The notes beneath the pieces are model-generated. The model searched no databases and was not told where the DNA came from. It worked only from the letters and a program-made list of their open reading frames with translations. DNA of 64,000 nt from a virus: the IMG/VR virus record IMGVR_UViG_3300045988_034366; one strand, given 5' to 3'. A program made the position numbers and the translations under genes. Position 1 is the first letter of the stretch. The number at the start of each line of letters is the position of its first letter. Of this stretch, positions 1 through 64,000 are shown one piece after another.

Positions 1-1
1 A

Positions 2-3000
2 GAAGCTTCTGACATAAAGAAACTTAGTGATAAATTATTACAAACTACTATAAGCAATAGTAGAGAGTCTATGGATAATATGCTGGCATATTCTTTGACA
101 GAGGATGATAGGTTCTTGATGCCCTTATTTGAGGGTGGTTTGGAACATGATTCAGCAGCTATGTTATTTAGCATGTTTAAGAAGATGGTCAATAAGCAGT
201 CCATAAAAGGAGGTAGTGCTGTCCAAGTATCTGCAATGGGAATTAAAGGATATGAGGAAAGCGGAGACCTTGAATATGTAGTAGACCCTAAGAACCCTAA
301 TAACATTTTGTATGCCCAATGTGAGATACCATTTGACTTAAAGTTCACAGATGCTAGTGGACAAGAACATGCTTTGGACTTCAATGACTGGTGTAATCCT
401 GATGGTACTCTCAAGTTAGGTAGAGTAGTGGAAGAAGACGACCCTCAGTATAGAGATTATGTCTCTTACAAGGATGAGAATGGTAAGGTACATGTTCCTC
501 TCATAGAGGAAAAGTTTCCTAACATCCTTTCTATACTAGCTTACAGAATACCAACTGAGAGAGACTATTCAATGATAAATCTCAGGGTGAAGAGGTTTAG
601 TCAGAAGAATGCTGGAGGTACAATCAAAGTTCCTGCCCAAGGAACTACAATCTCTGGATTTGACTTTGATATTGACAAGCTCTATTTTATGAGATATGAG
701 TTTAAGTCAAGGCCATTATCTAAAGAGGATGTAGAAAAGATTTGGAAGGACTTCTACAATGATAATCCTAAGGTTAAAGATGCACTTCTTGAAGCAAGAA
801 AAGCTGAAGAGAGTACTCAGTCACTTATTGAGGAGATATTCAAGCCCTACATAAATAGTGACTTAGCTAAGGGAATTGTAGAAACTGATGGTACAAAAGA
901 TAGACTGTATAAGTATTGGAAAGCTGCTGGACTTGAAGGTTCACCAAAAGAGGCTATAAGTAAGTATATCTCTGCTAATGCTGAAAAGTATAACACAGAG
1001 TTCATGTCTTATGATTATACAAAGCCTCCTTTGGATAATGACAAAGCTGCTAGAAACAACATGCTTATTAACCTTATCCAGCATAGACTTATGGATGAAG
1101 AAACCTTTGAGCAGAGGTACACCCCTGGTGGTTTTGCCAATGCTTCAAAGGCTGCTAGATTCCTAAGAGAGCTAACTTTTGGCTCTTTAAGTGGTATTAC
1201 TGATGGTAATAATGTAGATTTTAATGCTATAGAGGAAAGAGCTAAGGACAAAAGTTTAGACCCTGAGCCTAACTATGACCCTTCTGACCCTATGACTATT
1301 ATAACCTACAACCAGCAGAATCAAGTAGCTGGTAAGCTTATTGGTATATTTGCTAATCAGAATACTAACCATGCTTTTGCATCACTAATGCAGGCATTCT
1401 ACTTGAAGAAGCCAATAGCTTTTGGGGAGCATCCTGAGGGACTATCTGATATGCTTCATAAAACTGACTATGAAGCAATAGACCTTAATGTGGCAGAGTT
1501 TCTAGCAGCATCTGTGGATGCTGTAAAAGACCCTGTTCTTAACTTCCTTAATCTTAACACTGTTACCGCTGATGCTGGTGCAGTATTAGCTAGATTAGGA
1601 TATAGTACTAGAGATATTGGTTTATTATTTAATCAGCCTATAATAAAAGAGATATGTGAATATAAATTTAATAATGGTGTCAGTGTAGAAGTTGCCCTAA
1701 GTGAGATATTATCTCAATATAAGGTAGATGCAAGTGAGGCTATACCTGAGGCAAACCCTAGTACAGACTTAAGCTCTGCTAAATTAGCATCTAACATAGT
1801 CAAGTCCAGGAAGGCTCAGGAGGCTGGTAGAAATGTTATGGAGGATAGTTCATTTAGAACTTCCCAATTACAAGTTGCTCAATTATTTGCAGACATTCTT
1901 AGAGTATCTGGAGAAGTATCTCAATTTGTAACTTCTTCTAAGTTTACTGCATCTAATGCAGTAGGTTCTACCTTTGGAGATTTTTATTCTCAGCAGATGA
2001 AGGTCTCTAAATATCTTAATAGCTTCGCAGGTAATGCAAAAAATAAATTATCTGTTGTAATGGAAGTGTCTCCATTTATTTATGCTCCTATTAACAATGA
2101 CCCTACACTTGAGCTATCTAATCAAGAGTATATTGAGGGAACCTTGGACAACCCATTTGCCTATGAGCAGGCAATGTATGATATGAATAGAAAAGTTTCT
2201 AGACTACTTGGTAGCTACTATCCCTATGATACTAGAGTCTATACACTAGCAAGAAATAGGATGGCTGAGCTTACCAAAAGTGGGACACTAGATGCTGATA
2301 CTATAAATAGCATACATAGTGATATGATGGTATATCTACTTGCACAACAGGAAGATAGTCTTTTCAATGGTGATGTTCCAGCTAAAGATGGTATTCCTGC
2401 TAGAGAATATTATACCAAGCATTTTGCCAAGATTCTGTTTAACACCTTAGAAAGTAATCCTTCTTATAAGTCTCTTCCTATATTTCAATATATGCAGTTT
2501 GATGTAAACGAAGAAAGTGAAGAAGTAAATGCTAACATACAAGATATAGGAGGATTAGCACCTTATCAAAAAGATGAGATTAGGGAAAGTTGGGCAGAAC
2601 TCATGGAAGAAACTCCAGATTTAGCAAGAGATTTATTCTTATATAACTACTATAAATTAGGATTTACTTTTAGTCCATTAGCCTTTATGAACTTAGCTCC
2701 TACAAAAGTTAAACAGGCAATTAAAGTCGGTAAAAAATCTAATGATGGAGGTAAAACTTGGGAAGATAGAACCTATGTAGACTTCTTAAATGATGTTCTC
2801 AAAGGTAATCTTATGGATAAAGTAAACATAAATAATTTCGTTGAACAATATGTAAGAAATCATACAGATAATAGAAAATTGGTTTTCTCACCTACAGGAA
2901 CAAATCTTTCTTTTATTAAGAAAGAAGCTATAAAAAATAGAGTTGTGCAATCAACATTTACTCTGGATGTGCAGAAATTGGGAGAAGATAAGAATATATG

Positions 3001-3520
3001 GCTTCTTCCTAACTCTGATAAAAGCATAAGAGTATTCAGACCTTTCTTAATGATTGAAGGTGTGCTATATATGGCAGATAATAGTAGGTATGGAGATTTT
3101 AAAGATTTTAATATTTCTAATTGTGATGTTATAGAATACAGAAAAGTATCTAAGTTGGGAGACACTAATAAAAGTTTACAATATTTATCTAACTCTAATA
3201 GTGAATTTAAATATGAAGCTCCCTCTAGTCCTAAAGAAGGTTCTACAGCTGCTGACCCTGAAGGTTTATCTCCTAAAGTTCCTGAATTTGACAAGACACC
3301 TATAATTAAAGAAATTGTTAGTCAAATGATTCCAGCACTGATTAAGCAGGGATTTATTATGCAAGAGAGTGCTTCAAAAGTTAAGGAAGCCTTTCAAGAG
3401 GAACTTTTATCTGATAATAGGAAAGAGCTAGAAGCTAAGGTTAAATCAATTAGAGATAATATTAAAAAGTATGGATTATTAGTCCTTGATGAAAAGGGCG
3501 ACCCAAAACCATCATGTTAA
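2..3520 (+). CDS. Giant virion-type RNA polymerase, C-terminal ~1170 aa (5' end lies outside the window)
   Basis: Frame is open from nt 2 up to the listed ATG at 71, so the gene is cut by the window edge. LAYRIPTE...SGFDFDIDKLYF (DFDID = nt 662-676) resembles the DxDxD metal-binding loop of double-psi beta-barrel RNAPs described for crAss-like virion RNAPs. Confidence 0.65.
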   Translation, partial: EASDIKKLSDKLLQTTISNSRESMDNMLAYSLTEDDRFLMPLFEGGLEHDSAAMLFSMFKKMVNKQSIKGGSAVQVSAMGIKGYEESGDLEYVVDPKNPNNILYAQCEIPFDLKFTDASGQEHALDFNDWCNPDGTLKLGRVVEEDDPQYRDYVSYKDENGKVHVPLIEEKFPNILSILAYRIPTERDYSMINLRVKRFSQKNAGGTIKVPAQGTTISGFDFDIDKLYFMRYEFKSRPLSKEDVEKIWKDFYNDNPKVKDALLEARKAEESTQSLIEEIFKPYINSDLAKGIVETDGTKDRLYKYWKAAGLEGSPKEAISKYISANAEKYNTEFMSYDYTKPPLDNDKAARNNMLINLIQHRLMDEETFEQRYTPGGFANASKAARFLRELTFGSLSGITDGNNVDFNAIEERAKDKSLDPEPNYDPSDPMTIITYNQQNQVAGKLIGIFANQNTNHAFASLMQAFYLKKPIAFGEHPEGLSDMLHKTDYEAIDLNVAEFLAASVDAVKDPVLNFLNLNTVTADAGAVLARLGYSTRDIGLLFNQPIIKEICEYKFNNGVSVEVALSEILSQYKVDASEAIPEANPSTDLSSAKLASNIVKSRKAQEAGRNVMEDSSFRTSQLQVAQLFADILRVSGEVSQFVTSSKFTASNAVGSTFGDFYSQQMKVSKYLNSFAGNAKNKLSVVMEVSPFIYAPINNDPTLELSNQEYIEGTLDNPFAYEQAMYDMNRKVSRLLGSYYPYDTRVYTLARNRMAELTKSGTLDADTINSIHSDMMVYLLAQQEDSLFNGDVPAKDGIPAREYYTKHFAKILFNTLESNPSYKSLPIFQYMQFDVNEESEEVNANIQDIGGLAPYQKDEIRESWAELMEETPDLARDLFLYNYYKLGFTFSPLAFMNLAPTKVKQAIKVGKKSNDGGKTWEDRTYVDFLNDVLKGNLMDKVNINNFVEQYVRNHTDNRKLVFSPTGTNLSFIKKEAIKNRVVQSTFTLDVQKLGEDKNIWLLPNSDKSIRVFRPFLMIEGVLYMADNSRYGDFKDFNISNCDVIEYRKVSKLGDTNKSLQYLSNSNSEFKYEAPSSPKEGSTAADPEGLSPKVPEFDKTPIIKEIVSQMIPALIKQGFIMQESASKVKEAFQEELLSDNRKELEAKVKSIRDNIKKYGLLVLDEKGDPKPSC

Positions 3521-3532
3521 AAGTAATATAAT

Positions 3533-6500
3533 ATGGCAGAAAGTTGTTCATTAAAATGTCATGTTAGAAACCCTAAAGGAGAGGTAGTGGAAAGCAGGTT
3601 ATTTAATGACCTGCTCCACTACACCTCTAATAATAGGGAACTGACAAAAGAGTATTATGGTGTTGGAACCAATCAAGAGTTCCTTGATAAAGTGCAGGGA
3701 GAAGCTAAGTTTGATGAGAATGGTCAGATTACTCTCCAATCTCTTAGAGAGCTTACAGACCTTAAAACTCATGTAGAGGACAAGGCTCTCCTAGATATGC
3801 TTAATAGAGATATTGGAGCTGGAGTATATGACTATGAGGAGGCTATGCCTAAGCTCCAATACTTCAATAGAAATAGTCAGTTTAACAATGAATTTCTAGC
3901 TACCTTGGAACAGACTGAGGAGGGCAAATATAGGCTTCATGTAGTTAAAAATAATAGGGCTAACCTTAATGCTCTTACAAAGACTATTTCTGATAGAACC
4001 TTACAAGACAGGATATTATACTATCTAAACAGGGCTGGAGTAGATGTAGAATTTATTAAACATGATGAAAAGGTAGGGGGCAGATATAGTACAAAGAATG
4101 CTAAGAGAACTGCTGATGGTCTCTATAGACTTATACAAGTTGCAAAGGGAGAGCATATAGATGCAGATTTAGCTGAGGAAGCTGGGCATTTTGCAGTAGG
4201 AGCTTTGGGAAATTCTCCTTTAGTTACTAGACTTATGAATTTACTTACACCTGAAGTTCAAAAGAAACTAATAGGTAGTAAAGAAATAGAAGGCAAGTAT
4301 CTTGGCAACCAAAGCAGGAGAGAACTAGCTGGATACTTGGTAGGGAGAGCCATAGCTGGACACATAGATGAAAGGGCATCTTGGCAATCTTTGCTTCATA
4401 GGATAGTTAATAAGATTAAGAGAATATTTGCCCATGTTACAGGCAATAACATATTAAGGGATGCTGCGGAGATTGAAAAGATAGCAGATAGAATAGCATC
4501 TGGGTTTATGTCTCCTGACTTTAGTGGAGATGTTCAAGCATCTCTTAAAACAAGTGAATCATTATATAGTGCAAAAGACTCTTTTAATACTAAAGTGTTC
4601 AAGACTGTAGCTAATAGATTGTATCTACAAGCAGAGGAGATGGCTAACATAGACAGAAGCCTTTATACAAAGTTTAATAACATTGCTGGTCAAGTAGTTG
4701 CAGGCAGAGGAAATGCACAGGGAGCTGGTATATTATCTGACTATATTGCACTTGAAGGCATAACAGAGTCTATTTCTCTACTTTCAGATTTAATGAGAGG
4801 TGAAATTCCTGACTTGCTCACCTCTATTGACTTTGATAATGCTGCTGACTTCAATACTAATATGGTTAGAAATGCTGGGGCACTTAGAGTACTAAGAACT
4901 TTTACTAGAAATGCTTTAGCTATCATAAATGAAGTAAATTCTGCTACCACTAATATACAAGGTGCTAACAGACTTCAAGGTGATTTGGATAGAGTACAGA
5001 TTGTAGACTCAGATGGACAAAAGCACACATATAACCTATTAGAAATTACTAATAAGCTATCTCAACTCCTTAGTGGAAAGGAGGGCTTAATTAACCAGCT
5101 TAAAAATAAGGAGACACAGTACTTTACCAAGTTCTGTGAGAATGCTTATGGAAGCAAATATGTTAACAGGTCTGCTAGAGTATTATTTGACTGGAAGAAG
5201 GAGCATGGTAATTCACTTATTAGATTTGTAGGAGATGAAAAGATTCCTATTGCAGACTTAATCAATGATATGGAAAGTGATATAGGCATCTTTGACAGGT
5301 GGCTTGGGTCAATGTCTAATAATCCTGATGTTATTGGCCAAATTGCAGATAAGACAACTAAGCTAGCTAACAAGTGGGCAGATGACCTTACAAATAAGGC
5401 GTGGGATGAGTTAAGGATGCTTCAAAGAGAGTTACAGGAAATAGGCTTGAGCAACACCGATATATTTTGTGAGGTTAGTGCTAGAACAGGAGAGCTTACA
5501 GGTAATATAGTTTCTAAGTATGTATGGGGAGACTATGAAGCAGATTGGGCTGAATTTAAGAGGAAGTGTGCTGAGGATTTCAAGGAGGCTCATCCCGAAA
5601 TAGAAAATATGACTGACTTTGAAAGGTCAATATTATGGGATTCATATTTTAAGCCATTAGCTAGAACATGGCATAGAGGAAATGGTGCATCTCCTGCACA
5701 CTCACAATGGAGTGAAGAAGAGCAGAGATATATTCCTAGTGATGACTATCTAAGTCAGCAATACATAGATACCATAGAAAGTAATCCTGAAAGGCTGAAG
5801 TGGCTCAATAAGTATATGCAGCTAAAAAAGAGTTTGGATAGTAGGCTACCTGAAGGAAGTACTAATTCTGTTAGAATGCCTCAATTCAAAGGTACTTTTA
5901 TGAATAGAGTTAGGAATAGGAGGCTTACTGATAATGCAGCTTCTGCCTTTGGAGGTTCTCTTAGGACAGCATTAAGAGAGACTTTCTGTGAGAGCAGTGA
6001 AGATACAGATTATGGAAGTGACCAAACCTATAATAACATAGAAGAGGATATATTCCAAAACAAACTTGCATTTGAGAAGGAAAAACTTAATAGGTTGCCT
6101 ATATATGGTATCAATAAGCTAAAGGATATGACAGAAATATCTACTGACCTATTTCAGTCTACCTTAGCTTATGCAGGAATGGCAAATACTTATGCAGCAT
6201 TTGATACTATAGTAGACACACTTGAGGTAGGTTCAGAAGTCCTAAATAGGAGAAAAGTAGGAGGGGTATATACTGAATCTGAGAATAGAGCCAACAAGTC
6301 AAGAGCATATAACAGATACTTGAAATTCCTTGATAAACAGGTGTATGGTATAAGCACCAAAAAGGTAAAAATTGGCAGAGGGCTTGTAATAAATAAGGTA
6401 GCTGGATTTTTGTCAGGACTTGCATCAAAGGTGTTCCTAGGAGGTAATGTTCCTGGAGGTATGGTGAACTTGGGAACTGGTGCTATAGAAGTATTCAAGG

Positions 6501-7975
6501 AGGGCCTAGCTGGGGAATACTATTCAATTAAAGATTGGAGGAAAGCCCATAAGATGTATTGGGGCAGTCTAGGTTCTAATCTTGGCTCATGGTGGGTAGA
6601 TATTGGAAAGCAGATGAAAGAAGATAAGGTGTCACTGTTTATAAGGCACTTTAATATTCTAGGTGATAATAAGGAAAAGCAAAGAAATTGGGAGACTAGG
6701 AGAAACAGAGCTAACTATTTCTTATATAATGAGAGCTTGTTCCTACCATACAAAATGGGAGAACATTATATGCAATCCATGTCATACCTTGCATTAGCTA
6801 ACTCTATTAAGGTATATGATGTTGATGGAACTGAAACTTCTTTATATGATGCTTATAGTGTTGAGCACTTAGAGGATGAGACTGGAAAAACTTTTAAGGA
6901 TAGAACCTTAGCCCTTAATGGAGTCTATCTAAAGGACGCAGAGTCTGTTGAAAAGTACCATATGCTTGAAGACATACTTAGTGAGATTGATAATGCTTTG
7001 CAAAGTTCTTCTCCATTTGGCAGAGTTACCAATTTCACTCAAGAGCAATTAGACTACATGAATGAGAAAGGTTATTATATGGATGACCTTTCTACGCTAA
7101 GAACTCTCATAGAAACTGATAAGTACAATCTTACTTGGTCAATTGATGATGAATCTGCATTCATGGATAAAGCCAGAGAGATAAATAATAGAATGCACGG
7201 TATCTATAACAATCAAGATAAGGTTGCCATGCAACAGAGTATCTTTGGTAATATGCTCCTTTCTATGAAAGGTTATGCTTTAGGTTTAGCTGAGAGGAGG
7301 TTTGGCACTAGTAAGCATAGCACTGCTTTAGGAGGTGAGGTAGAGGGGTCTATGAGAACCCTACTTAAAGTCATAATGTCCTCAGCTACTGATAGAGGAG
7401 GGTTCAGTCTTACTATGAGAGCTATATTATTTCCATTCGGAAAGAAAGCTAAGCAGAATATGTTAAGAGCTGGGTTCTCTGCTAATCAGTTCTATAATAT
7501 GAGAAGAAATTGGGGAGATGGTGCTGCAATTGTTGCTCTATTTCTACTTAAACTACTAACAGAAGCTCCTGTAGGAGATGATGACGATGATGATGAGGGA
7601 GAAACAGATATTATAGCAGGTCTTGTGTATTATTTCTCTAGTAGGTTATTTAGGGAGCAAGCTGCTTATAATACTCCTAGGGGTTGGTCAGATGAATCTT
7701 CTACTCTGCTTAATGTAGCTGCCCCTGCTGGATTCAGTGTACTAACTCAATTATGGAGTATTGCTAGTGGGGCTGTAGGTTCTCAATTTGCTTCAGAAGA
7801 TGATTCAGAATACTTCTATCAATCTAGTAAGGAAGGTATATATGAGGAAGGTGATGCAAAGTGGGAAAGGAAATTTTGGAGAATGTTTCCATACTTAAGA
7901 AGTGAATATGTATTTAATCATCCATATGATGCAGCTGCATCTTATGAGTATGGTAGGAAACTCAGACAAAACTAA
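3533..7975 (+). CDS. Giant 1480-aa protein of unknown function, co-oriented with the RNAP gene (probable virion/ejected protein)
   Basis: Uninterrupted ATG ORF starting 13 nt after the RNAP stop. Has a hydrophobic segment followed by a D6 acidic run (VGDDDDDDEGE) near the C-terminus. No catalytic motif recognised. Confidence 0.7.
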   Translation: MAESCSLKCHVRNPKGEVVESRLFNDLLHYTSNNRELTKEYYGVGTNQEFLDKVQGEAKFDENGQITLQSLRELTDLKTHVEDKALLDMLNRDIGAGVYDYEEAMPKLQYFNRNSQFNNEFLATLEQTEEGKYRLHVVKNNRANLNALTKTISDRTLQDRILYYLNRAGVDVEFIKHDEKVGGRYSTKNAKRTADGLYRLIQVAKGEHIDADLAEEAGHFAVGALGNSPLVTRLMNLLTPEVQKKLIGSKEIEGKYLGNQSRRELAGYLVGRAIAGHIDERASWQSLLHRIVNKIKRIFAHVTGNNILRDAAEIEKIADRIASGFMSPDFSGDVQASLKTSESLYSAKDSFNTKVFKTVANRLYLQAEEMANIDRSLYTKFNNIAGQVVAGRGNAQGAGILSDYIALEGITESISLLSDLMRGEIPDLLTSIDFDNAADFNTNMVRNAGALRVLRTFTRNALAIINEVNSATTNIQGANRLQGDLDRVQIVDSDGQKHTYNLLEITNKLSQLLSGKEGLINQLKNKETQYFTKFCENAYGSKYVNRSARVLFDWKKEHGNSLIRFVGDEKIPIADLINDMESDIGIFDRWLGSMSNNPDVIGQIADKTTKLANKWADDLTNKAWDELRMLQRELQEIGLSNTDIFCEVSARTGELTGNIVSKYVWGDYEADWAEFKRKCAEDFKEAHPEIENMTDFERSILWDSYFKPLARTWHRGNGASPAHSQWSEEEQRYIPSDDYLSQQYIDTIESNPERLKWLNKYMQLKKSLDSRLPEGSTNSVRMPQFKGTFMNRVRNRRLTDNAASAFGGSLRTALRETFCESSEDTDYGSDQTYNNIEEDIFQNKLAFEKEKLNRLPIYGINKLKDMTEISTDLFQSTLAYAGMANTYAAFDTIVDTLEVGSEVLNRRKVGGVYTESENRANKSRAYNRYLKFLDKQVYGISTKKVKIGRGLVINKVAGFLSGLASKVFLGGNVPGGMVNLGTGAIEVFKEGLAGEYYSIKDWRKAHKMYWGSLGSNLGSWWVDIGKQMKEDKVSLFIRHFNILGDNKEKQRNWETRRNRANYFLYNESLFLPYKMGEHYMQSMSYLALANSIKVYDVDGTETSLYDAYSVEHLEDETGKTFKDRTLALNGVYLKDAESVEKYHMLEDILSEIDNALQSSSPFGRVTNFTQEQLDYMNEKGYYMDDLSTLRTLIETDKYNLTWSIDDESAFMDKAREINNRMHGIYNNQDKVAMQQSIFGNMLLSMKGYALGLAERRFGTSKHSTALGGEVEGSMRTLLKVIMSSATDRGGFSLTMRAILFPFGKKAKQNMLRAGFSANQFYNMRRNWGDGAAIVALFLLKLLTEAPVGDDDDDDEGETDIIAGLVYYFSSRLFREQAAYNTPRGWSDESSTLLNVAAPAGFSVLTQLWSIASGAVGSQFASEDDSEYFYQSSKEGIYEEGDAKWERKFWRMFPYLRSEYVFNHPYDAAASYEYGRKLRQN

Positions 7976-8022
7976 AAAATAAAGGCTAGAGAGGTTATCC
8001 TCCCTAGCCTTCTTTTTTTTTT
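7975..8022. terminator. Bidirectional intrinsic terminator between the convergent giant genes
   Basis: GC-rich hairpin AAGGCTAGAGAGG-ttat-CCTCCCTAGCCTT, flanked by an A-run on the left and T10 on the right. Confidence 0.8.
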
Positions 8023-8034
8023 GTAAAGTTATAT

Positions 8035-11000
8035 CTAAACTCCTTTGCAATCTAACTCATGCTGCATCTCTTCATCAGATAACTGATTCCAAGATTCTTC
8101 TGTATATCCAGCTTTTTCTAAATTACTTGTAGCAAGTTTAGCATCTATGGTATCTCCATCACTAGTAGTAGCTCCTTCAAATTTTCCCCATTGATACTTA
8201 GCAGGTACAGGTGTAAGTCTTTCTACTGGCTTCTTAACTGCTCCTCCTTTGCCTTTCTTTTTTCTTCTAAGGTCTTTGGATTTAGCTTTCCTCAGTCCAG
8301 TCGTTGGCTCTACAAAAGAACCATCCCCTTCCTCCTTAGCACTCACTTTCTCAATAGTTCCTACTTCTGACTGAGATGCCTCACTCTCTCTAATTTGTGA
8401 CTTTTCCTCCTCTGTTAGATTGTCAAATAATACATTTAATTCTATAGGATTAAGGGCAATAGTCATACCTAAATTAGGATTAGCACCTGTAAATTCCTTG
8501 CCATTAAGGAGTAGCTGATTGCCTTCTTTAACAGTAAATTCATTAGTACTATTTCCTACTCCCTTTGGTGTTGGATACTCTACCTTTATTGGTATTATAT
8601 TAAGTGACTTAACCTTGATACCATATTGAGACTCCAAGAAAGTCTTATACAGAGTTAGCTGCCTCCTCCACTTATCTATTTTACCACCCACATTTGCACT
8701 ATGGTGGGTTTTCATATCAAAGATATAAAAGTTACCTTTCCCATCATATGCTAATAAGTCAAGTGTTCCAGCAACATCTATTGTGTGCTTTTTACCCTCA
8801 GAGTCTGTTACTTCTATACTTCCTGTAGCAACTACGTCTCTTGGTACCACTGTTAGACCTTGAGCATCTAGAGAGTTCTTTAATCCTTGTAGTTGAGATA
8901 CAAATGAGTCTATCTGATTCTTACCTATATTAGGGTAATTATCTTTTAGCTTACCTGCAAAGAAATCCCTTACTAACTCATCAATTCCAGTTCCTATATT
9001 AGTAGAAGGTACAACCCAAGGATTATTAGGGTCAAATTTACCATCAGAATGTTCATCAGCTTGTATAATAGAGGTAACTCTAGCATACTTCTTACCTGTT
9101 CTAGTATTTATATAATACTTTCCATCTTCAGATAATTGTATAATCTTGGAGTTTGCCACTATAGAATCTACAATTGGCTTGACATTAGTACTAGATTGTG
9201 TAGGAGAAGCACTTTCCCCCTCTAATACTGCTCCAGATTCACTATCTACAATAGTGCCTTTTGGGGTAGTTACTTGGTCATTGGCAGCTACAACAGGCTG
9301 GTTTAATGGAGCTGTAGGCTGAGCATTAGTTGGACTGCTAACTTCATCTTGTTTCGTATAATTAACTTCTCCCTGTAATGTAAATGGGGCATTAAGAGAG
9401 AATCCTTTTATATGATACCTAAGAGAATCTTTACTAAAACCTAATATACCATCATCATATATATCAGATATATTATCCATAGCCACTCTATCGGTATTCA
9501 TATTTTGAATATCATTATAAGGGATATTCCATTTTACAAAGGATTCTTTAGCACTTAACACTCTAACAGAAGAACCATCCATAATTAAATTTTTAATTAT
9601 TTCAAATTGCGTTTCTTCTGTCATTTGCCCATTAGTTACTTTTCCTAATTCTATTTTAGCACCATCATTATTTACAATAGATAATGTAAACATTCTTCTA
9701 CCATCTTTCCTAGTTTCAGATGTAGGAGTTATTACATATTTCCATCCATCTCTAGATGGTAAGGATAAAAATTTAGCTAAAGTTTCTGTTAATTTATTAG
9801 ATGCAGTTTTAAGTATCTTATCAGTAGATTCAGTAGGTACAGTATCACCTTTTTCATCTACTTCAAAGTACATCTCTTTTACATTAAAGTTTTCACTAAA
9901 GAACTCCTTTAATTTTTTTGCTGCTCTATGTATTCTACTATTAGAGTTTAATGCAGCAGCTATATCATTATTATTAAATAACTCACTTATAAGTCTTTCC
10001 GAATTTCTATCTCTTGTAAGATGTATTGGAATAGTAAATTCTCTAATAGGAATAGTTTGACCCTTTAGGTTGGGTAGAGCATAATACAAATACTTCCCTT
10101 TACCTTCAGGAGTAGCAATTGCTAGTTTCTTTAGAAACTCCTGCTTCATTCTCCAATATATAGGGTTCTTTCTCCTATCAGGCTTACTTAAAGCTTGTAA
10201 TTCCTTTTTCTCCTTTTCATTAAGGTCATTTATTTGTAGAGATATGGCAGACCTATTAGGCTCTGTAGCTGGCAGTTGCTTTGGAGCTTCTGCAATAACA
10301 TTACCTCCAATAGTAGTAGTAACTATATCACCATCAGTGTCTTTTATGAGTTGCCCTGGGTCTTGTCTATCTATAAGATTTCTTATAGCTCCTAATCTAT
10401 TAGAGCCATTAGCATGTTCACTACCTGTTTTAGGCATAATGCCAATAGGTTGAAAATGCTTATCCTTTCCATCTACTTTAATAGTTATGCCTCCAGTAGG
10501 TACCTTTACAACTGCAATAAGTGGTATGTTATCATCAGTATATTTCAAGTTCCTAGATTCCATATCTGCCTTTACTGACTCAGCAAGCTGAGGGTCAGAT
10601 ATAAACATTACAGTAGGCTTATTGCTCATAAAGTCTGTCTCTAAAAACTCTTCTATCCTATGATTATCATAGTATTTTACCAATGGGCTATTGGGATAGT
10701 TTTGCCTAATCCAAGCAATAGGAATAGTATCCATTAGAGCAGCATCTAGATTTATAACAATTCTAATAGAATTTTGAGAACCTGCCTTTCTCTGTGCTAA
10801 ATTAGCTTCTTGATTTTGAGATGTATTTTGGGTACTCTCTTTTTCACTCTTAGTTTTATCTGCTTTAGCTCTAACTCTAGTTGCAGCAGCTCTTAATAAG
10901 CTAGCTGCTCTGCCTTCATTATCACCATCCTCCTCTGACTGTGAATCTAATTTGTTAGCACTTTGTAGAAGAGCATCTGCATAATCATCTGCATTATCAA

Positions 11001-14000
11001 ACTTAACATCACTTAGTCTTCTTACCTCATCTAATGCCAAGTTCTTAGATTCTTGGTTAGATGTTGTAGAAGAAGCATTACTTATAGAGTTAGCAGCTAA
11101 CTTGGATAAGTTAGCTATCTCTTGTCCACTATTCTCCTTATATGCTTCTGTAACAGGGTCTTCAACTACTCCTTCTTTATCAGCCTCTTGGCTTCTCTTA
11201 GCACTCTCTTCAGCAGTAGAAGTACCCATTTCCATTAAGCTAGGTCCTTGTGCAGCAGGAGTTTTTGGAGGAGCAGATTGCTCAGAAGTAGTAGGAGTTA
11301 CAGGAGTATCTTTTGCATTATTTTCTTTTTCTTGTAATGACTTATTATATTCCTCTATAACACTTTTATATGCTTGTATTGCTTCTCCTACACTTGTAAA
11401 TACTGATTTATAGTCATCAGCAATATTACTATTTACATCATTTACATATTGCTCAAATAAAGAATTTCCTTGCTCATCTTGCTCAGCCAATGCAGAAACA
11501 GCAGCATCAACATCTTTTACATCAATACCCTTATTACTTAGATACTTTAAAGTATCTGCAAATACAGATTTTGCATTATCATCTAATTTATTAAAAGCTT
11601 CAATTTGATTAGTATTAAGGTTTTCATAAAAATCACTTAATACTTTTTTCTTCTCATTATATGTTTTAAGAAATTCTGAATCTGAATCAACCAAAAGACC
11701 TATGGCTGCATTTGCTGCTAGCCTATCATCTCCTTCATTAATTTTATCTAGTTCTCTTGCAAAAGAATTATAATCACCTTGTTCCTCAAGGTCTAATAAA
11801 TAATTATATTTTTTTCTAAGTATTCTTTCCTGTGCTGCATTTTTAATATTTGAAGCCTCTCTAATAAAAGATTGTGGATTTGCCATCATTTCTAGCTGTC
11901 TCTGCATTGCTGATTCATAGCTGAAAGAAAGCTTATTAACATCTTGTATTTTAGAGGAAAAATCTTGAAAAGTTTGAACTCCTATTCTATTAACTTTATC
12001 TATTTCTGCTTGTTGCTCCTGAGAATAATTGTTTCTATTAGCTGGGTTAAGCATAATAGCTCTACTTCTAGAATCTAAGTTCATTATATCTAGAGCAGAC
12101 ATTACAGGCTGCTTCTTTTCATTTAGATTAGAATCAATATTTTCTGTGCCAACAAAACTTGTATAATTATCTTGTAAAGATTTTAATTCTCTTTGTTCCT
12201 TCTTTATAAATTTAAGAACATCTTTATACTTATTTCTCATGTAAGAGGTTAGCTGTTTCTCTTCCTCTGTGGTTGCTGTTTTTTGGTCTTCCTTTAATTC
12301 ACCTAATGCTTCTGAAACTTTCTTTTTCTGTTCTTCTAATTCACCTAATCTAGCATTTAGCTTATCTAAACTTCCAAATCTAGCTAATACTGTTTTAACA
12401 TGAGAGTTAAGTGGAGTGCTTGATGTGCCTCTATCTTCTTTAGCAATAGCAGTTCTAACTGAATTAAGTTCTTCATTTAACTTATCTATTCTATTTTTAG
12501 CATCTTTACTAGAGACTCTTTGAAATACTAATCCTGCCTTTACATCTTTATCTAGTTCCTCACCATATAGACTTTCTACATCTTTAGTTTCAGTATTTAC
12601 CTCCTCTATTAAATTTAACATTTTAGAAGCAGAGGATTTAATTTCTTGTAATGCCTCTTCCTTTGTTATTTCTTGACCTCTATTGAGAGCATCTTGAGTA
12701 TAGATTGCAACTAATTTGGATTCTTCTGAATTTTCATCTTCTAAGTTTTCTTCTTTAAGGTCTGCTCTGGCCTTCAAACTTGCCATAACTGTATCATAAT
12801 AACCAGTACCTTCAAGAGAATTTAAAGTAATAACATTGGAAAATAAAGCACCAAATCTAGAATTTCTTACTTCCATTTGGTCTTTATTTTCAGCAGCCTG
12901 TTCAAGCTGCCTCATCCATTCAGAAGTGCTCTTTATATTAAAGAAAGCTTCTTGATTTTCTGGCTTGGAGAAGAAATCATTTATATTTTTAGCTATTTCT
13001 TCTCTTCTAGTATTAACAGCATCAGCTTCAGAACTATTAATAAGAGGGCCTATAGCACTTCTCCATCCAATTGGAGACTTTCTATTTATATAGTTATATA
13101 AGCTTTCTCCTTCCTTTCTCTCTCCACCTCTAGTATTGTTAAGAGCATGAGAGTTAATATTAAAACCTCCCATAAGTGTAGAAAGCCCACCATATAAAAA
13201 GTCTTTAAAAGCTTCCTTAGATATTGCAGTTCCTAATAATGACCTAAAACCAGCAGCCATGCTAGAAGAAATATCATTATCTAAGGCTTCTTCCATTGTT
13301 CCACCTGAATATTTATTATTTAAATATTGTGAATATTTATCTTCTGCATAGCCTTCTGCATAGCTACTAGATAAATCTTGAGCATACTCTTCTAAACCTT
13401 CACCTAAAGATTCTTTTAATCTATGACCAAAAGCTTGTAATCTTTTATACTTTTTAGCATTAGCAACCCATCTATCTCCTTCTCTAACTATATCAATACC
13501 TTCTCTTCCAAGTGGAGATTTCATTAGACCATACTTTCTAAGAGTATTTTGGACAGAAGGTGCTTGAAGTCCTGCTTTTAAAGTAGCATTTATAAAGCCA
13601 TTAATTACAGAATTACCTATAAAATTAGTGTACATTGCAGTTCTTGCAGACTCTTCAGCAGCAACTCTATCTTCAGCTATACTATTAGCATATTTACTTA
13701 AAGCAGAATTTACAACCTCCTCATTATTCTGTAACATAGTAATCATTTGATTTATTTCTTGTTCAGAATAATTTGTATTGACTTTTCCTTCTACAGTTGT
13801 AGTAGCTCTTTCAGGAATATCATATCCCTTAGCTCTAAGTAATCTTGCTGCACTTAATGGATTATTCCTAACTTGGGTAGCAATATCATCTTGTGCCATT
13901 TTAGTATATCTATTATCTATATCTGCATTTAAACTATTAAGAGTTTCTTGTTTACTTCGAGCAGCTTCCATACCACCTTCAACAGTGCCTATTCCACCAG

Positions 14001-15210
14001 CCACAAGAAAGTTACCTACACCTTTAGCTTTAGTAATACCTCTTAGCAATCTAACACCTTTTGCAGTAGTATTTAAACCTTTTGAGGCTGTAGCAACCTT
14101 TGCTGCCCATGCAGCACCCTTGGCTGTTGCATTAACTGCTGCTGAACTACCAAATGACAATATAGTACTAGCAGTGGTGAATCCATATTGACCAAATAGT
14201 TCAAATGGAGTATTCAGTGACAATATAGATTCCTGCTGGTCTACTGTGTTTAAGATTGGGTTATCTGATAGCCCAAGTGCCTCTAATCTTTTTTGTTCTT
14301 CTGGGTCATAGGTATTAGTAGTAGCTACTCTATCGCCATATCTAGTTACTGCATTATCAATTACATTTTCCCAATAACCTTCTCCCTCTTCTTTTCCTAT
14401 GGTAGTCAATGCTCCAAGCATACCAGCAGCCCTAATCAGCATACCAGCAGCACTATCTATAAATTGGGCACCTGAATTTACAGCTTTTTCCCAAAAAGAT
14501 TGATTATTAGCTACAATATTCTGATAATGTTCTCCTAGTGCCTTTTGAGCAAAGGTACTACCTCCTACCTCATTCCATGCTTGAAAATTAGATATAAGAT
14601 TTATTTTATCTTCATCACTAAGAGATAATTTATCTGTACCATTATATTTTTTATATAATGGAGATAAAGAGTTAGACATTGTGTCTAACTCTTTAAGAAC
14701 TTTTTGTAAATTATCCCCATCAAGTGAATGAAGGTATTCCCTATATTTACCTGCCCTCCTCTCTGATTCATATTTTAGGACATTCATAGCTTGCCTAGTA
14801 TAAGGAACTTCAGGTAATAGGCTTCTAGGCTCTCCTGGGCCACCATAGTTCTCTACAAACTCTCTGGCAACATATATATCTCTTTCTCGTAGAGTTAAGT
14901 TATTTCTAGATTTCCAAATCTTTTGCTTTTCTGGGTCTGTACTATTTTTAAATAATTCATCAAATACACTATTTCTAAAAAGTTCATCTCTTACATCAGA
15001 GGGTTTACCTTCTATTTGTTTTAAATATCTTTTCTCCCAATCTGCTCTAGCAGAATCATCTAGACCCTTAAGACCTTTAAAGTAAGCTCTTCTTCTTTGT
15101 AGTTTTTCATTTTCTTGTCTCTCTGCTAATGTAGGAACACGATTAGAGACAGGTGCCATTCCAGGACCTACCCAAGTCTGATTTGACATTATATCATTAA
15201 AAACTCCCAT
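8035..15210 (-). CDS. Giant 2391-aa virion/ejected multidomain protein with C-terminal PD-(D/E)XK (RecB/Cas4-like) nuclease domain
   Basis: ATG ORF, last gene of the leftward late block. Has Ala/Gly-rich hydrophobic segments and long coiled-coil/acidic regions. C-terminal motifs: YARVTSII, GTGIDELV, DLLAYDGKGNFYIFDMKT, QLTLY. Confidence 0.6.
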   Translation of the reverse strand: MGVFNDIMSNQTWVGPGMAPVSNRVPTLAERQENEKLQRRRAYFKGLKGLDDSARADWEKRYLKQIEGKPSDVRDELFRNSVFDELFKNSTDPEKQKIWKSRNNLTLRERDIYVAREFVENYGGPGEPRSLLPEVPYTRQAMNVLKYESERRAGKYREYLHSLDGDNLQKVLKELDTMSNSLSPLYKKYNGTDKLSLSDEDKINLISNFQAWNEVGGSTFAQKALGEHYQNIVANNQSFWEKAVNSGAQFIDSAAGMLIRAAGMLGALTTIGKEEGEGYWENVIDNAVTRYGDRVATTNTYDPEEQKRLEALGLSDNPILNTVDQQESILSLNTPFELFGQYGFTTASTILSFGSSAAVNATAKGAAWAAKVATASKGLNTTAKGVRLLRGITKAKGVGNFLVAGGIGTVEGGMEAARSKQETLNSLNADIDNRYTKMAQDDIATQVRNNPLSAARLLRAKGYDIPERATTTVEGKVNTNYSEQEINQMITMLQNNEEVVNSALSKYANSIAEDRVAAEESARTAMYTNFIGNSVINGFINATLKAGLQAPSVQNTLRKYGLMKSPLGREGIDIVREGDRWVANAKKYKRLQAFGHRLKESLGEGLEEYAQDLSSSYAEGYAEDKYSQYLNNKYSGGTMEEALDNDISSSMAAGFRSLLGTAISKEAFKDFLYGGLSTLMGGFNINSHALNNTRGGERKEGESLYNYINRKSPIGWRSAIGPLINSSEADAVNTRREEIAKNINDFFSKPENQEAFFNIKSTSEWMRQLEQAAENKDQMEVRNSRFGALFSNVITLNSLEGTGYYDTVMASLKARADLKEENLEDENSEESKLVAIYTQDALNRGQEITKEEALQEIKSSASKMLNLIEEVNTETKDVESLYGEELDKDVKAGLVFQRVSSKDAKNRIDKLNEELNSVRTAIAKEDRGTSSTPLNSHVKTVLARFGSLDKLNARLGELEEQKKKVSEALGELKEDQKTATTEEEKQLTSYMRNKYKDVLKFIKKEQRELKSLQDNYTSFVGTENIDSNLNEKKQPVMSALDIMNLDSRSRAIMLNPANRNNYSQEQQAEIDKVNRIGVQTFQDFSSKIQDVNKLSFSYESAMQRQLEMMANPQSFIREASNIKNAAQERILRKKYNYLLDLEEQGDYNSFARELDKINEGDDRLAANAAIGLLVDSDSEFLKTYNEKKKVLSDFYENLNTNQIEAFNKLDDNAKSVFADTLKYLSNKGIDVKDVDAAVSALAEQDEQGNSLFEQYVNDVNSNIADDYKSVFTSVGEAIQAYKSVIEEYNKSLQEKENNAKDTPVTPTTSEQSAPPKTPAAQGPSLMEMGTSTAEESAKRSQEADKEGVVEDPVTEAYKENSGQEIANLSKLAANSISNASSTTSNQESKNLALDEVRRLSDVKFDNADDYADALLQSANKLDSQSEEDGDNEGRAASLLRAAATRVRAKADKTKSEKESTQNTSQNQEANLAQRKAGSQNSIRIVINLDAALMDTIPIAWIRQNYPNSPLVKYYDNHRIEEFLETDFMSNKPTVMFISDPQLAESVKADMESRNLKYTDDNIPLIAVVKVPTGGITIKVDGKDKHFQPIGIMPKTGSEHANGSNRLGAIRNLIDRQDPGQLIKDTDGDIVTTTIGGNVIAEAPKQLPATEPNRSAISLQINDLNEKEKKELQALSKPDRRKNPIYWRMKQEFLKKLAIATPEGKGKYLYYALPNLKGQTIPIREFTIPIHLTRDRNSERLISELFNNNDIAAALNSNSRIHRAAKKLKEFFSENFNVKEMYFEVDEKGDTVPTESTDKILKTASNKLTETLAKFLSLPSRDGWKYVITPTSETRKDGRRMFTLSIVNNDGAKIELGKVTNGQMTEETQFEIIKNLIMDGSSVRVLSAKESFVKWNIPYNDIQNMNTDRVAMDNISDIYDDGILGFSKDSLRYHIKGFSLNAPFTLQGEVNYTKQDEVSSPTNAQPTAPLNQPVVAANDQVTTPKGTIVDSESGAVLEGESASPTQSSTNVKPIVDSIVANSKIIQLSEDGKYYINTRTGKKYARVTSIIQADEHSDGKFDPNNPWVVPSTNIGTGIDELVRDFFAGKLKDNYPNIGKNQIDSFVSQLQGLKNSLDAQGLTVVPRDVVATGSIEVTDSEGKKHTIDVAGTLDLLAYDGKGNFYIFDMKTHHSANVGGKIDKWRRQLTLYKTFLESQYGIKVKSLNIIPIKVEYPTPKGVGNSTNEFTVKEGNQLLLNGKEFTGANPNLGMTIALNPIELNVLFDNLTEEEKSQIRESEASQSEVGTIEKVSAKEEGDGSFVEPTTGLRKAKSKDLRRKKKGKGGAVKKPVERLTPVPAKYQWGKFEGATTSDGDTIDAKLATSNLEKAGYTEESWNQLSDEEMQHELDCKGV

Positions 15211-15240
15211 ATCTTATCTTAATTTAGAGTTTAATTTTTA

Positions 15241-16590
15241 TTATTTAACATCTCCCATCTTTGTATCTCCTGTCATGCTAGAAACAAGTCCATACTCATT
15301 AGTATTTTTCGGCACTACTCTTACATAATCTCCATCTACATATATATCTACATCATCTAAAGTAGCCCCTTCTTCTTCCTTAAGATACTTATTTAACTCT
15401 CCCCTTTGATAATCATTTAATTGTGCAACATCCCATTTTGATGCCTTCTCAGGATTAAATCCTGAACCCTTCACAAATTTCTTCTTTCCAATTTTAAAAT
15501 CTTTATATGCAGATTTAAGCTTTCCTTTGTTACCACTGTCTCCACCTATAGAGTTGCCGCTTTCATCATACATTTTCTTTGAGTATCTAATTTCACTTCT
15601 CCTTCCTTCTTTATCTACAGTCCAATAAGCATCACCCGCTCTGTAATATCTAGTTCCATCAAGAGTTATATGATATGGTTCTCTTCCAGATTCAATTGAG
15701 TCTTGTAGTTTAGCAAAATCAAACTTATCTCTATCCAATTTTATGCTTGCCCATCTAGCACTGCTTGCATCTCTTTCAGCCCTACTCATATATTCACCAT
15801 TGGCAACATAGTTATATGTAGGTTTAGCTAATCCTGCATACATCCCAGTAGCGATAATATTATTAATTTTGGATTGACCCTCTAAAGAATATTTACTTAA
15901 ATCGATAGAGCTTAATTCATCCTCCATTATCTTTCTCATTTGCCTTCCTGCCTCAGTATTAATATTCTCAGGATGAAGTAATATCTGAGTAAGTTCTTCA
16001 GGACTTATTCCATTTAATTGAGAAATTTGATATTGCTGACCATTAAGGAATAGCTTTGCAGTTGGATTACTATATAGTGACCTACCAAGAGCTTCTGCCT
16101 TAGCTGCAACTCTTTTTAAGGTAGAATCCCCATCCCAATAAGCATTATTAGGTCTTCTTCCTCCTAAGAAGTCATCTATAGAATTATATCTATCTATCTC
16201 AAATACAGCATTAGGGTTCTTTGCTTTAATGTCAGCCCTAAATGCTTCTGCCTTATCAAATGCTTCACTAGCTCTAGCTATTGGAGTAATCTCAGAGGCA
16301 TATCTCCTTTTAAGACCCATCAAAGCTCCTCTATTTGAGAGAGTCATACCTTTACTAAAGTCATCAACCATCCTAGATAAATCATCTGAGTAGGTTTTAT
16401 ACATTTTGTAGGCTACAGGACTATTCTCTTGATTAGCAATATCCCTCCATGCCTCAGTTTGCATGGCTAGATTAGTATAATCAGCTTCCGCTTTATCATA
16501 TGCTTCCTTATATTGTACTAAAGGCTTGACAAGCTCATCATATGAGAATGGCCTAAACCTCGCATTAGAAACTATACTATATGATGCCAT
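15241..16590 (-). CDS. Virion-associated protein, unknown function (449 aa)
   Basis: ATG ORF, 1-nt spacing to the upstream gene, inside the tail/ejected-protein block. Confidence 0.6.
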   Translation of the reverse strand: MASYSIVSNARFRPFSYDELVKPLVQYKEAYDKAEADYTNLAMQTEAWRDIANQENSPVAYKMYKTYSDDLSRMVDDFSKGMTLSNRGALMGLKRRYASEITPIARASEAFDKAEAFRADIKAKNPNAVFEIDRYNSIDDFLGGRRPNNAYWDGDSTLKRVAAKAEALGRSLYSNPTAKLFLNGQQYQISQLNGISPEELTQILLHPENINTEAGRQMRKIMEDELSSIDLSKYSLEGQSKINNIIATGMYAGLAKPTYNYVANGEYMSRAERDASSARWASIKLDRDKFDFAKLQDSIESGREPYHITLDGTRYYRAGDAYWTVDKEGRRSEIRYSKKMYDESGNSIGGDSGNKGKLKSAYKDFKIGKKKFVKGSGFNPEKASKWDVAQLNDYQRGELNKYLKEEEGATLDDVDIYVDGDYVRVVPKNTNEYGLVSSMTGDTKMGDVK

Positions 16591-16591
16591 A

Positions 16592-19123
16592 TTATCTTCT
16601 CTTCGTTAAAAGTTTACCACCATTCTTCCTTCTATAACCTTTGCTAATTCTATCTTGCATAGGTCCAAATACTCCATGCTCTACAGCCCATTGCATTTGG
16701 TTCCATCCTACATTTTCTGAGCCTATATCACCAAGACCTTGCACAAAGTTAGTAAGATTAGCTGACCTATTAGCATCTGCCAACCTTTTAGCATTTTCTC
16801 TCATTTGAGCTGCTGCTAAGGTTCCTTTCAGCCTGTAATCTCTTAGGTTGGCAAAAGCACTTTGATTAGCCATTGCAGCTTTTAATCCCATTTCAGCATT
16901 AGCTTGATTAGTGCCCCTATTAAATGCAGTAACTCTCTCTCTTTGGCCTTGGTTATATTCTTCAGCCTGTCTTACAAAATCTCCTAATCTACTTTGTGCA
17001 TTATAATCTGAAGCTACTAAACCAGCTAAAGCAGCTGCTCTATTACCAGCACTTTGATTTACAATAGCTCTTCTTGCAGCACCTGATTGTGCATTTAACT
17101 TGTTAGTATAGTAGTTTCTATCTAATGGATTATAAGTTAAATAGTCACCAAGAGATGCCGCAGAAACTGGCATGTAATTTCCACCATTTGCAGTAGCATC
17201 AAGTATAGCATCTGCATTGGAGTAGTCAGGGTTATTAGTTAATCCTAAAGCATCTGTAAATACACCAGCACCTGCTGCTGCTATAGGAGCATATCTCATC
17301 CAAGTTGGATACCTCTTGGTCTCATCACTATTACTACTTAGTGCTGGAATCTGAGAGGGTTTAGGAAGTTCTAACCCTTTTATTTTCTCTCCACTAAGAG
17401 CAAGAGGAGCAGGTTTTAATGATTCCCTATATTGATTATAGGCATATCTACCAAAATCATGTGCCTCCCCATATTTCTTATCATACATAAGTCCAGGACT
17501 AAAAATAGTGCCTACCATTTGGTCAAGTGTAGGAGCACTTTTATTACCAGCCTTAAAATAATCAGGAGCATTAGTACTATTCCACCAATCCTTTGATAGA
17601 TTATTATAGTTGTTTGCTAACCAAGATTGAAATCTAACATCTAGGTAATCTGGGCTATATGTTCCCTTTTCAGGGTTATATAACATATTTCCATTGCTAT
17701 CAGTAAAGCTATTCCATCCTTGAGCAATTCTACTATTAGTTACTCTGTTTCTGCCACTGTTACCATAGAAGGCATATGGGTCTGTTTGGTCAGGAGTTTC
17801 AAGAACATTTGGAACTTCACCAAGACCATCATATTTCCTTCCCAAAAGGCCACCTTGAGCATATTGCTGTCCCTGCATAGCTAATTGATTCATTGCTTGC
17901 TGTCTAAATTCAGGGTCTTTCATTTGATTTTTAAATCTCTCATCTTCTTGGATAGATGCTAATTCCCCAAGCATTACATCCAATCCTCTTTGGCTGATTG
18001 GGTCATTAGGTCTCTCTTCTGACTCCTTGGCTATCTTCTTGGCGGCATCTGCAAAAGTAATACCTTTACTATCTCTCAGCTTGTACTTACTCCTTACAGC
18101 TTTTGGTACTCTCATTCTATTGCTGAATACATAGTCATTGAAGATTACTTCTCCTTCCTCAACTAGGTTAGGAACACCTTGTGCATCCATACCCATTTGT
18201 ACACCCTCCATAGGATTTTCTTCATGAGTACCTCCATTACCTACTACAGTAAGGCCATTATTCCATTCTGCACCATTAGTAAGTAAACTACCACCAAAAG
18301 CGTGTTTCCATTTCCTAGCATTAAGAGCAAAGGTAGCCATCTTCTTTTGCTCAGGAGTACCATGCTCTTTATACCAAGTAGAAGATTTTCCCGTTCTCTC
18401 TTTTAATCTAGTAAATTTACCTCTATTCTCTGGTTTAATATGTATATTTCCACCATCAGCAAATGTATTGCCAAAGGGGGACATTGTTCCTGTATATCTC
18501 ATAGTCAGAGGTCCTCCATATGCTGCATAGTTAGCCAATGTATTTAAATTATTTTGTTCATCTAAATTGTCAGCAGCTAATCCAAAATTAGCTATTGCTA
18601 ATTGATTAGCAAAATCTCTTTGTCTATTAATTTCATTTGTTAGTCTTTTAGCTTTATTACTAAACCAGCCATCTTTACCAATATCTGATTTACTAACACT
18701 ATTTAATAGACCAAAGTTAGATTGGTTTAATAAGTCTGTAGTATTAGAAGCAGCAAATCGCATATTACTTTGTTGTGTATTAGCAGCTTTGGCTTCTTGT
18801 ACTGCCTGTTTATTTATTTGACTGCCAAAGGCTTTATTTACCAAGCCTCCAACTATGTTAAGTCCTGCTCCAGCTACAGCACCCCAAGGGCCAGGAATAG
18901 CACTAGCTATGCTACCCAGTCCTTGTATAGCATTGCCTGTTCCAGAGGAAAGTCCTCCTGAAATACCTTGGCCTACCATAGAACCAGCAGCACCAATAGC
19001 ACCACCAAGTACACCGCTATCAAAGGCATTGCTCATGTTCTTTCCAAAGCTAGCATCTTTGTCCCATGAGAATCCACCATCATCAAAATAGTTAGCTCTT
19101 CTCTTTCTTATTTTCTTAGCCAT
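16592..19123 (-). CDS. Virion/ejected protein with N-terminal glycine-zipper hydrophobic region (843 aa)
   Basis: ATG ORF with its own -7 box upstream. N-terminal GGAIGAAGSMVGQGISGGLSSGTGNAIQGLGSIASAIPGPWGAVAGAGLNIVGG. Confidence 0.6.
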   Translation of the reverse strand: MAKKIRKRRANYFDDGGFSWDKDASFGKNMSNAFDSGVLGGAIGAAGSMVGQGISGGLSSGTGNAIQGLGSIASAIPGPWGAVAGAGLNIVGGLVNKAFGSQINKQAVQEAKAANTQQSNMRFAASNTTDLLNQSNFGLLNSVSKSDIGKDGWFSNKAKRLTNEINRQRDFANQLAIANFGLAADNLDEQNNLNTLANYAAYGGPLTMRYTGTMSPFGNTFADGGNIHIKPENRGKFTRLKERTGKSSTWYKEHGTPEQKKMATFALNARKWKHAFGGSLLTNGAEWNNGLTVVGNGGTHEENPMEGVQMGMDAQGVPNLVEEGEVIFNDYVFSNRMRVPKAVRSKYKLRDSKGITFADAAKKIAKESEERPNDPISQRGLDVMLGELASIQEDERFKNQMKDPEFRQQAMNQLAMQGQQYAQGGLLGRKYDGLGEVPNVLETPDQTDPYAFYGNSGRNRVTNSRIAQGWNSFTDSNGNMLYNPEKGTYSPDYLDVRFQSWLANNYNNLSKDWWNSTNAPDYFKAGNKSAPTLDQMVGTIFSPGLMYDKKYGEAHDFGRYAYNQYRESLKPAPLALSGEKIKGLELPKPSQIPALSSNSDETKRYPTWMRYAPIAAAGAGVFTDALGLTNNPDYSNADAILDATANGGNYMPVSAASLGDYLTYNPLDRNYYTNKLNAQSGAARRAIVNQSAGNRAAALAGLVASDYNAQSRLGDFVRQAEEYNQGQRERVTAFNRGTNQANAEMGLKAAMANQSAFANLRDYRLKGTLAAAQMRENAKRLADANRSANLTNFVQGLGDIGSENVGWNQMQWAVEHGVFGPMQDRISKGYRRKNGGKLLTKRR

Positions 19124-19143
19124 AATATAATCAATAATTTTTG

Positions 19144-19151
19144 CAAAGATA
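19144..19151 (-). promoter_or_regulatory. Bacteroidota-type -7 promoter box (minus strand TATCTTTGCAA) for gene 16592-19123
   Basis: Matches TAnnTTTG, about 20 nt upstream of the ATG at 19123, directly after a hairpin. Confidence 0.55.
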
Positions 19152-19186
19152 ACAAATCATTTTTAAATATGAAAGACTTATATAGA

Positions 19187-19232
19187 AAAAGTAGTGATAG
19201 ACAAATTAAATAACTTATCTACCACTACTTTT
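19187..19232 (-). terminator. Hairpin terminator after the 1544-aa tail gene
   Basis: 14-bp stem AAAAGTAGTGATAG / CTACCACTACTTTT with one mismatch; short T-run on the minus strand. Confidence 0.5.
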
Positions 19233-19238
19233 CTTTGT

Positions 19239-22200
19239 TTATGTATAGTAAGTAACTGCTATATCATATAACCTCACCTCTTTGTTACTATTACCTGACA
19301 TTGCAATCTTTGCCCAAGGGTTTCTTATTCTATCTCTTTTGAACTTACCAAAAGAATTACTTCTGCCAACTTGCCATCTCCAAGTCCTAAACTTTTTCTT
19401 TAGAGAGCTTGTAGTAGATGTTGCTGTCTGGTATTCATTTGTAGTAACCAAAAGATTGAAAGGATAACTATCAGCTTTCCAATTAGTGAAATGTTCTATG
19501 CCATTAGTTCTGAACTCTATAGTATCAAATATCTTATCAAGATGGAACTCAGGATTAGCTATAACAGCAAGAGAGTATCCCTTATTTTCTCCAAAGAAGG
19601 TGCCATAGTCTCCTCCTCCTTGTAACTTCCAAACTTCATTACCCTTTACCTGATAAGTATTACCTTCAACATTGAACATCCACTCTACCTTACCATAGTC
19701 ATAAAATGAGGAGAATGCACCTAACTTTTCACTGAAAGCTAGTGAATCTGTGCTTGTTGTAAAGTAAATATCACTATTGTTCCTATCATAGAATGTTCTA
19801 ATAGCACCATAGTCTTCAGGATTCCATGAAGCTAAAGATACATTACTATTTATCCAAGAGTACATATTCTTGGTATATGTAAGGTCTGCTATGGATTGCC
19901 CATTAAAGGATAAGATACCTTGATTCAAATCATCTACAAAATATACTCCACTGGGAGTTTCAGCCATAGACCATTTATTTTGACAACCAAATTTATTTGT
20001 AATATACAATTTACCATCTACTTTACCACTATTAGCTAATTCAATTGGTAAACCATCAGAAGTATTTAGCTGTACTCTTGAATTAAAGTTTATTTTACTT
20101 ATACCTTTCTCTTGAAAAGAATATATTTCATTATTTATTCTTTTTAAAGAGGTAACTTTACCTAAATCACCATCTAAATCTAAAGCATTGTTCAAATGTA
20201 TATTTGTCCAAGAATCAGTCTCTTCCCCTAAAGTTTTTGTTAGAGACCATACAATTTGATTTGGGAATTTAGTGGTTGAAGACTTATCTTCTTCAAGATA
20301 TTTTGCTGTATAGAAATTATTACTTTGACTATAAACTTTATTAAATAAATTAAAGTTATTAGGATTTACACTGAGATTATTTTCATTTCCCCTATTTCTA
20401 TCATATCTTCCATCAATGTTTATTCTAGTTTCTACCATAAAAGAAGGAATATCAATAACTTGATTTATATCTTCTCTAGTATTACTATAAGTTTTTAAAT
20501 GGTCATATCTACAATAGAAGGTATCTCCTTGTGTAGCATATATGCTTGTAATATTTTCCTTAAAAGGTACATTATTACCACATACCTGCCATACATTATT
20601 GCTTAATACAGTCTCGTCGTCTCCACCAAAAGCATTTATTATTTTATCTCTATAAATCTCACCTATTAAATAATATCCAAAGTCTCCTGCATTACCATCA
20701 TACTCTGCTATTGAATAATCATTTATATTTATATAATCTTGATTAAAGTCATAATTATTAATATTTAAATCATCCTTATTAAATAGTACTTCTTTATTGA
20801 AAGTCATACTACCAGATTCATTAATAATATTACTATTATTCTTTAATTTGGGTAATAGATTATATTTATTATTCTTATAGTCTAAAACCATTACACCATG
20901 TCCTGTAGATTTATATTGTATAGGTACTGGGTCTTGGTTAAATCCTGGAACATTCTTATTATTTTGTAGAGGATAATAATTCTTTGCAGTATCTTCATAA
21001 ATAACACCTGCCCAAGAAAGTTGATAAGTTATCCTTTGTAAAATATTTATATCAGAGTCCTGTCTTAGGTTAGATGTATGTCCATGCCTACTAGCTGCTG
21101 ATAATAAACATTCATCTTTTATATTAGTAACATCCTCTTTCTTAGTTGCCTTAAAGGTCAATATTTTATCACAATTGCCTTTGTATTGTATATTTCTACC
21201 GAAAGCTTTTAGATTAATTATAGATGAAACTTGGTCACTATTAAATATTTTAAAATCTTGGATAGCACATTCTTTATACGTATTTAAGAATCTTGAAGGA
21301 AGGCATATCCTATAATTAGACATTATCTTTTTTGATAATATAGATTTTCTGTTAGCAGCATCAACAGTCTTAGGAGTATTATTAAGAGAGCCTTTTCTAT
21401 GCCAAGGATAAATTGCAAAAGAATTACCTACTCCCACATTCTCTCCTTGATATTGCATGCCAGTGTCATACTCTGAATCTACCCAGAATTGCCAATTAAT
21501 AAGACTTCTACTAGACACATTTTTCCCTGTTGAAGAAGCCCTTCTCCTTATAAAGGTATTAAAAGCACCTGCATAGGGATTAAATAGGTTTTCTGTTTGT
21601 ATAGTAATATCAGATAATGTATGTTTTAAGGGAGCATACCCTACAATTCTAAGTTTTATGTTACTATCAAGTGCTATATGGGTAAGTTCATCTGAATAAT
21701 TTAAATCTAATTCAGGAGAATGAATAGTTAATATTCTCTTATCAATACCATATACTTTATTAATATTATCAATATCACCGCTGTTTATTTCATAATTATC
21801 AATATTGTCTACACATTGTATTTCACCATTAAATTGCATTGCAGAAGGTAGGGTTTTCAATTTATATTTACCATCTTCTACAGTAAACATATTACTTTCA
21901 AGATAATTACCAGCATGTGCAAGACCTTGCATATCTATATTATTTCTTGTATTGTCTGGAATAAAAGTGTACTGTGGTCTTGCAAACCAATCACTTTGTA
22001 CATAAGGAGCATTATTATGTCTATCTCTTACATTATATAATGTAGAGCATAATATTCCTTGACACAATACTTTTCTTGTATTTACATCAGGATATACACA
22101 TAAGGGCCTAGCACCAATAAAACCATTAGCTTTAAATTCTTCTATAAGTTCTTTAGTAATAGTGATTCTTGCTATTGGCTTACTTTCTATTCCATCATTA

Positions 22201-23873
22201 TATAATAATGGGGTAATACCTATAGTATTTGTAAAATCTCCTATATATAGCACCTCTGACCAATTACCAGTCTTATATTGTAATTGTAACCCAAACCTAT
22301 AGGTCTCACCTTTCTTAAAATAAGCAGCTTCATTTGAGGCTTTCAAACTACTATTAAATACATAATCTTTATCTAAGGAAGATACATCTTCTACATTATA
22401 ATTATAATATACAAAATCAACTGAAAGTTGTCTTACCTTTTCTTTTAATTCCTTACTTATATTATAAGTATCTGTATTTATATTCCCTAAAAATAATGTA
22501 TTATCTTTATGTGTAAGGGTAGAAGCTTTAAATAAATCAGGTTGATATAATAATTCAATAGGGTCAACTATAGTTCCTATATTACCTGTATCTATAAAAG
22601 AATATGTATTTCTTGATTCTGAACTATCATCTGTAGTAGATAATTTTATAATAAATGAATCTACATTAAGACCTTCTTTACTCTTAGCTCTTACAAAGAT
22701 TGAAAATTTACCTCCACCATTATGTATATAATTTATAACATTTTCTGTATTAGTAGTTACATTCTGTTTGAATAGAATTTTACCTTCTACTAGAGTATAA
22801 GGGATAATAATATCTTTGTACACATAAAGTACAGGAGATTCTTCATTCAGACCTTGACTTTCAAAATAACATTTCTGTAAATCAAAAGTATTACTATTAA
22901 TTACTTTTTCAACATCAGGTTTATACTCAATATCATTAATAGTAGTTTTAAAATTAGTAATACTTGAAGTATATTTATCTATAGTATCATTTCTTCTTAT
23001 AGTATAAATTTTAGTATTTAAAGTAGTGCCATGCTTATTTTTTACATTAACACAGATATTGAGTACTTCTTTATTCCTAAGCTGTAAAGATGTATTTAAG
23101 GGAATATCTTTAGCCAATGTACCATTATTAATGATATTCACTGTAGTTAATGAATTATCATAATAATAGAAAACTCTCAATGACTTAGTATCAATTAAGT
23201 CTTCATTAACATAATATAGTTTTAAAGAATTAAGAGTTATGTCAATAGCAGTTCCACTATCATTTGCTGCCAACAAGTCCCCATTATTTCCATCTGGGTA
23301 TTTATTAATTATTTCTTCATTATAACTATAATCAAGAGACTCAATGCCATAAGAGAACTTTCTTTCAGGGGTTGTTGGTTCTCCATCTTTTACACCTGTA
23401 ATATAATAGGAGTTCTCAATCTTAACTAAAGGGTCTTCTTTAGTAGATACATAGAGTTCCCAATTCTCATTTAATATTCTTTTTTCACTGCCATCTATTT
23501 CAACAGGTGCAGATGGCCATATCATTAATATAGAAAATTCTTTATCAATAGTAAAAGTATAGCCATTTGATTCATCTCTAAGATAAACATTCTTAAAGTT
23601 TTTAGTATATCTTTCCTCTATAGGAGTCTTAGGAATATTAGTACTGTTAGGTACAGCTCTTGGATTTATACATACTGCATACCTACCATCATAAAGACAT
23701 AAGTCATAGTACCATAAATTTGAGCTAAGGTACATTGAATTAAAGTAATCTATTATAGAACCAGAAGATACAAAGTCTCCTTCTTCACCATACCTTATGC
23801 CATATCCACTAATATGTGTAAAGTCAGGGTCATCTAATTTTACATTATTAAGTAACTTATTTAAATATTTCAT
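19239..23873 (-). CDS. Large tail-complex structural protein (1544 aa)
   Basis: ATG ORF with an ATGA overlap to the upstream gene. N/Y/T-rich, beta-type composition, located in the tail block. Confidence 0.55.
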   Translation of the reverse strand: MKYLNKLLNNVKLDDPDFTHISGYGIRYGEEGDFVSSGSIIDYFNSMYLSSNLWYYDLCLYDGRYAVCINPRAVPNSTNIPKTPIEERYTKNFKNVYLRDESNGYTFTIDKEFSILMIWPSAPVEIDGSEKRILNENWELYVSTKEDPLVKIENSYYITGVKDGEPTTPERKFSYGIESLDYSYNEEIINKYPDGNNGDLLAANDSGTAIDITLNSLKLYYVNEDLIDTKSLRVFYYYDNSLTTVNIINNGTLAKDIPLNTSLQLRNKEVLNICVNVKNKHGTTLNTKIYTIRRNDTIDKYTSSITNFKTTINDIEYKPDVEKVINSNTFDLQKCYFESQGLNEESPVLYVYKDIIIPYTLVEGKILFKQNVTTNTENVINYIHNGGGKFSIFVRAKSKEGLNVDSFIIKLSTTDDSSESRNTYSFIDTGNIGTIVDPIELLYQPDLFKASTLTHKDNTLFLGNINTDTYNISKELKEKVRQLSVDFVYYNYNVEDVSSLDKDYVFNSSLKASNEAAYFKKGETYRFGLQLQYKTGNWSEVLYIGDFTNTIGITPLLYNDGIESKPIARITITKELIEEFKANGFIGARPLCVYPDVNTRKVLCQGILCSTLYNVRDRHNNAPYVQSDWFARPQYTFIPDNTRNNIDMQGLAHAGNYLESNMFTVEDGKYKLKTLPSAMQFNGEIQCVDNIDNYEINSGDIDNINKVYGIDKRILTIHSPELDLNYSDELTHIALDSNIKLRIVGYAPLKHTLSDITIQTENLFNPYAGAFNTFIRRRASSTGKNVSSRSLINWQFWVDSEYDTGMQYQGENVGVGNSFAIYPWHRKGSLNNTPKTVDAANRKSILSKKIMSNYRICLPSRFLNTYKECAIQDFKIFNSDQVSSIINLKAFGRNIQYKGNCDKILTFKATKKEDVTNIKDECLLSAASRHGHTSNLRQDSDINILQRITYQLSWAGVIYEDTAKNYYPLQNNKNVPGFNQDPVPIQYKSTGHGVMVLDYKNNKYNLLPKLKNNSNIINESGSMTFNKEVLFNKDDLNINNYDFNQDYININDYSIAEYDGNAGDFGYYLIGEIYRDKIINAFGGDDETVLSNNVWQVCGNNVPFKENITSIYATQGDTFYCRYDHLKTYSNTREDINQVIDIPSFMVETRINIDGRYDRNRGNENNLSVNPNNFNLFNKVYSQSNNFYTAKYLEEDKSSTTKFPNQIVWSLTKTLGEETDSWTNIHLNNALDLDGDLGKVTSLKRINNEIYSFQEKGISKINFNSRVQLNTSDGLPIELANSGKVDGKLYITNKFGCQNKWSMAETPSGVYFVDDLNQGILSFNGQSIADLTYTKNMYSWINSNVSLASWNPEDYGAIRTFYDRNNSDIYFTTSTDSLAFSEKLGAFSSFYDYGKVEWMFNVEGNTYQVKGNEVWKLQGGGDYGTFFGENKGYSLAVIANPEFHLDKIFDTIEFRTNGIEHFTNWKADSYPFNLLVTTNEYQTATSTTSSLKKKFRTWRWQVGRSNSFGKFKRDRIRNPWAKIAMSGNSNKEVRLYDIAVTYYT

Positions 23874-24706
23874 ATCTTTATATCTTTAATTAGAGTAACA
23901 GTAGGAGTTGCATCTAAAGAAGTTCTAAATATTCTATACACTTTTACATAATCAAAAGTAGTATTTAAGTTTATTATTTCTATATTAAAAGATACCCCAC
24001 TTTTCTGTGACCCATCTGGATTAAGACCTCTACCATTATCAGAAGTATAATATAAAGGAGACATACAACACATTCCTGTGGATTGACCATATTTATTATA
24101 ATATGATAAAGCATATTGAACAACACCTGCCTCAAAGTTTCCATTCACTTCAAATACAGGAGTAACATAAAATTCAGTATTTACATTTGATATTATAGGA
24201 TTAAAATCAAATTGAAAATTGTCATCTTCCTTTATATACTTTCTTATTTCTTCTTCTGATTGTCCTTCAAGATTTAATAATAACACCCTAGGTGAATTTA
24301 TGCCATCTACCCAATATACCTTTTGTATATCTGAAGTTTCATAAATTCCTATACTTTCTATAGGATGTAAAGTATTGAAACCTAGATTACCCCTATATAA
24401 TAAGATTTCCTGTTGTAAATTACCATTAATACTTTTTATGTTATATATTGCATCAGGTTTAGTATCACCTAAATTAGTTACAAATAGAATGGCATTATTA
24501 TTTATTACTTGAATACCAATAATAGTACCTTGTATAGTAAGTATCTTAGAATTACTTTTTTCATTAACAAGACATAAGGAAGTATCTTTACCCGTAGTAA
24601 CTATCCTCATGTTCCTAATACTATATGCAGCATCAGCAGGAAATTGGCTAACTGCCAAATCCTGCTGCATACTTTTAGGTACTATAGATATTTGTTTCTT
24701 TTGCAT
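23870..24706 (-). CDS. Tail-associated structural protein (278 aa)
   Basis: ATG ORF, tightly packed in the tail block. Confidence 0.55.
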   Translation of the reverse strand: MQKKQISIVPKSMQQDLAVSQFPADAAYSIRNMRIVTTGKDTSLCLVNEKSNSKILTIQGTIIGIQVINNNAILFVTNLGDTKPDAIYNIKSINGNLQQEILLYRGNLGFNTLHPIESIGIYETSDIQKVYWVDGINSPRVLLLNLEGQSEEEIRKYIKEDDNFQFDFNPIISNVNTEFYVTPVFEVNGNFEAGVVQYALSYYNKYGQSTGMCCMSPLYYTSDNGRGLNPDGSQKSGVSFNIEIINLNTTFDYVKVYRIFRTSLDATPTVTLIKDIKI

Positions 24707-24707
24707 A

Positions 24708-25415
24708 TCATTGTATTCTTATAAATTCTCTTTTCCCTAATGATTTCATGCCTTTACTATGTTCATTGGTTCTTTGCAATAACTGAGTCCACATATTACT
24801 GATGGATTCCATCTGGTCTATAGTAGGCATATTTAAATCTCTTTGTGCCTGACCAACATACCACGCATATTCTTGCTGAGTATTTTGTAATACTGCATTA
24901 TTAATTTTACCCTGGTCAAAGAGAATTGTAAATACTTTTTTCTTTATATAAAGTTCTAATGCCTGTATAAAGCTACTATTTTCAGGTATCATAGGATAAC
25001 CTTCATCGTCTACTTTAATAGCATGATAGGCAACTTCTATAACCCCTTCCTTAAGGGAGGTATAGATAGCATTATTCTGTAACTTATAAGTCAAGTCCCC
25101 AGTCTCTGAGTTCCCATTAGGCTCCTTCTTAGAACTATAATGGAAATTATCTGAAGCATATCTAAATACTTTAGGACAATATTCCCCTTCCTTATAAGTC
25201 CTCACTTGTATCATATCATAGTAGTCACAAGGCAAACACCCCCTGTAGTTCTCTATGTTAACTAGAGCTGTCTTTTCTTCAAACTCATTAGGCACTCCTA
25301 CAATCTGTATGAAGTGTACAGCGTAGTTTACAGCTCTTTCAAAAGACAGGTCTTGTAGGAGAGGGTGGTCTAACAAGTCATCTAGTATTTGTTTAATGCT
25401 AATATATTTAGTCAT
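24708..25415 (-). CDS. Tail-associated structural protein (235 aa)
   Basis: ATG ORF, tightly packed in the tail block. Confidence 0.55.
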   Translation of the reverse strand: MTKYISIKQILDDLLDHPLLQDLSFERAVNYAVHFIQIVGVPNEFEEKTALVNIENYRGCLPCDYYDMIQVRTYKEGEYCPKVFRYASDNFHYSSKKEPNGNSETGDLTYKLQNNAIYTSLKEGVIEVAYHAIKVDDEGYPMIPENSSFIQALELYIKKKVFTILFDQGKINNAVLQNTQQEYAWYVGQAQRDLNMPTIDQMESISNMWTQLLQRTNEHSKGMKSLGKREFIRIQ

Positions 25416-25428
25416 TTCTTAATTATTA

Positions 25429-26112
25429 TTACTTAAAAGTTGTTGGTCCTTTTCTTTTATCCTTTTTATAGGCTGTTACTACCGCAGTATGTAAATTAAT
25501 CTCATCAGGATATTGAGACCTAAAATAATAATCTTCAGTATGATTTCCTCCTGTAGCAACGTCTAAAGTATGGTAGTCTGCAAGTCTTTTACCTACAACT
25601 AAATTATCTTCAGTATTGTGACCGCCCCTACTATACCTAAGAATAGGATTGTTGTTCTCATCAAGACCTTCAATTAACATAGTATGATAAGTACCCGTAT
25701 TAGGATTTTTACTTATTAATAAATCCCCAGGAATAGCTTCATCCTTGCTTATCTCTCTATATCCTGTATTTGGATTATTTACTATGTTTTTAGCAGACAT
25801 GTAAGAATTATTAGGATTTACCCATTGAGTTGCAGATAAAGTACAATTAGATAAACCCCCTCTGCCAAAAACATCTTTAAGAGTTTTTCTGATTCCATAT
25901 ATAACAGGATTCATATTAAAATCTCTTGCACTATTATAGTTTGAAGCTACGGTATTTGCTTTATTAAGAACTTTATCTCTTTCACTTAAAGGTCCGCCTT
26001 CTTCAAATTTGTTATATATCTCCCTAATAGTGTTTAAATCAGTAATACCATTATTTATTCCTAACTTTATATAAGCTGCCCTATCACGCATAGATAACTT
26101 ATTCCAACTCAT
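25429..26112 (-). CDS. NlpC/P60- or CHAP-like cell-wall peptidase (virion-associated lysin candidate)
   Basis: Candidate Cys nucleophile in GGLSNCTLSATQW and His in IPGDLLISKNPNTGTYHTMLIEG, with spacing typical of papain-like amidases. Confidence 0.5.
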   Translation of the reverse strand: MSWNKLSMRDRAAYIKLGINNGITDLNTIREIYNKFEEGGPLSERDKVLNKANTVASNYNSARDFNMNPVIYGIRKTLKDVFGRGGLSNCTLSATQWVNPNNSYMSAKNIVNNPNTGYREISKDEAIPGDLLISKNPNTGTYHTMLIEGLDENNNPILRYSRGGHNTEDNLVVGKRLADYHTLDVATGGNHTEDYYFRSQYPDEINLHTAVVTAYKKDKRKGPTTFK

Positions 26113-26113
26113 A

Positions 26114-26641
26114 CTAATTTCTATTTAATAGGAAAGCATCTACTTTGCCTTCCTTGATATTTCTTTTAAGAGTTTTCTTCAGCTCCCTATTGGCATTGAA
26201 CTGGTAGAAAGATTTGTTTGTATAGTCTGCCTTAGCCTTGTTATAATGAACCTTGAAAATCTCTTTTTCCTCCATTTTAATGAGTGTTCTACTCTTATAG
26301 GCTTCCTCATCTTCACACCATAATTTAAGTGTCCTATCCCAATCTATTGGGAGATTGCTATGCAGTTTCCCATCCTTGAAATTAACATAAGTACTTATCT
26401 TTCTGAGTTCTATAGTGCCCATCCTATGAGGAAGTTTTATATCCCCTCCTGTAGATAGGTTGAGAGCAAGTTCATTGTTTATCTTTCTAATTATACTATA
26501 AAACTCATGCTCAGTAAGCCTTTGACCTATATCAATCCATTGCCTCTTTCTAAGCCACTTGTAAGCATCATATACTCCCAATGACTTGTTCACTTTATGA
26601 ACTCTAGGCTCATTTAATTTAAGAAGTTCTTCCCTAGTCAT
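26114..26641 (-). CDS. HU/IHF-like DNA-binding protein (175 aa)
   Basis: EFYSIIRKINNELALNLSTGGDIKLPHRMGTIELRK resembles the HU/IHF helix-helix-G..v.L.G.G.f.v core. IHF-like genes are typical of crAss-like structural blocks. Confidence 0.4.
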   Translation of the reverse strand: MTREELLKLNEPRVHKVNKSLGVYDAYKWLRKRQWIDIGQRLTEHEFYSIIRKINNELALNLSTGGDIKLPHRMGTIELRKISTYVNFKDGKLHSNLPIDWDRTLKLWCEDEEAYKSRTLIKMEEKEIFKVHYNKAKADYTNKSFYQFNANRELKKTLKRNIKEGKVDAFLLNRN

Positions 26642-27363
26642 TAAGATTCAATCTGCTTCTGTAAGTTTGATTTAGCATTCCTTGCTATGAAGTTAGCTAG
26701 ATTAGCCAAGTCATCCATAGCATTGTTCTCAGAATCTTCAGGCTTATATATAGCTCCTGAAAGTTCCTTGGTCACTAGCTCTGTTAAAGGAGGAATAAGT
26801 GCATCTTCAAGAGGAAACTCTTTGTCAAGAATATCACAGCTCTCTGATTGCTCACACTCTAATTCTGAGGCTTCTTCTGCATCACTAAATACTCCAGTAA
26901 ACTTTATTTCCTCTAAGTAATAGAGCTGTGGGTTTGAAGACTTCAGGTATAAATATCCATCAGGTCCTTTAGCAGCATAAATTATATTCTGAAGCCATTT
27001 ATTGTGTCCTATATATCTCAGCCTATCCCTAGATACATAAGTTATCTCTCCATTGAAGTAGTCATCTGAATGCACTCTAGATTGTCCTATATTCATAGTT
27101 TCAGGTATCTTCTTAGTACTCCTCATATAGGTACCTTCACAAGGTATTCCCTCTACTCCTTCATGCTCTTCTAGGTCTAAGCACAGAGTCTGATAGTTGG
27201 ATAATGGAACTTCCTTCCTTACATCAGAGTATCTTTGCTTTAAGAGAAAAGCCCTATATTTACTTAGCAAGAATATAATATGGTCTTCAGTAAAAGATGA
27301 ATCATCACTCATAAGTTTTAGTTCATCTAATATTAAGTACACTAGTTGTCTGTATGTTCTCAT
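26641..27363 (-). CDS. Structural-block protein, unknown function (240 aa)
   Basis: ATG ORF with its own -7 box upstream; 1-nt overlap with the next gene. Confidence 0.55.
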   Translation of the reverse strand: MRTYRQLVYLILDELKLMSDDSSFTEDHIIFLLSKYRAFLLKQRYSDVRKEVPLSNYQTLCLDLEEHEGVEGIPCEGTYMRSTKKIPETMNIGQSRVHSDDYFNGEITYVSRDRLRYIGHNKWLQNIIYAAKGPDGYLYLKSSNPQLYYLEEIKFTGVFSDAEEASELECEQSESCDILDKEFPLEDALIPPLTELVTKELSGAIYKPEDSENNAMDDLANLANFIARNAKSNLQKQIES

Positions 27364-27373
27364 ATTGATACAT

Positions 27374-27430
27374 ATTAAAAAAGTTCTTGTGGCAAAGATA
27401 CTAAGAATTTATCAATGCCACAAGAACTTT
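27374..27430 (-). terminator. Intrinsic terminator after the glycosyltransferase gene
   Basis: Perfect 14-bp stem (27380-27393 / 27417-27430) followed on the minus strand by a T6 run. Confidence 0.7.
27393..27400 (-). promoter_or_regulatory. Bacteroidota-type -7 box (TATCTTTGCC) for gene 26641-27363, lying in the terminator loop
   Basis: TAnnTTTG match about 30 nt upstream of the ATG at 27363. Confidence 0.5.
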
Positions 27431-27462
27431 ATTGTTTTAGTTATTGTTCTTACAAAGTTTTA

Positions 27463-29763
27463 TTAACAGGATACCTTAGCATTCAATTCAAGGAAGTAGC
27501 TCATGTCATGCTTTGCAACCTTAGTGAAAAAATACTTCTTAAAGCTAGCTAACTTATCATAGTTCTGCATCAACATAGCTTTAGCAGCATCAAATGCCGC
27601 ATCCCCAATTCTCTTTCTAAGATGTTCCTCATATACAGGAATCTTATCATCAGAAGAGAATAAATGTATGAGGTATAACTGATTATGGTCTACCTGTGTA
27701 GTAGTTACTACATAATTACCTCTTTCTCTGTAAAGGTGTCCTACTCCCCAATTCTTGATAAGAAGAACTTCACCTCCTGCAAGCCATGTCTTGATAGACA
27801 TCAGAGGTTCATCTAATCCATACTTTATAAGACCAGTAAGTCCTCCAATCTTGAACCACCATCCTATACTTGAAGCATATACTGCTCCTAATACACAAGA
27901 GCAGGGAACTACTTCTGCATCAGGATTTTGGTCTAGTAGCTTATCTGTCCACTTAGCTGTGTATTCCCATCCATCCTCTGTCATATTAACAAATGAGGCA
28001 TAAGTACCAAACCTTTTTCTTCCTATATGCCCATCTTCATTACTATAGATTCCATATTCATCTTTACCAAAGTAGACAGTGTTAGAAGTTATTAGTCTAT
28101 TAGGATTTTCATCAAGAAGACTTACTAGTCTCTCATCCCAATTAAACTCATAGAATCTCATATGGGCATCAAGCAGCACAAAGTAAGGAGTAGTGCAATG
28201 GAATACACCAAAGTTCCTAGAACCTGCTACACCTAGGTTAGTATCATTCCTATAGTAGTCACATCCAAAGATTTCAGCTACTTTCTTGTAATTATACCCA
28301 TCATTGCTATTATCATCAATGAGCATAATCTTCACATCCTTGGCTGTAGCTCTTACAGAAGTAACAGTTTTCTCTACTTCATATCCTTCATTTTGGAAAG
28401 GAATAATTACAGTTAATTTACTATTGCTTCCCTTAATATGGTCCCCATTACCTACATTAGCATGGCAATAAGCATTCTGAATCATGGTAGCACCATCAAA
28501 GGGGCTTGGATTCATTGTAACCTGTTTATCATGCTGTCTATAATAGTTTACTACCTTAGGAACATTGAATATCTTCAACCCATGAGTAACAGCAGTTATC
28601 CATAGCTTTTGGTCTTCAGCACCATCAAATATCTTTTCATACCAGAAAGGAAGTTTTAATAGTGAAGATTTTCTCATCATAACTGTAGGATGCCCTATGC
28701 AATTATGATGGTCCAAATATTCTCTTATAACCTCACCTGGCCCTGGTTGGAAGTATTCTTTAACTGCTTTCCCATTACCCCATTCAAATCCAGCACCCAT
28801 AATATCTACATCAGGATGCCCCTGCATCCAATTAAACTGATATTCAAGTCTATCAGGATACATCATATCATCAGCATCCATCCTAGCTATGTAGATTCCA
28901 ATAGCTCTTCTAATACCTAGGTTAAGTGCTTCTGATATACCATCATGCCTCTTCTTTATATAGACAATCCTATCATCTGTATAGGATTTGATTATATTCT
29001 CTGTATTATCTGTTGAACCATCATCAACAATGATAAATTCAAAGTCAGTGAAAGTTTGTGCAAGTACACTATCTATACACTCCTTAAGATATGTTTCACC
29101 ATTATACACAGGCATAACAACTGAAATCATCTTATAGTGAGAAGTCATGCCTAGATGAATAGCATGAGTGTCTTCAGTAGGATGAAATTCATCTATAGGA
29201 TAGAAATACATCTTAGGGTAAATAGTAAGCCCATCAAACTTCTGTAACAGATTCACATCAGGGCTAAAGTCATATATCTCCTTTACACCTGCTGTTGTAG
29301 CATAGATACTATTGTATATATTAAGAGAACCATCCCTCTTAATATAGTGCTTATTCTCCATCTTATCTAAGAGAGCCTTAATAGTTGGATTACCTTTCTC
29401 TGCTCCTACTAAGCCCCATCCTATTTCACCAGGGTTTATCATTCCTACAAACATCTTGTTGTCTAGGAATGGGTCTAGGGATTTAGTAACCATTTGGTCT
29501 GCATCTAGGTATATGCCACCATAGTTATAAAGTACATATAGCCTCATATAGTCTACTATGTAACCATAAGAGCCACATCCACATTCATAACATTCTTTTA
29601 CCCAAGGAACAGAATTAACATCAAAAGTTTCTTCATTCCATAATCTTATCTCATAATCTGGCAGAATCCTCTTCCATGATTCAATACTTCTCTGAACTGC
29701 TTTGGGTAATTCCTTATTTTTGTCTTTGCTGAACCAGCAATAATGTATTATTTTGGGAATCAT
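27463..29763 (-). CDS. Three-domain glycosyltransferase (DXD sugar-binding GT32-like + GT2 + GT2/GT27-like)
   Basis: Domain 1 (aa 1-205): IPKIIHYCWFS...GGIYLDADQ. Domain 2 (aa 212-415): ISVVMPVYNGETYL...FIIVDDGSTDNT...ARMDADD. Domain 3 (aa 449-700): LTVIIPFQNEG...LIDDNSNDG...VLLDAHMRF. Confidence 0.8.
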   Translation of the reverse strand: MIPKIIHYCWFSKDKNKELPKAVQRSIESWKRILPDYEIRLWNEETFDVNSVPWVKECYECGCGSYGYIVDYMRLYVLYNYGGIYLDADQMVTKSLDPFLDNKMFVGMINPGEIGWGLVGAEKGNPTIKALLDKMENKHYIKRDGSLNIYNSIYATTAGVKEIYDFSPDVNLLQKFDGLTIYPKMYFYPIDEFHPTEDTHAIHLGMTSHYKMISVVMPVYNGETYLKECIDSVLAQTFTDFEFIIVDDGSTDNTENIIKSYTDDRIVYIKKRHDGISEALNLGIRRAIGIYIARMDADDMMYPDRLEYQFNWMQGHPDVDIMGAGFEWGNGKAVKEYFQPGPGEVIREYLDHHNCIGHPTVMMRKSSLLKLPFWYEKIFDGAEDQKLWITAVTHGLKIFNVPKVVNYYRQHDKQVTMNPSPFDGATMIQNAYCHANVGNGDHIKGSNSKLTVIIPFQNEGYEVEKTVTSVRATAKDVKIMLIDDNSNDGYNYKKVAEIFGCDYYRNDTNLGVAGSRNFGVFHCTTPYFVLLDAHMRFYEFNWDERLVSLLDENPNRLITSNTVYFGKDEYGIYSNEDGHIGRKRFGTYASFVNMTEDGWEYTAKWTDKLLDQNPDAEVVPCSCVLGAVYASSIGWWFKIGGLTGLIKYGLDEPLMSIKTWLAGGEVLLIKNWGVGHLYRERGNYVVTTTQVDHNQLYLIHLFSSDDKIPVYEEHLRKRIGDAAFDAAKAMLMQNYDKLASFKKYFFTKVAKHDMSYFLELNAKVSC

Positions 29764-29783
29764 ACTGATAAGATTTTTAATAA

Positions 29784-29813
29784 AGTAAGTACTGGATAAT
29801 ACCAGTACTTACT
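29784..29813 (-). terminator. Hairpin between the Thr-linker gene run and the glycosyltransferase gene (weak terminator/attenuator)
   Basis: Perfect 12-bp stem AGTAAGTACTGG / CCAGTACTTACT with a 6-nt loop; only a weak U-tract on the minus strand. Confidence 0.4.
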
Positions 29814-29826
29814 ATTTTGTTATGTA

Positions 29827-30498
29827 TTAGGCATTCACTAAAGGAGCATTTTTCATATCAATTACTACACTTGACTGAGTAGTACCTGCTAGACTGACTT
29901 CTTTAGGGTTAAGGCCATCAGATGTAACCTTAATTACAGTACCACCTGTATTAGATTGTAACTTAAGTACTGCTGGTGCTGCTGTTGTAGTTGTAGTACT
30001 AGTAGTTGTTGTAGTTGTAGTACTAGTAGTTGTAGCACTTGCTAAAACTGCCTCTACTATAATATTGCTACCTGGAGTAATGGCATCTGTAGTATAAGGT
30101 AATTTAACAATCTGACCATTGACTTTCAGCTGTGGAATCTTCCAGTCAGGATTAACAACTGTAGCAGAAGTAAATCCTATAGTGATAGTAGGAGTAACAT
30201 CTGTTGGGAACTCTAAGGTCTTTACAACACCATTAGAACCAACTGGGACTGTACCAAAGGTACCTGTAACTGTGTAATTTGTAATACTATTACCCTTGAA
30301 AGTAACAGTAACAGGCTTCTGTGAGTACCTAATATACAACTCTTTAGTTTGTCCAGATTTCAGAGTGAAATCATGGACCTTACTTGAGGTAAGTAAGGTT
30401 TTATAGTTTTTGTCTGCATATATACCCTTAAACACTTTACCTGAAGGGTCAGCAGAGGTAACTTGAACTTTTACTTGTCTTTGTCTAATTTGTGCCAT
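29827..30498 (-). CDS. Beta-rich virion surface protein with poly-Thr/Ser linker (223 aa)
   Basis: ATG ORF. Contains SATTTSTTTTTTTSTTTTTAAP between two beta-rich modules. Confidence 0.6.
   Translation of the reverse strand: MAQIRQRQVKVQVTSADPSGKVFKGIYADKNYKTLLTSSKVHDFTLKSGQTKELYIRYSQKPVTVTFKGNSITNYTVTGTFGTVPVGSNGVVKTLEFPTDVTPTITIGFTSATVVNPDWKIPQLKVNGQIVKLPYTTDAITPGSNIIVEAVLASATTTSTTTTTTTSTTTTTAAPAVLKLQSNTGGTVIKVTSDGLNPKEVSLAGTTQSSVVIDMKNAPLVNA
29984..30031 (-). repeat. Tandem 24-nt x2 repeat encoding the poly-Thr linker
   Basis: GTTGTAGTTGTAGTACTAGTAGTT occurs twice back to back on the plus strand. Confidence 0.85.
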
Positions 30499-30502
30499 AT
30501 TT

Positions 30503-31327
30503 TTAGGGAATTGAAAATTTTGTACTAGTTGAAGTAGTGGTTGGGGTAGAATTAGAACCCTTAAATTTAATAGTTATATATGACATACCATCAGAAGGAG
30601 TATCAAATTTATATTCTTGCTCATTTGATAGTAGCTCACCTGTCTTGCTGTCATAGAATCCAATAACCTGCTCATAAGTAGAAAGAGGAAGGCTAAGAGT
30701 AATTTTGCTGCCTATTGTGCCTCCCATGCCTGAATAAGAATAGTGAACTGTATCTCCCTTTAAGACAAAGGAGGTATTATCTCCATTAGAGATATTTACA
30801 TTAACTGTTCTTGAATCTTCAGGCAGGTTCACATCCAGGTCTCTGGTATCTAGTTGCAGATATGCTAACTGACCTGGAGGCTCAGTGGATATAGTACCAG
30901 TAGTTGATGTAGTAGAACTACTACCTATTTCAACAACTTCTCCATCAGATAGAGTAACTTCTACCTTAACATTATCTGCATTAGCATGAAGAATAACATA
31001 TGTAGAAGTGTCTACAATCTTTGTTAGTGTAGAATAGAAATCATCTTTTGTTTTATCGCCACTATTAGACTTATAATTTTGATAAGTACTATCAGCTTTC
31101 TCAACTAGGTTAGAATCTGATACTCCATCCTTAAACCAGTACTCAGTAATAGAATCACCACTTTTGACACCAATAGTCAAACCTACACATCTTTTAGATG
31201 TGGTAAGTGCAGTCAAAGCTGCACTTACACTATTATATGGTCCATATCTCTTATCCATTTGAGGATAAGGATTAAATCTACTATCACTCCCAGTGAAGTT
31301 CACAATATCACTTATAGTTACTGCCAT
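30503..31327 (-). CDS. Beta-rich virion surface protein with Thr/Ser linkers (274 aa)
   Basis: ATG ORF. Has an internal SSSTTSTTGTISTEPP and ends in NSTPTTTSTSTKFSIP. Confidence 0.6.
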   Translation of the reverse strand: MAVTISDIVNFTGSDSRFNPYPQMDKRYGPYNSVSAALTALTTSKRCVGLTIGVKSGDSITEYWFKDGVSDSNLVEKADSTYQNYKSNSGDKTKDDFYSTLTKIVDTSTYVILHANADNVKVEVTLSDGEVVEIGSSSTTSTTGTISTEPPGQLAYLQLDTRDLDVNLPEDSRTVNVNISNGDNTSFVLKGDTVHYSYSGMGGTIGSKITLSLPLSTYEQVIGFYDSKTGELLSNEQEYKFDTPSDGMSYITIKFKGSNSTPTTTSTSTKFSIP

Positions 31328-31329
31328 CT

Positions 31330-32727
31330 TTATTTATTTTTAGCTTTAACATTTATAAGTTCAGGAGCACCACCATAGTAGTTATAGACGAAATACACAT
31401 CATAGTTTATGCCATTATAGGCCCCACCCTGATTAGCATTTACTCCTCCCCTTGTGTGCTTGGAATAGAAAATGCCATTATTTGTATCATCAGGGATATT
31501 TTCCTTAGTATTATCATAACATACAGTAGTTATTCCACCTGATGTGAAGGCTGCATATTGTAACTCTACCTTATCTACAGGAACTATTAGGTATGTGTAA
31601 TATCCATTCTGTGGGATAGTAAACTTATTTACCTCAGTACCTGTTATGGTTTTTGACTTTGTGCCTTCTCTCTCCATTAGGGTATTTATAGGAATATCTA
31701 CAAAATCAAAAGGAGACATATAATCTTTTACTACACCATAATAGACACTATTACCTACAACAGGAGGTTGTGTGGAGGTACTTGTAGTGGTTGTAGTACC
31801 TACAGAAATAAATACTGGGTCTATAACTACTGATGTATTATTATAATAAGGAAGCTCAGTAGCAGTATCATTTATTATAACTTTGTCAACTTTCCATCTG
31901 TTATCAGCGCATTCTATTTTATTGATAACATAACCTAACTCAGCAATTGTCACAGAAACATCCTTGTCAGTTACTGAGACTGTATGACTTGCATTATAAG
32001 TAGCTGTATAAGGAATGCTGCCATGCTTAAATAGGAGAATAACAGGTGCTGGAGTTGATGTCGTTGTACTTGATGTCGTTGTACTTGATGTCGTTGTACT
32101 TGATGTCGTTGTACTTGTAGTTGTAGTACTTACTTCTTCATACCTAAGCTCTATGGTGTTAGTACCTGTTGAAGGTATAGTATATTGTAAAATATTACTA
32201 TAGCCAATTAAAGACCCTGCTACATAGAAGCCGCTGAAAGCATATCCAACTACAGCCTGGGCCATTATAGTAACTTTGCTACCTACTTCTACCTTTACTG
32301 GAGTTCCTATCCCAACTAGTTCATTGTCTACATAGGCAGTACTAGCTACTGTAGAACTAAGTATCAGATAAGTAGGCTTAATAGGAGGTTGAGTAGTTGT
32401 ACTTGTAGTAGTTGTTGTGGTTGGCACAATTACAGGCGGAGGAGTAGAACTCCCTCCATCACAACATACACATTCACAGCAAGGTCTATTAGTTGGTAAA
32501 GATACTTCACAAGTGGAACCAAAGAATTGGTATAATAAATCTCGCATCAGCTTAATATCTTCGTTTGTTATATAATATCTTAGCTCAGTGTGAGTGATTT
32601 CATAAATGAAGTCCATGACTAGCATCTTGAATACTACATCATAGCTTTTATAGCCTGTGTGAGCTAAGGTCTTGAAGTATCTTATCAAATTATCATACAT
32701 TAACTCATCCATTGCATCCACATCCAT
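31330..32727 (-). CDS. Multidomain virion surface protein with three poly-Thr linkers and a Cys-rich N-domain (465 aa)
   Basis: CCECVCCDGGSSTPPPVIVPTTTTTTSTTTQPP, then VSTTTTSTTTSSTTTSSTTTSSTTTSTP, then GTTTTTSTSTQPP, each separating beta-rich modules. Confidence 0.6.
   Translation of the reverse strand: MDVDAMDELMYDNLIRYFKTLAHTGYKSYDVVFKMLVMDFIYEITHTELRYYITNEDIKLMRDLLYQFFGSTCEVSLPTNRPCCECVCCDGGSSTPPPVIVPTTTTTTSTTTQPPIKPTYLILSSTVASTAYVDNELVGIGTPVKVEVGSKVTIMAQAVVGYAFSGFYVAGSLIGYSNILQYTIPSTGTNTIELRYEEVSTTTTSTTTSSTTTSSTTTSSTTTSTPAPVILLFKHGSIPYTATYNASHTVSVTDKDVSVTIAELGYVINKIECADNRWKVDKVIINDTATELPYYNNTSVVIDPVFISVGTTTTTSTSTQPPVVGNSVYYGVVKDYMSPFDFVDIPINTLMEREGTKSKTITGTEVNKFTIPQNGYYTYLIVPVDKVELQYAAFTSGGITTVCYDNTKENIPDDTNNGIFYSKHTRGGVNANQGGAYNGINYDVYFVYNYYGGAPELINVKAKNK
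32056..32130 (-). repeat. Tandem 15-nt repeat (4 perfect + 1 degenerate unit) encoding (TTTSS)n
   Basis: TGATGTCGTTGTACT x4 on the plus strand, followed by TGTAGTTGTAGTACT. Confidence 0.9.
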
Positions 32728-33259
32728 TACTAGGTTTAGTACTAATGGAGTTAGTAAACTTCTTCCAATATGTTATGGCTAATGGGGAGTCCCTAGTTTT
32801 AAGACAGATTTGGAATGCTTTATATCTTAGGATAAAGTCAATAAAGGCTCTTGGAATATCACACTTGTGATAGGTCTCACTAAGGTATTTCAAAGCCTTT
32901 CTATAGATGGGGTAAGCGTCTACTCCAACTCCTAAAGTAATAGGAGAGTCTAAACCACAAGGCACATCACAAGAAGGAACTCCTTTTGTAATCACATACA
33001 CAAAGAACATATTACCCTCCATAGTAGGTACTAATAAATCTGTGGCCTTGATAGTCATTTGCACCCTCTTCTGGTTGCCAGAAATAGTGTAAGAGTACAC
33101 TGGATATTTACTTACTCCATCTTTGTTAAAGGTATCTTGTGTATCTACTACTATCTTATCTATATAGACATTCTTAAAGTATGGCATATCCAATACAGAA
33201 CAATCTATATAGATTCCCTTATTACAAGGGATAACAAATAATTTATTAAATTCTACCAT
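32705..33259 (-). CDS. Structural-block protein, unknown function (184 aa)
   Basis: ATG ORF; 23-nt overlap with the downstream gene. Confidence 0.55.
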   Translation of the reverse strand: MVEFNKLFVIPCNKGIYIDCSVLDMPYFKNVYIDKIVVDTQDTFNKDGVSKYPVYSYTISGNQKRVQMTIKATDLLVPTMEGNMFFVYVITKGVPSCDVPCGLDSPITLGVGVDAYPIYRKALKYLSETYHKCDIPRAFIDFILRYKAFQICLKTRDSPLAITYWKKFTNSISTKPSNGCGCNG

Positions 33260-33320
33260 ATCAAGTTCTTTGATTAAAAGAAATAGGTTATAAAACCCTC
33301 ACCCCTTTTATGTCTCTAAG

Positions 33321-34301
33321 TTAGAGAGTTGCAATACTGAGACCTGTAGCAGTGTTGAAGGCTGCAATTACCTTATTAAGTTCTGCCTTATTAGCACATA
33401 CAATTGTAATAGTCTTTTCAGACTTTTGTACTGATTCATTGCTGCCAACATAAGCATAATGAATATCAAATACACAGTATGCCTTAGCTGGGTCTACAAG
33501 ATAAGTAGTAGGTATGTTGTGAGGCCATCCTACTTGTCTGTACATATCTCCTCTCTCACCCATACAGAAGTATTCAAGGTCTGCAATAGTCTTACCATTG
33601 CCAATAGAACCACTTGTACTTTCTGTTAGAGTAGCCCAATATCTTTCATCACCATTTACAGTAACAGGTACTGATTGTACTGTGAAGTAAACAGGGGTTT
33701 GAGCCATAACTCCAAGTCTCCAAGGTTGCTCAACTTCAGTAATAACTACTCCAGTGTAAGTACCTGTGAGGTCTGCTACCTTAGTTGTAGGAGTTACCTC
33801 TGTAGTTGCAGATGCAGTCTTAATCTCAATCTTGATAAGAGGAACTACTTCTCTGCTGAAGTTCTTAGCCAGAGAGACTGCAAGAACCTTATAGAACTCA
33901 CTTGCATCCATGCCAGCATAAGCATGTACCATACCATACTTGAAGTACTGGTCTTCATCTGACATACCTACATATTGCTTGAATGCAATTCTTAGGATGT
34001 AATCCTGTCCTGCAACAGGAGCACCACCATTGACATTTGAATCAAGAGCTATAGTTACTGACTTAAGGTCATGTGCCATAGCAGTTGCATCAGTAGCCTT
34101 TGCATAAAGGATATTCTTTGTGTCAATTAGGTCACTTCTCATTAAGTTATCAGCACCCTTGTACTCAAAATACAGATGGCTCTTGGCAGTATCATTCTTT
34201 ACTGCAATAGAACCAGCAGCATCTGAAGCAAGCACATGAGGAGTCTTGAATGCTGTTGCTACATAAAGTTGTCTTACTTGATTTACACTAAATGTCGCCA
34301 T
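33321..34301 (-). CDS. Capsid-associated structural protein (auxiliary/decoration candidate, 326 aa)
   Basis: ATG ORF, fourth gene after the putative MCP. The assignment rests on position only. Confidence 0.4.
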   Translation of the reverse strand: MATFSVNQVRQLYVATAFKTPHVLASDAAGSIAVKNDTAKSHLYFEYKGADNLMRSDLIDTKNILYAKATDATAMAHDLKSVTIALDSNVNGGAPVAGQDYILRIAFKQYVGMSDEDQYFKYGMVHAYAGMDASEFYKVLAVSLAKNFSREVVPLIKIEIKTASATTEVTPTTKVADLTGTYTGVVITEVEQPWRLGVMAQTPVYFTVQSVPVTVNGDERYWATLTESTSGSIGNGKTIADLEYFCMGERGDMYRQVGWPHNIPTTYLVDPAKAYCVFDIHYAYVGSNESVQKSEKTITIVCANKAELNKVIAAFNTATGLSIATL

Positions 34302-34332
34302 TTTAATTTGAAATTAAATTATACAATAGATT

Positions 34333-35028
34333 TTATTTTCCTGCACTTGGAACCCTACTTATGATGGCAAGCCTAACTGCTCTCTCAAGTATTGCTCTAT
34401 GTATTACAGGGTTCAGTCCACATTCTGTTTTTTTATTGATACCGTTGATTGACAAATCATTTGGTAAGTCATTCAGTATAATTGGGTTTGGTCTTGAAAG
34501 GTATCTGACAAGATAACTAGCCACATTATACTTTGAAACTATTTCAACTGCCTCTTCATTAAGGTCAAGCCTTAAGGCTCTCCTCTCATTAGAACCCCTA
34601 AATGGATTTTTCCTTATCCTATGGTATTCATCCTGTGTAACAGGAGTTACACAAACATCTTCTCCACTCTTGCATCCTAATCCATCATCTTTCAAATCAA
34701 CTGCCTCATAGGTTATAAACCATAAGTCTTTGGGCAGCTTAAAGAATACTGAGTGCTTAGATAGTCCCTTATATGTAGTTTCCTTAATAGGGGTAGTGTA
34801 AGTTTTAATTAGGCCACTCAAGTATCTTCTGACTTCCTCAGTCTTTTCAAATGAGTCTCCAAATGTATTCTTACCATTGTACATATCTATTACCACATCT
34901 TCTTGTGCTTTGGTGAGAAAAACTGACTTCTCATATTCATCCAGCTCAATGGTATTAGGGGTTTTCTTTGTATTAGAGTAGCTGTTCAGTAAGGCATCAA
35001 ACTCATTGGAAAATTCTTCAGTAGTCAT
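34333..35028 (-). CDS. Head/neck protein, paralog B (231 aa)
   Basis: N-terminus MTTEEFSNEFDALLN...LDEYEKSVFLTKAQ and C-terminus IHRAILERAVRLA parallel the upstream gene. Confidence 0.55.
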   Translation of the reverse strand: MTTEEFSNEFDALLNSYSNTKKTPNTIELDEYEKSVFLTKAQEDVVIDMYNGKNTFGDSFEKTEEVRRYLSGLIKTYTTPIKETTYKGLSKHSVFFKLPKDLWFITYEAVDLKDDGLGCKSGEDVCVTPVTQDEYHRIRKNPFRGSNERRALRLDLNEEAVEIVSKYNVASYLVRYLSRPNPIILNDLPNDLSINGINKKTECGLNPVIHRAILERAVRLAIISRVPSAGK

Positions 35029-35759
35029 TATTCACTCCTTTGTCCTAATTCAACATCACTTTTTAGGTCTCCTGCATAAGCAGCTCTAGCTAGCTCTACT
35101 GCCCTCTGTAGTATCTCAGGATGTGTCTCAGAGTCTAGCTCACAGCCCATTGCTTTTGTTTCCTTATTGATTGACAAGTCAGTTCCATCAAGATTTTCAA
35201 GTATAATAGGCTTAGGGTGCTTGACATATCTTATGTGATAGCCATTAGGGCTAACACTATTAAGATGTCCTACAATCAAGTTAATGTCATCTTCCCCATT
35301 GATTATTCTCCATGCCTGATTCTTCAAAGGTTGTTTGTAGGGCTTAGATGATACTCTAAGATATTCATCATACTTTATAGGTATGACCTGTAATCTGTAT
35401 TTCCTATCATCATCTTTCTTTGTGACATCCACAACCTCATTTACTACTACAAAAACATCATCAGGCCAAGTAATCTTATATGCACCAGTTACATTTCCAA
35501 AGAATGATGTAGGAGCAGGGGCAGTACCAGAAGAGGCATAAGTCTTCATAAGTTTAGAGAAGTCCACTTGCCTCTTCTGAGAACCATCAAAGCCCTCCTG
35601 ATACTTATTACCTTTAGGATTAAAGTAGTTCTTAATAATCTCACTCTGAGCCTTAGTTAAGAAGACTGATTTCTCATATTCATCTAAGCCTGGAGCTTGG
35701 TTAGACATTACATTGTTGTATAGAACATCAAACTCATTTGAAAATTCTGGTATAGTCAT
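35028..35759 (-). CDS. Head/neck protein, paralog A (243 aa)
   Basis: MTIPEFSNEFDVLYN...LDEYEKSVFLTKAQ...THPEILQRAVELA; TAATG overlap with paralog B. Confidence 0.55.
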   Translation of the reverse strand: MTIPEFSNEFDVLYNNVMSNQAPGLDEYEKSVFLTKAQSEIIKNYFNPKGNKYQEGFDGSQKRQVDFSKLMKTYASSGTAPAPTSFFGNVTGAYKITWPDDVFVVVNEVVDVTKKDDDRKYRLQVIPIKYDEYLRVSSKPYKQPLKNQAWRIINGEDDINLIVGHLNSVSPNGYHIRYVKHPKPIILENLDGTDLSINKETKAMGCELDSETHPEILQRAVELARAAYAGDLKSDVELGQRSE

Positions 35760-35760
35760 A

Positions 35761-36786
35761 TTACTTTAATTTAGCTTCCAATGCAAACTTTACTTCTTGA
35801 TGCTTAGGAGAGTTCAAGTACTTAGCTGCTATATTGAGAGTAGGCTCTTCATTTGCCTCACACAGAGGAGAATTGTCAGCTCTCAAATACAGGTAATTGC
35901 CTCTATTAGAAATTAAGCCAGCTTCTATAGCCTTCTTAATAAGAACCTTTGTAGGAAGCATTGGGTCAGTAATTACTCTTAAGAATATCTTACTGTCATG
36001 CTGTATAAGTTCATTAACCTTAGTCTGCAAGAACTCTAACTTAGCAGTCTTAGATGTAGGTCTGCCATCAATTGTTTCTACAATAACCCTCAGAGTGTCA
36101 AAATCATCCTCGATTTTTCCAAACTCCTTGTAGCATCTCATTGTAGCACTCATATTACTCTTGGCAGTCTTAGTTTCCTCTCCTTCTGAGATAATAACAA
36201 ACTGGTAAGTAGCTTTTGGGGTATCTTGCAGTGCCTGCAATGAAGGAGCAATAAAATCCTTATTAGCCAGCAATATCTTATATCTAATGTAGTCTTCTGG
36301 GTCAGATAGATTGAGGTAGTTATCCTGCTTAGTCAATCTAACCTTACTGATTCCCTTCTCATTACTATCATCCCAAAAGTTATCTACCTTCTTGTAGATG
36401 CTTAAAGCATTATACTCTAGTCCCATAATCTCTTCAAGGAATGCCTTTTCCTTATCTGTAAGGACATTGACAAACATACCTGAAGATAGTCTAGGAACTA
36501 CAAAGGTTCTGCTAGCTCCCTCTGCCATACCTCCTGCAAGGATATGCTTAGGGTTATTACCCCACATACCTGTCAGTTTAGGCACATGCCTTACAATAAT
36601 CTTCTCATTCCTCAAACAGCTGACTACTTGGTCTGAGGGTTCTTCAATTTTTCTAGACCTCTTAGGTCTTTCAGGGGCAACTTCATTGCCCTTTACTTCT
36701 TGTAAAGGGGTTTCCATATCAGCACTATCTAAGTCAAAATCAGGTGCTGTATAGTCTACCTTCTCTTCCATCTTTTCTTTTGCCAT
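35761..36786 (-). CDS. Structural-block protein, unknown function (341 aa)
   Basis: ATG ORF directly after the terminator that follows the MCP gene. Confidence 0.55.
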   Translation of the reverse strand: MAKEKMEEKVDYTAPDFDLDSADMETPLQEVKGNEVAPERPKRSRKIEEPSDQVVSCLRNEKIIVRHVPKLTGMWGNNPKHILAGGMAEGASRTFVVPRLSSGMFVNVLTDKEKAFLEEIMGLEYNALSIYKKVDNFWDDSNEKGISKVRLTKQDNYLNLSDPEDYIRYKILLANKDFIAPSLQALQDTPKATYQFVIISEGEETKTAKSNMSATMRCYKEFGKIEDDFDTLRVIVETIDGRPTSKTAKLEFLQTKVNELIQHDSKIFLRVITDPMLPTKVLIKKAIEAGLISNRGNYLYLRADNSPLCEANEEPTLNIAAKYLNSPKHQEVKFALEAKLK

Positions 36787-36797
36787 AACTTCTCCGT

Positions 36798-36846
36798 AGT
36801 TTATAAAAATAAAGGGGAGAAGGAGAGTAACCCCCTCTCCTCCTTT
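36798..36846 (-). terminator. Hairpin terminator/attenuator after the major capsid gene
   Basis: GC-rich imperfect stem GGAGAG...CTCTCC with extensions; TTTATTTTTAT follows on the minus strand. Confidence 0.55.
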
Positions 36847-36856
36847 GGAATTATGA

Positions 36857-38368
36857 TTAGCCCTGTAGAACAGCAGGGATTAGTGACATAGTTCTTGTTG
36901 GGTCAAGAACACAGATACCAAGAGTAGCCATTCTGTGGATTACAGCAGAATCCTCATCAAATGACATATAAGGATTACCCTTTTGACCTGTGAATGGATT
37001 TCTCAATCCCCACTGATAACCTCTGTATTCATTATCACCCTTAATCTTACACTTAAAGATATTAGGTTGGTCCATAGTACCAATGTACATAATATCATAT
37101 CTGTAAGAGAAGGCAACACCTCCATTTGGATGGAGAATCTTGTTTCTTACGGGGTCATCATAGAATGGGTCTACATCAATCTTAACCCTTACTCCATTAG
37201 GAGCTTTGTATTCTACAAATTGGAAACCAGCACTTAATGAGTTCTGATGAAGCTGTGATTGAGTCTTCTGTACAACTCCAATAGAGTTGTTATCAAGAAC
37301 AAACTGAGTCCAACCTGATACAGTCTTAAGTACTTCCTTGTGGAATTGGATAGCACCTCTTTCACCAGTCTTAATGAGGAAGTATCTATCACCAAAGTCC
37401 AACTTAGCAGCACTTAGCTCATATAGAGCATCTTCAAGAAGCTTCAAACTAAATGTGTTGTAATACATAGTATTAGCAACTTCCATTTGCTCAAATAAGC
37501 CAGCACCTGTCTTAATAGCATTACCTGACTTACCAAAGTTCATGTACTCACCATTCTGATTTTTGTTGCTTCTACCAAAAGCAAGGGCATTGTTCTTGTA
37601 TTCAGAGAACTGCTGTTCTACTTCCCAGTCTACATTGTGCATCCACATTGTAGCAACTGACTTAGTGTATCTACCCTCTGTTTCCTTAGTGATAGGAATA
37701 CCAACAGCCAGCTTCTTATTCAGCATAGAACCTTCAACCTTGTGTTGGATTCTGACTACAGACCACTCATTTCTCATAGAAACAGGGCTTATAAATCTTA
37801 CATCACCAACCTTTCTTGAAAGCTCCTTCTCAACAAATGCAGCCTCAACTGAGAATCTCTCACCTGCAAGTAATCTTTCAGCAGGAACACCTGCTGTGTT
37901 ACCTCCAGCAAGCTCTACCTTGTAAACTGCATTAGTACCCTCCATTCTTGGGTCTCCGAGGATTCTGAATTGATAGACTTCATTCAGACTACCTACAATG
38001 TACTCACCATCAGCAAACCAGTCCTCAGGAAATACTAAGTAGAAAGGTGCAGTACCTACACCCACCATTCCTGAATCATTAGTTATAGGTGTACCATTTT
38101 CATCTCTTGCCTCTAAAAGAGGAATGTTTCTTCTTGAAGAACCAATAACATCCCAGTAGTACTCATTGTCATCCTCAAATTCTCTTGTTGGGAATTGGTT
38201 TAGGAATGTGTCAAGGGTCTTTCCTCTGTAGTAAGCTAACAGTTGCACCATTAGGTTTGTAGCCTTTTGTGGAGCTAACTGAAAGATAGAACCAAGGTGG
38301 TTTTCCTTAGTAAGTCCCTTCCAGTGCTGGAAGCCTACCATTTGAAACTTACCTAATTTTCCAGCCAT
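36857..38368 (-). CDS. Major capsid protein candidate (503 aa)
   Basis: ATG ORF immediately downstream of the scaffold-like gene and followed by a terminator. Size fits crAss-like HK97-fold MCPs. No alignment was possible. Confidence 0.6.
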   Translation of the reverse strand: MAGKLGKFQMVGFQHWKGLTKENHLGSIFQLAPQKATNLMVQLLAYYRGKTLDTFLNQFPTREFEDDNEYYWDVIGSSRRNIPLLEARDENGTPITNDSGMVGVGTAPFYLVFPEDWFADGEYIVGSLNEVYQFRILGDPRMEGTNAVYKVELAGGNTAGVPAERLLAGERFSVEAAFVEKELSRKVGDVRFISPVSMRNEWSVVRIQHKVEGSMLNKKLAVGIPITKETEGRYTKSVATMWMHNVDWEVEQQFSEYKNNALAFGRSNKNQNGEYMNFGKSGNAIKTGAGLFEQMEVANTMYYNTFSLKLLEDALYELSAAKLDFGDRYFLIKTGERGAIQFHKEVLKTVSGWTQFVLDNNSIGVVQKTQSQLHQNSLSAGFQFVEYKAPNGVRVKIDVDPFYDDPVRNKILHPNGGVAFSYRYDIMYIGTMDQPNIFKCKIKGDNEYRGYQWGLRNPFTGQKGNPYMSFDEDSAVIHRMATLGICVLDPTRTMSLIPAVLQG

Positions 38369-38410
38369 AAATAATTTAATTTATCAGTTATTTAGTTTAC
38401 ATCTCTGGGC

Positions 38411-39577
38411 TTAGACATCTAACTTCCACCCCTTCCCAATAAAGGATTCAGGGTCCTCATCAACTCCACTTGCATATTTCAGACTACCATCTGAGGTTCT
38501 TGCAGTATTGTTAAGAGTATTTTCCAGCTCTCTAAGACCTTTCTTTACTTCTTTCTTTACTTTACCTTTCACTAAACCATCAAGATTCTTAAAGCCATCA
38601 GTTAGTGTAAAGATTAGACCTATATTCTTTAGGAAATCTACTCTGTTCTCCATTTCATACCTTTGAATAGCAGTGTAGTATCTCCCAGTTTCAGGGTCTT
38701 TATAAACAGGCTTTGATATATTATCATATATCCTTTGTCTAGTTGCCTTATCTACAGACAACTCTCCAAAGACTTCCTTATCATTAAGGATAGATGTCTT
38801 CAGTTTTTCAGCCTGCCCTTTCCTTTCCTTCTCTTCCTGTTCTGCTTCTGCTTTTGCCTCATTGACAAGTTCATCATACTTGTCTTTGAAGAAATCCATA
38901 TTGCTTTTCAAAGCCTCTTTAGCATCTTCAATATCGGTTCCAGCATTAAGGGATTTCTGCACTTCTCTTGCAGCTCTTTCCTTGCTATAACCTCTATTGA
39001 TAAAATCTTGATAGATTAGGTCTTTTCTAAGTTTTTCACCCTTATCACTTTCATCAGAGATAGACTCTTCCTCAATACTATCAAGGAAGTCGATTGTATT
39101 TTCATATTTCTTAATCTCTGTAGGCTCTACTCCAGCAGTCAAAGCTTCATCAATTCTCTTCTGTCTTTCATCAAGACCAGCTTTTATTTGCTGCTCAATT
39201 AAGTCTCTAAAGTCTTCAGGCTCTTTAATCTTAGAATAAGACTCATCATCAAGGTCAGGGAAGATACCCTCCTCCTTCAAGGCTTTAGCAATGGAAGAGT
39301 AGAAGTTTTTGGGAGAAGTACCATCACCTTTCGGAGTGGTATCTTCCTTTTCCTCTTTATTATCTTTTCCACCACCTACGCTCTCTGGTTCAGTAAATAA
39401 AGTATCTACATCAACCTCAGTAGTTTCATCTTTTTCTTTGCTATCATGGTTCTCTTCAGAACCATCTTCTCCACTCTCTTTACTAGGAGGTGGAGTTTCC
39501 TGTGCATCATCTTCTACAAACAGATTATCTATTTCCTCTGCTCCTAAGATGTTATCTAAGCTAAGTTCTTCTTCCAT
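38411..39577 (-). CDS. Scaffolding protein candidate (388 aa)
   Basis: Highly acidic, low-complexity N-terminus and K/E-rich helical remainder. Sits directly upstream of the MCP candidate with its own -7 box. Confidence 0.5.
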   Translation of the reverse strand: MEEELSLDNILGAEEIDNLFVEDDAQETPPPSKESGEDGSEENHDSKEKDETTEVDVDTLFTEPESVGGGKDNKEEKEDTTPKGDGTSPKNFYSSIAKALKEEGIFPDLDDESYSKIKEPEDFRDLIEQQIKAGLDERQKRIDEALTAGVEPTEIKKYENTIDFLDSIEEESISDESDKGEKLRKDLIYQDFINRGYSKERAAREVQKSLNAGTDIEDAKEALKSNMDFFKDKYDELVNEAKAEAEQEEKERKGQAEKLKTSILNDKEVFGELSVDKATRQRIYDNISKPVYKDPETGRYYTAIQRYEMENRVDFLKNIGLIFTLTDGFKNLDGLVKGKVKKEVKKGLRELENTLNNTARTSDGSLKYASGVDEDPESFIGKGWKLDV

Positions 39578-39610
39578 ATACTTCTCGTCTTAGTGTTATC
39601 TTAAACAGGT

Positions 39611-39618
39611 GCAAAGAT
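39611..39618 (-). promoter_or_regulatory. Bacteroidota-type -7 box (TATCTTTGCAC) for the scaffold/MCP unit
   Basis: TAnnTTTG match about 33 nt upstream of the ATG at 39577. Confidence 0.55.
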
Positions 39619-39731
39619 AGATAAAATTTTATTTGCCTACAATACAGTAAATAAATTACTTTGAATATACAAGTATAATATTTATATAATAGGCAAAAAG
39701 AAAGGGCAGGATGCTATCCTGCCCAATCAAA

Positions 39732-40202
39732 TCAGTGTTCCCTAAAATATTCTACTACCTTATTCTCAGACTTACTGTCAGCATCCTTAAACCAGAATAC
39801 TATGGCAGATTCAATCACTTTCTGCTCTATACCATCTGTAAACCAACTCCTAAACAATTCAGCATAATCATGGTATTGAGAGTTGATAGCTACATACACA
39901 TCAGTAGCTGTTACAGATGTTGGGAGTATTCCCCTATATCTTTCACAAACTTCCTTAGCCTTGTGCATATCAAACTTCTCTCCACTATATTTTCTGCCAT
40001 TCTCAGTGTGATACATTCTAGATACGAGATACTCTGCTTCAGATTCACTGAAGTGGTCTCCTCTAGACATAGAGTCTCTCATATATCTCATGACTCTATC
40101 CATATCATCACTTCTCATGTGGTCTCTAAACTTGTCTGAGAGTCTTTCATTTCTTGGGTCAAGCATATCCATGAACTCATCAGGGCTATTATGTCTTCTC
40201 AT
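39732..40202 (-). CDS. Hypothetical protein (156 aa), own promoter
   Basis: ATG ORF with a -7 box upstream. Preferred over the antisense ORF 39711-40139. Confidence 0.55.
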   Translation of the reverse strand: MRRHNSPDEFMDMLDPRNERLSDKFRDHMRSDDMDRVMRYMRDSMSRGDHFSESEAEYLVSRMYHTENGRKYSGEKFDMHKAKEVCERYRGILPTSVTATDVYVAINSQYHDYAELFRSWFTDGIEQKVIESAIVFWFKDADSKSENKVVEYFREH

Positions 40203-40252
40203 ATAGAAGTAGTCTAGTTATACGGTTTTATCTCTTTGTAAACGTTTACAAG

Positions 40253-40260
40253 TGCAAAGA
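40253..40260 (-). promoter_or_regulatory. Bacteroidota-type -7 box (TATCTTTGCAC) for gene 39732-40202
   Basis: TAnnTTTG match about 50 nt upstream of the ATG at 40202. Confidence 0.5.
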
Positions 40261-40367
40261 TATACAACTAATTTCAGAATACCTATCATTACTAATTAGC
40301 CCCATAACTCTATGAGTTACAGGGCTTTTATTTAGCATTATGTTGCTGATTCAAAAAAAAAGCAGCC

Positions 40368-40709
40368 CTACTTGGCTGCTTTATCATGTTTATAGAAAAC
40401 ATCTGTTATCTTATTGTATATATAAGTAAGGAGATAGGCATCAACTTCATCATTATCCCTTTGTGGTTCATATCCTATATATCTCCATATAGCATTCTTG
40501 ACATGCTCTGACTCATGAGCAATACTGCTTCCCCTCTTGGCATTTACAGCTACAAGAGATGCACCATAATTATGTATAGTGATTGCATTTGCCTCTGTTT
40601 CCATTTCATCAGCAGGCAAAAACTTATCACATTCCTTCCACTTATCAAATATAACTATTGTCAGCTTATAGTTGAATATAGGGATTGTTATTTTCTTTTG
40701 GGTTATCAT
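40368..40709 (-). CDS. Small HExxH zinc-metallopeptidase-like protein (113 aa)
   Basis: SSIAHESEHVKNAIWRYIG contains HExxH. ATGA overlap with the upstream HTH gene. Confidence 0.45.
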   Translation of the reverse strand: MITQKKITIPIFNYKLTIVIFDKWKECDKFLPADEMETEANAITIHNYGASLVAVNAKRGSSIAHESEHVKNAIWRYIGYEPQRDNDEVDAYLLTYIYNKITDVFYKHDKAAK

Positions 40710-40933
40710 ACTTTCTCCTTTCTTATTTTATTCCTTCTTATGAACTCATCAAGAGTTTTCTTATCCCATGATAATTCTTTGAAACCTGCTTCGTGTTTAC
40801 CTCTGGGTAAGTAACCTTCCCTAACATAGTTGTCAAAGGTTGCTCTACTTACATTTAAGTATTCACAGGCAGCATACTTGCTTAATCTCTTCTCCTTATC
40901 AGTAAACCTCTTTAAGCTATCTACTATCTCCAT
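40706..40933 (-). CDS. Helix-turn-helix DNA-binding protein (excisionase/MerR-like, 75 aa)
   Basis: LSKYAACEYLNVSRATFDNYVREGYLP is a typical HTH_17/AlpA-like segment. Confidence 0.55.
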   Translation of the reverse strand: MEIVDSLKRFTDKEKRLSKYAACEYLNVSRATFDNYVREGYLPRGKHEAGFKELSWDKKTLDEFIRRNKIRKEKV

Positions 40934-40969
40934 AGCTAGGCTTTGCTCTACCTGTTCTTCTTGCCATAA

Positions 40970-41440
40970 TTATAAGATTTTAATTGTTATTTTTTCACCT
41001 TTATCATGCTTGTCTTTAAGGAGTTTGTATAGCTCCTTAAAAGTTTCTTTGCTGTTTATTACTTGACCTTTAACTTTATTAACACCTACTAATAAGCATC
41101 CTGCTGAATCTTTATCAGTATTACCAGCATGAATAAGTATGCCTTCAAAGCCTTTTACATTAAGTAGTCTAGGTAGTTTACTATTGCATACTTGCTTATA
41201 GAAGGGTTTAGTACAGAATCTAGGAGAAATAACATCTAATGTAACTTCATAAGTACCTCTTGGAATAGCAGTAATTGAAGGCTTTTTCAGCTTCCTAATC
41301 TCTGCTATTGACATAGAATCATCTAACCCTCTGTCTGTGTCTTCAAGTACATTGCAGAACCACTTGCCATCTATAGTAAGATTACTTATGGTGTAGCCCT
41401 GCTTCTTCCATTTTCTGTCCACTACTAATTTCATGCTCAT
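40970..41440 (-). CDS. Putative peptidoglycan-acting enzyme (YkuD-like H..S.GC motif; endolysin candidate, 156 aa)
   Basis: GILIHAGNTDKDSAGCLLVG resembles the His / Ser-x-Gly-Cys catalytic pattern of L,D-transpeptidase-fold proteins. Adjacent to two membrane proteins. Confidence 0.4.
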   Translation of the reverse strand: MSMKLVVDRKWKKQGYTISNLTIDGKWFCNVLEDTDRGLDDSMSIAEIRKLKKPSITAIPRGTYEVTLDVISPRFCTKPFYKQVCNSKLPRLLNVKGFEGILIHAGNTDKDSAGCLLVGVNKVKGQVINSKETFKELYKLLKDKHDKGEKITIKIL

Positions 41441-41759
41441 TAAAAAGGTTTAAGTTTCTCTTTCTCAATTGGCAGGTAAGGTCTGTACATATAGAACTCA
41501 TAAGATGAAACATTTGTTTTCTAAGTTCTCCTACTTCTTGTTCTAATCCTGAATTTCTCTTTAGTACCTCTTCCAGCCTTTCTCTATTATCTGATGACAG
41601 CTTCTCATAAAAGTCCAATGATTCTTTCATGTTGCTTATGAGATTGCTATCAACCTCACTATCATATTTCTTTCTTGCAAAGAACCATGATGTCCAGCCA
41701 CTAACTATAGTGGTAATAAGTCCAATGCACCCAGTGATTAGTATTCCTAAGTCAATCAT
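41382..41759 (-). CDS. N-terminal TM + coiled-coil protein (holin/spanin-like, 125 aa)
   Basis: The MIDLGILITGCIGLITTIVSGWTSWFFA TM segment is followed by a charged helical region. Confidence 0.45.
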   Translation of the reverse strand: MIDLGILITGCIGLITTIVSGWTSWFFARKKYDSEVDSNLISNMKESLDFYEKLSSDNRERLEEVLKRNSGLEQEVGELRKQMFHLMSSICTDLTCQLRKRNLNLFNEHEISSGQKMEEAGLHHK

Positions 41760-41761
41760 GC

Positions 41762-42376
41762 TTATTTTACAATTTCTATGAATCTATGTTGCTTGTTCTC
41801 GATATAGGGGTTCTTCTCCACGACTTCTACTCTAACCACTTTATGCTTCTTTTGAAATAGTCTAAATAACCAACATTTCTTTGGAGGATTTATAGTTTCT
41901 TTCTTATAATTTACTATTACATATTTCTCACTAATAAACTTGGGAGTGGTAACAATGGTGCTAGGATATTTAAGTTCAAGTCCTATTTGATACCATTTAT
42001 CACCAAGTAATGTATCTATGTGCAGTGTAGGCTCTCTGAATATAGTATCTCTGAACTCAATTGTATCAGTCTTTGATGCTTCAGAGAGCATATATTGCAT
42101 AGCTTTTAGGTTCTTATCCTTTATCTCTAGCTCCTTCCTAACCCCATCCATCTTCTGTAAGATGGAATCATTATAGTAACTGAGCTGCTCTACTGTCAGT
42201 TGAAATACTCTAGCATCATTCTTCAATGATGAGTTTTCATCAGAATATGCCTTTATATTAGCAGCAGCAGTTGATAAGTCCTTTTTTAACTCTCTGTTAT
42301 TATGGATTAGTATAGAGATAGAGGCAATTAATATAGCCCCTATCCCTATGACTATCCAGTTCAGTATTTTATTCAT
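41762..42376 (-). CDS. N-terminal TM + coiled-coil + beta-domain protein (spanin-like, 204 aa)
   Basis: The NWIVIGIGAILIASISILI TM segment is followed by a coiled coil. Confidence 0.45.
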   Translation of the reverse strand: MNKILNWIVIGIGAILIASISILIHNNRELKKDLSTAAANIKAYSDENSSLKNDARVFQLTVEQLSYYNDSILQKMDGVRKELEIKDKNLKAMQYMLSEASKTDTIEFRDTIFREPTLHIDTLLGDKWYQIGLELKYPSTIVTTPKFISEKYVIVNYKKETINPPKKCWLFRLFQKKHKVVRVEVVEKNPYIENKQHRFIEIVK

Positions 42377-42792
42377 TATTTTTCATCTGCAAAAGGTGGA
42401 GTATTACCATCTACGAATGGAGGTATTGTGCTCATAGTATGTGAATTATAATCATATAAAGTAATTAGGGCAATACTTGGTATGTCAGATATGCGTGTAG
42501 ATAAATCAAATAAAAAGTATTTATTTGACTCATCCTCTGTAGTTTCTATAGGATAGAGGGAATACTGGCCATCATAATCACCATCAAACCCTATTTCTGC
42601 AACTATAGTATCTTTAGAATTAGATGTCTTAGGTCTAATTACAGCTAAATATTTTTCAGTAGATGTGGGAGGCTCTATATTTGTGGTTTCACCGAAATCA
42701 CATGTATAATGAATCTCACTAGGAGAGAGGTTATTTAAATGGTGTTGTACCAGGCTGTGGGGTAGATGTAGTACTAGTAGTAGTAGCATCAT
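42376..42792 (-). CDS. Beta-rich module ORF (138 aa), possibly the C-terminal part of the upstream Thr-linker protein
   Basis: Its only start codons (ATGATG) lie inside the upstream gene's poly-Thr coding run, 62 nt before that gene's stop, in the +1 frame. Confidence 0.4.
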   Translation of the reverse strand: MMLLLLVLHLPHSLVQHHLNNLSPSEIHYTCDFGETTNIEPPTSTEKYLAVIRPKTSNSKDTIVAEIGFDGDYDGQYSLYPIETTEDESNKYFLFDLSTRISDIPSIALITLYDYNSHTMSTIPPFVDGNTPPFADEK

Positions 42793-43330
42793 ATTTATAG
42801 AGCTGTATATTCAGGTCAATAGTAGATAATGCAGCTGATGCACTATATTCAATAGTGCAGTCATTTCCATTATCTATGATGATATTTTGATTAATAGTAT
42901 CATCTCCCATTTTACCCAGTATTGCCACCCTAATGGCATCTACAGTATCATGTAAGTTTACTGATTGTACCCTTAATGAAAAAAATCCTCCTCTACTGTT
43001 AGGTAAAATTTCAAAGTATGTAGTTCCATTAGGCTCTATACTTTTGCTAACAGGTTCTGCTACTGAGGTAGTAGCAACAATATTTACCTTATCAGCTAGG
43101 GTACTACTTATTCTTACTCCAAATGGTGTTGTCGGTACTGTAGGTTCTGGGGTTGAAGAAGTAGTAGTTGTAGGAGGTACTACAGGCTTAGGAGTAGTAG
43201 TTGGTGATAAGGCTTGGGAATATATCTCTTCCCAGCCATTAGGCCCAAACCACTTTAGCTTCCCATTATAAAACCAAAGATGTTCCTTATTAGGTTCAAC
43301 ATTGCTTTCCACAATAGTTACATTTCTCAT
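42731..43330 (-). CDS. Virion surface protein with conserved N-terminal anchor motif and two Thr/Pro linkers (199 aa)
   Basis: N-terminus NVEPNKEHLWFYNGKLKWFGPNGWEE. Linkers: TTTPKPVVPPTTTTSSTPEPTVPTTP and a terminal ATTTSTTSTPQPGTTPFK. Confidence 0.55.
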   Translation of the reverse strand: MRNVTIVESNVEPNKEHLWFYNGKLKWFGPNGWEEIYSQALSPTTTPKPVVPPTTTTSSTPEPTVPTTPFGVRISSTLADKVNIVATTSVAEPVSKSIEPNGTTYFEILPNSRGGFFSLRVQSVNLHDTVDAIRVAILGKMGDDTINQNIIIDNGNDCTIEYSASAALSTIDLNIQLYKYDATTTSTTSTPQPGTTPFK

Positions 43331-44621
43331 AACTTATATTGTTTTTCATTGTTAATCTATATTGTGCTATAGGAAGGTACAGCATATTCTTCAAATCCAT
43401 GCACCTAATATCAATGTAGTCCTCATATACATCAACTATAGCACCTTCACTTTCCAAAGGTTTAGTTACTCTAGCACCTGATGTATTAGGCTGCCCATTG
43501 CTATCTATAGGACTTGCACATCCTGATACATGGACACAATAGCTGCCTTCCTGCTCATTCTGATAGACATTTTCTGTAGCTTGGTACTTTTGTAGATACC
43601 ATTTCCAATGGGAATGTCCACTGAACCATACAGTATTAGAATATGTCTTACAGAGATTTTCTAGTTTAGTTAGTTGTTCTCCCTGTAGCCAGTTTCCTTG
43701 TGGGTAAATCTTCAACAGATTTCCTGCTCTATCAGGGAAAAACAAATGGGTTATGACAAAGCATTTCTCTTCTTTATATGCTTCAAGTCTCTCTGCTAGC
43801 CATTTTATATCCTCATCCTTATAAGGTTTACCATCAGTGCCTAAGCTCCAATAGTACATACCTAAGAATAGGAAATGGAATGGGATGCCATCTACAGTAT
43901 GGGTAAACTCATATGTAGGCTCACATCCTGTATATTTCTTCCACCTCTCTACATTTAACCCAGATTGGGCATCATGATTACCTGGTGTAGCATATACTGG
44001 AGTATTGGGTGAACTCTCTTGCACATTCTTCTGATAAATGCTGAACCCTCTCTCAGAGGCACTATTGGTAAGGTCTCCTGATATGCAGGTAAATGATACT
44101 GACTGCTTATCATTGAAGAACTTTAATGCTCTCTGAATATCTTCTGTAGGCTCTGCTGACTCATCAGAGCTATTATGCACATCACTTAGTAAGCCAAACC
44201 TAAATAGTCTTTTACCATATTTAGGCTTGAATTGTCCTAACTCTATATGTCCTACCCTAACTCCCTTAGCATTATACACACCTATAGCATGAGCTGAATA
44301 GGGAGCTATGTTAAACTTTACAAGTTCATTATAAGTACTGGAGTTGGGCATTTGGCAAATCTCAGCCCAATTATCCAGCACTATTCCCTTATCATCCTCA
44401 TACTTTAAGAAATATGTATCTTGTGGTAAGCTACCACTCAAAGCTATTTTGTGTGTTTCAGCATCAATAGACCCTACTATATTATCTTCTAACATAGAGA
44501 AATACTTGAGGCTTTCCCACCCATTTGGACCATAATACTTAATCAGGCCATTATTTAGCCATAAGACATTTTTATCTAAAGGCTCATTACTTGACCAGAC
44601 TATGTCTCTAATTATTTTCAT
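43296..44621 (-). CDS. Calcineurin-like metallophosphoesterase with the same N-terminal virion-anchor motif (441 aa)
   Basis: The motif set SDVHNS, SGDLT, GNHD, ITHL, GHSHW is complete. N-terminus SNEPLDKNVLWLNNGLIKYYGPNGWES parallels the next gene. Confidence 0.7.
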   Translation of the reverse strand: MKIIRDIVWSSNEPLDKNVLWLNNGLIKYYGPNGWESLKYFSMLEDNIVGSIDAETHKIALSGSLPQDTYFLKYEDDKGIVLDNWAEICQMPNSSTYNELVKFNIAPYSAHAIGVYNAKGVRVGHIELGQFKPKYGKRLFRFGLLSDVHNSSDESAEPTEDIQRALKFFNDKQSVSFTCISGDLTNSASERGFSIYQKNVQESSPNTPVYATPGNHDAQSGLNVERWKKYTGCEPTYEFTHTVDGIPFHFLFLGMYYWSLGTDGKPYKDEDIKWLAERLEAYKEEKCFVITHLFFPDRAGNLLKIYPQGNWLQGEQLTKLENLCKTYSNTVWFSGHSHWKWYLQKYQATENVYQNEQEGSYCVHVSGCASPIDSNGQPNTSGARVTKPLESEGAIVDVYEDYIDIRCMDLKNMLYLPIAQYRLTMKNNISYEKCNYCGKQC

Positions 44622-47047
44622 TTTGTACTATTTGAGCTATTAGACCTGTTCTTAGCCTGCCTTAGACTAATCTTGTCTTTAAGCTGGTTATCTTCTCTAT
44701 GCTTGTCTTTATCAAATGCCAACTTCTCTCTGTCCAATTTGAGTCTTTCATCAAATTGTCTCATTTTCTCTAGGAGATTTGCTCTAGCTTCTTCACTAAA
44801 TTCAGGCTCTATGACACCATCTTCTTCACCTTCGCTGCTAGCATTGATTTGGGCAATGAGAATTTTAGTTTCATTATCTCTTTGGTTAAGAGCATCTTCT
44901 TGCTGCATCTTAGCTTGCTCCAATTGTGCTTTTTGCTCAATTTCTTGCTGCTGTATTTGAGCTTGCTGCTGTTGAGCTTGGGCTTGCCTCTCTTGGATAT
45001 TTCTCTCATCCTTTTCAACAAGTCTCTGCTTCTCAGCAAGTGAAGATGAACTAAACAGCTTCATAATAGTAGAGAAAGACAATGTTTGATTCTGTAGAGC
45101 TGCCTGTGCTAAGGTATCAAGTTTCTGATTAAGCTCTTGCATACCATTGCTGTTGTCTACCACAAGACCATAGTCAGCTTCTGCAAACTCATCTCCATCT
45201 ATGTCCACTATTCTCTGAGAGTTATCAGATAATATATAGGAGAATTTCTTACTTCTGCCTCTTAGTGCAATCTTTGCTGTCTCTAAGAAGCACTCTAATG
45301 CTCTCTTCTTTACATCCTCATGAACTACAAATAGCCACTCGGTAATATGAGAAGATTGTAATGTAGCTCTTTCTACTCCACCTACAGTCTCTCTATTACT
45401 TATTTGGCCTTCTCTTTGCTTGGTGATACCAGCAACTTCAGCCATTTCCATCTTGATAAATTCAAGGAGATTGATATACTGCTGTATCTGATTTCCATCG
45501 GAAGCTGCAATAACTCCAGTAGAGGCATTATTCAATGCTCCAGCAAGTTTGCCTGTAGCAGCACCTATATTACCTTCATTGAAGCTATCTTCAACTGCAA
45601 GACCCATTGTCTTTGCATAGTATAGCCACTTTTCTACATCCCATCCTTTAGGTTTCTTAGCAAAGTCAAGTCTAACCAATGACCCCCAGTTCCTAGCTAT
45701 CAACTTATTCAGTCTATCATGTATAGCATCATACAGATAATTGTATGGCTTCATCATATCTACTAAGCTGAAAGGTCTAGTATCATTAAGGTTATAGATA
45801 GAGCCAACTATCCCAAAGTGACACCTTGAAGGATTACTCAGTCTATTATACTGAACTATCCTTGGTCTCATATTGACATAAATGTCAGTACCTATTTTAG
45901 TTCCCTCCCATGCCTCGTTGATGTAGAATATCTGCTCTTCCTCTCCAGCATCCTTATCTATAACATAAGTTTCTGGGTAGAAGTTAAATACTTCTTCTCC
46001 AGTCTGAGGGTCATAGCTTCTTACTTTCTTAATCCTTCTTCTTGATTTCCAATATACTCTAAGTACTCTCAAGTTCCCAGCCATATCATAAGGTAAGAGA
46101 GAGTTATTTACTCCATCATAAGCACCCATAGGGTCCCAAAAGAAGCCTTCAGTACTCATCTCATCTCCTATCATATGATTATTGACAAAGCCATATCTTT
46201 CGTCAATGTTGTCCATTGAGTCTACAGCATCCTGTCCTACATGGTCAGGCATCTTTTCTATATACTCCATGTCCTTCTTTGTCAATACATCATAGAAAGT
46301 ATCAATTACTTGTGCAGGAGACCAATAGTCCTCAAGGACTATCATGTCAGCATCTTCTATTCTGTTGCTGTAGCCTCCTTTAAATATTCTTACCTTGAGT
46401 GGATTGAGTTTCTTAATGATGGGTTCTCCGCCAACTATGTCACATTGGTAGATTTCTTCACCAACTGCCATAGCATCCATGAACCCTTGGTTAAACATAA
46501 GAGGGATATTATACTCCTTAATGTAATGATTAAGAAGGGCATTAGCCCTAATCTCCCTCATATCTTGCCACTCATAGGTATAATAGTCATTTATTCTTTC
46601 AAGCTCTTGGTTTGCCTCTTCTTCAGATTGGGCAGTATTTGATACCCATTCCTGTAATCTTTGCAGTAGTTCTTGCTTCTTATTGTTCTCAATCTCTGTA
46701 ATAGCATTAGGATTGGTTACTACAACCTTAAAGTCAAATACTCTTTTACTTTCCTCACCACTTAACACTCTTAACTTGCTATTGATGATAGGATAGTGCT
46801 GTATTCTATCAGGAATAAATCCTGCTTGTAGATTATCAGGATTCAGTATCATCTCAAGGTCACTCATGTGGAGTTTACCATTGAGTAAGTCATAGTTTAT
46901 TTTCTTATGGATTACAGATTTTCTGACTAAACTATAATTGAAGAAGGTCTTACTGTCTGCCCAATCCAAGTGCTTCTTCCTCCAAGCCTTATTTTTCTTA
47001 CTAAAGGGGAGTTGCTGTGGAGGCAAATTTATCATTTCATATCCCAT
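44618..47047 (-). CDS. Portal protein candidate (809 aa from ATG 47047)
   Basis: Directly downstream of the terminase gene; size and Q/E-rich C-terminal coiled coil fit. The listed start at 47098 is GTG and lies upstream of a -7 box (47070-47077), so MGYEMINLPP is preferred. Confidence 0.6.
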   Translation of the reverse strand: MGYEMINLPPQQLPFSKKNKAWRKKHLDWADSKTFFNYSLVRKSVIHKKINYDLLNGKLHMSDLEMILNPDNLQAGFIPDRIQHYPIINSKLRVLSGEESKRVFDFKVVVTNPNAITEIENNKKQELLQRLQEWVSNTAQSEEEANQELERINDYYTYEWQDMREIRANALLNHYIKEYNIPLMFNQGFMDAMAVGEEIYQCDIVGGEPIIKKLNPLKVRIFKGGYSNRIEDADMIVLEDYWSPAQVIDTFYDVLTKKDMEYIEKMPDHVGQDAVDSMDNIDERYGFVNNHMIGDEMSTEGFFWDPMGAYDGVNNSLLPYDMAGNLRVLRVYWKSRRRIKKVRSYDPQTGEEVFNFYPETYVIDKDAGEEEQIFYINEAWEGTKIGTDIYVNMRPRIVQYNRLSNPSRCHFGIVGSIYNLNDTRPFSLVDMMKPYNYLYDAIHDRLNKLIARNWGSLVRLDFAKKPKGWDVEKWLYYAKTMGLAVEDSFNEGNIGAATGKLAGALNNASTGVIAASDGNQIQQYINLLEFIKMEMAEVAGITKQREGQISNRETVGGVERATLQSSHITEWLFVVHEDVKKRALECFLETAKIALRGRSKKFSYILSDNSQRIVDIDGDEFAEADYGLVVDNSNGMQELNQKLDTLAQAALQNQTLSFSTIMKLFSSSSLAEKQRLVEKDERNIQERQAQAQQQQAQIQQQEIEQKAQLEQAKMQQEDALNQRDNETKILIAQINASSEGEEDGVIEPEFSEEARANLLEKMRQFDERLKLDREKLAFDKDKHREDNQLKDKISLRQAKNRSNSSNSTK

Positions 47048-47069
47048 ATTCTTCAATATATTTGTTGTG

Positions 47070-47077
47070 CAAAGGTA
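47070..47077 (-). promoter_or_regulatory. Bacteroidota-type -7 box (TACCTTTGCAC) in front of the portal gene
   Basis: TAnnTTTG match about 22 nt upstream of the ATG at 47047. Confidence 0.5.
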
Positions 47078-47145
47078 ACTAAAATAGTTAATCTGCACAA
47101 GACTATAAATGATTTACTAAGCAATACGCCCTATTTTTACTAAAT

Positions 47146-49446
47146 TTACTGCCTGAATCTAGAATCATAGTTTCTCTTGAAGAATGGGTCATTCCCATCA
47201 TAGCTACTATTAGCTTTTTCTTGCTTCTCTTTGCTAACATCTCCCTGATACCTTATCATTCTATCTTCTCTTAGGAGCATCAGCATACCCATAGCAGATA
47301 TTCTATCAAAGTTGCCTTCAGAGTTATAATTGATAAGCTCTTTAAGTAATGCTCTATTCCTCACAGTAAATAGCCTAGGTACTAGTACTTCTTTCTCCTC
47401 CCCATCAATAGTCTGCATAATAGGAACTGGAGATAATAGCCAGCTTCTTAATCTGCTTCTTGCATAGGCATTGATGGCAGGAGAGGCATTAGTACCCTTT
47501 GATTTATTACCATAGCCTTCCTTCATCATTTGCTTTTCTTTCAAGAAATCTAATACATCAGTAAGTAGGTATAAACTATTCCTTGTAGAGAAGTGGGAAA
47601 ATAGACCTTTCTTGTTATACTCATAATTTAGCCTGCCATTGTAAAATAAGCACAGCTTTCTACAAATCTCATAATAGTCATCTGCATAGAGAGGTCTTCC
47701 AGTGTATTCAGCCACTATCCTATCTGTCCATAAGTCTAATACAAAAATTGAACCCAAAGACATAGTATTTGACTCATCATCATCATAAGGGTCAGCTCCT
47801 AATATATATCTATCATTAAATGGTTTGCCTGTATTCTTATCAATCTTAGGCATTTGGTATATCTCAATAGCACCCTCAATCTTATTATCCTTATGGGGAA
47901 AGTCTCTGATAGGCTGTGCAGAAGTAGGCTTATATTCTATCTGACCTTCTTTGTTAAATACTAAATCTCCAACATAGACATCATCATACTCTGTAGGATT
48001 AGCATCTAATTGACCTAATCTTTCAGTCAAGTCAGCTACAGGGAACATATTTACACCTGTTTTGACAATAGCCTCAGCAGGGGTAATAGGGACTTCAGCA
48101 ATAGTCTTAATGATAGTATTAGGGTCAGTAGAGTTATACTTTACCCTATATCTATTCATAAGAATCTCAATAAGAGCTTTGATTACATCAGATACACCAT
48201 CCTCATTATAGCATCCTTTTCTATTTACATAGCCAGGGAAAAAGAAAACAAAGTAAGGTTTACCTTGATTAAATTTATCATATACATTAGGTATGGCATA
48301 CATATTATAACCCTTTGGGTTATACATAATTTCCTGAGCACCAGCAAAGTCTGATTCATTATCACCAGCAGTACCCAACATATAGATTTGACCAAAGACA
48401 ATATCACCTTCCTGTACTGAAGGCAGCAATACATTATATAGGTCTACAAGTCTTGGAAATGTACCAAACTCTTCAATAAGGATTTTGGCAGCTCTCTTAC
48501 CTCTCAACTTAGATTCATCATCCTTAGATGATACACCAAGTACTGTATTCTGAGTACCCCTTTCAATGTCCAACTCTACATCCTTATACCCCATTATCCA
48601 TGTCATTTCCTGCAAAGAGTTCTTTAATCTCTTTCTTGGAAACTGGGTATTAGTTGCACAGAAATTAGCCATATCTACAAACTTATTAAGAACACCATCC
48701 TTAGTAAGGTACTCCTTCTGATAGGCAGTTACTATACCTTTTACCTTATCATGTGCTTCCTCATTCTCACCTACCACAAAGATATGGTTAAGAATAGAAG
48801 CAAGACTATATGACTTACCTTTACCTCTGGAGGCAAGTTCTGCCATGTGTTGCCCACCATCAAAGTTATTATATAGACCTCCATTAGATGCTTGGTCTAG
48901 ACAATGGAATCTCCAGTAGATGCCTTCCCAACATTCAGGAAGTGCTTCTATTCTATCAGCTCTTTTGGACTTTCTCTTTTTACCATTCTTATCCTTATAC
49001 TCTCTAATCTTAGAGAGCATCATAGGAGAGTAATTAAGAAACCAGTACATATAACCTGTAACCCATTCCCCATCGCTTTCCCTCACATAGCCTTCCCAGA
49101 TTCTTCTTCTCTCCTCTCTTATCCACTTGCCATATTCACTATTAGGATTAGCATTAGGTCTGAGGTTAGTAAATGTACCATATTTCTCATAATGTAGAGC
49201 AGATGGTCTGAAATAGTCCATATTCTCAAGTATGTGAGGATTAGCTAAGTCCACAATGATTCTACCTCTATCATCTCTTGGTCTATCCTTAGCATGCTCT
49301 CTTGTAGGACTTATTAGCCTTTTGACAAATTCTACATTATTTATAATATCAAACAATTGGTCCTGAACCTCCTGAGGAAGGCTATTAACCAATTCCTCAG
49401 TCAGCTCAGTCTGATATTCATTCATTGGTATCTTCTGAAACTCCAT
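47146..49446 (-). CDS. terL: Terminase large subunit (766 aa)
   Basis: Walker A-like ELASRGKGKSYS and Walker B-like AAKILIEEFG. Size and position next to the portal gene fit. Confidence 0.7.
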   Translation of the reverse strand: MEFQKIPMNEYQTELTEELVNSLPQEVQDQLFDIINNVEFVKRLISPTREHAKDRPRDDRGRIIVDLANPHILENMDYFRPSALHYEKYGTFTNLRPNANPNSEYGKWIREERRRIWEGYVRESDGEWVTGYMYWFLNYSPMMLSKIREYKDKNGKKRKSKRADRIEALPECWEGIYWRFHCLDQASNGGLYNNFDGGQHMAELASRGKGKSYSLASILNHIFVVGENEEAHDKVKGIVTAYQKEYLTKDGVLNKFVDMANFCATNTQFPRKRLKNSLQEMTWIMGYKDVELDIERGTQNTVLGVSSKDDESKLRGKRAAKILIEEFGTFPRLVDLYNVLLPSVQEGDIVFGQIYMLGTAGDNESDFAGAQEIMYNPKGYNMYAIPNVYDKFNQGKPYFVFFFPGYVNRKGCYNEDGVSDVIKALIEILMNRYRVKYNSTDPNTIIKTIAEVPITPAEAIVKTGVNMFPVADLTERLGQLDANPTEYDDVYVGDLVFNKEGQIEYKPTSAQPIRDFPHKDNKIEGAIEIYQMPKIDKNTGKPFNDRYILGADPYDDDESNTMSLGSIFVLDLWTDRIVAEYTGRPLYADDYYEICRKLCLFYNGRLNYEYNKKGLFSHFSTRNSLYLLTDVLDFLKEKQMMKEGYGNKSKGTNASPAINAYARSRLRSWLLSPVPIMQTIDGEEKEVLVPRLFTVRNRALLKELINYNSEGNFDRISAMGMLMLLREDRMIRYQGDVSKEKQEKANSSYDGNDPFFKRNYDSRFRQ

Positions 49447-49771
49447 TATATTCTCCCTTTATAACTGCTTCATAAAAATCAGAGCCTATCCAATTAAATA
49501 TAAGATGACATAATTCAGTATTTATATACTGTTGCATAGACTCCTCTTGCCCTTCTAGTACTTTAGCAGAATGGCTAAGTGAAATAACTATATGCCTATT
49601 CTTTCCTTTGACAAACCATAGGACAGCCTTATATGTTTTATAGACTTTGAAAGTAGGATGAGGTTCTACTACTCTTTGCAATACTAAGTGCCCTTTAGAT
49701 GAAATATCTCTCTCACTTCTCCTATCTTCAATATGCCTATTAAGTCCTTCTACTATATCTTCAGCTCTCAT
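49418..49771 (-). CDS. Hypothetical protein overlapping the terminase start (117 aa)
   Basis: ATG ORF with a 29-nt overlap with terL. A small-terminase role would be speculation. Confidence 0.5.
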   Translation of the reverse strand: MRAEDIVEGLNRHIEDRRSERDISSKGHLVLQRVVEPHPTFKVYKTYKAVLWFVKGKNRHIVISLSHSAKVLEGQEESMQQYINTELCHLIFNWIGSDFYEAVIKGEYNGVSEDTNE

Positions 49772-50316
49772 ACGTAATCCATGAAATAAATGTTGGTACT
49801 ATCCTTCTTTAGTATATCATTGATAATAGGATTATGCTTCTTTGCCCATCTCTTAATGGTAGAGAAGAAATTAAACCTCTTGATATTGTCCCAAAAAGAT
49901 ACTCCTGATAACCAAGGAGTATAGGTATAATCAAATATATGTAGGTCTCTGTCAAGTATGACCTTCCACCCACTCTTTATACAAGCAAAAGAAAGAGCTA
50001 GGCATGAAGCACTCTTCAATACCTCTTCTCTGAATAGGTCTTCACTACCTTCTCTTTCAAGTATAATCCTAACTTTATATACTGAGAATATATTAACTAT
50101 CTCTCCTATACTCTTAAATGTAAGGTCAAAATCTACCAACCCATGACATACTCTCCATACATCTCCATCTCTTCTTACTCTTACATCAAAGTAGGTTACT
50201 CCTATTTCTTTCTGCTGTGCTATACTCTTTACTTGAGTCCTCCATAGGAAAGAGAACCATTCAAATAACTTCTTCCTAGCTGGCAAGAATGTATAGCTAT
50301 CATGTGTCCCAATCAT
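49768..50316 (-). CDS. PI-PLC X-domain-like phosphodiesterase (182 aa)
   Basis: MIGTHDSYTF, GVTYFDVRVRRDG, RVCHG and a C-terminal IYFMDYV parallel the IPGTHDS / RIFDIRGR / LHHG / VIQDYI signature of bacterial phosphatidylinositol-specific phospholipase C. Confidence 0.6.
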   Translation of the reverse strand: MIGTHDSYTFLPARKKLFEWFSFLWRTQVKSIAQQKEIGVTYFDVRVRRDGDVWRVCHGLVDFDLTFKSIGEIVNIFSVYKVRIILEREGSEDLFREEVLKSASCLALSFACIKSGWKVILDRDLHIFDYTYTPWLSGVSFWDNIKRFNFFSTIKRWAKKHNPIINDILKKDSTNIYFMDYV

Positions 50317-50852
50317 AATGTCAAATCATCTTCAAAGATTGTCTTTTCTCCAGAACCTCTCATCTTACCTGAACTCTTCATTTCAGAGTTAAGTGCTTTT
50401 TCAGCTTCATCTAAATCCTTTACAAGAGGAGGTATTTGCTTTATAAGAGCACCTACTTCCTTCAAGTCCTTAATCTCTAGGTCATCAAACTCTTGAGCCT
50501 TTAATCTCTTTCTATATTTATCAACCATAAATCTCGTGTCTTCAAGGAGTAAAGCAGATATAGGCTTGAATGACATATAGAAATCCATAGCCTCTGTGAC
50601 TATTCTGTCAGGCTGCCATTTAGGAGGTAGTCCTTCTCCCTCTTTAATAGCTTCCATTCTCTCCTTTTCATCTACAAGATATTGGTAATCACTTCTAGGG
50701 TCACAGAAAAAGTAAATGAACCCTAATTCCATTATAGCTTTATCCTTATTAACAGTCCTGTCTCTTTGCCATATCTGTCTAAAAGGCTTCAAAGCAAAGG
50801 CTTCTTCTGATATGACTATTTTATATCCTTCGTATCTAAACAGCTTAAGCAT
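50313..50852 (-). CDS. Hypothetical protein (179 aa)
   Basis: ATG ORF; ATGA overlap with the next gene. Confidence 0.55.
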   Translation of the reverse strand: MLKLFRYEGYKIVISEEAFALKPFRQIWQRDRTVNKDKAIMELGFIYFFCDPRSDYQYLVDEKERMEAIKEGEGLPPKWQPDRIVTEAMDFYMSFKPISALLLEDTRFMVDKYRKRLKAQEFDDLEIKDLKEVGALIKQIPPLVKDLDEAEKALNSEMKSSGKMRGSGEKTIFEDDLTL

Positions 50853-50860
50853 AAATTTGG

Positions 50861-50899
50861 TAAAAAAAAAAGAGTAATCAGATATTCCTGATTACTCTT
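50861..50899 (-). terminator. Strong intrinsic terminator
   Basis: Perfect 12-bp stem AAGAGTAATCAG / CTGATTACTCTT followed by T10 on the minus strand. Confidence 0.8.
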
Positions 50900-50904
50900 T
50901 TGAG

Positions 50905-51327
50905 TTATACAATTAATTTCTTTTCTGCTGGCTTAATGAGAGGTGAAGGAGCTGGGTCAGGAACATCTTCCCACTCTTCAATAATAAAGTCAATATCCCT
51001 ATCTTGAAGCAATAGGCACTGCTTTCCATCCATCTCTACCACATCAAAGTTATAAGTAGTAACAGGATTATCTGTCACAACTCCATCTTTCAATGAGCCT
51101 GCTTGGTGCTTCCTCACTGCAAATCTTGCAGGATTAACACATACTATATCACCTACTTTAATATCTCTTACAGAACTACCTACTGCAAGTACTTTCTGAT
51201 ATTCTTTAAGACCTCCTTGCTGTCTGGCAGTATCTATAAGACCACCAATCTTTACATCCTTCTCATACTTATCCATTGTAGTGATAAGTGCAGTGAACAT
51301 TGGCTTTATCTTTTTAACTTTAAGCAT
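50905..51327 (-). CDS. GroES/Gp31-like co-chaperonin candidate (140 aa)
   Basis: KIKPMFTALITT...GGLI...KVLAVGSSVRDIKVGDIVCVNP loosely follows the GroES pattern IKPL.D.V...GGI..P....G.VVAVG......V.VGD.V. Confidence 0.35.
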   Translation of the reverse strand: MLKVKKIKPMFTALITTMDKYEKDVKIGGLIDTARQQGGLKEYQKVLAVGSSVRDIKVGDIVCVNPARFAVRKHQAGSLKDGVVTDNPVTTYNFDVVEMDGKQCLLLQDRDIDFIIEEWEDVPDPAPSPLIKPAEKKLIV

Positions 51328-51592
51328 TCTTCTCCCTAATTTGCTTGATTAACTTATATCTCTTTTTCATGCCCAACATCCTATCATAAGTGCAATTTAG
51401 TTTGCCTAATGAGGGGATGTTAAAATTGGTTCTTAACTTAGCAAAATCCTCTTCATTAAGATTCTCCTTTAATGGTAAGGATTGTATATGGTTTTTTATA
51501 AATAACCAATATGCCTTATATGCCTTATCTACCACTTCCTTTGGTAAATTCAACTCTCTAGATACCTTACCTACTATATCAGGATAACTCAT
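51320..51592 (-). CDS. Small protein, possibly HU/IHF-like (90 aa)
   Basis: IVGKVSRELNLPKEVVDKAYKAYWLFIKNHI...NIPSLGKL weakly resembles the HU N-terminal half. Confidence 0.3.
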   Translation of the reverse strand: MSYPDIVGKVSRELNLPKEVVDKAYKAYWLFIKNHIQSLPLKENLNEEDFAKLRTNFNIPSLGKLNCTYDRMLGMKKRYKLIKQIREKNA

Positions 51593-51969
51593 TTCAATTC
51601 AAAAAGTAACAATAGCTGGAAGTAACCAGTTTCCTCATCAATGTTAGGTATAAATCTAGGATTTATCTTACCATCAACAATAACCTTATTCTTCCTTAGC
51701 TTGCCCATAATTACTTGAAAGTGTGGGAGAGTGATATTACACTCTTCCCTTACTTTCTTTTTTGTGTCCTCACTCATGATAACCTTATCAAGGATATTGT
51801 CATCCTTAATAACTTTACTGAGCTGGTATCTTTGCTTTACAAAAGCAGTAATTACGTCAATCTCTCTATTTGTTAGATTATGAAAAGGCTGTAGAAATTC
51901 AAACCAATATCTAAAGAACTTACCATTTAATGAAGTGGGTATCCTAACTATGTTGTTAGCCTTCTTCAT
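51589..51969 (-). CDS. Putative DNA-binding/transcription factor-like protein (126 aa)
   Basis: The LTNREIDVITAFV segment resembles LuxR/sigma region-4 HTH starts. Confidence 0.3.
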   Translation of the reverse strand: MKKANNIVRIPTSLNGKFFRYWFEFLQPFHNLTNREIDVITAFVKQRYQLSKVIKDDNILDKVIMSEDTKKKVREECNITLPHFQVIMGKLRKNKVIVDGKINPRFIPNIDEETGYFQLLLLFELK

Positions 51970-51977
51970 AATAGTAC

Positions 51978-52280
51978 TTACGCCTTAGTTACAGTCTCTG
52001 GCTCCTCTTCTTGCTTTGGAACTGTCATTATACTTTCAATCTCAGCAACACACTTTTCAAGGAAGTCTTGCTTAAACATATGACCATTCTCTACTACCTT
52101 GAACAAGTAATCAAGTCTCTTGAACATGTTAGCCATATTCAACTCTTGCAACTTTGCAAACAGCTGTCTATTTTGTTCACTAAGTTGATGGGCAACACTC
52201 TCAAGCTGCTCATAAGACATCTTTTCAGGTCTCTGCACCTGTGGCTTCATTTCCACAACTTTCTTCTTTTGCTCTTCCAT
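51978..52280 (-). CDS. Coiled-coil protein (100 aa)
   Basis: ATG ORF with heptad-like E/K/Q/L composition. Confidence 0.5.
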   Translation of the reverse strand: MEEQKKKVVEMKPQVQRPEKMSYEQLESVAHQLSEQNRQLFAKLQELNMANMFKRLDYLFKVVENGHMFKQDFLEKCVAEIESIMTVPKQEEEPETVTKA

Positions 52281-52282
52281 TT

Positions 52283-52531
52283 TTAATATTTGTCTAAGTG
52301 GTTATGACCGAATCTATTCCTATAGAGGCTCTCCCATTCCTCTATGGAGCATTCTGCTATGTCAGTAGACCCACAATTATCACAATATTCTGAGTCTTTC
52401 ATGTCTAGGACATGCCTTACATTCAATGATAAACAATGCTTGCAGTAAAATACTGGCTCATTATTGTAATCATTATGCGGTTTTCCTCTGTCTGTGCTTA
52501 AGTTGCTCATATATTCTCTTCTTCTCATCAT
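52283..52531 (-). CDS. Zinc-ribbon protein (82 aa)
   Basis: CKHC...x19...CDNC four-Cys arrangement. Confidence 0.5.
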   Translation of the reverse strand: MMRRREYMSNLSTDRGKPHNDYNNEPVFYCKHCLSLNVRHVLDMKDSEYCDNCGSTDIAECSIEEWESLYRNRFGHNHLDKY

Positions 52532-52787
52532 TTAGACTACCTTTCTTATGCTTAGCATTATTGAAAGGTCTCTTAGGATAAATAACTCCATCAAGGGAGA
52601 TATAGCCCCTTCTGATTGCTCTTCTCACAGACTTAAACCTGCTTACTGCTTCATAAGTTCTCAGGTGAAGAATATCTCTTTCATAGAAATCTCCCACAAT
52701 ATCTACTCTATTCTTCTCCATGTAATCCTTGAACTCCCCTTCACTCATCAAGGGTCTTTCTACTAACTTCTGCTCTTCCATATTCAT
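52473..52787 (-). CDS. Hypothetical protein (104 aa)
   Basis: ATG ORF; 59-nt overlap with the next gene. Confidence 0.45.
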   Translation of the reverse strand: MNMEEQKLVERPLMSEGEFKDYMEKNRVDIVGDFYERDILHLRTYEAVSRFKSVRRAIRRGYISLDGVIYPKRPFNNAKHKKGSLNDEKKRIYEQLKHRQRKTA

Positions 52788-52792
52788 AATGT

Positions 52793-52972
52793 TTACTTGA
52801 AATAAATTAGAACAAACTGCCCATTCTCTTTTAAGAGGGATACTATATCTTCTCTTTTTATACCAACCTCATTAGCACTATTAACAATACCTCTAATAGT
52901 TGTAGCAGTAAGAGCAGTCATAATTCCTGGAGCCTTAGTCCTAGCCTTTTTTACTCTTTCAATTTCTTCCAT
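52793..52972 (-). CDS. Small hypothetical protein (59 aa, MEEIERVKK...)
   Basis: ATG at 52972 inside the listed ORF 52793-53110. The upstream part of that listed ORF is just translated tRNA sequence. Confidence 0.4.
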   Translation of the reverse strand: MEEIERVKKARTKAPGIMTALTATTIRGIVNSANEVGIKREDIVSLLKENGQFVLIYFK

Positions 52973-52986
52973 ATTACTTGAATTAG

Positions 52987-53059
52987 TTGCAGGGGAGAGA
53001 CTCGAACTCTCAACCTCAAGGTTATGAGCCTTGCTAGCTACCATTGCTATCACCCTACG
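52987..53059 (-). tRNA. tRNA with CAU anticodon (fMet / Met / Ile2 not resolvable)
   Basis: Reverse complement reads CGTAGGG...CAAGG-CTCATAA-CCTTG...GAGAG-TTCGAGT-CTCTC-CCCTGCA-A. It has a C1:A72 mismatch and an A11:U24-like pair as in bacterial initiators. There is one extra nt before the D stem. Confidence 0.7.
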
Positions 53060-53070
53060 ATGTATATTAG

Positions 53071-53143
53071 AGCCTCTTGTAGGAATTGAACCCACATCTT
53101 CTGAGTACAAAACAGAAATAATAAACCTTTATACTAAAGAGGC
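53071..53143 (-). tRNA. tRNA-Thr (UGU)
   Basis: Acceptor GCCTCTT/AAGAGGC, anticodon loop TTTGTAC, T-arm GTGGG-TTCAATT-CCTAC, weak AT-rich D stem. Confidence 0.8.
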
Positions 53144-53147
53144 ATTG

Positions 53148-53233
53148 TAGCTTCAGTGGGACTTGAACCCACACTTCCATTACTGGAAAACAGAGTTTAA
53201 GTCTGTCGGGTCTACCTATTCCCCCATGAAGCC
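53148..53233 (-). tRNA. tRNA-Leu (UAA)
   Basis: Acceptor GGCTTCA/TGAAGCT, loop CTTAAAC, long variable arm TTTCCAGTAATGGAAGT, T-arm GTGGG-TTCAAGT-CCCAC, A73. Confidence 0.8.
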
Positions 53234-53239
53234 TTCGTT

Positions 53240-53686
53240 TTAATAAGGTCTTACATCACACAGACCAAACAAGTATCTATACTTGTTGATATTCTGTATA
53301 AATGTCTCACATTCTGAAGTGATGCCTTTATATATAATCTCTTGAGGAATCTTGTCATAAAAAGATAATGTACCTACTTTAACTTCTTCAATGAAGTCTA
53401 TAGCATTTAGTGTATTACTTGCAGTACCTTTAATAACATTAGGTTGCATCTGCCCAAGTATTCCCATATAACCCTCTGCAAGCCCATCCTGATAATCTGA
53501 TAGTATAACAAGAAACTCATCAAGATACACATGAATATTCTTCTTAGGTGCTGCCCAATGGAGGTTTTTACACTTAGTTTTCCACCCCTCAAGTTGATTG
53601 AGGAAACTTATGAAGAATTGACTTCCTGTAGGAGAATTATTCTCTCTTTCCTCTTCCATTGGTGTAAACAAGCTATCTTCAAACAT
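53240..53686 (-). CDS. Dps/ferritin-like protein (148 aa from ATG 53686)
   Basis: KCKNLHWAAPKKNIHVYLDEFLVILSDYQDGLAEG parallels the Dps ferroxidase region K.AHWN..G..F..VHE.LD.......D..AER (His, His, Asp, Glu present). The listed start at 53713 is TTG. Confidence 0.55.
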   Translation of the reverse strand: MFEDSLFTPMEEERENNSPTGSQFFISFLNQLEGWKTKCKNLHWAAPKKNIHVYLDEFLVILSDYQDGLAEGYMGILGQMQPNVIKGTASNTLNAIDFIEEVKVGTLSFYDKIPQEIIYKGITSECETFIQNINKYRYLFGLCDVRPY

Positions 53687-53710
53687 ACCTTTTCTATTGT
53701 TTTGATGTTG

Positions 53711-53718
53711 CAAAGTTA
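53711..53718 (-). promoter_or_regulatory. Bacteroidota-type -7 box (TAACTTTGCAA) for the Dps-like gene
   Basis: TAnnTTTG match about 25 nt upstream of the ATG at 53686. Confidence 0.5.
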
Positions 53719-53775
53719 AGTAAAATATTTGTAACTACCAAACATTTTCTTAACTATTTTCCAATTATTTTCTAG

Positions 53776-53856
53776 TACCCCCTAAGAGACTCGAACTCTT
53801 ACACATTGCTGCGTATGCTCCTAAGGCATATGTGTCTACCATTCCACCAAGAGGGC
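53776..53856 (-). tRNA. tRNA-Leu (UAG)
   Basis: Acceptor GCCCTCT/AGGGGGT, loop CTTAGGA, long variable arm, T-arm AAGAG-TTCGAGT-CTCTT, A73. Confidence 0.8.
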
Positions 53857-53996
53857 ATTATGACAGCTTCCTACTGGGGTTTCACCTGAATCCTATTAAA
53901 ATAGGTCTACTGTATTCACACTGCCTTTTCATAAGTAGCATAGAGGCTAATGTGTAACTTATATTATCTACCTTATTAGCATACTATTACTTACTG

Positions 53997-54071
53997 TGGG
54001 TGTTCAAAGAATCGAACTTTGTTCTAAGGATTTTCAGTCCTCCGCAATGTAACCATACCTGCCCAGCACCC
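53997..54071 (-). tRNA. tRNA-Phe (GAA)
   Basis: Acceptor GGGTGCT/AACACCC (one mismatch), loop CTGAAAA, T-arm CAAAG-TTCGATT-CTTTG. Confidence 0.8.
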
Positions 54072-54139
54072 ATAATGACTTATTTGTGTCTCTCCCCACA
54101 TCACCTTCCATAAGTCAAGGACGAAGATTTCTATTGAAG

Positions 54140-54224
54140 TGGGAGTAAAAGGACTCGAACCTATTGTGTTTCTATGTGCCAGATTTACAGTCTGGTGCCC
54201 ATCCACCATCTGAGCAGTACTCCC
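54140..54224 (-). tRNA. tRNA-Tyr (GUA)
   Basis: Acceptor GGGAGTA/TACTCCC, loop CTGTAAA, long variable arm, T-loop TTCGAGT. Confidence 0.8.
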
Positions 54225-54376
54225 ATAAATTATTTCCCAAGTTAGTAAAGGTAGTTACCTAGGAGGTAACATACCTGAGGGCAAGTAAGTTATATTTGAA
54301 AAAGCCTGACTTACCCTTCTTTTAAGAAATGAAATAACCTTTTTCATATCACTTAATTTAAGGGATTAATAATTAG

Positions 54377-54449
54377 TTTCCCCACTAGGAGTTGAACCTA
54401 GCTCTCATGATTAAAAGTCAAGAGCATCCACCATCAATGCTTTGGGGAA
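54377..54449 (-). tRNA. tRNA-Lys (UUU)
   Basis: Acceptor TTCCCCA/TGGGGAA, D stem GCAT/ATGC, loop CTTTTAA, T-arm CTAGG-TTCAACT-CCTAG. Confidence 0.8.
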
Positions 54450-54607
54450 ATGAAGCAGGGTCTTTTATAGAGGTCCTTCTGCTTTAGCTAGTTAGCTATT
54501 CTAGCTAATTCTCCCTGCATACCTCTTATTGTCACTACATCCTATATAGGAATTGTAAAAGGAAATAATATCCTATAGGAATAGCATATAAAAGATGCTT
54601 TGTCCTA

Positions 54608-54907
54608 TTACTCTCCTTCAACCATTTTGGGAGGATTTTGTTTAATAGTATTACTATCTTTTCTTTCATATTTCTCAGACCATGCTTTTGTTATGCCAGC
54701 GGATGTAAATACAGCAGCAACAGCACCTATATATGCAGCTAGACCATTTAAGTCTGTTGCTATAGTATGGTTATATATCACCTCTACTATAAGTAGTATT
54801 GCTGGTACTAATAGCAGTACCAAACCTATTACTGTAACTGCTACAAGGAAGAAGTTCTTTGAACTAACTCCTGTATTATTCTTTATAAGTTTATCTATAT
54901 AACACAT
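54608..54907 (-). CDS. Small two-TM membrane protein inside the tRNA array (99 aa)
   Basis: ATG ORF co-oriented with the array, with two hydrophobic spans. Preferred over the antisense TTG-initiated ORF 54600-54902. Confidence 0.5.
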   Translation of the reverse strand: MCYIDKLIKNNTGVSSKNFFLVAVTVIGLVLLLVPAILLIVEVIYNHTIATDLNGLAAYIGAVAAVFTSAGITKAWSEKYERKDSNTIKQNPPKMVEGE

Positions 54908-54915
54908 GACTTAAG

Positions 54916-54990
54916 ACTTGGAGGTGGGATTTGAACCCACGAATCATCAGATTTGCAGTCTGTGCCCTTAAACCACTCGGGTACTCCAAG
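54916..54990 (-). tRNA. tRNA-Cys (GCA)
   Basis: Acceptor CTTGGAG/CTCCAAG, loop CTGCAAA, T-arm GTGGG-TTCAAAT-CCCAC, U73 discriminator. Confidence 0.8.
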
Positions 54991-54994
54991 GTAG

Positions 54995-55071
54995 TACTGG
55001 CAGAGGGACTTGAACCCCCATGTGACCAATTACCCTTTCTAGACTGTATAAGAGTCAGGGGATATGCCAGT
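54995..55071 (-). tRNA. Atypical tRNA-like gene without a recognisable D-arm (candidate anticodon UAU)
   Basis: Perfect acceptor ACTGGCA/TGCCAGT and T-arm GGGGG-TTCAAGT-CCCTC. Only 8 nt (TATCCCCT) precede the hairpin GACT-CTTATAC-AGTC, and 22 nt follow it. Confidence 0.4.
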
Positions 55072-55078
55072 ATGTTGG

Positions 55079-55150
55079 GGTGTCTGATGGGAGTTGAACC
55101 CACACAATTTGGAGCCACAATCCAAAGCTCTACCATTAAGCTACAGACAC
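55079..55150 (-). tRNA. tRNA-His (GUG)
   Basis: Acceptor GTGTCTG/CAGACAC, loop TTGTGGC, T-arm GTGGG-TTCAACT-CCCAT, C73; no encoded G-1. Confidence 0.8.
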
Positions 55151-55152
55151 AG

Positions 55153-55224
55153 TTCTGATGAGTAGACTCGAACTACTAACTACTGCCTTATGAGAGCAGC
55201 TTTCTACCATTGAAATACATCAGA
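55153..55224 (-). tRNA. tRNA with CAU anticodon (Met or Ile2)
   Basis: Acceptor TCTGATG/CATCAGA, loop CTCATAA, T-arm AGTAG-TTCGAGT-CTACT. Confidence 0.8.
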
Positions 55225-55229
55225 ATATG

Positions 55230-55302
55230 TAGGGATAATAGGACTTGAACCTATAACTCCTTCCGTATCAGAGAAGTGCTCTAACCATTGAACTATATCC
55301 CT
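55230..55302 (-). tRNA. tRNA-Ile (GAU)
   Basis: Acceptor AGGGATA/TATCCCT, loop CTGATAC, T-arm ATAGG-TTCAAGT-CCTAT. Confidence 0.85.
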
Positions 55303-55308
55303 ATATTG

Positions 55309-55380
55309 CTGATGGGATAGGATTTGAACCCATATCAGCTGGTTTTGGAGACCAGTATTTTACCATTAAACTACCCATCA
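55309..55380 (-). tRNA. tRNA-Trp (CCA)
   Basis: Acceptor TGATGGG/CCCATCA, loop CTCCAAA, T-loop TTCAAAT, G73. Confidence 0.85.
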
Positions 55381-55387
55381 ATTTCTG

Positions 55388-55459
55388 CGGGGGTAGAGAG
55401 AATCGAACTCTCATCTCTTGATTAACAGTCAAGTGCATAGACCTTCCAGCTACACCCCC
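55388..55459 (-). tRNA. tRNA-Asn (GUU)
   Basis: Acceptor GGGGGTG/TACCCCC, loop CTGTTAA, T-arm GAGAG-TTCGATT-CTCTC, G73. Confidence 0.8.
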
Positions 55460-55465
55460 TAATTG

Positions 55466-55539
55466 TTGCTCCTATAGGACTTGAACCTATGACCTTTTCC
55501 TTGTAAGGGAACTATTCTTAACCACTGAACTAAGGAGCA
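55466..55539 (-). tRNA. tRNA-Val (UAC)
   Basis: Acceptor TGCTCCT/AGGAGCA, loop CTTACAA, T-arm ATAGG-TTCAAGT-CCTAT, A73. Confidence 0.85.
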
Positions 55540-55621
55540 ATGAAGCAGTTTCTTTAACCTCTAACTGCTTAAAAAGAGGGTTCAAGCAAAAGCTCAACAT
55601 TATGAAAACATGAAACATGTG

Positions 55622-55694
55622 TGGAGAATGAGGGACTTGAACCCTAAACTTGACTTTGCAAAAGTCATGTGTTAGCCAATTACACCACAAACCC
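55622..55694 (-). tRNA. tRNA-Ala (UGC)-like gene with a largely unpaired acceptor stem (possible pseudogene)
   Basis: Good D-arm GTGT/ACAC, anticodon arm TGACT-TTTGCAA-AGTCA and T-loop TTCAAGT. The acceptor GGGTTTG vs ATTCTCC pairs only at 1:72, 2:71 and G3:U70. Confidence 0.5.
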
Positions 55695-55700
55695 CATTAG

Positions 55701-55773
55701 TAGGGAAAAGGAGACTCGAACTCCTGATTTCTTGCTCCCAAAGCAAGCTCCTTGACCACTAGGATATTTCCCT
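55701..55773 (-). tRNA. tRNA-Pro (UGG)
   Basis: Acceptor AGGGAAA/TTTCCCT, loop TTTGGGA, T-arm AGGAG-TTCGAGT-CTCCT. Confidence 0.85.
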
Positions 55774-55778
55774 ATAAG

Positions 55779-55864
55779 CGGAGAGCAATGTACTCGAAAC
55801 ATATACAATTACTTGTACACTTTGCTTAGCAGGCAAGCCCTATAACCTCATAGGTTTACTCTCC
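55779..55864 (-). tRNA. tRNA-Ser (GCU)
   Basis: Acceptor GGAGAGT/GCTCTCC, loop CTGCTAA, long variable arm TGTACAAGTAATTGTA, G73. Confidence 0.8.
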
Positions 55865-55869
55865 AATAG

Positions 55870-55955
55870 TGGAAGTGTGAGATGTCGATTCCCATACCTT
55901 TTATGGTACCCATAGTTTTCAAGACTAGTCTAGAGGCCGCTCTAGTTACACTTCC
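55870..55955 (-). tRNA. tRNA-Ser (UGA)
   Basis: Acceptor GGAAGTG/CACTTCC, loop CTTGAAA, long variable arm, T-arm TGGGA-ATCGACA-TCTCA (non-canonical loop). Confidence 0.7.
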
Positions 55956-56003
55956 AATTTGCCTACCCTACCGCTGTAGGAATAGGACTTTTAAGTCGGG
56001 TCG

Positions 56004-56076
56004 CAGACTATGAGGGAATTGAACCCTGACCTTCACATTGACAGTGTGATATGCAAACCATTACACTACATAGTCT
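56004..56076 (-). tRNA. tRNA-Asp (GUC)
   Basis: Acceptor AGACTAT/ATAGTCT, anticodon arm TCACA-CTGTCAA-TGTGA, T-loop TTCAATT, G73. Confidence 0.8.
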
Positions 56077-56082
56077 ATATAG

Positions 56083-56155
56083 TAGAGCCACTGGGAATTG
56101 AACCCAGATTTCTGCCTTGAAAGAGCAGTTACCTAACCTTTTAGTAGATGACTCC
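56083..56155 (-). tRNA. tRNA-Glu (UUC)
   Basis: Acceptor GGAGTCA/TGGCTCT (with wobbles), anticodon arm CTGCT-CTTTCAA-GGCAG, T-arm CTGGG-TTCAATT-CCCAG. Confidence 0.8.
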
Positions 56156-56161
56156 ATTTAG

Positions 56162-56233
56162 TAGGGAAGTAAGGACTTGAACCTTATCCTTAGCCTTGAG
56201 AGAGCTATGACCTAACCTATAGTCTACATCCCC
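56162..56233 (-). tRNA. tRNA-Glu (CUC)
   Basis: Acceptor GGGGATG/CTTCCCT (one mismatch), anticodon arm TAGCT-CTCTCAA-GGCTA, T-arm TAAGG-TTCAAGT-CCTTA. Paralog of the neighbouring Glu gene. Confidence 0.75.
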
Positions 56234-56242
56234 ATTTCTTAG

Positions 56243-56314
56243 TACCCCCTGAGGGAATTGAACCCCCATTAAAGGCTTAGAAGACCCTTGCATTATCCAT
56301 TATACTAAGGGGGC
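56243..56314 (-). tRNA. tRNA-Arg (UCU)
   Basis: Acceptor GCCCCCT/AGGGGGT, loop CTTCTAA, T-arm GGGGG-TTCAATT-CCCTC. Confidence 0.8.
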
Positions 56315-56318
56315 ATTG

Positions 56319-56389
56319 TTGTTCTCATAGGACTCGAACCTATAAACTCAGCTCCAAAAACTGATGTGTTACCATTACACCAGAGAACA
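56319..56389 (-). tRNA. tRNA-Gln (UUG)
   Basis: Acceptor TGTTCTC/GAGAACA, D stem GTGT/ACAC, loop TTTTGGA, T-arm ATAGG-TTCGAGT-CCTAT. Confidence 0.85.
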
Positions 56390-56478
56390 ATAAAAAGAGT
56401 ACCATCTTAAAACAACTGGTTAAGATGATACTCAAACAAAGATGAATATTCACCTAAAACCACCTCTCAATTGCAGTG

Positions 56479-56486
56479 CAAAGGTA
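56479..56486 (-). promoter_or_regulatory. Bacteroidota-type -7 box (TACCTTTGCAC) positioned to drive the tRNA array
   Basis: TAnnTTTG match about 90 nt upstream of the first tRNA (Gln), downstream of gene 56600-57007. Confidence 0.5.
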
Positions 56487-56599
56487 AGCATAATTTTTGA
56501 AACTACCAAATATTTTCTAAAATATTTTCAAGCAAAGCACTGCATTTGTCTATAAGAGTAAAAGAAATTTGCTAGGTTTTAGGTTCTCTAAAGTAAATA

Positions 56600-57007
56600 C
56601 TAACTCTTCTCTGCTAATTTATTAGCCCAGAGTTCAGTATAAAACTTATAGTAATTCCAACTGAATCCCATCATACCACAAATGCTATACACTATAAGAT
56701 GTAATAAAGATGGGATGCCTATAACTACTAAATATAAAGGACCTAGAATCCTAGATTGTTTACTATGTCCATGACTATGCTTAACAGCTGTATCTGTGGA
56801 CATAGTATTCACAAAGATATAGCTACCTAAAGACATAGTTGGTAGCACATAATTATATATTATAGTATTACCTCCTACTATACCTTCTCTATATGCTGCC
56901 TCACATAATATACATAATATACCTTCTATACAAATAGCAAGTAGATTCTGTGGGAATTGCCATAACCACATCAATGAATCCTTAATATAACTACTAATCT
57001 TCTTCAT
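56600..57007 (-). CDS. Small multi-TM membrane protein with HSHGH loop (135 aa from ATG 57007)
   Basis: Hydrophobic spans are present. The listed start at 57052 is TTG; the first ATG gives MKKISSYIKD. Confidence 0.5.
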   Translation of the reverse strand: MKKISSYIKDSLMWLWQFPQNLLAICIEGILCILCEAAYREGIVGGNTIIYNYVLPTMSLGSYIFVNTMSTDTAVKHSHGHSKQSRILGPLYLVVIGIPSLLHLIVYSICGMMGFSWNYYKFYTELWANKLAEKS

Positions 57008-57293
57008 TATTAAATATAATTTATCCCTAGAGCTGGGTTTAACAGCCTTCAAGACAGCTATTTTAGCTTTCCTATCAATTACTTACTTCAGTAGACCCGG
57101 GCTTTTAATCCTCTAAAGTCTGATTCCCTGTGCCTTTTCTCAGTGTGATGTGCTCAGACAATCTACCTTATAAAGTAATCATTTGTGTAGTATTGGGGAC
57201 ACCTCTCTATTATTTATAGATACTACCCAACTTCTGCCCCATTACTTTTTATCCTCATGGGGGATAACCTAATCACACTTAGGTTCTACGGTG
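57008..57293 (-). promoter_or_regulatory. Long (~280 nt) GC-enriched, helix-rich untranslated leader or independent small RNA
   Basis: No ORF longer than 12 codons. Nested complementary segments on the minus strand: ATTACTT/AAGTAAT, GTAGA/TCTAC, GTCTGA/TCAGAC, AACCTAA/TTAGGTT, CCCCAT/ATGGGG. Confidence 0.3.
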
Positions 57294-57301
57294 CAAAGAT
57301 A
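57294..57301 (-). promoter_or_regulatory. Bacteroidota-type -7 box (TATCTTTGCAC) at the start of the long leader
   Basis: TAnnTTTG match, identical in extended form to five other boxes in the window. Confidence 0.5.
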
Positions 57302-57408
57302 AGAAAAAAAAATGACATGGCCAAATTTTAGTCATGCTATTTTATAACTAGGGGCAGCAAGATAGAGTACAACAACACAAAAGCTAGCCCATAATATAAA
57401 AAATGTTT

Positions 57409-58209
57409 TTACAATTTCGTCCTAGAAATTCTCACACTGATTAAGTGATTCTTTAATTCCTCATCACTTAACCTATTTAACCAGTTCACACTGTCAAAAG
57501 TGAATAGGGGGTTCTTCTTGAAGAGTACATGTAAGTATTTTACCTCTTTGTCACTAGTAGAACCCTCTGGAGGATTCTCTCCATTTCCACTAATACGCCA
57601 AATTCTTAAGGCACTATCCTGTAAGGGGTATTTAAATCTCATTGGCTTAACCCCTACTCCAAAAGGAGTTACACAGTACCCATTTCTAATCTGAATTAAC
57701 TGCCTTTCTCTATTTGAGTCCAGTACATTCTCCAGTTCATAGTAGCCATCTTTAGCTACTTCAGCAACTACACTAAGTATATTGTTAGAAATATAAGGAG
57801 TCAAGATGCAAGATTTATTATTATCTTCACCAAATGGGTCAACCCCAGCAAGAGTATTTTCTGAAAGGACCTCTATTGGTCTTCCATATCCATCTGCAAT
57901 GTGTATGTTGAATACTTTAGCACTTTTATATTGAAAGATACTTTTCTTGCCAAGAGTTAAACTAATACTTGCATTACCATTTTTCTCAGATATATGCAGT
58001 CTTGCCTTTACCACAGTATCAACTATCTCAGGTCTTTTCTCCTTCTCCTCTTCTAGACCTCCTATATTGACCAATTTTCCATCTATATTCTCTATAAGAG
58101 CTACTCTATTATCTTGTAACTCCTTGACCAATATCTCATCTTGGTTTGTAAGATTGGCATCTCCTTCAACCAATCTCTTCCCCTTTATGTTGAATATTCT
58201 CCTTTTCAT
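57409..58209 (-). CDS. Hypothetical protein, first gene of the leftward units (266 aa)
   Basis: ATG ORF. Its -7 box ends only 5 nt upstream of the ATG, so the mRNA would be nearly leaderless. Confidence 0.6.
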   Translation of the reverse strand: MKRRIFNIKGKRLVEGDANLTNQDEILVKELQDNRVALIENIDGKLVNIGGLEEEKEKRPEIVDTVVKARLHISEKNGNASISLTLGKKSIFQYKSAKVFNIHIADGYGRPIEVLSENTLAGVDPFGEDNNKSCILTPYISNNILSVVAEVAKDGYYELENVLDSNRERQLIQIRNGYCVTPFGVGVKPMRFKYPLQDSALRIWRISGNGENPPEGSTSDKEVKYLHVLFKKNPLFTFDSVNWLNRLSDEELKNHLISVRISRTKL

Positions 58210-58213
58210 GCTG

Positions 58214-58221
58214 CAAAGATA
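58214..58221 (-). promoter_or_regulatory. Bacteroidota-type -7 box (TATCTTTGCAG) abutting the ATG of 57409-58209
   Basis: TAnnTTTG match at 58214-58221; start codon at 58207-58209. Confidence 0.5.
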
Positions 58222-58340
58222 CTACTATAGTTTTAACTATGCAAGTACAAAAAAAAAATTACTTATACTATGGATAGTAAATTTCTAATTTTTTTTTTTG
58301 AAAAATTTTTGATATTTGTAGGAGTGGTTGATAATATACC

Positions 58341-58352
58341 CATCACTCCTCC
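58341..58352 (+). promoter_or_regulatory. CATCACTCCTCC motif copy 1 (candidate phage-specific early promoter/operator)
   Basis: Lies 66 nt upstream of the ATG at 58419. Can pair with the upstream GGAG..TGAT. Confidence 0.35.
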
Positions 58353-58418
58353 CCTGTTATTGAGAATGGGATATATCCCCCTGTCATCAACATTATTCAC
58401 CTAATAAATTCAACAACA

Positions 58419-58691
58419 ATGAAAAAGTTTGTAGAGACAACCCTGTCCTCAGTAATGGGTAAAGCTGAAATCAACGCTTTCCTATCAACTAAAGAAGGTC
58501 TAGAATACCTTCTTGCCATTGCAGACAACAGAGTACTGTTACCATGCCACGCAATTCCTGAAGAGCCTACTCCTATGAGTGTGAGAACTGCTGTTAGTTT
58601 AGCATATTCCCATGTTAAATACCTTAAAGAGTATGAAGATTGGCGCATTGCTTGCATGGAAGATGTACAAAATCAGATGCACTGTAGCTAA
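58419..58691 (+). CDS. Early-region hypothetical protein (90 aa)
   Basis: ATG ORF preceded by the motif and followed by a hairpin. Preferred over the antisense ORF 58397-58657. Confidence 0.55.
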   Translation: MKKFVETTLSSVMGKAEINAFLSTKEGLEYLLAIADNRVLLPCHAIPEEPTPMSVRTAVSLAYSHVKYLKEYEDWRIACMEDVQNQMHCS

Positions 58692-58702
58692 GTAAATAGG
58701 AT

Positions 58703-58733
58703 GATAAGGAGGAGCACATAACTTCTCCTTATC
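58703..58733 (+). terminator. Hairpin after gene 58419-58691 (no U-tract)
   Basis: 9-bp stem GATAAGGAG / CTCCTTATC with a 13-nt loop. Confidence 0.35.
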
Positions 58734-58752
58734 ACTTGATAAACATAATCAT

Positions 58753-58989
58753 ATGAAGAAAAACATTCTACTTTGCTTACTTGTTGCTATTGCATCATTT
58801 ACAGCAGGCTTTATGGTGTGCCAAAACACCACAGTTAAACAGCAGTCCAACCTCATAGAAGCTTATGATGCTTATAATAAGCACACTGAAGAGCTGTTAG
58901 ATACATTGAATAGTCAGTATAATTGGGTTGATGCTTTTGACCCTTATGACTATTATGAGTCTAGAGAGAAGTTGGATTCATTAATTTAA
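58753..58989 (+). CDS. Small protein with N-terminal signal/TM segment (78 aa)
   Basis: MKKNILLCLLVAIASFTAGFMVC is followed by a polar domain. Confidence 0.55.
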   Translation: MKKNILLCLLVAIASFTAGFMVCQNTTVKQQSNLIEAYDAYNKHTEELLDTLNSQYNWVDAFDPYDYYESREKLDSLI

Positions 58990-58992
58990 GCT

Positions 58993-59004
58993 CATCACTC
59001 CTCC
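58993..59004 (+). promoter_or_regulatory. CATCACTCCTCC motif copy 2
   Basis: Context GCTCATCACTCCTCCTT, 74 nt upstream of the ATG at 59079. Confidence 0.35.
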
Positions 59005-59078
59005 TTTACATTTGAATTAACTTTAACTTGGGTGTGCTTGATACCCTAAATAAGTCCTAAAGGCATAGGCATTATCTT

Positions 59079-59357
59079 ATGGAAAAGATTGAGAGAGGAA
59101 CTATTATAGAAATTAAAGTTCCTAACGTAGAAAAGCCTATTAAGGCTGTAGTACTTGATGTTATAGAAAATTACGCTAGTGACTATAGTGCTTGCTATGT
59201 GTATATTTTGTGTGCACAGAAGAGAATCTTTAGAGCTTTTAACTGGTGGCATTGGGTTGTTGATAAAGGAGAAAGCTATAAAGATTGGTCAGACTTTATT
59301 TATGATGGTATTATCGTAGAGTATTGTGAAATACCTGAAATCCCATCATATATTTAA
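59079..59357 (+). CDS. Early-region hypothetical protein (92 aa)
   Basis: ATG ORF between motif copy 2 and a strong terminator. Confidence 0.55.
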   Translation: MEKIERGTIIEIKVPNVEKPIKAVVLDVIENYASDYSACYVYILCAQKRIFRAFNWWHWVVDKGESYKDWSDFIYDGIIVEYCEIPEIPSYI

Positions 59358-59378
59358 GCTAAGGAAATAAATAGATTA

Positions 59379-59410
59379 GGGACGGGAATAATCCTGTCCC
59401 TTTTCTTTTT
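59379..59410 (+). terminator. Intrinsic terminator
   Basis: Stem GGGACGGGA-ataa-TCCTGTCCC followed by TTTTCTTTTT. Confidence 0.8.
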
Positions 59411-59476
59411 GAAGAGTCAGGTAGGAGCAATATCACAAAAAGGTAAAAGCAATAATAGGTATCAGCAATGTTTTAC

Positions 59477-59500
59477 CAGCACAGCTCATCACTCCTCCTT
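59477..59500 (+). promoter_or_regulatory. CATCACTCCTCC motif copy 3 (24-nt block CAGCACAGCTCATCACTCCTCCTT)
   Basis: Identical 24-mer to copy 4, exactly 100 bp upstream of it. Confidence 0.35.
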
Positions 59501-59576
59501 GGTGCTTGGGCTGGTGGGGAATGATAAGAGCTATAAGATATTATGTATCTAATAGATGATATTAGGTATATGATAT

Positions 59577-59600
59577 CAGCACAGCTCATCACTCCTCCTT
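59577..59600 (+). promoter_or_regulatory. CATCACTCCTCC motif copy 4 (24-nt block CAGCACAGCTCATCACTCCTCCTT)
   Basis: Lies 130 nt upstream of the ATG at 59730. Confidence 0.35.
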
Positions 59601-59729
59601 AGCTCCTGACACACTGCATTAGCAATGTGTTATAATTTATCATTTATCAATTAACAATTAGCAAATAACATTTGCTTTATTGCCTAAAGAATAAGGAACC
59701 CTTGGCAATAATATTATAGGGATAAGGCT

Positions 59730-60011
59730 ATGAATATCTTTTCAAGTCTTCGAGTTTATGCTGGTAAATGGATGTTGAAATCCTCAAGAGCTTTTACGCA
59801 GGAAGAGCAGGATGCAGTATCTTCTGCAACTGTAGTAGCCAGTCAGTATGGCAATAGTGTTTGCTTTATGATGAAGTCTGGAGGACAGACTTTTATCCCA
59901 CTTGACCAAAGCTCTAGTCTTGGAGTTGGGGAAAGTGTAGACCTCTCTAAGGCAGAGTTGATTACTCTTGAGAAAGATGGGGAGGCTGACATTAATAGAG
60001 TAAAGATTTAA
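59730..60011 (+). CDS. Early-region hypothetical protein (93 aa)
   Basis: ATG ORF followed by a terminator. Preferred over the antisense ORF 59784-60020. Confidence 0.55.
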   Translation: MNIFSSLRVYAGKWMLKSSRAFTQEEQDAVSSATVVASQYGNSVCFMMKSGGQTFIPLDQSSSLGVGESVDLSKAELITLEKDGEADINRVKI

Positions 60012-60025
60012 GTCTCTCATAGATA

Positions 60026-60067
60026 AACTACTATTGCCACATAGTGTGGTGATAGTAGTTTTTATTC
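60026..60067 (+). terminator. Intrinsic terminator
   Basis: Stem AACTACTATTGCCAC-ata-GTGGTGATAGTAGTT (2-nt internal mismatch) followed by TTTTATT. Confidence 0.75.
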
Positions 60068-60256
60068 TTTAGGTAATAGCAATAATTCACTCTATTTCAA
60101 TAGCTTATACTGTTATGTTAGACTATTTATTAGTGGCTGGCTTGATATCCCTCTTCATGCTTTTAGCAATATGGGAAGACCAACAAAACAAGTAAGAATC
60201 ATAGAAACATAGCTATTTATACTGATAACCAAAAGAGTATAACTATTATAACAACA

Positions 60257-60535
60257 ATGTTTTACTCAATAATTCCTGTATCAATAGATGTTAAAATAAA
60301 CATATTCCCTATGAACAAATTCAAACTCATATTAAAAGGAGTGTTGTTATGGACAACAGCCTTTGCAGTTACACTATTTATATCAGGGATAGATGGAATA
60401 CCATTCTCTTATATAATAGTATCTCTTATAGTTATTCCAATACTCTGCTATACCTGTTATAAGGTAATATCAGAAGATGAATTGGAAACACTAACACTTT
60501 GCAAATACTTCGGTATAAGCATTAAAGAAAAATAG
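60257..60535 (+). CDS. Small two-TM membrane protein (92 aa; alternative start MNKFKL)
   Basis: ATG ORF with two hydrophobic spans. Confidence 0.5.
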   Translation: MFYSIIPVSIDVKINIFPMNKFKLILKGVLLWTTAFAVTLFISGIDGIPFSYIIVSLIVIPILCYTCYKVISEDELETLTLCKYFGISIKEK

Positions 60536-60536
60536 T

Positions 60537-60725
60537 ATGACAACTGATAGACAAAAAGCTAGTGTTCACTTTTGTGAACAATGGCTTAACATTACCTTCA
60601 ATGGTGATATTGAAAATAGATACCAAGTCTCAATATTCTTAGGTGAATACCTACAGGAAGCTAAAGACTTATATAATGAGTTAAGATGTGAATATGAAGC
60701 ATACCTTTGGGATTTAGAAGATTAA
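60537..60725 (+). CDS. Early-region hypothetical protein (62 aa)
   Basis: ATG ORF, 1 nt after the previous stop. Confidence 0.5.
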   Translation: MTTDRQKASVHFCEQWLNITFNGDIENRYQVSIFLGEYLQEAKDLYNELRCEYEAYLWDLED

Positions 60726-60729
60726 AATA

Positions 60730-60960
60730 ATGAGAAAAAGATTCAACACTGAAAGAATTTGTAGTTCAGAGAACTATGAGTTCTCACAGAGATACCATAA
60801 AAGAATATTAACCACTAATCACAATAATAAAGAAGTAATTACTCTGTCATCTAAAGTAAAAATAACCAAGACATATTATACATATGTATTTGGCAAAAAA
60901 GTACAAATAAAGAAAACAGAGTTATCTCATTATGAAGGGTTTAATATTTATACTGAATAA
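60730..60960 (+). CDS. Early-region hypothetical basic protein (76 aa)
   Basis: ATG ORF, tightly packed. Confidence 0.5.
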   Translation: MRKRFNTERICSSENYEFSQRYHKRILTTNHNNKEVITLSSKVKITKTYYTYVFGKKVQIKKTELSHYEGFNIYTE

Positions 60961-60999
60961 TAATAAAATAACTAACAATCAGTATTTATACTGAATATA

Positions 61000-61071
61000 G
61001 CTCCTATAGTTCAATGGATAGAATAACTCTCTCCTAAAGAGTAGATACAGGTTCAATTCCTGTTGGGAGTA
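61000..61071 (+). tRNA. tRNA-Arg (CCU)
   Basis: Acceptor GCTCCTA/TGGGAGT, anticodon arm ACTCT-CTCCTAA-AGAGT, T-arm ACAGG-TTCAATT-CCTGT. Confidence 0.8.
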
Positions 61072-61198
61072 CAATAATAACAAGGTATTTACTCATATAA
61101 GGTAAATTGATTGTGTTTATTAGGTAATGTGTTAGAATTTTAATCGGTGACTTATTGTCACTACAGCATGATGGTCTGTGAAGATAGTCATGCTTAAT

Positions 61199-61270
61199 GT
61201 CTCCATAGTTCAAGGGATAGAACAATAGTCTTCTAAACTATATATCTGAGTTCGAGTCTCAGTGGAGATA
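61199..61270 (+). tRNA. tRNA-Arg (UCU), second copy
   Basis: Acceptor GTCTCCA/TGGAGAT, anticodon arm ATAGT-CTTCTAA-ACTAT, T-arm CTGAG-TTCGAGT-CTCAG. Confidence 0.8.
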
Positions 61271-61479
61271 CTATGAGTCCACTGTACTCCTTTCATAATG
61301 ACTATAAATAGTATAGAAAAGGATGCTAATAGGTAAGCTATTACCACTTAGTAAATGCAACAGCTTCAATGTGGGGATATAAAGAAGAAGCTACGTGACT
61401 TAAATACAAAATTCAATAGGAAAGCTGTATGACTTTGTTAGGACATTCTTTCAATATGAAATGAATCCATTTTTATTAA

Positions 61480-61553
61480 GGGCCTATAGCTCAAGTGGTT
61501 AGAGCAACACACTCATAATGTGAAGGTTTAGGGTTCAAATCCCTATTGGCCCA
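61480..61553 (+). tRNA. tRNA with CAU anticodon (Ile2-lysidine-like body)
   Basis: GGGCCTA-TA-GCTC-AAGTGGTTA-GAGC, anticodon arm ACACA-CTCATAA-TGTGA, T-arm TAGGG-TTCAAAT-CCCTA, A73. The D-arm resembles E. coli tRNA-Ile2. Confidence 0.8.
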
Positions 61554-61730
61554 CGCTGGTTTACAATATCTAATAAGTTTCCCGAAGCACATTAGAACAA
61601 CTCTACGGAGCTAATGTGAGTCTTCAAAATTAACTTGGTGAAATGATATATCCTAGAGGCTTCTCACTGATGCTAAAGTGATTTTAAAATATTTATTACT
61701 AACACAAATTAATAATTAAAATAAAAGTAT

Positions 61731-61970
61731 ATGACTGACAAGAGATTTAAAGAGGCAGAAGAGATAAATAGAAATATAAAGCAAATTAAGGATGAATTAA
61801 ATTTTTTAAAACGATGTGATTATTGTTGTATAAAATTATATGATGATATTAGCAATCACATACAGGCTAAGGAGCTTAATTCCATACCTGCATCTATCAT
61901 TTATAAATTTGCTTTTGAATATTTTACTAAAGAGTTGACTAGATTAGAAGAACAACTTAAATGTATATAA
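61731..61970 (+). CDS. Early-region hypothetical coiled-coil protein (79 aa)
   Basis: ATG ORF. Confidence 0.5.
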   Translation: MTDKRFKEAEEINRNIKQIKDELNFLKRCDYCCIKLYDDISNHIQAKELNSIPASIIYKFAFEYFTKELTRLEEQLKCI

Positions 61971-61985
61971 TAAACAAATAAGAAT

Positions 61986-62300
61986 ATGACAACAAAGAAA
62001 AGATGGACTGAGGAAGAAGATAAACTTTTAGTCCAAGCTATTACAGCTAATCCTACAAACATTAAAGAAGCTTTAATACAAGTAAGTAAGACTCTTGATA
62101 GAACATTTTATGCTTGTCATTTCAGATGGTATCGTGTACTATCTATTACACAAAATTCAACAAAGGCTAGCACTTTATTTATGACAGTAGGAAGTAAAAC
62201 TGTATATAAAAATAGAAAGAATAGCAGCAGTAATTCTACAACAAAACCAATTAAAAGTAATTTATGGAATACAATAAAGAAATTCTTAAAAATAAAATGA
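61986..62300 (+). CDS. Myb/SANT-like DNA-binding protein (104 aa)
   Basis: KKRWTEEEDKLLVQAI...ACHFRWYRVL fits the W-x19-W/F-x-W-type Myb repeat pattern. Confidence 0.55.
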   Translation: MTTKKRWTEEEDKLLVQAITANPTNIKEALIQVSKTLDRTFYACHFRWYRVLSITQNSTKASTLFMTVGSKTVYKNRKNSSSNSTTKPIKSNLWNTIKKFLKIK

Positions 62301-62327
62301 AACCACCTATTAAATATTAAAGACAAT

Positions 62328-62642
62328 ATGAAATTCGTTATTACAGATGCTAGTCAATATGCTTCTGGGAAGAAAGGACTTTCTCCTGAATATATTGATA
62401 AATTAAAAGATAAATATACATTAGAAACAATTAGAGCAAAAACTGTTTTTAATAATATAGAAGAATTAACTTTAGTAACCATTAATGATATATATTCATT
62501 AGCAAGATTAAAAGATTTAGTAGGGCCATTTATTATAGGTTTAGATTTATGTCTGCCAGAAGAAATTGAAAACAAAATGGATTCAACTATAGTTATTTAT
62601 GATAGTTATATAGAAAGGGAAGGATGTTCATGCTGTTGTTGA
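62328..62642 (+). CDS. Early-region hypothetical protein ending in CSCCC (104 aa)
   Basis: ATG ORF. Preferred over the antisense ORF 62354-62575. Confidence 0.5.
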   Translation: MKFVITDASQYASGKKGLSPEYIDKLKDKYTLETIRAKTVFNNIEELTLVTINDIYSLARLKDLVGPFIIGLDLCLPEEIENKMDSTIVIYDSYIEREGCSCCC

Positions 62643-62691
62643 AATTATTTCAACAATTGGACTTTTATTAGATGCCAAGGAATTGGTAGGT

Positions 62692-62829
62692 ATGATGGAG
62701 TGTTTCAAGGAAATCTTACTTAAAAAAGTAAGAAGAGAATTACTTAAGAGTGCTAAAAAAGGAGAGATTATTATACCAGATGCAATGTCCTTTGCTCTTA
62801 TGCTCAAAGAATTTATGGGGAAAGATTAA
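62692..62829 (+). CDS. Unlisted small ORF (45 aa, MMECFKEILLKK...)
   Basis: ATG ORF filling the gap between two listed genes; below the ORF-track length cutoff. Confidence 0.3.
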   Translation: MMECFKEILLKKVRRELLKSAKKGEIIIPDAMSFALMLKEFMGKD

Positions 62830-62843
62830 CTCTTTTATATACA

Positions 62844-63218
62844 ATGAATGAAATCAAAGTAAGTGTAAGCATTGTACTTCGAGGAAGTATTCTGCTTACC
62901 CAAGAGGAGGCTGAAACTCTTGAGAAAGAACAGCCAAAGAGTGGTTTTGAGAAGCATACTCAAGTAGTAGAAAACCCAAATGGGAAAAACAAGCAGGTTA
63001 TACACTATCAGACTAGAAAGTGTAGAACTGCCAGTCAATCTGTGAAGATATGCAAGGAAGCATATTTTCATATGATTGACAAGTCTGCTTGCCCTGAATG
63101 GGAAAAGATGAGCAAGTGGGCTTCCAAGAGCAATAAGGAGAGACTTGAATCTCACTTGCAGAAACTTACTGAGCATCTTGGGGGAATTTCATTTACCTAT
63201 AAGGTGTTTGAAGACTAA
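62844..63218 (+). CDS. Early-region hypothetical protein (124 aa)
   Basis: ATG ORF followed by a terminator. Preferred over the antisense ORF 62835-63176. Confidence 0.55.
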   Translation: MNEIKVSVSIVLRGSILLTQEEAETLEKEQPKSGFEKHTQVVENPNGKNKQVIHYQTRKCRTASQSVKICKEAYFHMIDKSACPEWEKMSKWASKSNKERLESHLQKLTEHLGGISFTYKVFED

Positions 63219-63226
63219 GAAACCAC

Positions 63227-63268
63227 AGAGGAGGATGAAGCATAGTCTTTATCCTCCTTTCTTTTTGC
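63227..63268 (+). terminator. Intrinsic terminator
   Basis: 8-bp stem AGGAGGAT / ATCCTCCT followed by TTTCTTTTTG. Confidence 0.75.
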
Positions 63269-63301
63269 AACCTATTTAATTAGTAACTAAAATGCTTAGA
63301 T

Positions 63302-63478
63302 ATGTGTGGTATAATAGTATTAGGAATAATTATATTCTTCCTAATTATAAAGATACTACTTAGGTATAAACCAAGGTTTGACTTAGTAATATCTGGTAAC
63401 GGATTTATATTATTATTGTGGTATAATAAATATGATGATAACAATATAAAGAAAAGAGTTTACATAAAACTATTTTGA
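63302..63478 (+). CDS. Unlisted small TM protein (58 aa, MCGIIVLGIIIFFLIIKILL...)
   Basis: ATG ORF just below the ORF-track cutoff, with an N-terminal hydrophobic span. Confidence 0.35.
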   Translation: MCGIIVLGIIIFFLIIKILLRYKPRFDLVISGNGFILLLWYNKYDDNNIKKRVYIKLF

Positions 63479-63480
63479 CT

Positions 63481-64000
63481 ATGCTGGAATTTGAATTAAA
63501 GAGAAGCAAGAAAGGTAAGAGGTCAAGATGGGCTAAAAAGTACCCAAGGAAGAGAATATTAAAGAAAGGCAGTGAGAAAGCTGCTGGATGGTATTTTCAC
63601 AATTGGTATGATGATAATTATCATTATTTCCACGGAGATTTGCATAAATTCCTGTTGCAGAATGTAGGCAGACCAGTAGATAAGGTATTCTCTGAGTTCT
63701 TGCAAAGATGTAGAAAAGGGACTGAGAAGTATAACTTAAAAGAACAATTCTATGATATGTTTGAAGAAAAAGAGGACATAGACTATAGAGGAGGTTTCTA
63801 CTTGTCTAATGGTATTATCAATTACAAGAAGAGAAGCAAAAGACCTAAAGGTTCTTATGTCCCATCATCTCTTATATTATCACAATTCAATACTCAGAAT
63901 CTTCCGAGTAAAAGAAAGTTGTATAATATATGTGAGAGAGCCAAGGAGACACATAAGAAGCAACTTCTTGGTACATTCTACATCTCAACTGGTTTATACA
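63481..64000 (+). CDS. Hypothetical protein, N-terminal 173 aa (3' end outside the window)
   Basis: ATG at 63481 and no stop in frame to the window end. Basic N-terminus MLEFELKRSKKGKRSRWAKKYPRKR. Confidence 0.55.
   Translation, partial: MLEFELKRSKKGKRSRWAKKYPRKRILKKGSEKAAGWYFHNWYDDNYHYFHGDLHKFLLQNVGRPVDKVFSEFLQRCRKGTEKYNLKEQFYDMFEEKEDIDYRGGFYLSNGIINYKKRSKRPKGSYVPSSLILSQFNTQNLPSKRKLYNICERAKETHKKQLLGTFYISTGLY

Follow-up and report, generated by a model that had tools for sequence, protein, structure and literature searches.

The window, 64,000 nt from a crAss-like gut phage, encodes a three-module glycosyltransferase (GT) that is probably a soluble cytoplasmic protein O-glycosyltransferase, placing short glycans on the Thr/Ser linkers of tail-hub appendage proteins. 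The phage thus probably glycosylates its own tail appendages, because the pairing of the third module (D3) with poly-Thr tracts is seen again in phages unrelated to this one and in peptide gene clusters of Bacteroidales; the comparative evidence favours a polypeptide as the acceptor. The original prediction had read the locus as a system for virion O-glycosylation, and this reading was supported wherever it could be tested computationally, while the glycosylation itself is what we infer. In agreement with the same prediction, no description of virion glycosylation of this kind in crAss-like phages was found in the literature searched.

The GT is encoded on the minus strand (27463..29763, 766 aa) and belongs to a sequence cluster of 414 members conserved at 99% identity. 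Since a transmembrane (TM)-like segment is absent (maximum Kyte-Doolittle hydropathy over 19 residues, 1.36), the protein is judged from its sequence to be soluble; no signal peptide was found in it either. Pfam detected all three predicted nucleotide-sugar transferase modules at their expected positions. D1 (aa 1-205; 29149..29763, minus strand) is a GT32-like retaining GT-A module with a DXD motif (YLDADQ) and is proposed to be a capping or elongating transferase. It matched the Pfam families Gly_transf_sug (aa 20-103, E 3e-17 when scanned alone), Caps_synth (4e-10) and TcdA_TcdB (23.8 bits) and, in the PDB, weakly SetA, TcdA and Och1 (E 0.0025-0.02). D2 (aa 212-425; 28489..29130, minus strand), a generic inverting GT2 and proposed elongating transferase, matched Glycos_transf_2 over aa 214-366 and, among PDB entries, chondroitin synthase (2e-28) as well as GalT1 and TarP-like structures. 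Taken alone, D1 and D2 resemble polysaccharide GTs in Pfam, PHROGs, NCBIfam and the PDB.

D3 (aa 449-766; 27463..28419, minus strand) consists of a GT27-like catalytic domain with a helical C-terminal extension; it is polypeptide HexNAc-transferase-like and is proposed to be the initiating, polypeptide-directed module. Pfam, applied to D3 alone, reported Glycos_transf_2 (aa ~451-577, E 2e-20), and in the PDB polypeptide GalNAc-transferases (ppGalNAc-Ts) came first (6s22, 5e-9), in an alignment that spans the DxH motif, the WGGE-equivalent and VGH..R. With a profile of the D3 family the top 15 PDB matches were all ppGalNAc-Ts (E 1.8e-28 to 2e-17), while the match of the profile to generic GT2 structures was confined to the N-terminal half. 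An AF2 model of D3 (pLDDT 94.4) retrieved ppGalNAc-Ts exclusively among the top 50 Foldseek matches (TMq 0.64-0.78), and 49 homologues all retain the metal triad formed by DxH and a further histidine (D3 residues D92, H94 and H236). Judged by profiles and predicted fold, D3 is a true relative of the polypeptide GalNAc-transferases. The GT27-like assignment of the third module is thereby borne out by PDB, family-profile and Foldseek matches alike, and separate searches do not reduce the three modules to polysaccharide or LPS GTs only. Separately, the double-D3 protein of phage lineage L267 showed a weak Pfam 'GlcNAc' (PF11397) match.

As predicted, the gene lies within the virion block, with structural genes identified by Pfam on both sides: auxiliary capsid protein and tail hub proteins A (THA) and B (THB) upstream, Ring2, Ring1, muzzle and cargo proteins downstream. 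The variable slot that harbours it is limited upstream by THA (32705..33259, minus strand; crAss_THA, 6.5e-51) and downstream by Ring protein 2 (26641..27363, minus strand; CrAss_Ring_2, 4.2e-64). This THA-to-Ring2 slot measures 374-1322 bp in about 65 crAss001-like loci, where the GT and Thr runs are absent, and 5.0-6.2 kb in the clade of the present phage, where it holds the GT and 4-7 runs. In crAss001 and bajarodcaudo virus THB is short and Ring2 comes directly after it; in the outgroup L094 THB is extended and contains Ig-like modules, and the GT and Thr linkers are absent. The GT and its substrates would form one accessory cassette in the THB-to-Ring2 slot, presumably a hotspot for tail appendage genes. 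Both hairpins that had been predicted to bracket the GT are real. One lies after the last Thr-linker ORF and ahead of the GT start (29784..29813; 12-bp stem, 6-nt loop) and is possibly an attenuating terminator. The other, after the GT stop (27377..27433; 24-nt arms, 88% complementary), is terminator-like and is followed on the coding strand by TTTTTAAT; its 3' arm includes TATCTTTG, with the Ring2 start about 25 nt further downstream.

Such a hairpin-bracketed layout is also typical of autonomously expressed morons, and the flanking hairpins would suit an independent unit. The GT might be a moron-like accessory enzyme whose target is a glycan of the host envelope, be it capsule, LPS or another polysaccharide, with the Thr linkers as unmodified spacers; it could then block superinfection or alter receptor display during infection. 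Such a reading has been given earlier to GTs of gut-phage late modules, as in 'Gratiaviridae' (PMC8008677), and variation of the Bacteroides capsule is reported to determine susceptibility to crAss phages (PMC8375218). Caps_synth matches D1, the best NCBIfam matches, all sub-threshold, are EPS and teichuronic GTs, and PHROGs label D2 'GtrB-like O-antigen conversion'. GtrB-type and capsule-modifying phage GTs (seroconversion) are likewise phage-borne GT2 enzymes; however, the matches of D2 to these 'GtrB-like' families cover the generic GT2 core only. The GT has no membrane segment and is therefore unlike GtrB-type enzymes, from which it also differs in that no lysogeny context is recognisable and D3 is of another type, being specifically ppGalNAc-T-like rather than a polysaccharide GT. 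Moreover, the bacterial D3 family is found in RiPP clusters, with a capsule locus at 0 of 79 loci in a screen that covered RiPP-type markers only, and the repeated adjacency of D3 and poly-Thr in unrelated phages would be left unexplained. We consider action on a host glycan unlikely.

The closest cellular relatives of the GT are fused RiPP-cluster enzymes that adjoin leader-bearing precursor peptides; the Bacteroides fragilis enzyme is 40% identical to phage D2+D3 over 502 aa. The 79 Bacteroidales D3 loci contain a rSAM/SPASM maturase in 59 cases, a LanC-like fusion in 56 and a C39 ABC exporter in 35. Twenty of 60 distinct leader-bearing precursors carry a Thr run of at least 3 residues, and in all 20 the run is C-terminal to the Cys core; these bacterial relatives might use the Cys or Asn residues of CxN repeats as acceptors in place of Thr. 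These enzymes belong to the 'rSAM + LanC-like (+GlyS)' RiPP-type clusters described in a bioinformatic survey (PMC10352776). They share with the phage GT the type of D2-D3 core, presumably by common ancestry, and the neighbourhood of polypeptides with PTS-like segments. They differ in their C-terminal LanC-like domain and in their surroundings of maturase, leader-bearing Cys-repeat precursors and C39 ABC exporter, whereas the phage protein has an added N-terminal GT32-like module, has no LanC-like domain and is encoded among tail genes.

This relationship bears on the possibility that the GT acts on a polypeptide other than the virion appendages, either a host protein, in a toxin-like takeover of the TcdA or SetA kind, or, in a RiPP-like manner, a small peptide of phage or host. 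The closest cellular relatives act on small secreted peptides or are at least found alongside them, and D1 is similar to the protein glucosyltransferases TcdA and SetA; the latter matches are marginal, though (E 0.0025-0.02). Neither the ORF list nor Pfam shows a precursor-like ORF, an rSAM gene or a C39 exporter near the phage GT, Pfam detects in the phage protein no LanC-like domain such as the RiPP enzymes have, and the adjoining Thr-rich proteins are obvious PTS-like acceptors. Such another polypeptide substrate appears quite unlikely to us.

The candidate substrates are encoded directly upstream of the GT, all on the minus strand. Extended THB (31330..32727, 465 aa; crAss_THB, 5.9e-16, aa 4-79) is a candidate tail-hub-anchored glycoprotein, in which the N-terminal THB domain is followed by three beta-rich modules split by Thr/Ser linkers (32392-32421, 32053-32130, 31771-31797). 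For comparison, the THBs of crAss001, bajarodcaudo virus and L011 are just ~88-120 aa long. The AF2 model of the extended protein is of low confidence (pLDDT 46.9). It is the only Thr-linker protein with a recognisable virion-anchoring domain. The 274-aa ORF (30503..31327), a further candidate glycoprotein, combines a conserved N-terminal domain, common to L094 o164 and L167 o141, with an SSSTTSTT linker (30899-30922), a second module and a C-terminal TTTSTST run (30521-30541). The 223-aa ORF (29827..30498) next to the GT, also a candidate glycoprotein and the constant partner of the GT within this clade, links a 155-aa module to a 51-aa one through a 17-residue Thr/Ser run (29983-30033). A 199-aa ORF with a fibre-like N-terminus (42731..43330, minus strand), 13 kb away, is a possible further substrate and has two Thr/Pro-rich linkers (43151-43171 and 42761-42784). 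All Thr/Ser/Pro runs quoted in the original prediction for these four ORFs are present exactly.

When the residues of each protein were shuffled within itself 500 times, 0.19 Thr/Ser runs of at least 6 were expected on average (maximum 3) against 9 observed, and 0.002 runs of at least 8 against 6 observed. Eight of the nine runs fall in the 465-, 274-, 223- and 199-aa proteins; the run scan detected no Thr/Ser run in the major capsid protein (MCP) of this phage. The linkers appear to behave like selected protein features because they are written in mixed codons and vary in length (T9 to T25) between relatives that share 97-99% identity in GT and THA.

The predicted co-distribution of the GT with Thr linkers was found but is not universal. 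In six of 14 independent phage lineages with D3, Thr/Ser runs of 8-56 residues lie no more than 10 kb from the GT, in many cases right beside it, compared with none of 69 GT2-only viral loci (runs of at least 8; Fisher p = 8e-6) and none of 69 GT-less crAss loci, the latter from only a few clades. Tracts of T22PT8 and T48 end 50 bp before the D3 gene in L264, about 55 Thr abut it within the tail module of L265, seven PPP-T(n) linkers are paired with D3 in L267/L268, T9 and T26 occur in a fibre-like LRR protein of L170, and L280 shows the pairing too.

It could be argued that the runs are flexible or slippage-prone spacers that are never modified and that they co-occur with D3 through co-transfer or shared ecology. 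The longest linker is in part an imperfect DNA tandem repeat, (AGT ACA ACG ACA TCA)x4, and several D3-bearing phages have no Thr runs nearby. A run of at least 8 within 10 kb is absent in 8 of the 14 lineages, among them the crAss-like L011/L254 clade, where the slot that holds the GT here is occupied by a D2+D3 GT and Thr runs are missing. Within crAss001-like genomes Thr runs are restricted to the clade with the three-module GT, so that this state represents essentially one clade and one evolutionary event. However, the pairing recurs in lineages with D3 domains only 25-58% identical and with unrelated partner proteins (FN3/ConA-like, LRR_5, tail-module proteins, RiPP precursors), the base rate of runs of at least 8 is 0 in 138 control loci, and the linkers vary while the enzyme is highly conserved. 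We give little credence to unmodified spacers. Glycosylation of phage DNA (hypermodified bases) for restriction evasion, as by many phage GTs (PMC12619734), is very improbable, given that a base-hydroxymethylase or similar enzyme was found in none of 20 ORFs of the 64-kb window scanned with Pfam, that the D3 family is tied to peptide clusters in bacteria, and that D3 has the fold of polypeptide GTs and its gene lies within the tail module.

For the O-glycosylation of tail appendages we propose the following model. D3, with its DxH...H metal site, would recognise the polypeptide and attach the first sugar, by analogy probably a HexNAc, to Thr or Ser; the inverting D2 and the retaining D1 would extend or cap it. 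We infer the linkers as acceptors, this order of the modules and the identities of the sugars from the comparisons above. The glycans would be added before or during virion assembly to extended THB, the 274-aa and 223-aa proteins and probably the fibre-like 199-aa protein, the last three of which are presumably located in the virion as well. If so, the likely advantage is that the linkers become stiff, mucin-like and resistant to proteases, holding the beta-rich modules away from the tail; mucus binding or recognition by antibodies might be affected too, as secondary guesses. Shielding of the linkers against proteolysis is as plausible a benefit as mucus adherence or immune masking, if not more so.

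Among known systems, the ppGalNAc-Ts (CAZy GT27), which start mucin-type O-glycosylation in animals and Toxoplasma, have a GT-A catalytic domain homologous to D3 in sequence and fold, including DxH, the distal His as metal ligand and a counterpart of the Gal/GalNAc-T motif, and the putative acceptors are Pro/Thr/Ser-rich tracts in both cases. Unlike these enzymes, D3 lacks a ricin-type lectin domain and a membrane anchor, is cytoplasmic, is fused to two further GT modules and shares only about 20% identity with them. Some of the GT60 polypeptide GlcNAc-transferases, which are related to GT27, are cytoplasmic. Glycocin S/O-glycosyltransferases (SunS family) are GT2-type and glycosylate ribosomal peptides in the cytoplasm, a likeness to the phage GT; membership in that family was rejected, with 26.5 bits against a cut-off of 350 for the NCBIfam SunS model, over the generic GT2 N-terminus of D2 only. 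In streptococci, Ser/Thr-rich disordered regions are O-glycosylated and the glycans guard against proteolysis, in a process that takes place outside the cytoplasm on proteins of the cell rather than of a virus, with other GTs and with lipid-linked donors (PMC12041528); by analogy, such protection is a plausible function here. Virion glycosylation is known from the mycobacteriophages Che8 (gp108-110), Corndog and Myrna, where glycans are reported to shield virions from antibodies (Freeman et al. 2023, via PMC12363180, PMC12619734). The enzymes are unrelated to the present GT, Che8 gp110 being GT25-like (hhalign probability with the D3 family, 0.2%) and gp108 a GT2 plus methyltransferase, and the hosts are Actinobacteria there and Bacteroidales here. 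The reported targets there are C-termini of capsid and tail-tube subunits, as against the presumed internal poly-Thr linkers of accessory tail-hub appendages. In those mycobacteriophages, as presumably here, GTs encoded by the phage act within the host cytoplasm on structural proteins of the phage itself.

The 766-residue protein described in the original prediction is encoded by ORF 27463-29763 (minus strand) and combines three glycosyltransferase modules, D1 (residues 1-205), D2 (residues 212-425) and D3 (residues 449-766). D1 is a GT32-like retaining GT-A domain with the motif YLDADQ. It scores 63.5 bits against PF04488 (Gly_transf_sug, cut-off 23, residues 20-103), the region of residues 4-106 matches both Gly_transf_sug and Caps_synth in Pfam, and its similarity to SetA, TcdA and Och1 is marginal. 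D2 is a generic GT2 domain (PF00535, Glycos_transf_2, 194.3 bits with a cut-off of 23.3, best stretch residues 214-366) with the motifs IVDDGSTD and RMDADD. A tblastn search of the full protein against 50,697 GenBank phage records yielded just generic GT2 matches and no full-length relative, so that annotated phages provide no gene context for the enzyme. A scan of IMG/VR with the single sequence recovered close relatives only, and alignment-based searches were therefore needed. All NCBIfam matches of the enzyme lie far under their cut-offs, and D3, the RiPP precursors discussed below and the Thr-linker proteins have no dedicated model in this collection. With 26.5 bits against a cut-off of 350 for TIGR04195, the protein is not a member of the SunS family of glycocin glycosyltransferases.

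Scanned alone, D3 also matches Pfam Glycos_transf_2 (residues ~451-577). Compared with PDB sequences, polypeptide GalNAc-transferases (ppGalNAc-T, CAZy family GT27) rank first (6s22, 5e-9), with an alignment that spans the DxH motif, the WGGE-equivalent and VGH..R. In a PDB search with a family profile (19 diverse members), ppGalNAc-T took all of the top 15 positions (E 1.8e-28 to 2e-17) and aligned over profile positions 10-293, which comprise the GT1 and the Gal/GalNAc-T motif regions; generic GT2 structures match the N-terminal half of the profile only. The AF2 model of D3, based on 49 homologues, has a pLDDT of 94.4 and a pTM of 0.93, and the top 50 Foldseek hits of this model in the PDB are all ppGalNAc-T (TMq 0.64-0.78). 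D3 is thus homologous to the catalytic domain of ppGalNAc-T over both halves. The DxH motif and the downstream His that serve as Mn2+ ligands in ppGalNAc-T have their equivalents in D3, where LLDAHMRF and VGHLYR align to DxH and VGH and where the GT27-type metal triad (D92, H94 and H236 in D3 numbering) is invariant in the 19 profile members as well as in the 49 homologues. However, ppGalNAc-T carries a C-terminal ricin-type beta-trefoil lectin domain and a type II membrane anchor and works in the secretory pathway, whereas D3 is found in a bacterial or phage cytoplasmic context, has no anchor and ends in five modelled helices, ~80 residues after the catalytic core; Ricin_B_lectin had no Pfam match anywhere in the enzyme. 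Since lectin domain and anchor are missing, we name D3 GT27-like and not a GT27 member. At E <= 1e-30, an exhaustive search for the D3 family returned 284 representative clusters, a number that rises to 2,504 at E <= 1e-3, with stand-alone, GT2-D3, GT2-D3-X and GT32-GT2-D3 architectures.

The gene resides among the tail genes of a crAss001-like phage of the Steigviridae type whose closest GenBank relatives are distant: a 12-kb query matched bajarodcaudo virus 1 over 11% of its length, at 79% identity, and crAss001 over ~2%. Pfam identified the crAss auxiliary capsid protein (33321-34301), tail hub protein A (THA, 32705-33259), the N-terminal domain of tail hub protein B (THB, within 31330-32727, minus strand), Ring 2 (26641-27363), Ring 1 (24708-25415), the muzzle protein and cargo proteins 1 and 2. 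The muzzle protein is seemingly divided into two ORFs with a 4-nt overlap (19239-24706, minus strand), of which ORF 23870-24706 (278 residues) aligns to crAss_MUZ positions 2-270 and ORF 19239-23873 (1544 residues) to positions 429-1222 plus MUZ_C; a genuinely split gene, a frameshift or an intervening element might account for this. THA lies immediately upstream of ORF 31330-32727, the N-terminus of which is a THB domain (PF25711, 58.9 bits, cut-off 27, residues 4-79). We refer to this 465-residue protein as the extended THB; with the THB of two related loci, L011 and L094, it shares 54-56% identity. Its AF2 model, which was left out of the fold search, is of low confidence (pLDDT 46.9; shallow alignment of 13 sequences, 91-98% identical): a helical N-terminal domain and beta-rich modules are all that can be made out, and confidence in the linkers is very low.

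The Thr/Ser/Pro runs that had been reported are all found in the three ORFs upstream of the glycosyltransferase gene (29827-30498, 30503-31327 and 31330-32727) and in ORF 42731-43330 (all minus strand), and both flanking hairpins of the gene are present as predicted. When the residues of each protein are shuffled, 0.19 runs of at least six would be expected in the window and nine are observed; for runs of at least eight the values are 0.002 and six. Eight of the nine runs fall in these four Thr-linker proteins, and the major capsid protein (36857-38368) has no Thr/Ser run. Among genomes in which glycosyltransferase and THA are 97-99% identical, the linkers vary from T9 to T25, and THB from 371 to 769 residues with a varying number of modules. 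The extended THB is microdiverse: its homologues (P0254-P0373) are 87-95% identical and, at a 90% identity threshold, fall into more than 120 clusters, most of them singletons. The glycosyltransferase is highly conserved (top cluster of 414 sequences at 99% identity). The candidate substrate proteins hence evolve fast.

Several further features of the window were recorded. The Thr linkers are mainly encoded by ACA and ACT codons. The window has 24 tRNA genes in two arrays (52986-56389, minus strand, and 61000-61554, plus strand), among them a tRNA-Thr(TGT) at 53070-53143. ORF 43296-44621 (minus strand, 441 residues) shares a fibre-like N-terminus (…LWLNNGLIKYYGPNGWE…) with the Thr-linker ORF 42731-43330 and also matches Pfam Metallophos (3.3e-14), a calcineurin-like metallophosphoesterase domain, so that a putative virion appendage bears an enzyme domain. 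The octamer TATCTTTG at 27386-27393 (minus strand) fits TAnnTTTG, the Bacteroides -7 promoter box; it forms part of the 3' arm of the hairpin that follows the glycosyltransferase gene, ~25 nt before the start codon of Ring 2. A sigma-70 promoter scan, which is not suited to Bacteroides, returned a number of sites below chance expectation.

In crAss001 and bajarodcaudo virus, THB has about 90-115 residues and is directly followed by Ring 2. We measured the interval between THA and Ring 2 (the slot) in 79 IMG/VR loci anchored on THA. In ~65 of them it comprises 374-1322 bp and contains no glycosyltransferase gene, and Thr runs are absent from the ~20 kb analysed per locus. In the clade of the window (THA at least 90% identical) the slot extends to 5.0-6.2 kb and contains the extended THB, one or two ORFs and the three-module glycosyltransferase, together with 4-7 Thr/Ser runs. 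Phages of this clade recur in many human-gut metagenomes at 98-99% identity. The outgroup locus L094 (THA 62% identical) has an 8.5-kb slot (10548-18991) that lacks the glycosyltransferase; its 405-residue THB consists of Ig-like tandem modules joined without Thr linkers, a 164-residue ORF is homologous to the N-terminal domain of the 274-residue protein of ORF 30503-31327, and two giant proteins (1030 and 1198 residues) have a GH16-type NNEIDMEL motif. At L011 and L254 (THA 55% identical), a D2+D3 glycosyltransferase occupies the same slot without Thr runs. These contents identify the slot as a hotspot for tail-appendage or depolymerase genes. Among the 79 loci, Thr linkers occurred in the slot only together with the glycosyltransferase; the latter was also present without Thr linkers.

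Proximity of D3-type genes and poly-Thr proteins recurs in other phages. The more distant crAss-like genome L167 has a 62% identical glycosyltransferase, the same gene order and shorter runs. Several unrelated phages outside Crassvirales show the pairing too. In L170 (about 150 kb), a three-module glycosyltransferase is followed by fibre-like genes, a 443-residue LRR_5 protein with T9 and T26 and another GT2 gene, and in L280 Thr-run proteins are located near a three-module enzyme with a 58% identical D3. L264 (204 kb) encodes a 428-residue FN3-like protein with T22PT8 and T48, 50 bp ahead of a D3 gene with an N-terminal Cys-rich extension that precedes four further glycosyltransferase-like genes (9758-15729). 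In L265 (44 kb) a 640-residue protein with about 55 Thr abuts the D3 gene, and a GT2 gene and a second Thr-run protein follow, adjoining lambda-like tail genes. L267 and L268 have a 439-residue protein with seven PPP-T(n) linkers, then a 747-residue glycosyltransferase with two D3-like domains (8657-10900 in L267), and subsequently methyltransferase, GT25-like, GT32-like and GT2 genes. Counting one representative per D3-bearing lineage (n = 14), none of 69 viral loci with a generic GT2 only and none of 69 crAss loci devoid of a glycosyltransferase, the latter from few clades and therefore not 69 independent observations, had such runs within 10 kb, compared with 6 of 14 lineages for runs of at least eight and 5 of 14 for runs of at least ten (Fisher p = 8e-6 and 7e-5). 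L011, L255, L266, L168 and L004 have a D3-type enzyme without nearby Thr runs and were counted as negatives; L169, L262 and L263 are weak cases. L282, found in a later metagenome scan outside the 14 lineages, likewise has no Thr runs near its glycosyltransferase. L004 is a 379-kb jumbo-phage-like contig whose three-module enzyme (10001-12241) is 53% identical to that of the window; no Thr runs were detected within 10 kb, and its neighbours are small unknown ORFs, a CCA-adding/PolyA_pol-HD enzyme and LRR_5 proteins.

When each prokaryotic species was represented by one genome, the scan revealed 79 cellular D3 loci (L171-L249), nearly all in Bacteroidales. D2 is also present in 63 of these, an rSAM/SPASM maturase in 59, a LanC-like C-terminal domain on the glycosyltransferase in 56 and a C39-peptidase ABC exporter in 35. 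A Bacteroides fragilis protein (P0109) is 40% identical to the phage D2+D3 over 502 residues; its neighbours are a GT11 gene, an rSAM gene and a 102-residue ORF with a KLKGG leader and a CDCDCTTNDC...CPTPTSAP core. Across the loci we collected 60 distinct precursors with an [ED]GxLxGGF leader. Twenty have a Thr run of at least three, in every case C-terminal to the Cys-repeat core, and seven a run of at least six (up to T10, TTPTTPTTPT or T6...T4...T6); many others have P/T/S-rich segments in the same position. The clusters constitute a second, non-viral association of the D3 family with Thr-rich polypeptides and indicate that its members act in the cytoplasm on polypeptides of ribosomal origin; the acceptor in these relatives could instead be a Cys or Asn of the core. 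As a cluster type they are widespread (L001 9161-18812; 59 of the 79 loci), combining a GT2-GT27like-LanClike fusion with an rSAM/SPASM maturase, a precursor, a TonB-type outer membrane protein, a C39 ABC exporter and, in B. fragilis, GT11; the precursors are composed of leader, CxN-repeat core, PTS-like tail and hydrophobic C-terminus. Bacteroidales clusters of the 'rSAM + LanC (+GlyS)' type were mentioned, but not characterised, in a survey of 2023 (PMC10352776), and NCBIfam has no specific model for them. The fused GT2-D3 core is common to these enzymes and the phage glycosyltransferase, whereas the phage protein lacks the LanC-like domain and has no maturase, leader-bearing precursor or exporter beside it.

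We regard it as most likely, with a probability somewhat above even, that the phage enzyme glycosylates the Thr/Ser linkers of the tail-hub appendage proteins. The enzyme would be synthesised in the cytoplasm of the infected cell, where D3 would attach a first sugar to Thr or Ser of the internal appendage linkers, the candidate glycosylation sites. A transfer of GalNAc from UDP-GalNAc to Ser/Thr, as in ppGalNAc-T, would have the neighbouring poly-Thr proteins and RiPP precursors as its indirect support. D2 (inverting) and D1 (retaining) would extend or cap this sugar, and the modified proteins would join the tail hub via the THB domain. Transcription may be attenuated at the hairpin that separates the glycosyltransferase gene from the structural ORFs, in which case the enzyme would presumably be made in catalytic and not in stoichiometric amounts. 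Readings that reach past sequence, fold and gene-neighbourhood statistics are inferred. O-glycans protect Ser/Thr-rich disordered regions of streptococcal proteins from proteolysis (PMC12041528); by analogy, the most conservative function would be a shielding and stiffening of exposed linkers in the gut, and mucus adherence or antibody shielding, as in mycobacteriophages, is possible.

Alternatively, the enzyme might modify a glycan of the host, which is how glycosyltransferases in late modules of gut phages are usually read (PMC8008677). The generic matches of D1 and D2 and the moron-like hairpins around the gene would fit, but the identity of D3, the absence of membrane segments (no TM-like segment, maximum KD19 1.36), the RiPP relatives and the recurrent adjacency of D3 and poly-Thr genes would all be left unexplained, and we consider this assumption unlikely. 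We also decided against GtrB-type seroconversion as the leading interpretation, since D3 belongs to another class of domain and a membrane segment is absent: GtrB-type bactoprenol glucosyltransferases have C-terminal TM helices after the GT2 domain, and the GtrB-type PHROG matches of the phage protein are confined to its GT2 core (residues 212-303). That the sugar goes to some other polypeptide, for instance a small peptide or a protein of the host, is rather improbable, and there is a similarly small chance that the Thr runs are unmodified spacers and their linkage to the enzyme coincidental. Glycosylation of DNA is highly improbable and was dismissed, D3 being of the polypeptide type; a Pfam scan of 20 window ORFs detected no base-modification genes.

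Glycosylation of the appendage linkers, if it occurs, would mean that some gut phages make their own mucin-like O-glycoproteins with a homologue of the animal enzyme that starts mucin glycosylation. crAss-like phages belong to the most abundant human-gut viruses, and the cassette would bear on the question of how their particles persist amid proteases, mucus and antibodies. A large family of glycosyltransferases from Bacteroidales RiPP clusters would gain a concrete biochemical function, and a D3-type gene beside poly-Thr proteins would be a metagenome signature for glycosylated virions. Models of phage-mucus adherence, the immunogenicity of therapeutic phages and structural studies that ignore glycans would need to be revisited. 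More tentatively, with chances somewhat short of even, Bacteroidales and their phages may have in common a class of cytoplasmic GT27/GT60-like polypeptide Thr-O-glycosyltransferases that has so far escaped recognition. The bacteria would use it for mucin-like glyco-tails on rSAM-crosslinked secreted peptides, and several unrelated phage lineages, including abundant human-gut crAss-like phages, would have captured such enzymes together with further glycosyltransferases and would equip their virion appendages with mucin-like glycodomains. Mucin-type O-glycans made by the phage itself would then be present on gut phage particles, with possible consequences for particle stability, mucus residence and antibody recognition.

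Our literature search found no paper on crAss-like phages that describes glycosylated virions, GT27-like enzymes or poly-Thr linkers. For mycobacteriophages, glycosylation of the virion by phage-encoded enzymes is established, and the glycans of the Che8 and Corndog type, demonstrated by MS, reside on the C-termini of major capsid and tail-tube subunits, as described in PMC12363180 and PMC12619734. Of the Che8 glycosyltransferases, gp110 is GT25-like and the other, gp108, is a GT2 enzyme plus methyltransferase. Both are unrelated to D3, and the phage enzyme is no homologue of the Che8 gp110 / Corndog gp38 type: an hhalign comparison of the D3 family with gp110 gave a probability of 0.2%, and no mycobacteriophage was among the 104 tblastn matches of the window's enzyme. 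If our reading is correct, virion glycosylation would reach past the mycobacteriophages to another enzyme family and to internal PTS-like linkers as substrate. The principle of a phage that glycosylates its own particle would be shared by both systems, whereas the enzyme family, the substrate logic of mucin-like internal linkers and the group of phages and hosts all differ, and the evolutionary link to RiPP glycosyltransferases is particular to the D3 phages.
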